Origin: Trichoplax adhaerens
Lineage: Eukaryota; Animalia; Placozoa
Assembly (NCBI RefSeq): GCF_000150275.1
Contig: NW_002060948.1
Location: forward strand, 4,228,759-4,292,758
DNA length: 64,000 nucleotides
Direction of reading: 5' to 3'
Shown here: one piece after another, positions 1 to 64,000 of the stretch
Numbering within the stretch: position 1 is the first letter of the stretch
Layout of the letters: each line of letters opens with the position of its first letter
Translations under genes and position numbers: made by a program
The notes under the pieces: generated by a model
The model's input: only the letters and a program-made list of their open reading frames with translations
The model's database searches: none
Told to the model about the DNA's origin: nothing

Positions 1-669
1 TATGCATGCACAAGCACCTGTAGTCGTTGCTGAAAATATAAAACACACGTATTCGCGATCAAATTGAATATTATTCAAAATTTATTCTTGATGTACCAAT
101 ACTGCTAATTATAATCAAAGTTATTATGTATATTAGGCTATTGATATGAATAGAACTTTGTAAGAACTAATGCTCTGAAAACTAATTTTAAAGATTGAGT
201 ATAGGTCTCATTTATTGACAATGAGGATAATTTTCTAATATATCTTGGTATCGATTTCATTCGAAGCGAGTAATTGCTATATTCTATCTTAACCTATCCA
301 TCTTATTCGACCTAGAAAAAATAGAGTAGTTAGTAATAGCTAAAGCATATCTTAATTCTAACCTAGGTAAAATAGAGCGGTTTATTCCAATATCGCTTGT
401 CTCTATTATTGTTATTATTACTGAGGAAATATATTTGTCGTCCATCATACATTACTTAAATAGCAAATAAAATATGTCTTCATTTAAGCCTCATAAGTTA
501 GCGTACAATATTATTTGATGAGACATATACTGCACTTGCACATCTGGCGAAGAAATGCTGTGATCATCGTATAAATATTTTATAAATATATTCCATTCGT
601 AGTCATACTGTAGCTGTACGGTATTCAATGGATTAATGCGACGTTGATCCAAATCTACCGCGTTGCTAC

Positions 670-1647
670 TTAATGATCTTGATAGGGGAACGAACCAGAT
701 ATCATGAAATTGATATCATTGGACACTTGACTAAGATAGGATTTAAATGAATGTTCATGCACTGCAGTTTCGACTTCATAAGCAATTGATCGACCAATGG
801 CTTCTGCTTTCTTTCTAAAATTGCCCCAAAAAGTGCCATCACTTTTATCTCGATCCTTTTCTGACGGTGTTTTATTGTCGGAACTACAATTCCCATTCAG
901 TATCGGATGGACGACGACATTATAAGACTCAAACAATACTAATAGGTAGTCTTGGCATTCTTGAAGTGAATATTGATTCGTGAGTTTCTTTTCATCTTTC
1001 AAAACTTGAAGTACTATTTCAGAAATAGCTCGTTCTGTAGCCATAATGTTAGCCGCTTCTTGCTTGTTTTTACCCATAGTACGTAGAGAGTTGTATCTAC
1101 GAAATACATATGCCAAAGATTTATCTTGGGATGATAACGTGACCGCAACAAGAGATACATGATCTTTCTCTTTGATATGATTTACAACCATGGTCGATTT
1201 TGTGTTCGGGATGAGTTTAGCTCCACCATAACAAATTACTACTAAACGCTTAGTGTTTTGTTGTTCTACCAAGTTGAGTGCAAGATCGGTCAAGGTTGCA
1301 CCATGACTATGAGCTAAAATAACACCGTAGATAACATTTGGGGGATCACAAGACGAATAGAGAGTTTGCATTTTATTCTGAAGTACCGTAGCTAGTCGAC
1401 TGGCCGATTCGGCTTGACGATTGATTTCTTCTTGGTGATCTAAAAATGTGCTAAAAACATAATTGACTATATTGGTTCTGTTATGGAATAAGTCAACAGA
1501 GAATGAATTGGAATGCATTCCCAGTAAATCAGTAATCCTGGCAACCGAGTTTTGAGCATCAGCAAAACTATTTCCAAGTCCATTGACATAGAGGAAGAAA
1601 GCTCCTGATTTGAGTTGCATCTGGCAAGGATTACAATAGTTGGACAT
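670..1647 (-). CDS. Intronless alpha/beta-hydrolase-fold protein, DUF687-like (putative lipase/esterase)
   Basis: 325-aa ORF from ATG to TAA. It has LYVNGLGN near the N-terminus, a nucleophile-elbow-like AHSHG, then YGGA, candidate Asp (DHVS) and candidate His (HEHSF). The family assignment is by motif recognition only. Confidence 0.6.
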   Translation of the reverse strand: MSNYCNPCQMQLKSGAFFLYVNGLGNSFADAQNSVARITDLLGMHSNSFSVDLFHNRTNIVNYVFSTFLDHQEEINRQAESASRLATVLQNKMQTLYSSCDPPNVIYGVILAHSHGATLTDLALNLVEQQNTKRLVVICYGGAKLIPNTKSTMVVNHIKEKDHVSLVAVTLSSQDKSLAYVFRRYNSLRTMGKNKQEAANIMATERAISEIVLQVLKDEKKLTNQYSLQECQDYLLVLFESYNVVVHPILNGNCSSDNKTPSEKDRDKSDGTFWGNFRKKAEAIGRSIAYEVETAVHEHSFKSYLSQVSNDINFMISGSFPYQDH

Positions 1648-2065
1648 GGTTGTTCAGCAGTTGTTATTACGTTTCTAGAGTAATTGTATGACAATCAAGT
1701 TACTGGTGTCTCCTTCTCTTCAATGGTACGGATTGGATAGCCCACAGATCGTCTATCACTTTAATTTAATATTATGTCAATCTTGTCCAGGCTATACGCG
1801 ATACAAACTTTCACTCCGACGATTTCGGATTTCAAGTTAGCTATGGTCTGACATTATATCATCACTAATCCGTTCTTAACAATATTTCCAAATAGGTCGC
1901 TAAGAAGGGTCCAAACTTAGCAGAAAATAGCTTGCTATTACTTGCCTAGCTAAATTCATAAGGCGTATTGACAGGTCTTCACTAGACATTCGTCCATTCA
2001 ACCGTAGGATACAGTTGAACTGTCGTGACTTAACAGTTCGATCTAGTTCTGCCACTGATCCTAAT

Positions 2066-2288
2066 TACAGTACAGTACTGTACAGTACAGTTACACTCCA
2101 TTGTCCAGTTGCAGTTCATTAGTCTGTACTGTAGAACGTCATTGTCGATGTCTAAAAATACTGTACAGTAGTACAGTACGGTACAGTACAGTAGAATAAA
2201 GTATTGATTGATATGATTCTACAGTACTGTACTGTACTGTAGTACTGTACGTATACTACTGTACTGTACTGTACTGTATACTGTACTG
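2066..2288. repeat. (CAGTA)n/(TACTG)n pentanucleotide microsatellite tracts in opposed orientation
   Basis: CAGTA-type units at 2066-2092 and 2161-2193, and TACTG-type units at 2221-2288. Further degenerate units near 3098-3150. Confidence 0.85.
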
Positions 2289-2620
2289 AATAGTGAACAC
2301 TGTTCAGTGAAGCTTCGTTCTGAAGCTGCTGACGGAGAAATGCGCCAGAAGAGACATTTCGCCTTCATGTTTGTATTATACGAAATCTCTGTTCTGGCGA
2401 TTTTCGTTTCCCAACTTTTGCATGGCAAAGTATATAGTAATTAATTAATTATGACTATGTGCTTCGACTGTTCTTGCATAATGGTATAAAGTATTAAAAA
2501 TTTTTACGTTAGTTGAACCAATATTTCTTCCCTTTTTCTCAGTCTGAAATGAAAAATAAAGCACATCGTACATTAAGTTGTGCCTTGTACAGTACAAGCC
2601 AGTAAAAAGCGGCTACAACC

Positions 2621-2728
2621 AGGGACTACTCGAATTCGAGAAGTCCCTACTATAACTAGCTCATAAAGTTAAGTAAAAAACATGTCTAAGAAAAAAACTG
2701 TTTTTTTCTTAACTTTTTGAACTAGCTA
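2621..2728. repeat. Adjacent palindrome and inverted repeat
   Basis: 28-bp near-perfect palindrome AGGGACTACTCGAATTCGAGAAGTCCCT at 2621-2648. Then 30-bp arms at 2653-2682 and 2699-2728, about 26/30 complementary. Confidence 0.75.
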
Positions 2729-5700
2729 CAATCAAAAGTATGCCTAAATTTCATAGAAGAAGCCCTGGACGGGACTGATCACTACGGGATGGACAGACAT
2801 TTCCCCCTTCATCTCGTCAAAATACAGTCAGTACTGTAAAGTATTGTACCAACCACCTCGCTATAGCTCTGCAGTACTTTTTTAGTATGTAAACGGTCGA
2901 TTTCGAATTGATTGATACTTACTTAATTAAGTCATGATTGAATCTTATTGTCTGTTACAAAGTTCTACTTGAAAACGTATTGATTCAAAAACAGCTATAT
3001 AAGATCATAGACGCTATTTAAATTAGTACTAGTGATTTAGAAAACAGAGATGGAAGATCCATACCACAGCAAGTTGCCATTTTTCGATAACAGATATACT
3101 GCACTGTAGACAGTACAGTATAGTTAGACAGTACAGTGCGATACTGCACTCCGTGTCCGTCTCATTTGGAAAGGAAAGTCCGTCTGTCTGAGGGTTGTGA
3201 TCTGTCCACTGTGTCCAGTGAGTGTCCCGGCATTCTTCTAGTAGTCCAAGACTGAGTAGTAAAAATTAAATTATGAATAAAAAACATGAAAAATACGATC
3301 ATTATGGATCTTTCTAGATACGAGTATGAAGGTCTACAATAATATAAAGAAGCCATCAGTATTATAGAATAGGATCCGTAAATGAAATTATCCAATGTAA
3401 GGGTCACGTGGTAATAACTGATGCATATTGCCGAATAGGCGCCTGCACTTACTGTTCACTGCAGCACTGTACCGTACAGTACTGAGTGAAATGTGGTATT
3501 ATGTTGAGTAATTGCTAATTTCTATTAATGACATTCATAATTTTTCTTACTTTTGCCTCGATGGAGTACTACAAAACGGCCATACTGTAAGCTACTCGAA
3601 CTAGACGTACATACGTTCTTTGATGGCGGATACGCAGATCTCAGAATCTTCAATGATAGTAGGCTGTCTTAGAACTAATCAAAAATAAATGGCTGCATTA
3701 TAATAGCTAGTCCTACTTGTCAAATACGAAACGCCTACAATAGATCAGCTCACAATATAATAATGAAATTCTATTGATAATAAATAAAAAATGGAAACTA
3801 GCCTCGATCAGTTATTTATATTCTGGTATAGAAAAACATATACACCATAATAAATATTAAATGAAGCAGCTATGCCTCACAATAATTTAATTTACTTGCT
3901 TTAGATACTACTGCACTCGTGTGAAGGTGTATAATGTCGCTATCTTATATTACCTATATAACAACAGCAATGATCGAAAAACTATCTAGCGAGTAGAGCT
4001 CATGCTGTATATGAATATACAGTACGAGCATACTGGTATTTATTGTTGGAGTAAGGCCAATTGATCGTTTATGCTAATTCATTGTATTATAAATCTTGCT
4101 TTATTTTCGTTACTGATGAATGAAAATTTCAATTAGATGTCGGATAATAATCTTGATCGTAATATAACGTTCGCGTACGTACAGTATAACAAATTGTAGT
4201 TATGAAATTACGGTATTAAAATTTTTAAACGTTTCAGAACTAATTCGTAAAACTCGTACTGTAAGTACTCACAAGTAAATACTGATCAAAACTGTCAGCT
4301 ATCGCTATTCTTAAGTCGAAATTAGTATAAATTTAAGGTCTACTTTAAACTACATTAGAGTACGCATACAACATGACATTTACTATAAATATATAATCAG
4401 AATACGGTCTGACTTTGAACTCTCTTATACGTTAGATATCTAACTAGTACATTCGGCCTTCCCCCCCCCCCCCCCCAAAAAAAAAAAAAATTAGTTTTAC
4501 AATTCTGGATATGCTAACAATCTACGTATATAACATTATTACCGTCACGATGCTCGTGACAGATGGCCAATGACCACATTGATATCATAATGGATAAGTT
4601 AAGGTCATAATGTGTTACAATTTTTTGTATTTGAATAATATATGTGCTTATCACAATTATCAATTGCCAGATATTGTTTAATATTGTCCCTTTCACCTAC
4701 TTTAGTATTATCGTATAAGCGTATACATACCGCATATTATAAGCTTGTATCATCTCATTTTGTTTATTTTGTAACACTATCTTGCACTATTCTTTTTATT
4801 AACACCGATAGTTTTATTCATATCATGAGTTAAGGCTGATTTTGATAGATCATGAATTGATATCAGATGATTTTATAATATAATTTGTTAAGAAATCACA
4901 CTCGTTTAGCACATCTTCCATTTTAATTAAAATAGAATGGTAAAAGAAATCAAAAGTGACCAGCAAATAATCATAATGTCTTCATAATGCTGAGATATCC
5001 TCTAAGTGGTAAGTGGTAGAGATCGCTTAATGTTCTTAAATTATAAACTTGATATTAATTTAAATTTTTACCTTGAAGACCTATAATCAGGGGCAAATAA
5101 GTCTGCTACTGCTACGGTTGAACTAGAACGTGTTCAAACCTAACCAGGGCTAGAAATTCAGGGATGGAAATATTTTAGAGAGATTGTACTATATTGAAAG
5201 ATGTAACGATTACTTTTAAAGACACAAAATCGATGCATGCATGGTAACTAGTCTCAAAAATAAGAATTTACTAATACTTTAAAAATTAACCAGGACAGTA
5301 AACAATCGTGAAATATAGCATGGAATTAAAGGGAGAGATAACATCTGCTAAATATATCTCAATATTATGATTATTCATAATTGAAGATTTCAGCCGTAAT
5401 ATGGTTAAAAGGTTACTTATTTACGATAGATAAAGAGGCAATATTAAATCTTAAATGTATAATTAATCGGGTAAAGCGAATAATCTTGCGATCGCTCTAA
5501 GCTACGAGGTAAAATTTTACTAGTGAGGTAGCAAAGGTAATAGAATAGGCGTAAGTCACGATTACATATGTGTCTTCTGACAGCCAATCATTTATTTATT
5601 TGTCCTAAAAAATTGCACGTGTATTCGACCATATATACTATACTACATAATGGGCCAGTGTTTTCTACTTTAAGTGACATGTTTTCATATTTTTAATGGA

Positions 5701-6032
5701 TTAAGTAGCTATAACTATCATTGAAAAGGAATGAGCAATGCAGTTACTGTACCTTAAACGGTATCTTAATTTATGGCGCTAACATATCGTAAGCCATTAC
5801 TGTAGGTAGGGCATACAAAAGGAATACCTAACAATTTCCAATCTATCGCGGTTTTGCTCATCTTTGTTATTGAAAGGTTTCTCATCCACTGCCATAATAA
5901 ATTGGGTTACTATCTAATCGTATTGATCAATTTAATCGAAATGCGCAGAAAATCAGACATTATTTAATCCTGATTACATGGACGAAGTCGTATAGTTATG
6001 GTACTGCTATTCGTTGTTCTAATCGATTCGCT

Positions 6033-7163
6033 TTAGTGTTGTTTATTATAAGTAAGGTAATTATACCCTTTATCAAAAGATTTTTCATTCACTGCTTTAG
6101 TAATATTGATGCTGATGTGATTTGTGTGGATAAAGTTGCTGTTTTCCAAGTTACTCATTGATAGGTGCATGGCATCTTGATGTTGACGACGACAGCATGT
6201 CGCTATCATGTCTTGACGAAGACTTTTATTAAAAATAAGATAAACAATTGGATTGATAAAAGCAGTTAACATGATGGGCACGGTAGAAAATCCTGCAATA
6301 GTTCCTTCAAAAATTTTACCACTTGCTCTTAATGACATAAAATTGGCACCAGTATAGATGAGACCTAATGTTGTAGCCCAATATGGCCACGTTGCTAAGA
6401 TAAAAATGACTGTAATACCAATTATTAAACGTATTGCTGATTTTCTCATTTCCTTATAAGCTCGCCGTTGTTCTTGTGTACTTACTCCAGGTCGAGTCAT
6501 ATTTTTTAATTTACTGATGACTTGGCAGTAGAAAATTAAAATCACAATGATTGGTAAGAGATAAAAGATAATTATGATCATGGTATAAATAACTTGAACA
6601 CTGACTAAACCTAGTTTGTATGATAAATCACAAGTAAATGGGAAATAAGGGTCTACGATAGTTGTCACCGATATTAATACTCCAACAATTGTACCAAGAA
6701 GCCATGATAAAATAATGTAATATTTAATTCTTCGATTATGACTTCTTTCATTCGACAACGGAGTTATAATTCTTTTGTAGCGATCATAGCTTATAAAAGT
6801 TAATGTAACTATGGAGGTACCATAATTTGTACCAATTAAGAAAAAGGAAATATGGCAGTTAACAGACATAACTAATATCGGTAATGATATTTTAATGTAA
6901 ATAAATTGTAAGATACCGAAAAATAATAACGAAAGGCTATATAAAAGATCAGCAACAGCTAAGTTAGCTATTAATATAAATGATGCTACGTGCATTCGTT
7001 TAATATACCAAACAGTAACAATAGTCCATGTTTGAAATATAATTCCAATAATACCACAAATCATAGTAATAATAGCAAATAGGCCATAAGATTGCTGAAT
7101 TTGTTGTAATTGTATGGGGTTAGTTGAATTTGTTAATGCCGATGCTGCAGCTTGTATTTCCAT
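6033..7163 (-). CDS. Class A (rhodopsin-like) GPCR, intronless, orphan
   Basis: 376 aa with seven hydrophobic segments. NLAVAD (TM2), SYDRY (TM3), TWPY (TM6), NPIVY (TM7), TM3/ECL2 cysteines and a C-terminal CC. Confidence 0.95.
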   Translation of the reverse strand: MEIQAAASALTNSTNPIQLQQIQQSYGLFAIITMICGIIGIIFQTWTIVTVWYIKRMHVASFILIANLAVADLLYSLSLLFFGILQFIYIKISLPILVMSVNCHISFFLIGTNYGTSIVTLTFISYDRYKRIITPLSNERSHNRRIKYYIILSWLLGTIVGVLISVTTIVDPYFPFTCDLSYKLGLVSVQVIYTMIIIIFYLLPIIVILIFYCQVISKLKNMTRPGVSTQEQRRAYKEMRKSAIRLIIGITVIFILATWPYWATTLGLIYTGANFMSLRASGKIFEGTIAGFSTVPIMLTAFINPIVYLIFNKSLRQDMIATCCRRQHQDAMHLSMSNLENSNFIHTNHISINITKAVNEKSFDKGYNYLTYNKQH

Positions 7164-10100
7164 ATTTTTGGGGAATTTAATTTTTGGTAGTAATAACGAT
7201 AATCTGATCTACCTAAATGATCGGTATAAAGAAAATCTGTAAACTGCATTGATTTATAGTACCATCAATTCCTTTTGTAGATATCATCAGGCCATTGTTT
7301 AAAGATGAACTAATACATTATGAGCAATTCATGAACAACTGTTTAATTATTAATCAATACGTTGAATAAGTCGTAATAACGTCTGAGATTGGATCAAGGA
7401 AAAACCAATGTCAATGCACTATATTAATATTGTCAATGTTATGCAAGAATAGCAAATAGATCATTCAGTTCTCATTTAAGTTTTAATCTTATTTTTTATA
7501 TACTAACATTCGTTTTAAGTTATTCTATATTAAAAATATTAGAAAACCAAAAATGAAATGATAACAGTTAGTGCAAAGTAATTTTAATCTTCTAGCAGTT
7601 TATAATGCATGCCAATACTCTAAATATGTTATAAATTTGACTGTAATGATTAAGGATACTAAGATGTAAGAGAGTGTATTTTTATTAAAATATCTAAACT
7701 TTTATAATCCGTGTAGCATACTACTGTAAATCATTTGATTTGAGCTAATCGAAATGATATTTATTACCGGTTTCATCGATTGAGGTATGTTTCCATTTCA
7801 ACGTACAGAATATAATACGAGTATTAATAAAAATATACCTTTAACGATAAATATGATATTCCTGCATGCTTATCAAATCTGTCAATCATTAAAAGTTGAG
7901 GATAAGCAAGGGATTTTATTCAAGGAATCAAATTAAGCATTATAAATTGTTCTGGCTTGGATACTACTCGTATTGTAACCACTATAGATTATAATCATTC
8001 CTTTATAACGGATTGATTTAAATAAGAAAATTCAATTATTTCTGTTTCTACTTCAGCATAATACGAAATTTCATAGGATAATAAAAAGCAGAGAATTTTC
8101 TCAATTGTCGTAGTAAAAATTAGATAGTTATTTTCGTCTAGTCAATTAGTCGTTAAATAGTGGTGGTAACCAAAAAGCATTTTTATACAAGAAATGAAAT
8201 CAAGCATTACGGATAGTTGTGATATTGGTGTAATAACGAATGAAAAGAATTATTGATCTATAATTATAATAATAGATATTTCAATGAGATGATTTAGTTT
8301 CAATTTAGTTGGAATCAAAGATAATGTTTGTAATATCTTCATTGTTAATGTTATACTTGTGCAAATAAAACTATCCGATAACTTTGAAGAGTGATTATTA
8401 ATTAGATGATATACAAAAGTTCATTTTATGTCAATTATCAATCAGGTTGGTCTATTCATAATTTTATATGGCGTTTATAATTTATATATAGAAGATTTTC
8501 CCATTACATAACGGTGACTAAATTTATATTTAAGGTTCTGTATTTTCATTTTGCTTTCAATCTTAAGTATCGCATATTATATACGTGTACTCAATGCATC
8601 TTTATCACCGTTAATAAAGTTGTAAATCACACTGCTCTTTTATTAAGGGAAATATAGTGAGCATATCACCATAAAATCAGTCTTGCATACATGTTACTAG
8701 CGTGCTTTTCCTATTCAATTTTACAAGATTGCCCTAGTAAAAGTAACTGATAATAAATTAAGCTAGAGTAGGGTACGATCAATATTTTATTTTGATGTAA
8801 GACATGCTATTGGATGTTAGATCAGGCTACTTGTTAATCGCAATTACGGTCAGAATGATAGTATTCCCGAATAATTTTAATAATGAAAATACACTAGATA
8901 ATAATAACTACACATTGATGCTGAAAAGCAGACAGTTTTATTCCTTTCAGTCTAAAGTTACTTTAATTTAGAGCTAAAGAATTTTTATTAGTGGTTTATT
9001 AATAATATCTAGGTCTGTCTTATTCTTCAATTGTTTAGCCTATTCAGATTATTTTACGAATTTATAGCATGATATGTTAATAACTGATTTACACCAAACT
9101 TACAAAAAAAATTAATTATTTCATTTAGGTAAGATTACTTAGAACGTATAGCGTAATTCTTATGAATAAAATGTTGAAAATTCATAAAATTTTAGATTGA
9201 TTTAATAGCCTATTGTTTTGAGCTACATTGTGAAACGATTTCAATGAAAGTCTGAGGTAATGATGATATTTCATGCCTGCTATTAATTAATTTTAGATAA
9301 ATTTATAATCATTTTGTAGGGATTGCTGTTATCTGTGAGTAAAATTGATTTGATTTAATAGTGTAGGAGTTGTTTGCCGCCATGTATAAGTTACTAGACC
9401 TGTAATTATTATTTCTAGCCACTTATTATACTAAGGTTGGTTATTGGCTGTATAACGTAGAATAAGATACGTTACTTCTATATCAATTTCTTTAAAACTA
9501 ATCCCTTAAAAGTATAAAACTCTCAAGTTTTATTCATGATCATGGAATATTTCTTAACAAGCTAGTGCATTTTTTGCTAATATGCTTATGATCAGTTAGT
9601 ATTTATGTGCAGCACTATCGAGAGATTTGATTCGTTATCATCGTGTATTTGTTTCTCATTGCGATATTAAAACTGCTTATTACATTCATGGTGCTTATTC
9701 TTGCATTGTAGGATTAATTTTTGAATATATAGTTTGTACTTCTAATGATCAATTTCCTGCTGATAAAATGTAACAGTAGCTTTGATACAAAAAATAGTGA
9801 AAAGTATTATGCTATAATTGTGGTATCCGCTTTAAATTCTAATTTCAGGTAAATTTTTAGAATATTTGTATTCGCATTTTCTAGAGGCTCTAATATATCA
9901 ACTATTCCATACTATATATACCTTAATTTTATTTTTATCTCTACAAACTTTACCAGTTCGGCTATTTTCCTCAAATTTTGTAATCGACTTTAAACTTGAG
10001 AATATCTCTATGGTACCAAAATATTTTGACGTTATTAAATTATTAATACTTCACAAATGTAACTAAATTGGAATAAAGAATATATTTTAATTTATTATTT

Positions 10101-10439
10101 TTTAGCATATTTCAATAAAATCATTCTATTTATTGTTCTCTGATTAAATTTTCCTACTTTATTATAATATATCCGATAAAAATGATTTATTTCTGATAGT
10201 ATTTTCTGCTTTATATCCTATAATCATTAAGATAGTAATTCAGAAGGTTTCCATCCTATATTGGTATATCATAGGTTGAATAAATGAAGATGCCGATACA
10301 TTAATGCTTCTATTAATAGCACTGATTCTCAGGGCGATTGAATAATTCATGCTGCGAATTGAGCTTCAGATGCGGAATGTAACTGGGTGGGTACATATTG
10401 GGTGCAGTATTTTCGTCTGATACAATTGAAATTTCGAGC

Positions 10440-11110
10440 TTCGTTTCTTAATGTGATAAATAACTGCAATCACTGGATTTTAACCATAAGTTCAGCAATC
10501 TATCAATTTAAGATTTGAGCTATAAAAAAATAGAGCAAATTCCAAATGCAATACACACTGATCAATACTGCAATAAACTTTGAAAGTTACGTTCATAACG
10601 GCTAAGTCTTTAGGAAAAGAATCCATTTTCTTTCTCTCAAAATAAGAACACAGTTGAAAGGGGCTAAGATACACCGTATAAATGACTTTAACTCTGGAAT
10701 ATCAATTTCATATAACTTATACAAAACAAAATCAATCAATCGTATACTATTTTGCAGTGCCTTAAGCAAGAATTAGAAATAGTATCGCCATACAGTCAAG
10801 AATAGTACTTTATATAACTGTCGTATGTTACGGCCTTTTATACAGTTAATAGCAGTATTACAAATGCCATGCATCATATCAGTCATAACCTATCATTACT
10901 GTACTTTATTAAGCACAATCGACTATGATATATCATATTTTATTTCATATCACGCTTGCAAATCATGAGTACTACTATACGAGTAATTTACTGAAATAAC
11001 TAAAATAACTAAGTATTTTCTGTATTTCATGCAAAAATTTATACCTTACATTTTGTAGATCAAAGACATTAATTATGAAGTAGTTTACGCAGGGGAATAT
11101 TCCTGTAAGA
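10440..11110 (-). pseudogene. Decayed class A GPCR pseudogene (boundaries approximate)
   Basis: Ordered minus-strand remnants across frameshifts and stops: NYFIINV (TM2-like, ~11065-11085), MIGYD*YD (DRY with TGA at 10879-10881), KFIAVLISVYCIWNLLYFF (TM6-like) and NPVIAVIY (TM7-like, 10456-10479). Confidence 0.55.
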
Positions 11111-12734
11111 TTACAAAAGAACTGTGTGCTAGCTAGTGCTAGCTCGATAGAACATCGATATATAATATTCAATGGCTGAATATCTGATTTTATGTATGTG
11201 TTATTCCCAGCATGAATATCATGACGTTTTTAGTAGCGTTTGGTAATATCAAATTTTCTTTTACTGTGAGTGCATGGCAATATTATCTCCTTATTTCATT
11301 TCCTATTTGCATAGGATATCATCGATAGGGCTGCCTTATTTTTAAATTAAATTTCCTGATAACGATTCGTATTTACAGTGATAATTTTATCAATACCATA
11401 AGCGCATGATTTTAATAGTTTGCCCCTGTTATACGTAAATCTGTTTGGAAACCAGGTGTACTTGAGATTAATATAGCAAAATTTGTTTTACTATACTACA
11501 AAATGACTAAATTAATTGCAATTATTGTAAAATTACGCTCGCAGGCTAATATTAGATTAAGTAATAAAACATTATATCATATAATTTTAGTCATATTTAC
11601 TTCAGCGTTTTTATAGAATAGTCGAACAGTATGATTTGCCATTTTATTTGCATTATATTAAAAACTACTATTCTAGTATTGTACTGATAAATCAGATTTT
11701 AATTTCTAATATCTACCTATAGCTTTGGCATACTATGAATCTAGGCTATTAATGGATACTTAGCGATGACATTTGACCTTACTTCTCACGATATTGTTTC
11801 CGTCTTCGGGCTAATTTAGATTATGCTTGAACTATTCTTTTAGCAATAACATCAAGTTATCTATTTTAAATTTACACTTTTTTAATAAGATTTACTGTTA
11901 ATTTTATTGCAGATCATAACAGGATGTATGAAATATAACATTATTCAATGCTAGAAGCAATCTGTTAATAATAGCATAAAATTAATAATTATATTATAGA
12001 CAGTTATTAATATTAGGAAATGGATAATTTTCTGAATTCACAATTCAAAGGGTACTCATATTTTTATATGAGCGTTATTAATTGATGATTAGAAATATGA
12101 ACATGTTCACCAAATGGAAAGTGTCTGCTTGATTTTCAAGTGATATTTTATATTATCTAAACATGGACTATTTTGGAATCATTTTCAGTAAGGAATTATT
12201 TAGTGATAAAAGGAAAGGTAATATAGAAATTTGCAGATAGTTGTATCAGGGCTCCTAGCTTGTACGGTTATACCATATAGTAAATTATCAGTATTTCCTA
12301 ATCTAATCAATTTTGAAATTGTGTCACTTACCTAGTTAAAAGTTAATGTAATATATAAGCGATCATGCACAGGTGAAGATGAAGAAGTGAAATATACGCT
12401 TAAATTTGTGCACACATTTGGTATAAAGCTGCGAATTCTTACTAACGGGTCTGTATGCATTTGATCAAAAGTAAGATTAAAAATCCTTTTCTAATATATA
12501 CTGGGGTAGCTGTCCCGTTAACAGATGGTGATCAACATTGAATATATTTTATTATTTAATCATTTGGATTACACTGTCTGCTAGAGTATTATAATACTTA
12601 ATGTTTTTAGACTAAATTTACAGAAGGTTTTTGATATGTAGTAGTTTGAATATGACGGATTTGCCCGCTTCCTTTGAGGAAGTGAGTTGCAGAGTATTAA
12701 TACAATTAGTAATAGTAGTTACTATTTAGACTCA

Positions 12735-13284
12735 TGTGATATATACCAATCACGAGATTCCAAATTTTAGAAAAATAAGGGCTTTATTGAATCTTATACA
12801 AAGATTAACTACACAGCTCTACTCTAGCCGAATACTACTTCTAAAGACTTCTAGAACGAACTAACAGAATAATCTAAAGTTGCATGCTTTTATACTTTCC
12901 GTAGCATTCGCAGCTACAATCCGCATGGCAACCTTTTACCTTATTTTACACATAGTTAAATTATTCTTAATAAGACTATTCTACTGCGGGCCATCATTAA
13001 TCCAATATGGATACGACTACAGTACTTACGTAGACATTATTCACACCAGCCAAAGTACAATGAATTAACCATATCCTAATATATGATTTATAGTTCTATT
13101 TTTACCTATAGCCATATTAGTAACTCAACAGCTTACTGTATATAGTCATCTGTACTCTAGCATAGAGTCTCTACCACTACAGTCTATAGTTACAGCTACC
13201 AAATATCTCTTAGGATAAATATCTACTGTACATTATACTACACATGGCTAACAGTCTACAATCACAATACTAAGTTACATTACA
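12735..13284 (-). mobile_element. Solo LTR, family B (550 bp)
   Basis: Minus-strand termini TGTAA...TCACA. 5-bp TSD ACTCA at 12730-12734 and 13285-13289. TATAAAA (~12887-12893) and AATAAA (~12783-12788) on the minus strand. Its 3' end resembles 48539-48954. Confidence 0.75.
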
Positions 13285-14835
13285 ACTCACAATATGCGTA
13301 TGCATTTATTTTAAACAGTTATTATTAGGCTGAGGGTAAATGAATGTTGTATGACGCTTAATTGCCTTTAAAATATCCAATATACATTGGACAGCATTAT
13401 ATTGCTTTAAATAAAAGTGCTGCTGCAATAATTTTGATATTTTGAAATATTTATGAACTAACTACTATATATCCATGTTTTATATCCATAAATCTGAAAA
13501 TTACAGTACATAGTGCGAATATGTCCTGTCAAAATTATTATTGATCACATTTTTCAACTTCTTGCAGATCACTAAATTATGTGAAAGCTATACTTATTAA
13601 ATTCAGTTGTATCTATACAGTTATAGTTATTTTCTCGAAATAAGATAATAGCAGACAGAAAAAATACTTTATCTCATAAATTATCTGACAGGATTGGCTA
13701 ATTGATTAATCATTATTGCGTTCTGTCGTATCAGCATTGTTGTTAAAAACATTGTATTTTTTTAATTAATTAATATGTGATTATATCGATTGATTAGCTC
13801 GTGTTTTTAAGATTAGATTCCTTCATTAATGCGCTGTGATAACGGATAAATTATATAGTATATAACATATATACGAATATCTGAAAGATTAGGATTTAAA
13901 TTTAATTGATGGACGATTCTCTTCATACAAAATCTTTTTCCACACGAGACTATGAAAGAAATTAGCATCACATTGCTAACAGTATATATATAACATATAG
14001 ACCTTTTAAATTCTAGACGATTTTGTCCTCTCTTGCTATTTGTACTATATACTATTTAAAAGTAAAAGGTATTTATAAATTTAATTGGGTAAATTTATAA
14101 AAATATGTTTGCTACAAGTAGAATATTAATTACTTGTATAATTAGTTTATTAATTGCTAATTTATATTAATATTTTTAAGTTACTTAAAAGAGAATAAAA
14201 TAAATTGGATCAAGTAGATAATATTAAAAACTGAGTAATTTTAATAATTTGAGACGATTAATAAGCAGTATAGACCAAAATGTTTAGGAAATTTCAAAGC
14301 TTTATTTAGATAATATGTTGAACAAAGTTGAAAATAACAGCATCATTCACAAATATTATGTTAACAAAATAGGATTACATTTCTACATATGAAATAGAAG
14401 CTTAGAACGCGGAAAATAAACACTTAGGACACAACTACCAACGTAAGTTTAAAATTTCGCACATAAGTGTTATTAAATTCTATGTGTTTTGTGGGGCTCT
14501 GCGACAAGGTAATAATGTTTCCGCAATACTTATGGACATGAAATATGCACTAAGAAAGCGACTAAAATTGAATCCAGTTACTATATTACTAGAAATTTCG
14601 AAAGGTAATCGTAAAATTATTTCCAACACTTATACAAGTGAAATATGAGAGAATATTTCTCTGCAACAATTCTAATTCGAGTTTGCAAAATACTATAGGT
14701 ATTTAGTGCAGTAAATATATACACTTTCGCGTATATTTGCGCTAGCCTGGAAAGGAATAGTCAGTTTACTATTATTAAATTATTACCATATAGCCATATC
14801 CACTACGGTTAGTTCTTCAATTGCAAGCAATCATT

Positions 14836-15972
14836 CTATGCATTTAATAAACTGATTGATGCTTTATCGTGTGACACATACTTAATATTAGTATTTGTTG
14901 TCGATGCTGTGCGCGTCATAATTATAATTTGATTTTTAGAACTGTAGGTTCTTCTCATTAGTAATGGGAGGCTGGCATGCCATGGACACCGTAGTATGGC
15001 TAGCATATCATGACGGAGGCTTTTATTGAATATCAGATATAAAGGCGGATAGATAAATGCAGTTAACATGATGGGTACACTTGCAAATCCTGCTATGCTT
15101 GCTTCAAGAATCTTACCACTAGCGCGCAATGAAACAAAAGTGTCTCCAGTATAAACTAATCCTAGCGATGATACCCAGTAAGGCCAAGTAACAATAATGA
15201 AGATAGCAGTAACCGCAATAATTAGTCTTATGGCTGAATGCTTTGATTCATTATGGTTTCGCAATTGCTCTTTGTTATTAATTCCTGGACGTGATAAATG
15301 TCGTAGTCGATGGATTAATTTGCTGTAGCATATCAATATGACAATAACAGGTATAACATAAAATGCTAAAGTTAAAAATGTATAGATCGCTTGCGTACCA
15401 GCTAAACCAACATTATACGATACATCACAGGTAAACGGAAAATTAGGATCAACTCCTGTTGTTAAAGCTAATAGCATACCTACTAAAATACCTAGTAGCC
15501 AGGAAGTGATGAGGTAGTAAACAATTCTTCTCTTACTGCGGCATTCACTCGATAATGGCGAGATGATTTTGTAATAACGATCGTAACTAATAAATGTTAA
15601 CGTTATAATCGATGTACCGTAATTCATACCAATTAAGAAAAATGAAATATAACAATTAACAACCATAACCATTAAAATCGGAGAAGTTGTGATATACATC
15701 AGCTGCAGCACACCGTAAAAGAATAACGAAATGCTATACATAAGATCAGCAACAGCTAAATTTCCCATTAATATGAATGATGCAACATGCATTCGTTTCG
15801 TTAGCCATACTGTAATGATAACCCAAGTTTGAAATAGCACACCAATACACCCTACAATAATACCTAATATTGCAAAAAGTGAATAAGACTGCAAGATATC
15901 TCGTAATGTTACGCTTGCGTTTGAATGCTGTGAAATATTTTCATTCGATTGATAAGGCAGTTTAGTAGTCAT
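14836..15972 (-). CDS. Class A (rhodopsin-like) GPCR, intronless, paralogue of 6033-7163
   Basis: 378 aa with NLAVAD, SYDRY and TWPY. Shares long near-identical blocks with the first GPCR (KRMHVASFIL, FPFTCD, SLRASGKI, VPIMLTAFI). TM7 reads YPPLY. Confidence 0.95.
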   Translation of the reverse strand: MTTKLPYQSNENISQHSNASVTLRDILQSYSLFAILGIIVGCIGVLFQTWVIITVWLTKRMHVASFILMGNLAVADLMYSISLFFYGVLQLMYITTSPILMVMVVNCYISFFLIGMNYGTSIITLTFISYDRYYKIISPLSSECRSKRRIVYYLITSWLLGILVGMLLALTTGVDPNFPFTCDVSYNVGLAGTQAIYTFLTLAFYVIPVIVILICYSKLIHRLRHLSRPGINNKEQLRNHNESKHSAIRLIIAVTAIFIIVTWPYWVSSLGLVYTGDTFVSLRASGKILEASIAGFASVPIMLTAFIYPPLYLIFNKSLRHDMLAILRCPWHASLPLLMRRTYSSKNQIIIMTRTASTTNTNIKYVSHDKASISLLNA

Positions 15973-18900
15973 TTTTATAATTATAAAATGGCTCTCGCTA
16001 TGGAGACAATATGCTATTTTTTTCTGAAAAAATTATTCTAAATGCCGAAATAAAATTGAAAAATTGATATTTATAGATGAGCTTGCCTAATTATTATTAA
16101 ATATAACTATGAAATCTCTAACCCTATACGGAAATATCATAGTTATTAATTATATTGCAGTTCCTGTCATTGTTTCATAATAGAAAAAAGACGGCTATTG
16201 TTCATTGATCTAATTACTTGATCATTATTAATTTATTATCGCTACGAATTCTGGTTATTATTTGAATATGTACAGAAATAAATATATTAGTGATGTGTAC
16301 GGATACCTCAAGTCGAATTTTGTAACGAAGAATTTAAAACTGCCACTAGGAACTATGAGTCTACCACCAGATTTGGCCTCCCAGACATCTGCTCGCGTTA
16401 TGGCTATACATACTAATGATTTCTCATTATCAGGAGCGTATAGTAAGTACATATTTCACTTCTAATACAAAATCGGAACTTATGCTTTATTAGAAAGTAG
16501 TTAATTTATAGTGCTGTTTTAGTAACATTAGTTATCAGTGCATAAATAAAGTAAATTATGAATGTTACTACATGTAACGATATTATCAACTAATGACAAG
16601 GTGTATTATCGAACGAAAATCCGATATGTATTTGTTTACAAAAGCCACTACATGACATGGGATTATTTTATGAGCGTGATATTATTTTTAAGTTAATATG
16701 CAAGTAAATCGCCATTTTTATAATTTGATATCGATCTCAGCAGTGACTGTTTTTATCTTAAAGTTACGGTACTTATCAAGCTGTGTGATTGGCTTTCATA
16801 ATTGGTTCAGTGAATTAAGAGCCACGAAAATTATGTAACTGACCAATTTCCAGAAGTAAACTATGTAATATCTATAGATATAATTATATGTTGAATCCGT
16901 GCGAGTGCATATCTTTATTGTTGTTCGCATATGAAAAAACGAATCAATGTTTTCACAATGATATTTTGTCCCGTATTTTTTTACTTTTCTCATCAGTAGA
17001 CTTCCTAATAGTTTTGAGGTAGCAATAAAGCAATAGAAAATACAGATGTAATTCTTTAGTGAGTGTATGTTATCACTGCAATTGCCACATATATTTTAAA
17101 TATTGAATTTGATATTTTACAATTTTATTTACCGCTGTTGAGTTCTAATAATTATATAGACCATTATGTAATTTACATTTATAAAGATATTACGTAAATA
17201 AGTAGACCATTATTATTATTGGCATCCGTAGTAAATATTTGAAAAGTTGATTTGTTAGGCATGAAAATGCAGCTACTAATTTTAAAAGAATAGGAAAAAA
17301 TATACGTTTAGACATTAAATTTAGACAGATAGCTTATTTCTATCACAGAAAATTCGTTTACGTTATAACCAATTTTTCATCGTTTTGACTAGATTATTTG
17401 TTATAGCGCATATCCAACTGTAATTAGATGCGCAAATTTTGCTAAATTCTCTTCTTATTCGAAGTGAAATCCTAGTGATATAATTTACTACGCTTTAATT
17501 TTTCCAAAAAATGATCAAAGAATAGTGTGAATAAACAAAAAATAAGAATGATGAGAATTTGCTAACGTGCATGACTGCATATATAATATGATTATATGTC
17601 AACTATCGGAATATCTTAATTGCCATTGACATGACTAAAAATTTAATGCTTAAGAATTTAAGATCGGGAGAGGATTATTTCCTACAACTTTATACCTATA
17701 GTGTAAGTATTTGACTTGATAAAATAGTTTTAAAGATAAGAACGAGATGAAGAACTGGTAGAAAGTTGACTATGAAATTAATATTACAGTACCGGGAATT
17801 TAATTTTTTAATTTTTAATTTTAATATTTGAACCTTTGGTTTATTTTAATTATTTGCTAAAAAGATTTAATCTTGGGTTGCTATTAGCAAAGTGGTGCAA
17901 AACTGCTATCTTTGTCAATATTAGTCTTTAGATAAGCTATGAAAGGATAATACTTACTATGAAATTATGAAAGCTAGCTTTATGCGGCCATTGCCTGAAG
18001 TTTACTTAATCCGAAAATAAAAGGATTCGTTGTTTGAAATATTGCTGTATTGCTATTTGTTATTGTATTAGCAGAAGGTAGATTAAAAAATATTGTACTA
18101 TTCATTGAGGCCTTAGCACTATAATCGCACCATTATTATTTTTTTAAATAATGAAGCTGCTAGTAACGATTAATAATAAATTTAGCATTATTCCCTTCCT
18201 ATTTAATAGATAAAATAATTTTTATATTCTAACTGGGATTTACCCCTCTGATTTTGAACTTAAAATTTGCAATTTCGTTTCACCATATCTACGTTTATCA
18301 GCTGAATAGTAGTTTTTGTTTAGTTACTGCAAAAACAAATAAGAACATATCAGCAAATTTTGTATTCTAGGGTATTTGCAGTGCTCTGTTTGCGGTAATA
18401 GTTTTTCAAATCAGATGAAAATAGATTATCATTTTCTGAAATTTTATAATTATCAAAAAGACCAGCATTATTTGATTTTGTTTATTTTAATATCTTCCGA
18501 TTTGATAAAAAATTAAATAATATTTAAAACTTGCTATACAATATAAATATTGGAGCATGTGGGATATCCGCTTAATATTTGTATCACGTAGAATATCTAT
18601 TAATCATTCTTTGTTGCTATATAAAATGTTCTGATGCAATATTTGCTTTCAGCTCCTCAATGTCAATTATAGTGTCTAAATATTTCGTTGCCATAGCAGA
18701 ACAACTAGGACAGGATATAACTAGAATCAAAATTCAATTATACTTTTATAAAATGCTCTAATTTGATTATAGCAATTATGGCTATTTCCTCATTATCGCG
18801 GAAATTCGTCATTGGTCGGAGTTTAGTCTGAGTGAAAGGTTTTCATCAACGGCCTTAATCATGTATAATTTGCTTAAAATAGAAGCTAAAGAATATCGAT

Positions 18901-21900
18901 ATGCTTAGACTATTGATTAAAATTAACTAAAAATTCAAAGAATATCTTTGCCTTACTCAAGTCTCGAATATCACTAAGAGTATTGCAGGCGAATTTTCTC
19001 AGAGGCAGTTGATTTTTATGGCCATAAACCCACATCCTATGAGTTTGTAAATGAAATTAGATTAAAATTAAAAATTAAAGATTGCTAGTAGAGTTTATTG
19101 AAATAATTTCTATCAACAGAAGATCCGTAGAATACTAATTTTATTTTATTGACTTAAGATAGTGAATGCAACCGCTACAATAGAATTGATATCCTTATAT
19201 TCCGAGAAATTCGAGTATTTGAAAGCGGAACGTTTTTACCTCGTTATTGTTACCATAGGGTACCTCATTAGCTTAGGTGACTATAAAGCTTAAAAGTAAA
19301 GAATAGGTTGAACGGCAAATGTGATAACTCCTATGCTTGTTCAATAATTAACTAATGTATCCTATCCACGTAGGACTAAGAAACATCAAATAAATAATTC
19401 ATCAATATATTTTTCGGAAATTACCTTAAAAAGAAAAAGCGTTATAAATATATTTTTCAGTGTTAATAATTTTAATCTGGCGTTCTCGATATTTTTATTC
19501 CTCGGAAACATCATGAATGGTAATTGCATCAAGGCATGTTTTATTTTGTAACCTAGCTAACTATTCAGCGTGATAGTAATCAATATCTAAGGTAATTATG
19601 TAGCGCTATTAAGAATGCAAAGGGTAACCTAAACGTAAGCTGTGATTGTCATCCATTCCAAAATTTAGAGAATAATTATTGTGTATGCAGAGTTATTATG
19701 GTCTATCTAATAATGCCAAATGGCAATCTGTATGTACATACGTGAATATTATGTTTGATCTATTAGATCATAACACTATTATTACATAAATGATTACGAA
19801 AGTTCAACGAGCAATTCTGAGTACAATTAAGGTGTACATGATTGTTTTAATGCAACTGAAAATGTAAGTAAAATTAATGTTTAGTTGGCATACCACTATA
19901 AAGAATTGTAATATAACAAATATACTAGTAGACGCGATTATTGTAGCTTTGCTAAAATATCAATGTAAAATTCGTTTCTTCGTAATTGTATACCGTATTA
20001 AGGGAATTGATAGCCATGGCTTTATCAATTAAATACCATTATTCATAAGAAAAGGCCCTCTAAAATACCTTTTGCGATGACGTTTAAGATATCATCGAAG
20101 TGTAGTAAGCCGAAATAGTGCCATGTTCCACAAAAACTTTGTTGTATGATATACATTGGCAGTTATTATATTACTTTAATTGTAATAAGAGTTAGCAATA
20201 AACTTTGAATGGTTCTGTGATGTATTTCGCTTATAACGAGTTGCATAAATGTTCGTTGGTCCGATTTGGAAGTAGGTGAAATTTTTAATCACCATTAAAT
20301 TTAAAGATTTTAATCTACCATAATATACTTTATTAACTACTCGATCAAAATGAAATGTCTTATACGTAAAAATAACTCTTTTTAAAATATTGTGAGATTT
20401 GTTCGATAATGCACAGTTTATTTCTGTGATGATATGCGTTCAGAAGGGCCCAACTTGAAAGAAATTATTTTACTTACTGGAGTTCAGCTAAATAGCTAAA
20501 GCATAGCAAATATCTAAATGGTTATTTTAGCTTGATTGAGAAATTAAAATTAGTCCTTACTGGTATGCTACAGTAGCCCAAGATATAATATCATTACAGT
20601 GAGAGTTACACAATTATGAGTTTCTATTATGTCTTTATCACTGTATACATCACCGTAAAAAGTAAATGACAAAAATTGGAGGTTAAGATTTATATAAGGA
20701 AATAGCTAATAATGACTTACATTAAAAACTACGGTGGTTGGTATTTTCTTGCAGTAAATTATGCTGTACTGTAGTGAAAGTTTTCATAAGGTAACTAATG
20801 TCAATTGATTATAGTCTTGTAATACTCATGATGAATATCCTTAAGATATTCAATTATAAAGGATATTATAAATAATTTTGTGTACAGACATACTATAATC
20901 TAATTATCTAGAATCGTTCAGTACATGTCTCGGATTATGAATAATTTCTGTATTGATTTATCTATCCAATATGAAGTAAATTTCATGAACCGTTATGATT
21001 CATACATGATAGCAGCTGCTGAAGGATATTTAAGCTCGGCAGATAATTGAATAAAGCAGAGTTTTGTAGTTGTTTAACGTAGCAGCAAAGACTTTTAAAT
21101 TCTTGTAAGATAGTAAAGGGATACTGAATCCCGGAGAGTACAGTAATTTAGAGATTTGTTTTACGTTAACTTTGTCACGAAGCTGGTTTGTGACAGTCCT
21201 CCAGTTTTGTGTCTCTAAATAGTTGTAGATGCCGCTACAAATCTAATTATTGAATGAATGTAGTAGTTATGGATCTACATTAATTATAAATTTTCAAGTA
21301 TGAAATGACGTACATGATCTAAACTGAAATCTGTAACAAAATGATTTAGTATTGTAAATTAACATTTTTACTTCCCAGTGAAAGTAACGAAGCTTGTGGG
21401 CTCTGGTTGCGGAAATCAACTACTTTAAACTAATTTAAACATTGATACTATATTTATTTCTATTCAGGTGTTATGCATAATCTTTACTTTTTTGCCTTGT
21501 CGTTAGCGAATAGGCCAATGAATGGCGGATTCAATAATCGTTAAATGGAATATTGCAGAGGAGTTCAAATTCGTTTTAAGGTCAAAGAATTTCATCGACG
21601 ATAGCTATCCACCGTTCCATTCCAGGATTTTGCTTATAATGCGAAGTAATACCGAATATTTTCATTATAACGTAAGCTGAAAAATTACTATGGTCACTAG
21701 ATAGGGTTTCTTATGCTTGTTGCAACGCTTAATAATCATCTTGCAAATTGAATATTAGAGTGCTTCATCGATTACTTTTAAGAATTACAATATGTGATAA
21801 GTTTATCTGTGTTAAGGCAAACTTTTTCATGCTCGCGGGTTTAGAATTGTCGTTTCCTGTAATATGAATGATGTTTATGGGTAATACTAATACGCAGCAT

Positions 21901-22831
21901 ACATTTAGTGCTTGCTTATTAAATTTTTATGCCGTTTTCTTTTTGAACCGTGAAATGGCTCTTAGCAAATCGGTTCTATTAAAAAACTTCTAATGAGCTA
22001 AAGAGAACGCTACGTACATCATAAGTCATCGCTGTTGACGAGCATATTAAATATATTGCTATGGAATAGTATTTGTACGATTGTAATTTCTAACGTTTTA
22101 CTTTTAAAGGCTCCAATCGGCATAGCATACGAATATGCTAAGGCTGATGTCGTTTTCATGGCTATCCAGAATCTTTTCTGTAGATTTTGCTTTTGCAAAG
22201 TTAATAAGTAAACACTAGTTAAATGCAAAATATCGACCATTTACAATAATGATCTTGCAAGATTACTGTTCTAAGATAATCATTGGACCGTTACTGCACA
22301 ACGTTGCCTAGCGGGGTAAGCATAAACACTCCAGCTGCAAGATTTATGGATACTGCTATACCTATTCATAGTATAATCTGTCGTTTTTATCATATCCGAT
22401 TTGAAATAATTTTTCTTCTTCACGATAGTGTCATTATATAACTAGAATGCTCAAGATCTCAATTGTTTCTGCGATATCATCAATATGGCATTTAATTGCC
22501 CTATAATTAATAGATAACTTATGAAAAGCTGTCTGATATATATTTTAGAGCGAAAGATATCCTTTATTTATTGTAAGAGGAATCATGGAACATAGAAATT
22601 ATATGACAAAATATTTCATTGATAGAAATGTCGGAAATTTCTAATTATATTGAATAACGATTAGAAAAGATTTGTGCACTGGAATCATAGAGTTAGTGTT
22701 ATCAATATGGAATAGCTATAATACTGCTTTGCTGTATTATTTTCAAGAGTAACGCCTACAGGGCAAGAATATCAATTTCTTCACGTTAAATATCCGTAAA
22801 TAGTAAAGCAATCATGAGAAAATTGATAGAA

Positions 22832-24094
22832 TTAAGTATAATCTTGAACGCGTAGTAGGTCGTCCAGCTTTTGCCAATTTTTAGTTTTAAGTTGATAGAA
22901 GAATTCAGGCTGAAGAGCTCTATTTAAGGATTTAACCAAACGACTGGTATTAATTTTGGGTAAGCCACATTCAGCAAAGAAAAATTCCACATGTTCATTA
23001 GCTTTCGATGTGGTTAATCGTCTACCACGGCAATTTAAAAAGACGTAAGATTCATCTCCTTCAACTATTTTGGGTAAGCAACGCCTTACATAACGCCAAA
23101 AATTATAAAAGACCACTTTAGGATAGCCTGTTAAAGTAATATATATTGCGTTGTAGTCGTTAACATCGTGATCATATACCGTAATTGTGACTTCCTGATC
23201 TTGGTCTAGCCAATCGGTTTTAGCAGCTTCGATATCGTCAAAGGTCATATTACACAATGCAATCAATCTTGCTTTACACCAAATTAACACTTGAACAATC
23301 GTATAACGTAAAGCGAAAGTATAGCCTTGGTATTCAACAGACTGCCACCCTGGGGTAGGATTACATTTTAACGCCCATTTGGATATCATATCGTATCGTA
23401 GTCGATTATCACGACGATTAACTAGCTTAAATAGGGTAATTGGGTTCAAATAATAATCTCCTTTATCGGAAAGGCGAATTTCACGGCATCGCTTTTGCTT
23501 ATCGGATTTATAGGAATCTAATAAATTATTAACAATATCGTGTTCGCTTTGGTCTAATTGTTCAATCATTCCCATTTTAATGGCATATTCTCTTGCTCGT
23601 TTAAGACTGAAGACAATATTATAGATAGATGATGTAAAGAGCTTAACTTCATCTGTTAAGATACTTGCATATTTATTAATAAGCTGTGTATCTGCTAAAT
23701 ATTGCCAATTAAATTCTTGACCATTGGCACACCAATATAAGAAGCGATTGACAGAATTGGTTACTTTTTGACTATATGAGCGCTGCTTTCCATCAGCAAT
23801 GAGGTAATTAAAAAATTCATCCAACGATGAGCAATTATCATAGCGTTGATCAAGCCCAGAATCTTTTAAATTCTGATTCGCAACACTCCGACTTGGTCGA
23901 AAAGGAGTTCCTCGGACTTTATCTTGCCAATTACCAATTCTCATTTTATCTTTGATAGTCCGTTTTTCGCGAACAAATTCATTGTGATTTTGCAGTTGAT
24001 TCTCTTCGTCACTTTTATTATTTTTAACACAGTACTGGCTAGAAATGCTAGTGACTTGAATTGTGTCCGTCTCTAGCTTATTCTGCTGATTCAT
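22832..24094 (-). CDS. Tyrosine-recombinase/integrase-fold protein (Crypton-like), active site degenerate; main exon
   Basis: Core-binding-like helices (FFNYLIADGK...VNRFLYW; SSIYNIVFSLKRAREY). Box I-like KARLIALCNMTFDDI, then ITVYDH, YVFLNCRGRRL and box II-like INTSRLVKS. Confidence 0.75.
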   Translation of the reverse strand: MNQQNKLETDTIQVTSISSQYCVKNNKSDEENQLQNHNEFVREKRTIKDKMRIGNWQDKVRGTPFRPSRSVANQNLKDSGLDQRYDNCSSLDEFFNYLIADGKQRSYSQKVTNSVNRFLYWCANGQEFNWQYLADTQLINKYASILTDEVKLFTSSIYNIVFSLKRAREYAIKMGMIEQLDQSEHDIVNNLLDSYKSDKQKRCREIRLSDKGDYYLNPITLFKLVNRRDNRLRYDMISKWALKCNPTPGWQSVEYQGYTFALRYTIVQVLIWCKARLIALCNMTFDDIEAAKTDWLDQDQEVTITVYDHDVNDYNAIYITLTGYPKVVFYNFWRYVRRCLPKIVEGDESYVFLNCRGRRLTTSKANEHVEFFFAECGLPKINTSRLVKSLNRALQPEFFYQLKTKNWQKLDDLLRVQDYT

Positions 24095-24751
24095 GAAAAT
24101 AAAATAATGTTTTTTGCTTTAGTTAATCAACGTAGACATACCCTACACTATCATTATAAGGCATATATCAATTGTTTGATGTCTAAAAAGTGTAAAGAGA
24201 TCTTGAAGCAAGTTATTTGAGTTATAATGATACCAGATTGGTAGAAAATTTATGAAATTTAAATTCTTGATAAGAAAGACTAGGTTAGGATTCATGTGCA
24301 GGAATTCTGAATAATTGCAATAGCGGATGCTATTAGAAATCGATGCAATGTGTTGATGATATAATAAATATTCTATCAGTGGTCGAAGTTTGATCATCTA
24401 GATAATATTAACGCATTTCTGTCGTAGCAAGTTATTAATTCGTGATCTTTAGAATAACTCTGAAATAGTTCTTATTTAGAAAAGAATGTAATATAAGGTT
24501 AACTTCAGCAATTAGTTTGTAGTATTATAAATATTGATTGCTTTTCTACCAAAATTAACAAATTCGAAAGAGGCTGATGCTAGATCTACTTAGTTAAAGT
24601 AGTTTTGCGAAGTTGTATCAATAGATGATTACTCTAATATTATGAATATAGGAATGAGATTTTAAATTATTTTCTCATATGAATAACAATTAAATTGAGA
24701 GAAAGCTTAGATTGAGAAGAAAATGATGCTGATATTAAAGTATTAACAAAC

Positions 24752-25204
24752 CTTAAAATTAGGAACAACATCGAAAGATTCCTCAGTGACAGTTATGTCG
24801 CTGTCGTTATCATCTGCATCTTGACTTTGAACATTTCTACTTGAGCTAGATGAACAAAGCTCTAAAATTTGAATATATACAAGCTTTAATTACGCGCTTT
24901 ATACTTTATGAATAGAAAACTCTTTCTCATTTAAAAATAAGGATTATTACTACATCAATATGCTGCTTGATAAGTAATATGCCTTACTTTTGGTGGGTTG
25001 TAAATCCTTTATTAAGCAAGACTGCCTCTTCCCTAAGAAAGATTGTTCTCATTTTAGTGTAAGAAAATACTTCTTAAATTCGTTATCAATTTATGAAATT
25101 AGATTGATGGCACTCTAATTTATACTTAGCAGTATAGACTAACCTGAATACCATGAGCTTTCAAGCGTATCGTTACATTTTTCATTCCCTTCACTTTGGT
25201 CCAT
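24752..25204 (-). CDS. Three small upstream coding exons, probably the 5' end of the recombinase-fold gene
   Basis: GT-AG exons 25204-25144 (ATG, MDQSEGNEKC...), 25032-24988 and 24861-24752 join in phases 1,1 without stops. The last ends in phase 0, compatible with a CAG acceptor opening at 24085 in the frame of the 22832 ORF. Confidence 0.55.
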
Positions 25205-27032
25205 AACTTTTATAAACCTTATTAGATCAGCCAGGTAGTAATGTTGTCGGTAATAAGGCAATTAATTATATTAAAATTTTAATTTCATGTTGAGAATAAT
25301 TGTAATTAATCAGAGATTTCTAAGTACAAAAAATTCGTTACTAAGCATCTTAAACCCAAAAATGGCTAAATTTATTTTAAATATCGTAGTAATAATGTCT
25401 AATTCATATAAAATAGATACATGGTGTTATAAGCGTGGTAATCCATACCTACAATTACCGTTTCGATATTTTATTTGTAATCTGCTAGTAATTGTACGTT
25501 TGTATTAATATATAAGTGGCTGAAATTAGAAACGAAATGACTGAAATAGATATTTGATCAGCATATATAGGCGTAAATTATCGTGAACTGTAATGTCCTA
25601 ATAGCATTTTATGACTATTATCATGCTTAAAATTGAAAAAGTTCTTAAAAATTCTCATAGCTTAGCAACGCTAGGTATAGCATCTGTATATCAATATATA
25701 CGATATATAAGTATACCAGTGCCGTAAAGCGCGATGTAATTATGTATTGATATTTTTTAAATATTATTTTAAACGATATGCAGACTAGGACACCTCGATT
25801 GTGCATTGCTTGAGTTATGTTATTTATCTTGAGCTCTGTCTATCATTTTGATTACTGTATTACGGGCTCGATTAATAGTAAAAATTCCAGGTACTTTTGA
25901 CTCTCAGATACCAGATAGAAAGATGCGATCTCAAATGTTACAATATTTCTAGATCGATCTGGTACAATCGTATCTGTTGTCATGGTGACTCGTGATTAAA
26001 CTACTGAGTATATTGCAATAACGAGGACATCGATGCTACATTCAAAGCTCTTCTTGAAAGGAATACCTAAATTGCACATTTGATAATTAAGCTACAATTA
26101 GCCTTACTGTACGTGTAGCCTCCATCGATCGATTCATTTACGCCCGAGTAGTGTTAGATCGTAGCAAGTAAATACTTCTAAACTCTCAGATAACTGGAAC
26201 GAGACTAAGTAGTGTCTCCATAGTTACTCTACTTTATTAACTAGAGACCTGGACACAGCATAGAAACTAAGATTATCAAAGTGATGGTAGATTTATTGAA
26301 TACCTTTTGAAGAATTCAACTTAAATGCATTTATCATTAAATATCAACTAGCTCATTATTGTGTGTATCAGCTACAAATGATGGGTTGTAAAATGGAAGT
26401 ATATGATCTTAAACGGAGATTATCGTAATGAAGTATTAGCAAATTTGATATTATGTAACATTGATAGGAATAATATACGATACCATCCTCTATGTATTCG
26501 ATAAAATTTCGATGATTATACAAAATTTTAAACATTTGGAAAGTAGCGTTTACTGTATGTTGAAAAATTAGCTAAGTTATGAATTGTAAAATTATCGCGT
26601 TTATAATGCAAATATTAATGATCGAATTTCGATATTATCGATCGATACAATAATAAAGGTGAAATTGTAGTTATCGTATGATGTTAGGATTGTATTATTA
26701 TCGGTAAGCTCCTATAGTGTAAGAAAATATTCAGTAATATAATTCTAACTGTCAATTTTTCGCAATGCATAGAGTTTTATGAATATAAAATATTTATGTA
26801 AGTTATTTAAACTGATTGTATTAGTAGATATTAATGAATACTAATATTATAAGACGTTTATGATCATCACGTAGGCTCATATTTATTGTTGCGAACGAAT
26901 TAAATTTATTACTGGCTATATCTTGCGATAATAGGTAAAGATAAATTAAAAACTAGCGTCTGTTGCGGCTCATTAGTATTATTTACAGACAGCACTATTG
27001 GAGGTATAAATAATTGCCTATATATCGCACTA

Positions 27033-27961
27033 TTAGTCGAAAGAAGATTTTACTGTTGAATTTCCTTGGCTGTTTTGGCTTTCTAAACGTTTTCGAATAG
27101 AAATTGGTCTTTGGTAGATGCTATTGTTACCAAAGCTACTTTTATAGGTATGGTTGTCGCTGTAAATAGGACTTGATGTTTGGTCTTGCGATAGTTTGGC
27201 TCTAACTGCATCGGGTGTTACTTTCTTATACGTAGAAGCTACACTATCAAGACTGGAATAACCATAATCTTCGTCATTTCTGTCCTCCTCCTTTATATTT
27301 GCCTTTGATTTTGACATTGATGTTAGAGTTCCATTTGAAAAACTAGCATTAATTATTCCATTAGTACTATTATCACTGGAAGTATCAGTTGTGCTAGAGT
27401 CGAATTCATCCGGTTGAAATTGAGAATCTTCGTCAATGGTGGTTAGTGCACCAGTATGGTCTAATTTAGCTCGGTCATGGGAAGACATGTGTGGGTTCAC
27501 TCTATCAATTTGTACCGCCGTCGATTTGGGCTGAGCATAGGATATGGATGTCTTGATAGAATTGCTTGGGATAGTAGAATAGACTTGGTGGATATCATCG
27601 TCCTCATCATCGTCTGTTTTTTTGATTTCTCCGTTTGATTCTGCTTTTTTCACACTATCAGCAATTTTTGCATTCATATAGGTACTATTATATGGACTAC
27701 TTTTGGTATCTCGACTTATGCTTGTGCTTACTGGATCATCGTTGCCTTCAAATGCTGGGTTTTGTCTACTACTAGCATGATTGCCCTTAAAGATTGGATT
27801 ATTGTTGAGGTTACTTATGTCCACCAATGGATGATCTAAAGACTGTTTTGATTTACTAACTACATATTTATTACGATAATAAATGAAGAGTAGTAAAACC
27901 GCGAAAGCTATTATTGCAGCTATTACACCAAGAGAAATGGCGACGAAAAAGAGTGGAGATA
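27033..27961 (-). CDS. Terminal exon of Jagged-like gene: TM helix and low-complexity cytoplasmic tail
   Basis: The acceptor at 27962-27963 opens [31 protein letters not shown], in frame with the 27033-27827 ORF. Confidence 0.9.
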
Positions 27962-30900
27962 CTTAAAAGTAAAAATGAATGTTATCGTTAAAAACAAGCT
28001 GTTTTAAAAATGTAATCAATGTCTAAATATATTACTAAAATGGCTACTTTCGTAAAAACGTTATTAAATATTTTAAAATGTGAATAATTCTAATTCGGAA
28101 AGAATTTTTGATTTACCTATGTTAACACGTGTGTCTGGAGATATTTGTAATCCTTGTATTTGGCCGCTACTTGTATCTAGGTGTTGTATTAATGCTTGCA
28201 TAGCCTTTTGTGCATCATCTGTGCTAGTATTTGTTTGCTATAAAGTAAGATTTTGTAAAATCGTAAATTATCTGACAGGTTTTAATTCACTGTACAATTT
28301 CATCAAAAATTGGACGATTTTTGTAATGACCGGACATATACGGGTTTAAAATACGAAATGATTTGCTAAATTAAATATTTGAGCGTTTGTAAAGAATATT
28401 TCTGACCTACATAACTGAAAAAACTTACTATAGCTAGGGCAATCCGAACGTCGGTGCCAATATTATCTGTTACATTACATTGCAAGACAAGGCTAGTATT
28501 TGTAGCATAATTTTTCAAAACCCGGACTCTTCTTAATCGATCACATATCTGGTTGATGGTAGTACCCTGGGAAAGAATTATCTTGATTAGAAACTTTTAA
28601 GTAAAATTGAGATATTCTTCTATTAGGTAGCTAATAAAGCTACTATTAAGACTAATCTTTGAAAGAATTATGGCTATTCGGTACCGTAATAAATGCTTCA
28701 TAAGTTAAATTATACTGTAAAAAGAAGTTGATTGCTCATTAAACAATAATTAAGTTCATAAATTACATTAGGTAATTTAGCTGGAGAGATTTGATGGATT
28801 TCTCGATAACAGTTCGATGGAGCAGTTCCTTGGTAGTTTAAGCAGCTAAGCCCATCTTCACTATTTTGGCAGTAGCTTTGTGCGACACATGGCGATTGTA
28901 GGCAATTAGATTCGCTGTAAGAGACGCAAGAACCACCATTTGTACAAGAAACACTTGCTGAACAATTGCTTGGACCACACCAAACCTAATAATTAAATTT
29001 ATCCAGTTTAGGCTTTTATTAATTTACAGTAATATAAGGGTATTCATCATCGATAAAGAAAATTAATTGGAGAAATCGTTATACCTGTGTGCAGGTTACT
29101 TGGCCGGATGAACAACTGCACTCATTGCAATCTGCCGGCCATTTAACACTATCTTGATAGACTATACCACCGTAGACGCAAATACCTAAGTGTAAATGTT
29201 TACAAGATAGAAATATGCGATAAGTTAGAATAGAGTTGATTAAATACTCATGTGAGATTGGTGTTAGGTAAGACAATACCATGAACTTTTTAATACATAC
29301 GTGTGCTGCAATGTTGTCCAGTCCAAGTGGTAGGGCAAGTGCATGTATAACGGTTGACTTGGTCAGTACATGTACCTCCATTTTGACAAGGATTCGATGA
29401 GCACTCATCGATTTCTAAAAATGTGCAGAGAAAAGCGATGAATCGTAACACAGTCTTTGCTAGTAATTTTAAAAATACAATCGAATGAAGAAATTAAGAA
29501 AGGGTTTTTTATTCTATATACTTTGATAACTTACGTTGCTTACATAGCGGACCAGTATAGCCAGCAGAGCAGTTGCATACATATCCGCCAATAAGACCAT
29601 TACAGCCTCCATTTGGTGAACAAATATTTTCGGATATGAGACTTCCAGAAGTGTCATAAACCTTACAGTAATCGATTCGAGAATCACATAATTGACCAGT
29701 ATAACCTAAGCCGCAATTACAAGTGTAGCCATTGACTTGATCAATGCAGGTAGCGCCATTTTTGCAAAGAGAACCGGCGCAATCATCGATATTAGTTTCG
29801 CAGATTGTGCCAGTATAGCCTGTATTATTGCAATTGCAAGAATAACTGTTGATCAGATCCAAACATATTCCTTGGTGCAAACATGGTGTAGAAGCACATT
29901 CATTAATGTTCACTTCGCAATTTGTTCCTGTATATCCGAATGAACACTGGCAGGAATATCCCGCAATTAGATCATTACATTGCCCGTTATTTTGGCACGG
30001 CTGGCTTTGACACTCATCAATATTAACTGTACAATTAGTGCCCGTATAACCAGACCTATAATAAATCGAGAGTTAAATTAATTGGCATTCATTAAGGTTT
30101 CATTGACAGCAGGAATAGAATTAGTTATTAACTAGGTATAAAGCGCTGTTAAAATATTTACCCGCAATTACACTTGTATCCATTTACTTGATCAACACAT
30201 TGACCATTATTAGCACAAGAATTCGGCTCACAATCATTTATGTCTACCGTACAAAATGTACCAGTATAACCAGGTAGGCAACTGCAACTATATCCATCAA
30301 CTTTATCTACACAAGTACTTCCGGATGCGCACTGATTACTTTGGCATTCATCGATGTTAACTCCACAGCTGGAACCAGTAAATCCTCTAGCACATACACA
30401 TTGATATTGGTTAACATTATTAAGACATGATCCGCCGTTTTGACATGGACCACTTTGGCATTCATCAATGTTAGTTTCACAGCTTTTGCCGGTATAACCA
30501 GGATTGCAACTGCAGGAGTAATTGCTAACTAAATCGGTACACGTGCCAAAGACGCAATTTCGTGGATCTTGACACTCGTTAATATCAACACCACAGTTAC
30601 TTCCGGTATATCCAGTGGTACAACTACATATAAATCCGTCTACTTGATCTATGCAACTGCCGTTGATACATGGATTGGAAGCACATTCATTAATGTTGGT
30701 TTCGCATAATTGTCCGGTAAATCCAATTCTACATCAACAGGAATAAGATCCGATTCTGTCTACACAAACTCCTCCACTAGTACAAGGTGAGCTACTGCAT
30801 TCATTGATTTCTGTTTCACAGTGAGTTCCAGTGTAGCCATTACATTGGCAGGTATAACCGTTCACTTGGTCATTGCATGTTCCACCGTGTTGACAAGGAG

Positions 30901-33900
30901 AAGATGTACATTCATTAATATTAACTTCACATCGGCTACCTTGATAGCCAGCAGGACAAGTACAGTTATATTCATTAATGCCATCGTTGCATGCACCAGT
31001 AGCGCAAGGATTGCTGCTACATTCGTTGATATTTGTTTGGCATTGATTTCCTGTAAATCCATTTTGACAGCTACATGAATAGCTATTAATATTGTTAGTA
31101 CATGCACCACCATTAGTGCAAGGGTTACTACTGCATTCATTAATATCGATCTGGCATGATGTACCAGTATAACCAGCAGAACAAGTACATTGATAGCCAT
31201 TGCGTAAGTCAGTACAATTTCCGTCATGTAAGCATGGCTTCCCTTCACAGTTGTCAACACATAGGAGGCCTTGCAGGTTATTTGGACATTTGCATTGAAA
31301 GCTATTTACGCCATCTGTACAGTTACCATCATTATGACAAGGATTAGGCGAGCAATCATCGATATTGTTTTGACAAGACGTACCATTAAAGCCTGCAATA
31401 CACTGACAGACATATTGATTGACTCGGTCGAAACAAGTACCATTATTAAGGCATGGGTTGCTGCTACATTCGTTAATATCTTGTTCACAATGCGTACCAG
31501 TATATCCATTAGCACAACTACAAGAATAGCTATTAATCTGTTCATTGCAGGTACTACCATGTTGGCATGGATCACTAGAGCATTCTGCGATATCAGACTG
31601 GCAAGTTTTACCGGTGTAACCAGCAATGCAATTGCAACTGAAATCATTGATTTGGTCTGTACAAGTACCGCCATGACTGCATGGTGTTGCAGCGCAATCA
31701 TTGATATTATTTTCGCAATTGGTACCGTTATAACCAGCAATGCAATAGCATTGATATGAATTAACTTCATCTTGGCAGGTGCCATTATGATTGCATGGGC
31801 CACTAGCACATTCATTGATGTTAGTTTCACAGTTTACATCCGTATAGCCGCTGGCACATGAACAGCTATAACTGTTGATAGCATCTTGACATGTTCCTCC
31901 TTTATAACCAACAATGATAATTAATAAAGTACGTAATTTGATGGAATAGGCATAATTACAGTGCACAGACTAACTTAGGTATATTCATACTATTCACACC
32001 AATAAACTGAAATTAATATACAATATTTACAACTAGCTATATTCTTTGAATAAACGTGTGCAACTTATACTCCATTATTGGTCTGTAATAGCTTTGCTAT
32101 AGCATAATTATCTGATGCGATACTTAGCATTAGTATATAATACTTTACCATGTCGGCATGGCGTTGATTGACATTCATTAATATTTACTTCGCAGTTTTT
32201 ACCAGTATACCCTCCCATACAAGTGCAGCGGTAGTCGTTGATTTGATCCGTACAGGTACCACCGTTAATACACGGGGTAGAATTACATTCATTGATGTTT
32301 ATTTGGCACGTTGTGCCGTTAAAACCAGCCTTGCATTGACAGCCAAATTGATTGATATCATCGATACAGGTACCATTATTCAAGCATGGTTGGCTAGTAC
32401 ATTCATTAATATTAGTTTGGCAGTTGATATTAGTAAATCCAGCTTGACAGGTACACTGATAGGCGCTAACAAGATCCTAAGTCGGAGAATATTGCAAAAT
32501 GAGGAATATGAGTAATTATAGTAATATACTGTACATTTGTGTATGTACACATAATACTTTTACCATTCCTTATGAGATTTTACCTGGCATGTGCCATTAT
32601 TTTGGCAAGGCTGAGGGCTACAATCATCGATATCTAGTATGAAGTAAGCAAAATTTATTTCAATAACCAAGTTTATACCTTAATTAAAAAGTGATATTAA
32701 TGTAAATACCATTGGCTTTAATTCAGTTACATACTTATTTGGCACATTTTTCCGGTATAGCCTTGGATGCAATTGCAGCGATAATCAAGCACTTGATCAA
32801 AGCATGTGCCGTTATTTTGGCATGGGGCTGCAGTGCAATCGTTTATATCTATATAAAAAATCATTTCATTTCAGAATATTATACAAACAACAATTTTAAA
32901 ATTATATATCCAGTATTTGGCATAAACTATTAGGGCCCATAGATGGTTGATTATACAATTGGGTAATTGTTAGTTGATAAACTGAATTGAATAGAGTAGA
33001 GGCTTACCATTTTGACAGTGGTATCCATTAAATCCTGTGTTATTACATATGCATGAATAACCGTTTATTCCATCTTGACAAGTTCCGCCATTCTGGCATG
33101 GATTTGATAAGCATTCATTAACGTTTATTTGGCATGTCGTGCCGTTGTAACCGGATGCACAGTTACAGCTATAGGAAGCGATCTGGTCTATACATGAGCC
33201 TCCATTGATGCATGGAGATGAAGAACATTCGTCAATATCTGCAAATGCGGTAGAGCAAATTGAAAATTAGAAAATATCGGATACTTTAATTTAGTAAAAG
33301 TATGTACGAATTACTTATTTCACAACTCTTTCCCGTGTAGCCGGCACTACATGTACAGCTATAATCGTTAACCCAATCCGAACAGTTTCCATTATGAAGA
33401 CACGGATTGCCAGCGCAGTCATCGATATCTGAAAATGTTATTAATAAAGCAATTTGCTTCAACCATACAAGTACTAGTATCAAATAGCAATTATATGACG
33501 CATAGTATACGAAAAAATATATCTATGGCAATAATAGGGAATAAGTCTTACTTGTTTCACAATGAGTTCCATTGAAACCAGTTGATGTGCAATTACATGA
33601 ATAACTATTTATACCATCGATGCACTGCCCACCATTTTTACATGGAGATGATAAACACTCATTAATATTGCTATTACAGTGGGTACCAGTATAACCGGCT
33701 GAACAGCTACAATTGTAACCATTGACTAAATCATTACACGATCCTTGGAAACATGGATTACTGGTACATTCATTGATATTGGTTTCACAATTGGTATCTG
33801 TATAGCCAGCTGTACATGTGCAGTTATAACGGTTAATTAAATCAATACAAGTTCCGTTATATTGGCATGGATTTGATGCACATTCATCAACATTCATTTC

Positions 33901-36900
33901 ACAATGAACGCCTTTATAACCAGACTGACATGAACAGTTATACATGTTAACCATATCTTTGCATACGCCATTATTCAAGCATGGTAAACTATTACATTCG
34001 TTGATATCTGTTTCACATTGATATCCAGTATAACCAGGTAAGCATGAACAATTATATTTATTAACATGATCATGACACTGACCACCGTTCAGGCAAGGCA
34101 GTGAATTGCATTCATTATAGTCAATTTGGCAGTTTGTTCCCAAAAATCCTGGCAAGCAAGTGCAGTTATATCGATTGACGAGATTGTGACAAGTAGCTTG
34201 ATTTTGGCAAGGATTACTATTGCATTCATCAATTTCTGTTTCACAATCGTATCCAGTATAGCCAGGTAAGCATGAACAGTCATATTGATCGATTAGATCG
34301 TTGCATATGCCATCATTTAAACATGGGCCACTTTCGCATTCGTTGATATTAGTTTGACATTCATTTCCTGCATAACCAGGTACGCAAGTACAATTATAGC
34401 CATTGATTAAATCTTGGCATGTTCCACCATTTTGACATGGACTGCTTATGCATTCATTAATATTAGTTTGACAGTCAGTTCCAGTAAATCCAGCGATGCA
34501 GTTACAGGAATATTTGTTAATTTGATTGACACATTCTCCATCGTTTTGGCATGGCATTGATAGACATTCATCAATATCTTGCTCACAATGTGTTCCCGTG
34601 TAGCCAGCAACACACTGACAATTATAACCGTTAATTGCATCAGCGCATGTAGCACTATTTTGACAAGGAGAGGAACTGCATTCATTAATGTCTTTTGCAC
34701 AAAAAAGAAACAAAGATATTAAGAAATTGCGTTACGCACTACTTAAATTAGGTATAGATCACTAAAATATATTAATATTAGACTCGGAACTAACTTATTG
34801 TGCACTGATCGCCTGTGAATCCAGATGCACAAGTACAATTATAATAGTTTGGTGCAGAGTTGATGCACGTAGCTTCATTATGACAGGGCGTGAATCTACA
34901 TCGATTAATATCTATATTTACAAAGTAAGAAGAGCAATCCAAATGATTAGTAACTCACTTACCGACGATCCACTAGGTAATTGTCGAATATAACAGAGTA
35001 GACAGTGCAATGTATGCTTGTATATATATATACTGTAGATTCTTACCATCTTGACAAATATTCCCAGAATAATCCGACGTACAATTGCAAGTAAATGAAT
35101 TTACTTTATCAATGCATACACCATTATTTAGACATGGCTGGACATGACATTCGTTAATATCTGTTTGCAGTACAAAAATATTTATACCTTAGTAGCTTTA
35201 TCATGTATTGATACTACACTAGGACCTATAATTTACAAAGTGTATTCGAATTTAGCATACAGTTTCCAATGGCTTTCTAATTGAAATCAGTAATTAAATT
35301 TTCGACTTACCATTTTCACAATTGGTACCGTTAAAGCCGGAACCGCAATTGCATCTGTATTGATTTGCACCAACATTGATACACGTACCACTGTTTTGGC
35401 ATGGTGTTATCCTGCATCGATTATGATCTATAAGGTTGATAGTTATATACGGTAAAGAAAATCTTAGCATAATATTTTTCCTTGTTAAAGTCAATATTCT
35501 TTAGCTAAAAGACGTATGATACAAACAGAAAATTAATAAGACAATTGACTCTTTGGTATCTTTATTTATCATTAGGATCCTTACATGAGATATTCTACTA
35601 TGCTTTACACGTTCAACTTACCGTGTTCACAAAGTGTTCCATTATAATCTTGTGTACAAACACAAACATATCCATTTATCGAATCACTACAGCTTGCATT
35701 GTTACTGCATGGGCTAGAAACGCATTCGTCGATATCTGTAGTACGAACATTGATTGGAGGGTTAGAAATAAATTTACGCGCTGGTAATGCAGAGACAGCG
35801 GCTAGCTACAATAGACATGAGGTATTGATTACTTGTTTCGCAATGAATTCCTGTGAATCCAGCAGCACAGCTGCAGTTAAAAGTATCAGGGAAGATATTG
35901 GAACAGGTAGCGCTGTTTAAACATGGCTCTAGGCGGCATCGATTATTATCTGTAGCAAAATAGGAAATTATAAAAAGTTATTTACACCGATAAATTTAAG
36001 CTAACTTATTTTACGTCAATTAGAGTATATGAATTCTATTTTGAAAATTATTATAATCCTTAGGCCTTAATAATCGCAAATATATGGAATAGATAACATT
36101 TTACATACCATATTGGCAATTAGAACCACTAAAATTGGTTTTGCAAACGCAGTCGTTACCCAAGACACAATTTCCATTAGCTGTGCAATGGTTAATAAGA
36201 AATATATGTATGACAGTCAATGATAATATCTTTATAGCTAAAGAAGATCAATTCTACCACTAGATTAATTTATTTTTTACCTGTACATCCCTCTTTGATC
36301 ACACACTGCATGCAGGTGTTTCCTGTCCAACCACTATTGCATCTATTTGGTTTGAAGTAAAATTTCATTATAAATACACAGGGAAACATAATCTTTTGGA
36401 CAATTATTTTTAAGACAATTTATGAAGCTACTGAAAGTTTTTTGGAAAGAATTTAATATTTTTAACCAACTTACAAACACTCTCCTGGCGCATTTGTACA
36501 ATTGGCATGAGATAAATCGCAGCCATCCCTACATATAGCTTTAACAAAAAGTATATACGTATACAATAAGTCATTTTATTTAAATGAAATAGTAATTGCT
36601 GTAATTCCATTTTTTAAAAGCTTCATTTAGTTTTAAAATCATTATAAGTTTGTTTGGATAATCAAAATTACCAGTATCGCAGGTTTTTCCTGTCCAACCC
36701 GTAGTGCAAGAACAGTTATAATGGTTAATCATGTCATTACAAGTAGCATTATTTAAGCATGGATTGGAGGAACATTCATTGATTTCTGTCAAAGATATGT
36801 TGAAAAATGTATTGGTTACTTCATTAATCACAGTTACATCAGAGCTTATGCGATAGTTAATAGTTGTAATATCCAAATATTGCTTTGTAAGTATTTTAAC

Positions 36901-39900
36901 CAGTTGCGTTGAAATGCAATAACTAAATAAGTTGAATGACTGACTACTCGGTGTAAAGTTTAATTAATTTGTTAATGGTTGTATTAACAGACCTGTTTCG
37001 CAATTATTTCTAGTATATCCTGGAACACAACTGCAAGTATAATTATTAACTCCATTATTATTGCATGTGGCGCCGTTACTACAAGGGTTGCTTCTGCAAG
37101 AATTTAGGTCTGTAAAACGATATTAAAAACGCTTACCATGGGGTACATTGAAAAAATGGAATTTTAATTCTGTTTATAGAAGAAACAGTATATCGAAAAT
37201 CATAATAGATGGAAAGATCAATGGTACTTGTAATATCCTACTTACCATTTTGACAGTTTACACCTGTATAATTAGCCATACAAGCACAGCTGTATGCATA
37301 TGGTGTGGTATAAGAACAATTTCCACCATTTGTACATGGAGGCGCTATTCTACAAGGGTTCATGTCTACAAAATATGTATAAATTAAGTTCTTTAGCTGG
37401 ATCGGAAATAAAATTAAACTTAAAGTACACGAAACAAAATTTATAGCTGTTAATGACAAAAATTATGAGTCTATTAGCGCTTAATCATGAAACTTCTAAA
37501 TATCTATAAATTTGAAAGCTGGCTTATATATCGTAGATCACGTTTTCATTTACGGCGTACATGGCAAAGTAATCCCGTTTTTGAGGAACATTTTATCTGA
37601 TAATCCTGACACTAGTGTGATAGTAGCAGCAGTATTTGCTGTCATTTATTTAACGCTGCAGTTGCATTTTAATAATGGTACCCTACCTTGTTCGCAATGA
37701 ACCCCTGTATACTGCGTTGGACATTGGCATGTATATCTATTGATTTGATCGATACATGTTGCTTGTATATGTTGGCAAGGATTGGATGCACATTCATCGA
37801 TATCTTTGAGTACAAACAAATATAAAAATAAAATCGTATTATTCAATGATCAATGATAAAAATCTTTTAAACATCTCAAGTAGAATTAAGCTAAATTACT
37901 TTGTTCACAAGTTATGCCAGTATATCCAGCTGCACAATTACATATGAAAGAATTAGCCCCATTATTGATGCAAGTGCTGTTGTATTTGCAAGGAGAGCTG
38001 CGACAGCTATTTAAATCTGTAAAAAGTATATAAGTTGGATCCAGTGGAATAAAAGAGTATGTATTTAAATTTATTTAGTGGCACCTGCATAAATGCATTT
38101 AATTACTAAAATGCATCTCAATCCAACATACCATTTTTACAGTTATTTCCAGAGTAATTGGCTGCACACGTACACGTATAAGTGTCAATACCTGTGGCTG
38201 AACATGTACCGCCATTCTGACATAAGCTGCTGTTTTTTCGACAAGCATTTCCATCTTGTGAGAGTAACCGCAGTATAAGTTAATTAAAATGAGAAATTAC
38301 TATCTCTGTATGCTTAAATTACAATAGATGCTCAACGAAATACGACTAAATAATTTATATCAAGTTTAAGATTTCTATACCGGTTTCGCAATGATTTCCA
38401 GTCCAGTCAAATAGACAATTACAAACATAGAAGCTGACTTGATCTTGGCATGTACCACCATTTTGGCATGGATTTGAAGAACACTCATTTATATCTATAA
38501 GAGAGTTATGGACGTAGAATATTAATTTATCCTGAAATTAGGAACTAATTGATTTTAATTTCTAATTATCAGAGATCTTACTTATTTGGCAGTTAGTGCC
38601 AGTATATCCGGTAGCACAGCTACATGCATAGTTATTAACGTTATCTGTACAGCTACCACCATTCTGACATGGGGTTGATTGGCATTCGTTGATATCTATG
38701 TGATTATATACCAACAAAAGGATTATATAAAAATGAGACGGAAATTAAGTCTATAAACTATTGCAATTTCATTAAAATGTAACAGATTGTTCTGTGTTAA
38801 AGAACGCTTATTTGTTGACAAAATCTGTAAAACCTTGTTACAATATAATCAGATTATTTATATTCAGCTTATTATAATAAAAGATGTAACGAATCTAACC
38901 TTGATCACAATTGGTTCCTGTATAACCAGGAGCACATGTACAAGAATAAGTAAATACTCCTGTAGCAGCACATGTAGCTCCGTTTTTACAAGGTGCACTT
39001 ATGCGACATTTATTAGCGTCTAAAGAATAAATAAATAAATGTTAATATAGATCCTCGTTAAGATAACTTGTAACAAGTTGTAATTATCGGTTCAGTATTA
39101 GTTACACTGTCATAATCAGTTAAGTAACGAATTACCAGTTTCGCAATGTGTACCAGTCCAATCAGAAGGACAATTGCATGTATATCCGTTTATTCCATCA
39201 ACACATGTAGCATGGGTATGCTGACATGGATTCGATGCGCATTCGTCAATGTCTAGCATTAAATAGGTAATATCAAGTCGTGTAAGAAATGGTTAAGCTG
39301 ATCTTAATTATATAAGTTTTACTTGTGGTACAGATAGCTCCAGTATATCCAGCTGCACACGTGCAATTATAATAAAGATGGTAATCGTTGCATGTTGCTC
39401 CGTTAAGGCAAGGTGTAGAGGCACATTCAGCAACATCTACAAAAGAATTAGATAAAAGTTAGACGATAAATTAGGGTAATAAAGTTACAGCAATTTCATT
39501 ACAATGTAACAGTTTTTCTTAGCTATAGAACGCTTATTTGTTAACAAAAACTGTAATAAATATTATATTGCTTTCGTAAGTCTACATTTAAACTGGTCGA
39601 AATGTTTACCTAATGCACAGTTTGATCCGGTATAACCGGATGTACAAGTGCATGTATAGTCATTAATACCATCTGTACAAGTTGATGAGTGTTGACAGGG
39701 ATTTGATGAACATTCATCAATGTCTATAAATAGCAAAATAAATTGAAATTATTGACTTCAATTTCCTTACATAAAATTGGAAAAAGATAAGTTTTAAAGG
39801 AAGAATGTGGCTCAAATAATTTCTGTCTTATGCAAATTTCTCTCAATTTGACTGAACGAACAAATATTTTAGAGTTTAATATAAATTTACTTGTTCCGCA

Positions 39901-42900
39901 TTGGGTTCCAGTATATCCTGCAGCACATATACAATTGTATTTATTAACCAAGTTATCACAGGTTGCACCATTTAAGCACGGAGTCGATATGCATTCATTG
40001 ACATCTAAATCATTCAATTTCGACATAAGAGTTTAGCAAGTGTAGGCTAATATCTCAAATTTTACAGCATGATACGAGTGAAAAACATATGAAGAATACG
40101 TGCATGGTTACCTTGATCACAATTTATTCCTGTATATCCTGGCGCACAAGTACATGTGTAAACGTTGAGGCTAACATAAGAACAAGTACCTCCGTTCTGA
40201 CATGGTGAAGATAATCGGCATAAATTGCCATCTGGTGTAAATGAAAACAATGTTATTCATTAATTATTTTATCCAGTACACAGTACAATTTAGAATTATA
40301 TGTCATTAATTATCTTGATACAATTCATTATATATATATAGTTAAGTATTCAGAATTGATGATAGATACCAGTTTCACAATGAGCTCCTGTCCAATCAGA
40401 AGGACAATTGCAAGTGTAACTATTTACACCATCAACACATGTAGAGTAAGCATGTTGACATGGATTCGATACACATTCGTCGATATCTATCATGTAGTTT
40501 AATTAGATAGAGTAGATTAAGGGTAAGTAAATACCTCAAATACTATCAGCCAGCCTCAAGAATATATTTACGTATAATAGACACTATATTGCAGTCGAGG
40601 CTACTTTGAAAGCTGAATTTAATTAAGTAAAGTTTACTTGTGCTGCAGATCGCTCCTGTATATCCGGCTGCACATGTGCAATTATAGTAGAGATGATAGT
40701 CGTGGCATGTTGCTCCGTTAAGGCAAGGTATAGAGGTACATTCTGCAAAATCTACAAAAGCATTTTATAAAATTAGACGGAAATTAAGTCTATAAACTAT
40801 TGCAATTTCATTAAAATGTAACAGATTGTTCTGTGTTAAAGAACGCTTATTTGTTGACAAATTTTGTAAAATCTTGTTACAACAGAATCAGATTATTTAT
40901 ATTCAGCTTATTATAATAAAAGATGTAACGAATCTAACCTTGATCACAATTGGTTCCTGTATAACCAGGAGCACATGTACAAGAATAAGTAAATACTCCT
41001 GTAGCAGCACATGTAGCTCCGTTTTTACAAGGTGCACTTATGCGACATTTATTAGCGTCTAAAGAATAAATAAATAAATGTTAATATAGATCCACGTTAC
41101 GATAACTTGTAACAAGTTGTGATTATCGGTTCAGTATTAGTTACACTGTCATAATCAGTTAAGTAACGAATTACCAGTTTCGCAATGTGTACCAGTCCAA
41201 TCAGAAGGACAATTGCATGTATATCCGTTTATTCCATCAACACATGTAGCATGGGTATGCTGACATGGATTCGATGCACATTCGTCAATGTCTAGCATTA
41301 AATAGGTAAATATCGAGTCGTGTAAGAAATGGTTAAGTTGATCTTAATTATATAAGTTTTACTTGTGGTACAGATAGCTCCAGTATATCCAGCTGCACAC
41401 GTGCAATTATAATAAAGATGGTAATCGTTGCATGTTGCTCCGTTAAGGCAAGGTGTAGAGGCACATTCAGCAACATCTACAAAAGAATTAGATAAAAATT
41501 AGACGATAAATTAGAGTAATAAAGTTACAGCAATTTCATTACAATGTAACAGTTTTTCTTAGCTAAAGAACGCTTATTTGTTAACAAAAACTGTATAATC
41601 CTATTACAACATAATCAAATTGTTTATATTGATTTTATTATTAAGGATGATATAAAGAAAACAAACCTTGATCGCAATTGGTTCCTGTATAACCGGAAGT
41701 ACAAGTGCATTTATATGTGCTTACTCCTGTGGCAGCACATGTTGCTCCATTTTTACAAGGTGCACTTCTGCGACATTCATTAGCATCTAAAGAATAAATA
41801 AATGTTATTATAGATTATATTTACGTTCAATTTTAACAAATGGAGTTTATATTGGCTTAGCGTTAATCAAACTGTCATACTAAGTTAAACAACAAATTAC
41901 CAATGTCGCAATGTGTGCCAGTCCAGTCAGAAGGACACTGGCACGTATATCCATTTATTCCATCAAGACATGTAGCATAGACATGCTGGCATGGACTGGA
42001 TGCACATTCATTAATATCTGGTATTAAATTTGCAAATATTAAGTCTTTCAGCTTATATTTAAAAGCAATCGTCTATTGCAATGAGGTGTATTTAAAGTTT
42101 GAGAATAATGATCGAAACAGGATATTAACATACTTGAACTACAATCTGATCCGGTATAGCCATTAGCACAACTGCATGTATAACTGTTGACACCATCGAC
42201 ACAAGTTCCACCATTTTGGCAAGTTATACTGGCACAATCATCAATATCTAAGGATGACAGAGATGAAAACGATACATATGTAAGTGTTTTCTTTAATTTT
42301 TGCTTAAAATATCTTTTGTAACGAGTTGGATTCAGAATTCTATCGCAAGTGTATTTAAGCCATGGTATATTCTTCTAGAGAAAAATTCTTATGGAATTAT
42401 TTGCAAGCTAAGTATATTATGAACGATATGTTTCTATCTTTAATTGTGTATATTAAACCGCAATATATATGCAGATCTAATTACATATGTGAATATTTTC
42501 ACTTTATCTAATTAATAACTTTGGTTTCTTACTAGATGCGCAAGTTGATCCAGTAAAGCCAGTTTCACATGCACAAGTATAAGTATTGATTCCAGTATAG
42601 GTACATGTGCCGCTATTTTGACAAGGAGTACTCGATCGACAAAGATTTCCATCTATTTTTGTAGGAATGTAGATGAGACGTTATACTAAGTATGAATTAT
42701 TGTAAAACAGCAATTTGTTATTTAATTAATCAAATCATCTAAAGCTTATTGCAGAAATCCATTCTGACAAGGTATAAATTAATTATCCGTAGATTAAGAA
42801 TCTTACCGGTTTCACAGTTAGTCCCAGTCCATTCTTTGGGGCAGGTACAGGAATACGAATTGACGTTGTTATGACAAGTTGCATAAACATGTTGGCATGG

Positions 42901-45469
42901 ATTAGATGCACACTCGTTAATGTCTATAGTTAAAAAGTAAATATTGTAGTTAGTACGTATGAATCCAATTTCTTCCAGAGTCGGCATTTTATTATATGCG
43001 TTATAAAACAATTATTAGACTACTAGGCGATTAAAGTTACGCGTACATTCTTTATCGTAAGATAATAGTAGAAATCTTATAGTTAGTTTACGATATACCT
43101 GTTTGACAGTTTGTGCCAGTGTAGCCTGTCACGCAGGAACAAGTGTAAGCATTTGCCCCATTATTTGCACATGTGCCACCATTCTGACAGGGGGTACTAC
43201 GACAGCTATTTAAATCTAATTAAATTAAAACAAATAGTTCTTTAATAAGTATATAAGTTCATGAATTTAATACAGGCATGTATTTCGTTAATATATAGCT
43301 AAAACTGTCTTTTCGAATATCAATTAGGAACAAGGAATACCTTGAAAAAGTGATGGTTCAATTAATGCAAAAATTAAATTATATTTATAGGAACGCTTAA
43401 ACTCGAAGTTTACTTGCACTTAGAACTGCGTTTATCTGGTTAAATGTATTTAATATCTTAGATATCGTATTTATTTGAATATTATCAGATTTATAGATGC
43501 AACTCGTGCAAGTAATGGCGTATTCCTACCGGTGTTACAATCTGTCCCAGACCATGTACTTTCACAAGTAACAGAAACCTTTAATGTAAATTCGGATTTA
43601 TTATCAGTGATGGGCCGAGAACCAGTCATGGTGATTGTTGATGAAGATCCAGGTATAACATAAAATGTGCTTGAAAGTTTGTCAAGTAAGTCGTCAGCAC
43701 CATCACTATAATCTTTATCCATAGATGTAATATGTACATTGACATAGCCCTAAAGCAAAGATCTTTGTTACTCCAAAACAAATTGATAATCCAAAATAAC
43801 TTTAAGTTACATTTTTAAACACTTACTTCGTATCGTTCACTGATTGAACCTTGATAAGGATTATTTACGCCACTATCTGTTAGCGCTTGACTACTTGTGA
43901 AAGTTATAGTTTCACCGCCATCCCATACTTTAGTAGTTAGAGAACCATAAGTACATGCATCATTGATATTGCCTTTATTACTGCATAAAATGAAGTAATA
44001 GTTGCATGAAGAGAAAGTATCGCATTTGCCATTATCCCAGTTGCGTTCATTCTTGTTGTAATATTTTTGAAATTCGTAAGTGACGTAAGCATGAACATCA
44101 GCTTCAACGTACTGTAATTATTTGGAAAGGTGAGAAGAAAATATTAGGTGCTTTTACTTAAATAATCGATAATTACCGATTTTGGCACAGATACATTTAT
44201 TTAAATCCGTAGTCGATATAAATAACTAAACAAGGAATTATCAGAATTACTATGCTATCTTCAGTAAAGATAGTCTTCATGATCACAATATTGTCAACAG
44301 TTCATTGTTAATGTAAAAGACATAAGCGGAAAAGGAAAAGTTTAATATAGCAATACACAGCCGCCCCTTCTGTTACAAGGCAGTGTTGATCATGGCTGTG
44401 CTACGTTTTGAAACTATAAAGTTGAAGGTTAGGCAGTTGGGCATTATGAAAATTACATTATTAATCTTTAATTTGATGGAAATGTGTTGCATTTTTACTG
44501 CATTAGTAAAGAAAGGACTACTTGTAAGAAGAATTTTAATCTATGATTTGTAATGCAAATTCTCCCATAGTACTTCAACTTCTAACCTTTAAGCTTTTGA
44601 CCTATGAAGTTAAAAATTACTTGATTCTTTTATATTATGATACTGTGGAATTCTAACGTATAATTGTGGGTGTATAATATGTGATATTAATACTGTATTA
44701 TTAAAAGCACGTTGTCGTCGATGATGAATTTGAGTGCGAGAAAGGAATTTATTTATCTTAATACATTCTCATCCTAAAATCTGATGAAATTGATGTAGAT
44801 GTCAACATCGGGTGAAATCATGTATCTTATTGTATCTGGTATGATTGTTACCGTGATGATGAGTGTCATATCGGGCAATTGAAGCATGAATTTTTATTAT
44901 CTTTTCAGTAGGCGTATGATATTATCTATGTCTTAAAAAGTAATCATTCTAAGAAGTGCATTTGAATACGCTTCAGCGATAATAAGTAACAATCGATAAT
45001 GCATGATATTACTTTAATTTCTAATCTGAGTTGAAGTTAGTAGATAGCATGTTTTAAAGCAGCCGTAATAACATAAAGGAACTACAACATCTGGCAATTG
45101 CTTATCAATTAAAATTGTAAACGATGTTATGATACTAAAGGCATAGTATCACTTCCAATAAAGATAGAGAGTAAGTTTAAGTAATTTAAAATTTAGAATA
45201 ATGATTTTAATCCTATCAATATAATATAGGAAATTTACCAAAAATTTTCAATTATTTGGCTAACATCTGTTACTCATTAAGGTATTTTATAATAAGATAG
45301 TAGAAGCTGATATGTTATACATATATATAAGCTATGCTACATTGGGCTAAAGAAAAATATGTACGCCTTCATGCACTAGAATGTTCAGTCATATTTATTA
45401 AATTACCTGTAAATTAGATAGCGCTAGAACAGCTATTAATAGTAATAACTTGATATTGAGATGGATCAT
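27033..45469 (-). CDS. Giant Jagged/Serrate-like type I membrane protein: SP - C2/MNNL - collapsed DSL - 25 EGF - DOS - ~43 EGF - VWC - Jagged-type juxtamembrane domain - TM - cytoplasmic tail; one in-frame TGA
   Basis: About 50 GT-AG exons, with consistent phases at the junctions checked. About 70 EGF repeats counted by hand, many with Ca-binding DINEC, O-glucose (CxSxPC) and O-fucose (CxxxxTC) consensus. The C-terminal ectodomain is colinear with Jagged (DCNECSC...VWCGP...[12 protein letters not shown]). No LNR or ankyrin repeats. Confidence 0.88.
28117..29185 (-). CDS. VWC and Jagged-type juxtamembrane domain exons
   Basis: Exons 29185-29085 ([32 protein letters not shown]), 28985-28767 (VWCGPSNC...), 28566-28429 ([14 protein letters not shown]...) and 28237-28117. 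Phases join. Confidence 0.88.
36109..36538 (-). CDS. DOS motif (the two atypical EGF repeats of Delta/Serrate ligands), three small exons
   Basis: Exons 36538-36475, 36342-36281 and 36180-36109 give [66 protein letters not shown], matching the Jagged EGF1-2 cysteine pattern. Confidence 0.85.
38736..39555. repeat. Intragenic direct repeat, copy 1 (~820 bp, three EGF exons plus introns)
   Basis: Near-identical to 40775-41595 (offset 2039-2040), introns included. The ORF track shows twin shadow ORFs at 38787 and 40826. Confidence 0.95.
40775..41595. repeat. Intragenic direct repeat, copy 2
   Basis: Near-identical to 38736-39555. Confidence 0.95.
43530..44111 (-). CDS. C2/MNNL domain exons plus residual DSL loop
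   Basis: Exon 44111-43827: [43 protein letters not shown]...[10 protein letters not shown]...NNPY. Exon 43749-43530 ends [18 protein letters not shown]. Confidence 0.85.
45407..45469 (-). CDS. First coding exon (signal peptide) of Jagged-like gene
   Basis: [21 protein letters not shown] followed by a CAG|GTAATT donor in phase 0, matching the phase-0 acceptor at 44111. Likely cleavage after VEA. Confidence 0.75.
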
Positions 45470-47529
45470 TTTTGTCGAAAACCGATTTGATATGATGAAC
45501 GCTGAAGAGAAGAGACTTCAATGGTTAGTTAAATAAAATTAGTACCATGGATTAAATTTCAACCAGGGATCAAAACGATTGTAAAGATGACAAATAAAGT
45601 TTAATTATTGGTTGTATAGTATCCAATGTTTAAATCAAATTCGTAACATGAATTGATTTAAAGGTATTATAAACCGATCTATGTCGATTTAGGAAAATTT
45701 TTACGATAGTTACCAGTGCTTTAAGAACGTCAATAAGTTAATCAAGAATTAACCAAGAAATGACTGATATATGCGTTCAATCTTTGACACGAAAACAATG
45801 TAAAACTTGTTGAATGTAACGATGTTGATATGAAATTTTGCATATCATTGGCTACTATTGAGTACCGGAATACTATTGTTCTTAGTGCGATGCTATTTCA
45901 TAGTATCCAAGTCACGCGGCTGTGTTATCACTCAGGGTGGTTAAATCGCATTACGGGGCATTAATGCGTTTATGATTGACTCCAATTGCATATCAAATTT
46001 GGAAATAGCCCAACTATTATCTTGAAGACAATCAAAAAGTTGACGATTGTTCATGAGGCTATCCCTTGATTGTACTAAAACTAAAATGCTATTATTTGAC
46101 ATGGTAGTGAATGAGTCATTAATTGCCTTGTGCTTTATGGTATAATATGCTAGAATTTAATATGAATAATGTTCAACTAATCGCTACAGATCTGCTCTTG
46201 ATTTACAACGATGAAATACTTAATGGCTAAGAATGCGAGGATCACTTCTACCGCAGTTATCGATCTTCCTTTTATATATCATGTTTTTTTCATTATATGT
46301 ACAATTGAATCACGATAGTATAAGGAACATAAATTCAATAAAGGTTGGATGTCTGTGACCTAGGTATATGAGTTTAGGTGTGCTTTGTAATTGGATTTAT
46401 TAATTATTAATAGCAGGATGTATTAATGATCATGAGATAAAGGATCTCTTGAAGGAATCTAATCGATAGCCAGTGGACACGTTTGATTTCGAGATTGTTA
46501 TAATAATGGTATTTTAATTTCTAAAAATATTAATAGATTGTTCAATTTTCAAGAAATGCATACTAAATTAAATCAGTCGGAATTGTAGTTCCGAATGATA
46601 GTGATGTAAATAGTAAGATGTTGAAAAAGCTGCAAATAAATACAATACAAAGTATCCGTCAGTTTATGTGATGCAATACAACCTTCTATTCAATATTTGT
46701 AGAAAATGCTTTCGATAGAATTGCAAAGTATCTTTCTGATTAACTTTCGACTATGAACGTAAGTGTAATATGAATAATTTGGTACATCTACATTCGTATA
46801 ACTTAATATTGTTGTTAAAGGTCGACGAAGAAATTTCAAGTGCAGTAGATTATATCCTGCTATTGGATATTAATTTAGTCAAACGTTGGCACCCAAGATT
46901 TCATTTTGAACTCCATTAAATATGTTCTCAGGGCCATCAAGACAATTTAGATTAGTTTTAGTTATTCAAAGTGCTGTATATTGATTAATTCTAACATTCT
47001 CATTAATAAATGTTAAACATTAATAATTCAGATCTAACTACACGAAAAGCAAAAAGTCCAACTTGGGTGGTGTAGATTAGCATATGTCAATATTATTGTT
47101 GATGATTACGGAGAAATGGAGAATGTCTTACAATATTGCAAGTAAAGGTCAGAATAGCTTTATGTACGTAGAAAATATTCTAAATATCATAGTTACACCC
47201 TCTATTCTAGCCATTGTTGACAAACGACGAAACTTTGTTGACTGTTTTATAAAGTCAATACGTGATTGTCCTTGCAGATAACGTATATTCCTGTTGCTTG
47301 GAAACAACCATTCTAATTGTAATTTACATGAGACGATTACCTATGGTCAGTTGTTTATAATTATAGTCGCTGTCATTACGAGAATATAATCTTATTCAAT
47401 GTCTTCAACAAATCTGTAAGTGGTAGTCAATTAAATTCATGTTTTAATTGGCGGGATAGCAAGATTCCCTGTAAACCGATAAGTAGTTATTGTTATCAGA
47501 TAATACATTAGGATTTACGATCCTGTCAT

Positions 47530-48080
47530 TGTTACGGTGTTGCCTTGTCATTAGGATAGTTTACTAAGTACAGTAGTAGCTAGTATGGAGAATATCCATT
47601 TTTGTAGTACTAGGTAAGATAAGTAATGCCTTAACGTGGATGTTGTTTGTAATAGTTCATTACATACTTGATATTGATTGTTATTATGTGACAGATAGTA
47701 CTAAGATGATTCAAGTTCTAGTTGATGATAGTTGAATTAGACAACCTACGAGCTTAGATTAAGATTAAGTATAAGTAAGAGATTCAAAATATTTACTGAT
47801 AGGAAAGCTATGTAAGGAACATCTCAGTTCGAGATGTTTCTCCTAGTAAGATATAACAATAATACTGTTGTTGTTTAGAAATTAGACGGTTCCTATATAA
47901 ACGGAAACATTTTGAGTTCAGTGTTGGTAAAAAGTAGTAGATGTATCTTTGCTAATTTAAGTTTCATCTTTACAGTCTTTTGCTGAGTGTGTTTAACGTT
48001 AAGTAAAAGGGCGTTTAAGTCAGTAGCTACTCATAGACTTTTACTGTACGTTACCTTGTCGCAGAGGTGAAATTGTGACA
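47530..48080 (+). mobile_element. Solo LTR, family A (551 bp)
   Basis: TGTTAC...GTGACA termini. Flanks GTCAT/GCCAT form a 5-bp TSD with one mismatch. TATATAAA near 47893. Reverse-complement near-identity to 61212-61756. Confidence 0.85.
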
Positions 48081-48538
48081 GCCATTTATTCAGTACCGTT
48101 GGCGACCGCCTGATGAGTTAGACAGTCTAAATTCACCTTCCGTCTTCATTGTTATGTTATAAATGCCATAAGGATATTGTCCTTTTAGGTTCATAACAAA
48201 AGTTTTGAAATAGTTCAAAGCTGGATTGCCTTTAAACTGCACTAATTTATAATTACGGTCATATCTTTATTTTTAATTTCTATGTAATGATATTTTCCTG
48301 ATATGTAGACTGTATTGTGCCGGGTGATATGATGCAATTGCTATGATAGGCAACATAATAGTGGCTATGGATAATTACTATTTGCTAATTAACTTAATAC
48401 AAGTTTATTTTCCTTTATGTATACAAGGATTATCAGATAGTTTCAGTTTTTTAATAGATTTAAGTAATTTATAATTAAAGTGAAATTAGCTAATGTTAAT
48501 ATAATATTGTATAGTTTAAGATTTATTCGTTAATTATC

Positions 48539-48954
48539 TGTAAGACAGTGTAATATTGTATTCTAAGTTAATGATATATTTAGTAATGTCTACCGTAGGT
48601 GTTGTGTTCAACATGTGATAGATATTCTCGTTAGAAGCTTAAGTATTAAATATAGCTAGCTTAGTAACTGTAATCCTTTTGAAGAGGAGCGCTACAGTGC
48701 TCACACTAGAGCTTCACATGAAAGGTGTAAACTATCCTGTATGTGAGATGCTAATACTGAAGTGTGTAGTAAGTAAGGTGCTAAGACTGTAAACGCGGAA
48801 AAGTATATAAGCGAGTAGTTTAGTATAGTAAGATAGTTCTTTCTCGTTAGAGGTCCTCAGCTAATCGTTTACGTTCTATCTTCGTAAAGGAGGTTTTGTT
48901 CAATAAATCTTAATTTTCTAAAGTTTTGAAGATTCTTGACCTATCAACCTCACA
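48539..48954 (+). mobile_element. Solo LTR, family B (416 bp)
   Basis: TGTAAG...CTCACA termini. Perfect TSD TTATC at 48534-48538 and 48955-48959. TATATAA ~48804 and AATAAA ~48902. TATA and polyA contexts resemble 12735-13284. Confidence 0.75.
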
Positions 48955-50533
48955 TTATCATTTTGCAAAATTGCGATAAAAATATCATACACGAACTTTG
49001 ATTCGTTATAGAACTTTAAGATATTGCGTAAATTGCGTAAATTGGTTTTCTTGCAAAACAGATTATTATACGCCTTCATTTAAAATTATTCAACTTATAT
49101 TTAAATCTACGATTTAAGCAGTTAGTTACAGGCTTACTTTTAGCTCAATCCCACCTTGAAAGTTAAGTCGTAATGTGTATCAGAGCTAAAAATTACTATT
49201 GCACGATTTATCAATAACTACCATAGCACCTCTAATTAAACTATCGCGGTAGTTCTACTCTGTACTAAATTACTTTTCACAATCTATTAATATCTCATAA
49301 CCCTAAAGTAAGTAATGTACTACTGTAAAGTGGTAACAATGCGTACCACAGTGGCGTAATCTACTAAATAATACTTGCACAATCTTATAATGTAATATGC
49401 AATTTGAAATACTTTCCCGCCATCCTACGACTATAACGGCATTGCTATTTCAGCGGCTACACTACAAGTTGTCCTTGTTTTGAAATTTAATTTTGTTTAA
49501 ATGTCAGTGAAATCTATCAATATACGTCTAGAGTTCGTTGATTAATTTGACTTTGTTAGATCAAAATGCTACGTTAGATTATCTTGTGGTTTTTTATAAC
49601 ATGATGATATTAAGCTATATCAACAGTTTTAATAAATTAGTTGGCGCTCTAGATGTTGGGCTGATATAAAAATGTTAATCCTAAAGAGGTTTAGATGATG
49701 CATAATAGAGATGATTCCAAAATGTTGAATATTTTATGCCAAAATTGACTTTCAAATCGACAGTGTATAAGAGTAATCTTTATGATGTTCATATTAATTA
49801 TGAGTGGACTAATGACGATTTTCAGGTCATATTTGTCTTGAAACAGAACTTTCGATATCGCGAAAGAAATTTTCTGTGGCAATATTAGCCTGCACAGTTG
49901 TTGTAGTAAATCGACTCATGAATACCAAAGTATTATTCCAATATTACTCAATTAAATATTGATTAATCTTAGTCTTTGCCTGCCCAGCAAACATTCACTT
50001 GAAATAATAGCAAATAACATTTTATGTCAGTCGTATTTTACTGCATAATGCTGCTGTAGTATACCAGTAAATTAGTCTAAGATTACGATTGCTAGAATGC
50101 AATACTTAATTGGCAAAATATGATCGCGTTGAGGAAAAATCATTCTGTGACTGATTGTAAAAAACGATGAAATTACTGTTATAATTTACTTGATAATCTG
50201 ATAGTAGCTAACTAGTTCTTGGTAGTGGTAAGTTGAATCGAATATTCGTAATAAAGGCAAAGTTTACTAGAGAGTTTAGTTCTTGCTACAATATTTTTGA
50301 GAAGATATTTCATTATAGCTGCTCATAACAGGTTGATATGTGCGTATATTAATATAGGATATTCTCGCGTACGAGTACTTATTATAAGGGTTTGTTGATT
50401 CGAGAAAAGTTGAGTTACCAGCCCTTTAGATTAGCACATATGCAATAAAGGTTATATTATTCAAAGGCTTGTAAATGATTGATTGTAGTAAAGCTAAGAA
50501 GCGTAACTATCATTTTATGGCATAATTGTATAC

Positions 50534-53500
50534 CAATTTCGCAGTGCGTTCCAGACCAATCACTAGGGCAGTTGCAGCGATATCCATTTTTTTCATTTGA
50601 ACAGTTAGCATTTATATGTTGACATGGATTTGACTGGCATTCATGCGAATTTTGATATATAGAAAGCAAAATGGTATAATACTTAATTGTTTGTGGGATG
50701 ATGAAAGATTATATCATGACCAGAGCAAGAACTACGCTTAAATACGTATTAATTAATATTTACCTTCAGTACAATTTTTATCCTATGTAGACAGATAAGC
50801 TGCTGCAGTTATATGAAAACGGACTAGTCCATAGGTACAATGCTCCATTTTGGCACGAAGAATATTTTCAGCATGGATTTAAGTCTAATCGATTTAATCA
50901 ATTATTAGGTTAATTTTTATAAATAAGATAGGCATAATGAAATAATATAGATATGCTATATAAATGACTTATACTAGTAAAAGATTTTTTAAATAAAAAA
51001 GCTATAGAATGATGCTCAATCCAAAGCAGTAGTAAAAACCATATTTCAAGTATTATGATTTACTTATACATGCCAATTTCGCTGTGTATTCCAGACCAGT
51101 TAGGAGGGCGTTTACAACGATATCCATATATTTAATCAATACAACTAGCTTTCATATGGCGACGCGGATTCGAATAATATTCATTCATATCTGTATGAAA
51201 TTTTATGCATTTCAAGTTCACTTCTGTTTACTAAAATCTATACTATCATTGACTCGCCACTAATTATAATTCTTAAATAACCCATAAGTGATGTTCTGTT
51301 ATTGATTATTATTAATCTATGGAAATATTAGTTTATTTTAAGAATTTATTAGTATTGCCCATTACATAAATTTATTAGTTATGTTTTCCTAGCTAAGTAT
51401 TTTCCAGTATATCCTTCTAGACAAGGACAGCTGCAACTGTTGTGTAAATAGTGGTAGCTACCATTATTTGTGCAAGAATGGGAAAGAAATTCATCAATTT
51501 CTTTTAAAAGTATAACTATATTTTTAGCTGAAATAATTTACACAGCTTGATAAGAATCTGAAACTTTTAAGTCCTTTTGATAAGTTACTAAATGAAGTAC
51601 GAGTTCTATAAGTTGATGGCATTCTTAAAGTTATTTGTAGTATTTTTTCGATTGACATTGATCTGCTAATAATTCTAGCACATAGATGAGGCATACCTTC
51701 GGTACAATTTTTTCGTATATATCCAGCAAAGCAGTTGCAGTAGTATGATAATGGGCCAGTCCATGAGCGTGATGCTTCTATTTTACAAGGGAAGGGCTTT
51801 CGGCATGGATTAATGTCTTATCGAATAAATGGATTATGATATAATTTTTGTTTATTATATAAAGGTAATGTAAAATGTTACTTTTATGTTATAATATAAG
51901 ATTTGCTCAAAAAAAGATTAAATTAGGCAAAAATGAAAAATACTATCCTATCTGAAGTACTTTTAAAAGTGATAATTAAAGTGTTGAGATTATGTATTAA
52001 CCGATTTCGTAAAGTGTTCCAGACCTGTCCGGAGGGCAGCTACAGCGATATCCATTTATTTCGTCGGTACAGGTATCATTTACATGTTGAAAGGGATTGG
52101 ATTGACATTTATTTATATCGAAGAGAAATTACATATGTGATTTGTTACTGTTGAACTCTTAAATTGCAAACAGATAAATATTTTTCGGAAATAAAGACAT
52201 ACAGCTATTTTATCTACTATACTATAGCATAATTTAACCAACAGAATTTCCTATCTATCAGTTGTAATTTATATGTTATCATCCGTTGTCTAACCTATTA
52301 GGCAACTTGTTCCAGTATAACCTGCTCAACAGGAGCAGTTATGTAACTGTTGAGTAATTCGTAACAGCTTTCATTATTCACGCACGGCTAGGGAAGACAT
52401 TCGTTGATTTCTAAATTGAATAAATTATCAGCCCAATTGCAAGTTACGAGTGTATTATAGCATAATTGTAAATTATAAAATTATGACCTAACAGGGTTAT
52501 GAGTTAAATATCTTCAAAATAATTTTTGAATTTACTAAGTCATTTTGTTCATTTCTACGTAATAATATGTGTTTATTGTCATTGCAGTATACTAAGATGC
52601 CGTGGTGTGAGTATATTCGTGCTATTATACGCTAATATACTTTAATTTTCAGATAATGCATACCTTTGGTACAATTTTTTCCTGTATATCCACTTGAGCA
52701 ATTGCAATTATATGACATTGGTCCAGTCCACAGGCATGCTCCGTTTTGCCAAGGTGCATGAGTTCGGCAAAGATTCAAGTCTTATAATTTGAATTCGAAT
52801 GAATTTAATTTAATTACGAGGTCAAATAAGCAAAGGCTATTAACGATTAGAATGCTTAGAATAGTTGATATAATTTGTTTTCGTCGTCACTATAAGCATA
52901 GTATGTTAGCTATATTATTAAATGATGTAAAACCATTAAATAGTGTTTTAAAAAGCTGGGGAAGAAATTAAGACCAATTTTTCATACCAATATCGCAATG
53001 AGTTCCTGTCCAGTCAGAGGGGTAGTTAGATTGATATCCATTTACCTGATCAATGCAGGTGGCTTTTTTATTCTGACATGGACTGGAGTAGCTCATTAAT
53101 ATTTGCGCATTAAATGTTTTTAAAATGCATTAATCTCTTTCACAATGTTACCGGAAAATAAATTTATTTTCTTTCAATTCCCGTTCTATGGTATTGATTA
53201 TTACAGAATATTTGTAAAAATTTTTAATTACCAGTACTGAACAGATACTGCAGTATATTAAAATTTAAGATAACTTTAAGTAATTAAGGCTGATGATTTA
53301 ATTTAATTTAGTTTAATTTGCTGGTTTGGCAATTCGTTCCGTTATAGCCTGTTAAACATAAGCATTTGTAGCTGAGATGGAGATCAAGGCAGGTTCCATT
53401 AATAGCTCAAAGCTTGGGCAAACAGTCATCGATTTCTAAGGTTTGAAATCAGAAGGCATTATTTGTTGGTAAATGCCTGATATGCCTTTGGGTTGCGTTG

Positions 53501-56500
53501 CGTAGAACGAATTTTCATTCGAAGATCGAATTGCAGACTTTATATTTTAGTTTTACCTTTTGTGCAGTTTATTCCTGTGTAGCCGGGTAGACAAGTACAG
53601 TTATTGGAATATGGCCCAGTCAAATGACATGTTAATCCGTTTTGGCAAGGCACAATGGTGCGACAAAGATTTAAATCTGAGTTGTGAGATATACGTAAAT
53701 TTCTGTTATGAAAATTTTAAATAGCAATTATAGGAATTATGAGTACGTCTTTTTGCTACCTGCAATGACAAGTGGCTTAGATTGATACGTAGCTGATACA
53801 TTAACTTCTGTGATTTAATTCATTAACTTATAACTTGTGAAACGAGATGCTTCCTTAAATTAACAGTGGGACTGGATACTTTTTATAAGTGAATTCATTC
53901 ACAAATAATTTACAATTACTGTATAACTCGACTTTTCTAAAATTTTCTATCGTATACTGTACTAAAAGTAAAGCTAGGCACAAAATTTGTATTTATGGAG
54001 TAAAGGTGCTCATAAAGTATGATATCACATTAATAACATTATATTCTCTCTTCTCTGTTGCAGCTTTAAATTTTAAGGAGACTATCATATATGAGGTTTA
54101 AGGTATTCTATGCTGCATATAATTATAAACCTAATAAGGTCTAGGTTGAATACTGTTCTTGTGGTGCAAGGAAAAGCTATTGCTTACCGATTTCACAATA
54201 TGTTCTTGTCCATTCTGATGAACAATCGCAGCGGTATCCATTCACTTGATTTACACATGTTGCGCTCAAATTGTGACCCGGATTTCAGTTACACTCATTG
54301 ACGTCTATTAAAAATTTGATATTCATATTTAGCTACATAACTATAGATAAACCTACTTTGAAGAAGGCTGCTTCCTCTGATCTAAAGTGAATTGATATTG
54401 AAATAATCCTTTTTAACTGTAATTGTATTTTTTATAAGATTGCAAAGCTTTTTTCTACCAAAGAGTTATGTTAATTAGAACTAGTTAAAAAAGTTTTCTT
54501 ATTATTAGATCAATTGCGCTTACATTACATTTTTTCCTCAAATAAAATGCAGAGAAATCTCAAGCACTAACTGCACCAATATTTAAAGATGTAACAATTC
54601 AGTATTCTGTTTACAATACCTTCTGGTGCAATTATTTCCTGTATAGCCAGCACTACAGCTAAAATTATACGTAAAATGGCCCGTCGATGTGCAATTAGCA
54701 CTATATTGGCAGGGAGAACCGGTACGGCAAACATTTATATCTGGCAATGTTGTGATAACATTAAAATAGCTAAGATGTATAATTTCATTTAGCCCGATGC
54801 TGCCATTTTGTCGAGAGTAGTTACACAGTTAAGATGAAAAATCTTTATCAGACGTATACTAATAAACTAATAAAGATCCGATATTATACATATTTAAATG
54901 CAATAGTAATTACACTTAGATCTTACGCTTCACATTTGTAAAGAAAATTGAATCGCTACAGTATTTCAGTTACTATTTCTATACCTTGTGTACAATCAGT
55001 CCCAGTGAAACAATTAATGCAGTTGCAAGTGTAATTAAAAGGACTTGTTGATGTATAGTTGAGGCCATTTTGACAAGGGAATTGGGTCCGAAAAAGGTTT
55101 GCATCTGGTATAATTATTATAATAAATTGGTAAAAGTATATACGTGATATACACTAGTATATGACCGCATATATCGTAATATATTTCATCTTTCACAAAG
55201 GCCAACACTTACAGTGAGCAAGGCTTCTATTAACTGTGGTTTACAGTATTAATTTAATTATAATCTAATAAGTATTGAAATGATGACTCTTTTTCTGTTT
55301 ATATCTTTGACTTTAATAAATATAATAATCTCCGAAGGTTTACGTTAATGTTATTAGATATAGTATTTCAGTGGTCTCTTTGCAATACCTTGTGTACAAT
55401 TAGTTCCCGCGTAATCTTTAGTACATTTAAATTCATAAGTAAAAGGATCTGTCGATGTACAGTTACCCCTGTTTTGATATGGAGATTTAATACGGCAAAA
55501 ATTTGTGTCTAATATTGATAAATAAGAATAAATTAAAGTGAAAATGATCATAAAAATATTGATTTCATCTAATACAGATGTGGCCGAGACTGATTTATTA
55601 CTATTACTTTGCTTAGCACAAGAACGGTAAATGGACCGTTTATAAGTACTTTATTAGTTCAATTTTAATTATCGAAACATAAAGTAATAATCTTGATATA
55701 TTACTTATTTCGTAATGAGTCCCGCTCTATTCACTGGGACAACTACAATTGTAGTCATTTAATTGATCGATGCAAGCAGCATTGGGATGTTGGCATGGAT
55801 TTGATTCACATTAATTAATACCTACAAACGGAATAAGTAAATAATATTAAAAGCAGAAGAATGTGAAATTTCAAATGACTCTACGTTTCGTGTTTATCGC
55901 TCAGTTGTGTTACATCATGAAGCCATATCAGTAAAAAGCTTGATATAATGAACGTTTGTAGATACAGTCATGTTCAGCTGATATTATAATAGCTCAAAAA
56001 AGTATACTTCCTCCCATTCTGTAAAGGTGCAAGGCTTATTGCTGATAGTAATATACTATTAAAAGTTCATTCTTTCTATCGTATGATTATCCTCGATATC
56101 TATAAATATTTGCTAAGATAGTCTAGTTTATTACAATGTATGGTAATAAAAATAATTTACAAGCATATTTAGGCCTCTGATAGCACTTATTTATGATTAG
56201 CGATAACATTTTTGAATACATAGTAAAAGAATTAGCCCTTAAAGCTCGCAAATTTTCACACGTTAATGAATAGTTTCTTCCCGAGGCTAATCTTTTTTGA
56301 AAGCTGTTACTTGTATAATAATTAGCTATCAGGGATATTGATATCTAGGCATCTATTCGTCAAATTACATCACGGCAGTAGACTGCATATACAAGTTAAA
56401 TATTATAACACAGTCCAGGTCTATATCTAGTTTTTAAGTAGCGATGATTTAATACACATTGATGAATAACCTTGCGAACAATTTTGACCAGAAAATCCCG

Positions 56501-58529
56501 CAGTACAGGCACATGAATAAACGCTCACACTAATGTATGAGCATGTACTGCCATCTTGATAAGAAAAATAGCGGTAGCAGTTCCAATCTATTAAACAAAT
56601 CATAATAATATAATTCAGAATAAGTTTCGGAAACAACCTTAAATTAGTGCTGTAGTTAATTTAAGACTAATTTTCTTAATACATGAATTCAAGAGTCTTA
56701 AATGATTGCTAATTTAATTGGGCTATTAAAATGCCAATAATAAATGAATATTGAACCTTAATAACTGCACATAATATACCAGTCCACTCTGAAGGGTATT
56801 TGCAGGTAAAACTATTAACTCTATCGATGTAACAGGAGTAAATATGTACGCATGAATTCGATGCACATTCATCAATATCTATTTATGAAAGAATACGAAT
56901 TTACAGAATATAATTAGTGTGTTTTTAATAGGACTAATGTTTGTAAGTAAATTTTTATTTCATTACTTCTAGTTTGTACACTTATCGTTAAGTCTAATGA
57001 CCTTATCTTAGTAAATGTACTAGCATAACATTTAAGCACAATATTACGTTATACACTCCTATATATGTATAATATACTTTTATGGAGGAATTGATTGGAT
57101 TTGAAATTTATTGCAGCTTATTCGTATAACATGATTACTTTTGTTGCAGTTAATGTTTGCTATGTGGAATTGCATAACCAATTAAATTTATCTTCGAAGA
57201 TCGAACTTAATCCGAAATTTAATATTAATAACTCTATTACTTTGATTGCAAGTCGATCCTGTAAAACCGCTTTGGTAACTGCAGCCATACGTATTGATAC
57301 CAGTAAATGAGCAGTTTCCTCCATTTAGACACGAGGTACTCGAACGACATAAATTTCCATCTATTCGATATTATTTCACTGACTTAATCATGGTGTACTG
57401 GTTTTGATTGTAAAAATTAAATTTAGATTTAGAAATTAGGTTTTTGGCTTACCCACTTCACAATTGGTACCAATCTATTCAGAAGGGCAACTGCAAGAAT
57501 ACGAGTCAATATTGTTATGGCAAGTAGCATTTATATGTTGACAGAGATTAGAGGCACATTCGTCAATATCTATTCAGAAACCGGAAGAAACTTGAATCAA
57601 AATTACGTAACAAATAATAGTTATGTCGGGTATAGTACTGAAAACAACGGAAGAAATTGTATCTTTAATAAATGTTCAAATGGCTTTATTTGACATAAAA
57701 TTTCTTTAGTAGTTATAAACCTTGTTGGCATTGGGTCCCATTAAAACCATTCTGACAGGTGCAGTTATAATTATCAGGGCCGGCACTATTACAAGTAGAT
57801 CTATTTTTGTACGGATTGCTTTGACAAGGGGTGCCTGTGTTGGCTATCGAGTTAAAATGTACTAAAATTAAGAAATTATATTTTAGATACAAACTAATTG
57901 CTAATAATATACGCAGTTCTCTAATCATTATTGGCCACTAGATGAAGTTGGCGAACTCCATCTTTTAGTCTAACAAGCTATGTTTACAATGAAAGTCAAA
58001 CAAGAGTTTTCAAGATATAAATGTATTTTATTTCAAATCTATGCTATAATTTAGCCCAGTCCAATTACTGGCACATTCTACCGAAACTACTATAGTAAAT
58101 TGAGACTTATTATCTGCGATCGGTCTTGTTTCATTAATAGTAATTGTCGATGCTGTTCCTGATGTGATATGAAAAAAGAAAGGATGAACTTAAAAAAATT
58201 ATCTCATAAAATAATTCGCATTTCACTTGACTCATATTTCTTTCGGCATAAGGCGGATTTAAAGACACTTTATAAGGATTAGTAATGTCGGTGCTAGTTT
58301 GATTTTGATTTCTTGTGAATATTAGCGTTTCAAATACGTCCCAAACAGTCGTCATTAAGTAGCCATAATTACATGGTTGATTAATGTTTCCTACGTCTGA
58401 ACACATGATAAAATAGTAGTTGCATAATGTTGAGGGATCACATTTCCCATTATCCCAATTTCTTTCGTTACGGTTGTAGTATTCTTTGAAATCGTAACTG
58501 ATGTCGCCATAGACATCGGCTTGGATACA
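50534..58529 (-). pseudogene. Pseudogenised tandem paralogue of the 5' part of the Jagged-like gene (C2/MNNL, residual DSL loop, roughly 20 decayed EGF exons)
   Basis: [31 protein letters not shown]...CNYYFIMC parallels exon 44111-43827 but has lost its AG acceptor. ...RPIADNKSQFTIVVSVECASNWTGLNY parallels exon 3. The EGF exons carry stops (TAG 57475-57477, TGA 52326-52328), frameshifts and lost cysteines. A possible decayed signal exon lies near 59077-59160. Confidence 0.85.
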
Positions 58530-60959
58530 TTAAAGTTCAGTATTGAAGTTTTCAATCTTAGTTTCATTATTTTCTTCATAAATTATTGCAATGTTATTAA
58601 ATATCACACGTGTAATGAAGGTTTTGTAGATGAAATTTTATAGCGCTGGTATCCAATAATTAATACTTGGAACTTGATCATTTCGAGCTATTTCCTCAAA
58701 TTAACAAGTATATGAGCTATTTCTTAAATTAATAGACATTGAATATCTTTAATCGGTTATCAAACTACTGTACGGTGTGGAAACTAATGAACTATTTTGC
58801 AATAGAGTAGAGGATTTGACAATGGCTATTATCGATCGTTGAAATAAATATTTTGTGCGTCATGTCGAAAATAACTGTATTAAAATTGTTTGTAACCGAT
58901 CCAATTAACAATGAAAATCAAGCTTTTCTCTAGCTTGATAAGGCTAGAATAGGTAAAAAATAAATCTCTATAGTTACGATCCATATTTGATATAAGATAC
59001 AGTAAACAAATATCGAAAATTATTTGCTAGGATTCAAGGTCTATTTCATCGTTTTTTCCTAACTCATGCATATTACCTTCAAAGTTTAAGATTTCTACTC
59101 TTTTAATAGGAAACCTATCAAAATCTCAATTGCTAGAAGTGTATTGCAGTTTACTTTCATACTCCCTGCAATTAAGATTACTATTTTGATTAATTTATTC
59201 TCTTGTAATTTCTAAAATTATGACGGACACTCAATCTTCCGGAGCATCATAATTTCCTGATTGTTAAAGATAGAAGAAGTGTCTTGAAATATTGATTTAT
59301 CTATATTTTTTTCTTTACTGCCACTTCTGGAATAGATTACCCGCCCGTATTATAATTAGCCACTTCATGCACAAGAAAACTGTAATAATAGGACTAATAG
59401 AGATACCACTTCACTAAAATATCAGAGTTTTAGGGATATAAAACCAGAATACAGGATTCATAGGTTTGAGTAATATACTTTTGTACCTTCAGTTGGAATG
59501 TCCATAATATAATCAAAGTCCGTAACAGCAATTGAAATCCTATTTGTCTCATTTATCCGATCTATTTGTAATTGGCTTAAAGGCTAAAAGTTGGTACTCA
59601 AATTATACTTTTTCACGTGAGAAAGTGACACTAATGTTACACAATACGTATCGAAATGTCAATGATTTACACTAACATCAGCAGATTTAATGAATTCAGA
59701 TATACTAGTTACAAAACAATGAAATGGATTTAATAGCTTCATGGATTTTACACTAAAGTTGCTACCTTAAAATTACTTTCCGAATGCTATATTAGGGTAT
59801 CAAAAGCTTTACCTAATTATCACAATGCATACAACCCAGTAAATAATATTACTTCATATTTACATGCTTACTGCATACTGTATTCTACCATAGATTTGTC
59901 TAAGAATTCCTACTGCATAATATTAGCAGCAGCTTTTAATCACGATACCGCTTGCTAAATTAATTGAAAATACCTAATTCTTTATTTTCTTTATTAATTA
60001 ATTGTATATGCCTTTGTCTTTCTTTATCTACTAATTATATATAGAATAATTGCTAATGATTATTTATAAAATTGGAGAATGCTAGCTTAAATAAAAACTG
60101 TTATAATGTTCGCACTATGGATATTGGTAAGAGACGGAGACCATGTACAACGCCAAAACCCTTCATTTTTATAGTTCATTTGGAATTTAAATTGAATAAT
60201 CTCTTAAATGGCGAAGTAATGCTTTTAGATACTCCTTGAAAAGACTAAATTTGATTTTATATATTTAAGTTTTCTACACAAATAAGGTTTAATACTTTAT
60301 GATATATTTAGAGCTGATAATTTCGGGCTGGCTACCCGTAAATGATATAGGCATACATTGCAACCATTAGTCAAATATCGTAATGTCAGAATTACAACCT
60401 TATCAATGGAATGAAGCAAAATTAGAATTATAGATTGTACTTGACTTATTTTAGATCTAGCCTACTGCACAATTCTAAACGATGAGATTAACAGAGTTGT
60501 TAGATTTAATAAAATCTTAGTATTTTATTTTTTCGGTGACGTATAATTTATAGAATGAATAGATGACAACCTTATACTGTGTTAGATTTCGTCATGTTAT
60601 AAAGTCATTAATGCCAGATTTCGTAAATTTCCATTTATATATACTGTAAATGGTAATAATCGACTTTTCGATATCACTCAAAATTAAAGGAAGAAAGATA
60701 TTTTATAATTTATGATCTATTTGCAGCATTCCATATATCACTGCACTATTTCGACATGAGGCTGGTGTTTGTTGTTTGTGGCATTGCAATAGATGCCTGT
60801 ATTACTGGCCAAATAGTTGCTGTTGTTGCTATTGACCAAGTCATATTTTGACTCCTGATTATATAGACCGCATAAACATTCATTGGTGTTTCTTTCACCC
60901 TTTCATCTGAATTACGACAATATTGTTACATTTGTAATAGTCAATTATTTTTAAATCAT

Positions 60960-61118
60960 CGACATGGAACTGGAAAGCATTTATCAACACTCTTTATAAT
61001 ATAATGGAAACTTGTATAGCCTGCCAGCTTGGCATATAGAAATATACCGTAACATATTGACCGTATCTTTGAATGCACTACCGTTTTTGCAAAGCAAATT
61101 ATTGCATTTGTTGATACC
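60960..61118 (-). pseudogene. Isolated decayed EGF exon remnant
   Basis: The minus strand reads INKCNNLLCKNGSA... and later DKCFPVPC, with indels. No neighbouring intact exons. Confidence 0.45.
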
Positions 61119-61211
61119 TGTTCACATTGATGTCAGGTATAACTAGATATGCATGAATAATTATATTTATCAATTTTTTATTGCAAAAACTTACTTATAA
61201 ATATTATCTAG

Positions 61212-61756
61212 TGTCACAATTTCACTTCTGCGACAAGGTAACGTACAGTAAAAGTCTATGAGTAGCTACTGACTTAAACGCCCTTTTACTTAACGTTAAA
61301 CACACTCAGCAAAAGACTGTAAAGATGAAACTAAATTAGCAAAGATACATCTACAACTTTTTACCAACACTGAACTCTTTCCCATTTATATAGGAACCGT
61401 CTAATTTCTAAACAACAACAGTATTATTGTTATATCTTACTAGGAGAAACATCTCGAACTGAGATGTTCCTTACATAGCTTTCCTATCAGTAAATATTTT
61501 GAATCTCTTACTTATACTTAATCTTAATCTAAGCTCGTAGGTTGTCTAATTCAACTATCATCAACTAGAACTTGAATCATCTTAGTACTATCTGTCACAC
61601 AATAACAATCAATATCAAGTATGTAATGAACTATTACAAACAACATCCACGTTAAGGCATTACTTATCTTACCTAGTACTACAAATATGGATATTCTCCA
61701 TACTAGCTACTACTGTACTTAGTAAACTATCCTAATGACAAGGCAACACCGTAACA
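61212..61756 (-). mobile_element. Solo LTR, family A (545 bp)
   Basis: Reverse complement of 47530-48080 with a handful of substitutions and two small indels. Perfect TSD TCTAG at 61207-61211 and 61757-61761. Confidence 0.9.
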
Positions 61757-62151
61757 TCTAGATTCCACTTCAGCAGTCAGTTTTAATGTCACAGAGATGC
61801 ACTATTAGTAAAATTATTGATATAAAGATTACCTTGAATACAGCATAAAACTAATGACAAACGTTTTATTTTTAAGCTTATAAATTACTCTTAAGACAAT
61901 TAGGGTCACTTTTACACTGCTACTACATACTATGCCGCGAAGATACCATACGGAACTAAAATCATTCATAAAATTGAATTGATATTTTATTTACGAACTT
62001 ACTGGAACGCAACTATTATGCGTTTGAATTAGCTATCTGCGATTAACCGCATTTACGGTAGCGAGATATACGGTGCATGTAAAATTGAAGAACAGGAATA
62101 TGCAGTAGTAAAATATGTCGCTAAGGTCTATCAAAATTGATATTTCGATTC

Positions 62152-63999
62152 TTAGCCATTGTTAGATTGATTTTCATTATTTTCGTAGCTTTCATAAATG
62201 TTATCTGAAATATTTTCTTCAGGTAAGCTGATACTTTGGCTGTTATTATTTGTAGCTCCTGCGATATAAACATTCTCTTTAGTTGGAAGCACTTTGAGTT
62301 GTACATCTGCCTGATGCGATTTGTAGGATCGTTTGTGTTTAAAGTACAGGATTAGAAATATTAGAATCAAAATAGTGGCACCGACAGTACCGACAGAAAC
62401 TCCAATAATTAAAATGAGGTTTTGTGTTGTCTCCCCACATCTAGTGCCTCGAAATCCTGCTGTACAGTTGCATCTTTGCTGGCCGTCTACGATGTGGCAC
62501 TTCCCACCATTGTAACAGAAATTGTTACCGCAATCATTATCAGAATAGCATCCTGTGTTGGAATAGGGATTACCTTGATAACCTGTTTCGCAGAGACAGC
62601 TATAAGATCCTTCCGTATTTACGCATATTGTATTTTTACCACATGAAGACTTATTTAAGCATTCATCAATGTCGATGCAGTTGCTTCCTGAATAGCCCGC
62701 TTTACATCGACATAAATAAGTACCTAGCAAGTTGACACATATTTGGCTAACATTGTTGCAACTGTTATCGATATTATTTGCACATTCGTCATAATCTTTA
62801 ATAACGGCCTTCTGTAAATATTGTCCATTGATGGTGACATTGCTACTAGTAATAATATTGCGTAGTTCATGTAGACTAAAGTTTGCTGTCAGTTGGAATA
62901 GTACATGGTAATCTATAATAATGCTGCCTGATCGAAAGCCTTTTACTTTAACTTGTTCAAAATTGGGGCTTGTTACTGAGGATGAATTAAAAGCAATTGT
63001 TAGCGCGGTAGTAGCTCTTCTTTGAAGTATTTGATATTCAGCACTTGTTTGATCATTCAGTGACGAATTGAAATTACTAGTAATCTCAACAATTCCGATA
63101 AATAATTTACCATGTTGACAATGTGAATCTGATTGCAATTGCACTTCTGATAATAGACTATTGGAATAATATCCGATCTTACAACTGCAATATATGTTGT
63201 TGTGATATGTCATACAGTTTGCCTTTTTACCGCAATTCTTGCTGTTATTACAAATAATTTCTGGAGTACAATCAATTCCATTACCGTAGTAGCCTAATTT
63301 GCATTGACATAGATAAGATCCAACAGTATTTATACAGTTAGCTTGAGTATGACAGTTATTCTGATTGAGTGAGCATTCATCGATGTCTTGACATAGAGAC
63401 ATAGCTTGACCTGAAAATCCAGGATCACACTTACATATGTAAGAACCATTAACGTTGAGGCAGGTAGAGTTATCAACACATTTATTTGTAGTAGTAGTAG
63501 AATTGCATTCGTTGGTATCATGACAAGTATAACCATCGCCGTTATATCCAGATCTGCACTGACATTGATACGATCCCATAGTGTTAATGCACTGTGCAAA
63601 ACTAGAACAGTTATGATGCGATGACGAACATTCGTTTTCGTCAACGCACGATTTTCCATTACCGGTATATCCTAACTTGCATTTGCATAGATAGGATCCT
63701 ACATTATTAATACAATTAGCATTAGTGTGGCATTGATTATAATTATTCGTAAAACATTCATTAATATCTTCACATATGAATCCGGTTCCTGTATAGCCAG
63801 AGTTACAGAAACAAGTATAAGATCCATTATTATTGACACATTTGCTATGAATGGAGCAGTTGTGTAATCCAAGCGAACATTCATTGATGTCAGAACACGT
63901 TTTACCATTTCCAGTATATCCAGGATAACAAGAGCACGTATACGATCCAATATTATTAAAGCAACGACTATTAGCTGAACAAACATTGCTGTTAAGTGT
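62152..63999 (-). CDS. EGF(Ca)-SEA-EGF transmembrane protein (mucin/HEG1-like architecture), 5' end outside window
   Basis: The frame stays open from the window edge to TAA at 62152. Tandem D(I/T)NEC...NTxGSYxC EGF repeats, a SEA module with FRSGSIIIDY, three further EGFs, TM (LILIIGVSVGTVGATILILIFLILYF) and a tail with NVY and NIYESY. Confidence 0.9.
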   Translation of the reverse strand, partial: TLNSNVCSANSRCFNNIGSYTCSCYPGYTGNGKTCSDINECSLGLHNCSIHSKCVNNNGSYTCFCNSGYTGTGFICEDINECFTNNYNQCHTNANCINNVGSYLCKCKLGYTGNGKSCVDENECSSSHHNCSSFAQCINTMGSYQCQCRSGYNGDGYTCHDTNECNSTTTTNKCVDNSTCLNVNGSYICKCDPGFSGQAMSLCQDIDECSLNQNNCHTQANCINTVGSYLCQCKLGYYGNGIDCTPEIICNNSKNCGKKANCMTYHNNIYCSCKIGYYSNSLLSEVQLQSDSHCQHGKLFIGIVEITSNFNSSLNDQTSAEYQILQRRATTALTIAFNSSSVTSPNFEQVKVKGFRSGSIIIDYHVLFQLTANFSLHELRNIITSSNVTINGQYLQKAVIKDYDECANNIDNSCNNVSQICVNLLGTYLCRCKAGYSGSNCIDIDECLNKSSCGKNTICVNTEGSYSCLCETGYQGNPYSNTGCYSDNDCGNNFCYNGGKCHIVDGQQRCNCTAGFRGTRCGETTQNLILIIGVSVGTVGATILILIFLILYFKHKRSYKSHQADVQLKVLPTKENVYIAGATNNNSQSISLPEENISDNIYESYENNENQSNNG

Positions 64000-64000
64000 G

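Follow-up and report, generated by a model that had tools for sequence, protein, structure and literature searches.

A single gene of Trichoplax adhaerens, read from the minus strand between positions 45469 and 27033 of the 64,000-nucleotide stretch of DNA analyzed here (the window), would code for a giant Jagged-like protein of ~3,350 aa with ~70 EGF repeats. The locus is one transcribed and spliced gene that looks intact, with a phase consistent at every exon junction from ATG to stop. We assign its product, a type I membrane protein, to the Delta/Serrate/Jagged superfamily and to a derived Jagged-like family that lacks the DSL core. Taking identity, structure and family reading jointly, we put the probability of this assignment at about 75%.

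Anatomy and splicing of the giant gene

The predicted product begins with a signal peptide and a C2 (MNNL) domain, followed by a 10-residue cysteine loop in the place of the DSL domain, 25 EGFs and DOS-type EGF1-2. Behind DOS come 43 EGFs, VWC and a cysteine-rich region, a Jagged-type juxtamembrane domain, a transmembrane (TM) segment and a cytoplasmic tail (Table 1). An initial annotation had placed a Jagged-type C terminus after DOS within 36109-44111; the C terminus is present, but it lies outside this interval, at 29185-27033, beyond the second block of EGFs.

Table 1. Features of the giant Jagged-like gene, in positions of the window
Feature	Positions	Strand	Basis or remark
First coding exon, signal peptide (21 residues)	45407..45469	minus	phase-0 GTAATT donor
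Exon A, N-terminal half of C2 (MNNL)	43827..44111	minus	Pfam MNNL and family profile
Exon B, C-terminal half of C2, ends in the single loop	43530..43749	minus	phase-1 GT donor
Lone disulfide-type loop (10 residues) in DSL position	43537..43566	minus	inside exon B
25 EGF repeats in an array, each in its own exon, phase 1-1	36672..43215	minus	EGF matches, splice sites, RNA joints
Internal 843-bp tandem duplicate of 40754-41595	38714..39555	minus	97.7% identical; EGF15-17 copy EGF7-9
DOS exon 1 (21 residues), truncated EGF1, four half-cystines	36475..36538	minus	in phase 1, out phase 2
DOS exon 2 (L and 20 residues), end of EGF1 and start of EGF2	36281..36342	minus	RNA joint and paralog identity
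DOS exon 3 (24 residues), remainder of EGF2, ends phase 1	36109..36180	minus	RNA joint
43 further EGFs (EGF28-70), partly large multi-EGF exons	29301..35949	minus	EGF matches
In-frame TGA in EGF60, at the x of C-x-C	30734..30736	minus	translated frame
VWC, first half (33 residues)	29085..29185	minus	Pfam VWC, predicted splice sites
Cysteine-rich continuation, begins VWCGPSNC	28767..28985	minus	conserved in three paralogs
Jagged-type juxtamembrane (ferredoxin-like) domain, two exons (28566-28429 and 28237-28117)	28117..28566	minus	Pfam PF23575
TM segment (25 residues), cytoplasmic tail and stop codon	27033..27961	minus	open frame, predicted splice sites

Exactly 25 EGF matches lie between 43204 and 36679, each in an exon of its own with an AG acceptor and a GT donor in phase 1-1. 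This agrees in count and limits (43215-36672) with the one-exon repeats initially proposed between C2 and DOS, and the DOS motif recognized behind them proved to be a DOS-type EGF1-2 in three exons (36538-36109). DOS EGF1 has retained the signature C-x-C-xxGWxG-xx-C together with an exon structure specific to the ligands, F takes the place of the second DOS tryptophan (DOS exon 3), and DOS exon 2 is 70-80% identical to the paralog copies and 53% to the copy in the canonical Delta gene. All ~70 EGFs keep six cysteines, and the downstream exons all have open frames and splice sites. Consensus motifs for O-glucose, O-fucose and calcium binding are common in both EGF blocks, and the array EGFs resemble copies of the gene's own post-DOS EGFs.

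RNA evidence came from Logan contigs of four runs in three studies (2 recorded as RNA-Seq), compared over 35820-41819. Contigs of 3.0-8.4 kb match at ≥99% identity, with GT..AG joints exactly at the predicted sites, both around DOS (36538|36672, 36342|36475, 36180|36281 and 35949|36109) and at seven places in the array (36785|36993, 37109|37246, 37803|37900, 39723|39891, 40004|40112, 40231|40370 and 40486|40638). Word depth is ~85 in exons versus 2-11 in introns, and the length of the 7.6-8.4 kb contigs would suffice to reach from EGF19 to the 3' end. Logan contigs may be chimeric across repeated 31-mers, and two such back-joints were reported; the joints 39019|41175 and 41291->39323 are ambiguous because of the 843-bp duplicate. 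Since contigs link EGF23-25, DOS1-3 and the following EGF, the single transcript initially proposed stands at the array-DOS junction, and two genes or a misassembly are ruled out there. The junction between exon B and EGF1 (43530 to 43215) is predicted from its splice sites and their phase, and from paralogs and other species in which it is conserved.

A single loop in DSL position across a gene family

Exons A and B encode a predicted C2 domain, which is retained and conserved across paralogs. Exon A of the giant gene scores 18.5 bits against Pfam MNNL (E=0.0015), below the cut-off of 22.5, whereas paralog exon A sequences reach 23.1 and 31.6 bits, above it, and a profile of ten family exon-A sequences matches the C2 structure of Drosophila Delta (7alk; E=1.4e-5). 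Exon B, conserved in paralogs and in contigs of other samples, ends in a G followed by the phase-1 GT donor. The cysteine codons of its loop (43566-43564 and 43539-43537) are where the single CxxxWxGxxC loop had been annotated, and the consensus across the family is C-x3-[WYF]-x-G-x2-C. Against DLL4, the loop profile aligned equally with the two outer DSL loops (first and last) and with that of EGF1, none of these alignments being significant. The claim of a missing DSL core also held: a six-cysteine DSL pattern had no match in any of the six frames of the whole window, including the introns in which a hidden DSL exon was to be sought, and the Pfam DSL profile, in a whole-genome scan, had no match inside the window at E<=10.

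In at least nine loci of the genome, C2 exons are accompanied by the same single cysteine loop. Every member of the family has lost the DSL core but preserves the boundary at which the DSL exon of Delta ends, and in most members the phase-1 intron that separates the former DSL exon from the EGF1 exon holds an array of phase 1-1 EGF exons. The idea of a collapsed domain fits the gene structure, as exon B ends in phase 1 two residues past the second cysteine of the loop, just like the DSL exon of Delta. Likewise, C2, DOS, VWC, a Jagged-type domain and no DSL core bear out the description as a non-canonical Serrate-family protein. What did not stand is the picture of one singular, dismantled ligand. 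A true DSL was found in only one gene of the genome scan, the canonical Delta on contig C1403 (71 bits), weaker matches being MEGF-type EGFs.

Array length from exon B to DOS1 is 25, 21 and 24 EGFs in three paralogs. In a compact paralog (L021, C1411:2315867) splicing joins the loop directly to DOS, the array is absent and both DOS tryptophans are kept; DSL-core loss and array insertion are therefore separable. Four loci carry VWC, the JAG1-type domain and TM, and the same architecture is found in other species as well as in a paralog with ~55% identity in the C2 exons. The signal-peptide exon has an 83%-identical copy upstream of a near-identical paralog, and a block of 5.6 kb has a copy, 95.5% identical, that lies 35 kb upstream. 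One neighboring family copy is clearly decayed. A diverged, orthologue-like exon B followed by EGF exons occurs on AT-rich contigs of five other public samples, one of these contigs being collinear with paralog 3 at ~70% nucleotide identity.

The C-terminal module and comparison with known ligands

In the C-terminal part, VWC scores 26.6 bits against a cut-off of 27.6 (25.3 bits in the genome scan), and the cysteine-rich stretch behind it has no Pfam match of its own. The Pfam JAG1 domain PF23575 is matched at 26.2 bits (E=9.5e-6, profile positions 18-68 of 110) and at 20.6 bits in one paralog; in the genome it matches two places only, each just downstream of a VWC match. Because every one of these domains is divided over exons, the C2, VWC and JAG1-domain scores of the giant gene all fall slightly short of the curated thresholds. 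The tail of ~270 aa, which carries NPIF and NPAF motifs, ends at the stop at 27033.

The canonical Delta (C1403, loci L001 and L009) shares with the giant gene an exon that holds both the C-terminal half of C2 and the cysteine-loop region and that ends in phase 1, two residues past the last cysteine, as well as a 21-aa EGF1a exon ending in phase 2 and an EGF2 ending in phase 1. It differs by its full six-cysteine DSL, a strong MNNL (105 bits) and the lack of an EGF array before DOS; VWC or a JAG1-type domain had no match on contig C1403 in the genome scan. The DOS intron signature of the giant gene is identical to that of Delta and to the JAG1/DLL/DLK pattern, in which a four-half-cystine exon precedes one bordered by introns of phase 2 and phase 1 (PMC2725086); JAG1 exon 5 corresponds to DOS exon 1 in position and phase (PMC2725086). 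Human JAG1 further shares C2/MNNL, DOS-type EGF1-2 with the family exon structure, many calcium-binding-type EGFs, VWC followed by a 'VWCGP' cysteine-rich stretch, the PF23575 domain and a single TM. The giant gene departs from it in having DSL down to one loop, 25 EGFs between C2 and DOS, ~70 EGFs versus 16, an unrelated tail and a multi-copy, tandemly duplicating family.

DLL3, to our knowledge, does not trans-activate Notch. It keeps MNNL/C2, with a DSL that is absent or degenerate (PMC12166595), but it is small and has no VWC, inserted EGF array or family expansion; the likeness would be a functional analogy only. DLK1/DLK2 and the C. elegans OSM-11 family also have DOS-type EGFs without DSL, and DLK1/2 share the exon-6 signature (PMC2725086); they differ in being short and without C2, VWC or a Jagged-type juxtamembrane domain. 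A Trichoplax gene with 7 EGFs and VWC, never with DSL, was described by Gazave et al. 2009, who judged Jagged absent (PMC2770060). This is probably the giant gene or one of its paralogs; at the time, neither a C2 domain nor DOS exons nor a juxtamembrane domain of Jagged type had been connected with it.

Proposed history and function

The DSL core may have been deleted between two look-alike DSL loops (C-x3-aromatic-x-G-x2-C), and the symmetric intron would then have been filled by duplicated exons for EGFs of EGF3 type and calcium-binding type from the gene itself. The C3-C4 loop of DSL contacts Notch, and classical trans-activating ligands present a contiguous C2-DSL-EGF1-3 surface. With the C3-C4 loop gone and C2 ~25 EGFs away from DOS, this surface is missing, and the giant protein is probably not a classical trans-activating ligand. 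Its architecture would suit a long EGF stalk, open to glycosylation, with a C2 tip that binds lipids or a partner and serves recognition or adhesion between cells or between a cell and its environment, a functional reading to which we give roughly even odds. The tail may carry endocytic NPx[FY] motifs, and the protein would at most modulate Notch, by way of DOS.

A more direct role in the pathway is conceivable but doubtful: DOS-type EGF1-2, with or without C2, might still bind Notch, making the protein a cis-inhibitor or DOS co-ligand by analogy with DLK1, DLL3 or OSM-11. The conserved C2, the DOS EGF1 signature with its exon structure, and the two tryptophans beside the loop in L021 speak for such a modulator. 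However, the second tryptophan is F in the giant gene, the canonical Delta has a DOS of its own that makes a separate co-ligand unnecessary, and a family that duplicates rapidly in tandem, undergoes gene conversion and includes a decayed copy looks more like one for recognition than like a pathway regulator sensitive to dosage. It is rather unlikely that the array is a regulated cassette whose skipping gives a minor, compact C2-loop-DOS isoform like L021 as the signaling form. Its 25 exons are all in phase 1-1 and exon B and DOS1 border phase-1 introns, so that a join would read ...CNT|AIC..., with the spacing of Delta (...CEE|IEC...) and L021 (...CES|AVC...); yet within 35820-41819 the reported joints all connect neighboring exons, bar the repeat-induced ambiguities, and array length is roughly conserved in paralogs.

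If the TGA in EGF60 were genuine, rather than a strain allele or an error of sequencing, the protein would be truncated before VWC and TM. That the gene is broken in this strain, leaving a secreted C2-EGF protein or a dying gene, seems improbable: the TGA is in frame in an otherwise open 1.8-kb exon and a neighboring copy has decayed, but all ~70 EGFs have their six cysteines, open frames and splice sites are kept in all exons downstream, abundant RNA contigs long enough for the 3' end argue against strong nonsense-mediated decay, and a single-base assembly error would explain the stop. We find it harder still to believe that the lone loop is ancestral, dating from a stage before DSL when ligands were being assembled by exon shuffling, and was kept in an early-branching animal. 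Gazave et al. 2009 did see the Trichoplax EGF+VWC gene as a possible intermediate toward Jagged (PMC2770060), and DSL has been argued to be later than short EGF repeats (PMC2725086). Against this, the genome also has a canonical C2+DSL+DOS Delta, as do sponges according to the literature, and exon B in the family stops precisely where the DSL exon does; since Jagged and Delta of other animals have DSL in common, a loss is the simpler account compared with two gains. The option of a relic of ligand assembly, raised at the outset, is unlikely as well, since the introns carry the derived signature specific to the JAG1/DLL/DLK family and the array EGFs resemble copies of post-DOS EGFs from the gene itself. 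Least credible is an artefact of two genes (C2-EGF and DOS-to-TM) or of misassembly. Near-identical duplicates such as the 5.6-kb block and the 843-bp repeat abound, but this explanation is largely refuted by RNA contigs of three studies that cross EGF25, DOS1 and the next EGF at ≥99% identity, by an EGF25-DOS1 intron of only 133 nt and by the recurrence of the architecture in the diverged paralog and in other species.

Altogether, a derived Jagged-like family without a DSL core is the reading we prefer, and the presence of such a family in a very simple animal suggests that Jagged-type proteins are older than the literature says.

Anatomy and transcription of the gene

A combined reading of the DNA and a scan for EGF patterns, splice sites and phases recovered, on the minus strand of the AT-rich window (GC ~31%; part of contig C1409), a gene whose exons agree in phase at every junction from ATG to stop (see table). 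The layout of C2 exons, loop, EGF array and DOS exons that had been proposed in the initial annotation matched to the base. Here, exons A and B are the two halves of the C2 (MNNL) domain, the loop is the single C-x8-C loop that ends exon B, and DOS1-3 are the three exons of the DOS-type EGF1-2 module, in which the second DOS tryptophan is a phenylalanine. Summed exon lengths give a predicted product of ~3,350 aa that, with its signal peptide and transmembrane (TM) segment, appears to be a single-pass type I membrane protein. The signal-peptide exon has a counterpart, 83% identical, that precedes a paralog. Elsewhere on the minus strand of the window, a 420-aa open reading frame (22832-24094) gave nothing significant in Pfam.

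Features of the studied gene, RNA joints and family members. Positions are those of the window unless a contig is named; joints are given as pairs of exon ends.
Feature	Position	Strand	Description
Signal-peptide exon	ATG at 45469; 45469-45407	minus	phase-0 donor, fits exon A; signal read from sequence
Exon A, C2/MNNL	44111-43827	minus	DNA reading
Exon B, C2/MNNL	43749-43530	minus	ends in loop plus one base, GT donor, phase 1
Loop cysteines	43566-43564 and 43539-43537	minus	sole C-x8-C loop at the DSL position
EGF array	43215-36672	minus	25 repeats, one exon each, AG acceptor and GT donor, all phase 1-1 (EGF-pattern, splice-site and phase scan)
DOS1-3	36538-36109	minus	three small exons, 21 + 21 + 24 aa; DOS-type EGF1-2 as in Delta/Jagged ligands
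Post-DOS EGFs	35949-29301	minus	43 more repeats, total ~70
VWC first half	29185-29085	minus	Pfam VWC 26.6 bits (cut-off 27.6), that exon alone
Cysteine-rich exon	28985-28767	minus	begins VWCGPSNC
Juxtamembrane domain	28566-28429 and 28237-28117	minus	two exons; first matches Pfam PF23575
TM segment and ~270-aa tail	27961-27036; stop 27035-27033	minus	TM read from sequence
RNA joints EGF23-24-25	37109/37246, 36785/36993	minus	contigs
RNA joint EGF25 to DOS1	36538/36672	minus	contigs
RNA joints DOS1-2-3	36342/36475, 36180/36281	minus	contigs
RNA joint DOS3 to next EGF	35949/36109	minus	contigs
RNA joints within array	37803/37900, 39723/39891, 40004/40112, 40231/40370, 40486/40638	minus	contigs
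Copy 2	C1409:4304000-4311000 (L014/L023), 35.6 kb past the window's high end (upstream)		exon B match 99% identical
Copy 3	104 kb upstream		C2 exons ~55% identical
Decayed copy, in window	exon A-like 58526-58248; partial exon B 58174-58055	minus	exon A-like part 54% identical; exon B keeps ...VSVECASNWTG; exon B search
Divergent member	extended sequence ~123145-122948	minus	exon-B-like piece …FLVSCVNVFSGSRC, 26% identical
Four members	C1409:1.83-1.90 Mb		known from match coordinates and 3-kb loci alone
One member	C1411 (L021)		

We further examined sequencing contigs from four runs and three studies, aligned over the 6,000 nt at 35820-41819; RNA-Seq is the recorded type of X10 and X15, and X8 and X11 were guessed to be RNA. 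Long contigs (3.0, 7.6, 7.7 and 8.4 kb) came from all four runs, and their GT..AG joints coincide exactly with the predicted splice sites. Exon word depth in X10 was ~85, against 2-11 for the few unspliced intron pieces, contig depth being no measure of expression. The 8.4-kb contig extends ~8.0 kb past the exon at 38254-38132, which agrees with the total of all downstream exons plus a short UTR. This length and the contig joints show that the array, the DOS exons and the Jagged-type 3' part belong to a single spliced RNA. That the array and the DOS-to-TM part might be two genes, or joined by misassembly, is therefore rejected at the EGF25-DOS1 junction, which spliced contigs cross, and the doubt raised on this point in the initial annotation is removed there. 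Two odd joints (39019/41175 and 41291 to 39323) are explained by an internal duplicate of 843 bp (38714-39555 and 40754-41595, 97.7% identical).

The missing DSL core and the ligand intron signature

The six-cysteine DSL pattern, which does recover the single canonical DSL of this genome, was found in none of the six frames of the window. A Pfam DSL search of the whole genome (105.6 Mb, 1,414 contigs) at E<=10 gave no match within the window either. Its only strong match, 71 bits on contig C1403, adjoins a 105-bit MNNL match, and this pair marks the C1403 gene as the canonical Delta. The weak matches at six loci (L002-L007) were rejected as DSL and proved to be MEGF/laminin-type EGFs. A hidden DSL exon had been envisaged in the introns, and the two candidate sites (43529-43216 and 36671-36539) hold no cysteine-rich frame. 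The studied gene thus has a single loop in place of a six-cysteine domain with its C3-C4 core. Nor does it have the contiguous C2-DSL-EGF1-3 module of DSL ligands, as 25 EGF exons (43215-36672), present in the spliced RNA, separate exon B from DOS1.

The exon structure around this gap follows that of the canonical Delta. There, a single exon encodes the C-terminal half of C2 together with the entire DSL and ends in ...CLPGWKGKFCEE plus one base, two residues past Cys6 and in phase 1; the next exon, IECPEGCIEGGHGACIVPNKC, has four half-cystines among its 21 aa and a phase-2 end, and the one after it finishes EGF2 in phase 1. In the studied gene all three introns keep these positions and phases: exon B closes in phase 1, two residues past the second cysteine of the loop, the 21-aa DOS1 with its four half-cystines ends in phase 2, and DOS3 ends in phase 1. 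Unlike the canonical Delta, it has a further phase-1 intron within EGF2. A truncated EGF exon with four half-cystines, followed by an exon between phase 2 and phase 1 introns, is a signature described in JAG1, JAG2, DLL1, DLL4, DLK1 and DLK2, across 112 genes (Pintar et al.; PMC2725086). By its exon structure, the studied gene carries a DOS-type EGF1-2 with this conserved out-of-phase arrangement.

Because these positions and phases match the canonical Delta, the 25 EGF exons lie within the phase-1 intron that ancestrally separated the DSL exon from the EGF1 exon. Within the array, EGF3-like repeats alternate with calcium-binding ones, both being types also present after DOS, which suggests that the array arose by intragenic exon duplication. 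As for the loop, C-x3-aromatic-x-G-x2-C is common to DSL loops 1 and 3, the first and the last of the domain (canonical Delta: CDRHYYGPGC and CLPGWKGKFC). Had the sequence between the two been deleted, exactly one loop of this pattern would remain, preceded by what stands upstream of loop 1 (...V-x-C) and followed by the exon end that lies downstream of loop 3. The collapse of the DSL proposed in the initial annotation is consistent with this exon structure and loop pattern, from which we infer it.

A compact paralog bears on the order of these changes. At L021 (C1411:2315300-2317600), a 400-nt intron is all that separates exon B, which ends in ...FQYQCDSNWTGQYCES plus the base g, from AVCAPDCNLSHAHCNNKPGQC; CNDYWKGPNCSECVKAIDCS and ENGMCVNGGDCVCKANWGGKKC come next. 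These are DOS1-3 with both DOS tryptophans, together with an EGF3-like exon, and the EGF array is absent, so that L021 would encode a compact C2-loop-DOS protein. Since its loop stands next to DOS without an array, the DSL core was lost and the array inserted in separate events. L021 is the cleanest natural example of a Notch ligand minus its DSL core.

Paralogs and relatives in other genomes

Searching the genome with exon B uncovered a family of loci (see table). In every one of them, exon B ends with a single C-x3-[W/Y/F]-x-G-x2-C loop followed by a phase-1 donor, and the absence of the DSL core is thus a family trait and no one-off of the studied gene. Copy 2 shares with the studied gene a 5.6-kb block (window 39644-45214) of 95.5% DNA identity, from exons A and B through EGF1 to about EGF14; for the DOS exons and later EGFs of this copy, identity falls to 75-80%. 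The pattern looks like the product of a recent gene conversion, or of a segmental duplication, confined to the 5' third. Exons of the two copies are 97.8% identical and introns 95.7%, with too few differences for dN/dS. Copies 2 and 3 both have DOS1 and DOS2 exons (75-85% identical), and 21 and 24 EGFs, respectively, between exon B and DOS1, as compared to 25 in the studied gene. The decayed copy continues with ~15 EGF-like exons (55810-50541), many with lost cysteines or stops; the whole (50500-58526) is probably a pseudogene between two live paralogs. The divergent exon-B-like piece at ~123 kb of the extended sequence suggests at least one more member in the same tandem cluster. For the member at C1409:1903233, match coordinates and 3-kb loci place DOS2 4.7 kb and VWC 17 kb downstream, with the Jagged-type domain immediately after VWC.

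Other EGF-rich stretches were seen nearby. The extended sequence holds two further long EGF arrays on the minus strand (97900-108100 and 119700-123200; L025-L027). From 62437 to 64000, and on to ~68500 in L022, the minus strand encodes fibrillin/nidogen-style calcium-binding EGFs (C-x-x-x-x-N-C ... G-S-Y-x-C-x-C ... G-N-G), which are of another type than the Jagged-like EGFs and could belong either to the upstream paralog, as its 3' part, or to a gene of their own.

The architecture is also found beyond this genome. With exon B as query against 1.84 billion representative proteins, phmmer returned five exon-sized ORFs of 40-54% identity, each with a single loop and then intron-like text, and no annotated full-length protein; two other matches (P0001 and P0005) were set aside as repeat artefacts. 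The relatives of exon B lie on AT-rich contigs, drawn from two metagenome assemblies and three other runs. EGF exons follow exon B on four of six contigs, with exon A ahead of it in L034; L031 stops at exon B, and L035 is without exon A. Over exon B and four or more EGF exons, the contig L012 is collinear with copy 3 (~70% nucleotide identity), and the architecture is therefore conserved between diverged lineages. The source organisms are presumably other placozoans.

Classification and possible functions

All homology searches were run exon by exon. Against Pfam MNNL (cut-off 22.5), exon A of the studied gene reaches 18.5 bits by itself, the domain being divided between two exons. Five of the seven family exon-A sequences scanned match MNNL, two of them above the cut-off (23.1 and 31.6 bits). 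An HMM of ten family exon-A sequences, built with the canonical Delta left out, has as its best PDB match the Drosophila Delta ectodomain (7alk, E=1.4e-5), over the N-terminal 100 residues. These matches argue for the N-terminal C2 (MNNL) domain of DSL ligands in the studied gene. The profile of exon B found only DLL4 in the PDB (E=0.62, non-significant) and placed the loop on all three look-alike DLL4 loops, none significantly.

At the other end of the protein, the EGFs are followed by a VWC/cysteine-rich region as in Jagged/Serrate, a module that recurs in three paralogs; VWC, the cysteine-rich 'WCG' exon, the juxtamembrane domain and the TM segment are found at four loci in all. The first juxtamembrane exon matches PF23575 ('Protein jagged-1-like, predicted ferredoxin-like domain') with 26.2 bits (E=9.5e-6, cut-off 27), a score below threshold because the domain is split, this exon covering no more than profile positions 18-68 of 110; in a paralog the match reaches 20.6 bits. 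Pfam gave no match on the second juxtamembrane exon, the cysteine-rich exon or the tail, and neither the juxtamembrane exons nor the cysteine-rich exon had a usable match in the ESM Atlas. A membrane-proximal NPx[F/Y]-like motif recurs in the tails of three paralogs (NPIF and NPAF in the studied gene, NPLY in L037), a lead that hints at adaptor-mediated endocytosis.

The studied gene thus shares C2, DOS and the intron signature with DSL ligands but is without DSL and without a contiguous module. With Jagged/Serrate it shares VWC and TM, and its juxtamembrane domain scores just below threshold. DLK1/2 and OSM-11 also have DOS and no DSL, but they have no C2 and a short ectodomain, whereas the studied gene has C2 and ~70 EGFs. 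Taken together, its sequence features point to membership of a Jagged-like family that lacks the DSL core and is expanded in EGFs. A complete Delta and no Jagged were reported in Trichoplax, together with VWC associated with EGFs (7) and never with DSL, offered as a possible intermediate (Gazave et al., 2009; PMC2770060). A 2025 survey found no Jagged outside cnidarians and bilaterians (PMC12166595). Both surveys confine Jagged to these two groups and leave the pairing of EGFs with VWC in Trichoplax as a curiosity without explanation. Full-text searches turned up no account of placozoan ligand-like genes that bear C2 and lack DSL.

Notch EGF8-12 contact a contiguous C2-DSL-EGF1-3 surface of the ligand, to which the DSL C3-C4 loop supplies key contacts. 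Because both the contiguous surface and this loop are missing in the studied gene, we propose a DSL-independent role, and give about a 50% chance to a receptor that would be Notch-independent or only marginally related to Notch. The predicted product enters the secretory pathway and is anchored in the membrane, with an N-terminal C2 domain, a very long EGF stalk, a DOS pair mid-stalk and a Jagged-type membrane-proximal module. Such a stalk would raise the C2 tip, predicted to bind lipids or a partner, well clear of the membrane and so serve recognition or adhesion between cells or between cell and environment. Many stalk EGFs carry consensus motifs for O-glucose (C-x-S-x-P/A-C), O-fucose (C2-x4-S/T-C3) and calcium binding. 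Tandem copies, conversion of the 5' third, an internal duplicate, a decayed copy and variable array length give the family a birth-and-death pattern typical of recognition families.

The product could instead be a Notch modulator acting through DOS/C2, which we consider unlikely. Less probable still is a function that depends on an array-skipping isoform; the junction between exon B and EGF1 lies outside the aligned stretch, and within that stretch the contigs splice array exons to one another and on to DOS1. Least probable is that the studied copy is non-functional owing to an in-frame TGA (30734-30736, minus strand), which takes the x position of C-x-C in EGF60 within an otherwise open 1.8-kb exon and may reflect a mistake in the assembly, an allele of this strain or a genuine truncation.

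The locus ties the EGF and VWC module of Trichoplax to C2, to DOS exons with the ligand intron signature and to a Jagged-type juxtamembrane domain, within one predicted transcript, and reveals an entire family of this build. Tentatively, and somewhat short of even odds, placozoans would have Jagged-type genes (C2, DOS, EGFs, VWC, juxtamembrane domain and TM), Jagged would be older than the split between placozoans and the cnidarian-bilaterian lineage, and the scaffold would now serve rapidly duplicating giant receptors that do not use the DSL-Notch contact. Earlier surveys may have missed these genes, as the DSL core is gone. If orthology holds, the origin of Jagged would move one node earlier, and DSL would be dispensable for selection on the remaining ligand scaffold. 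The family also offers natural 'domain-deletion' and 'spacer-insertion' variants, from the compact paralog to the copies with 21-25 inserted EGFs, that bear on the roles of C2 and DOS without DSL. If true, DSL-independent receptors would represent a new use of the Notch-ligand chassis.
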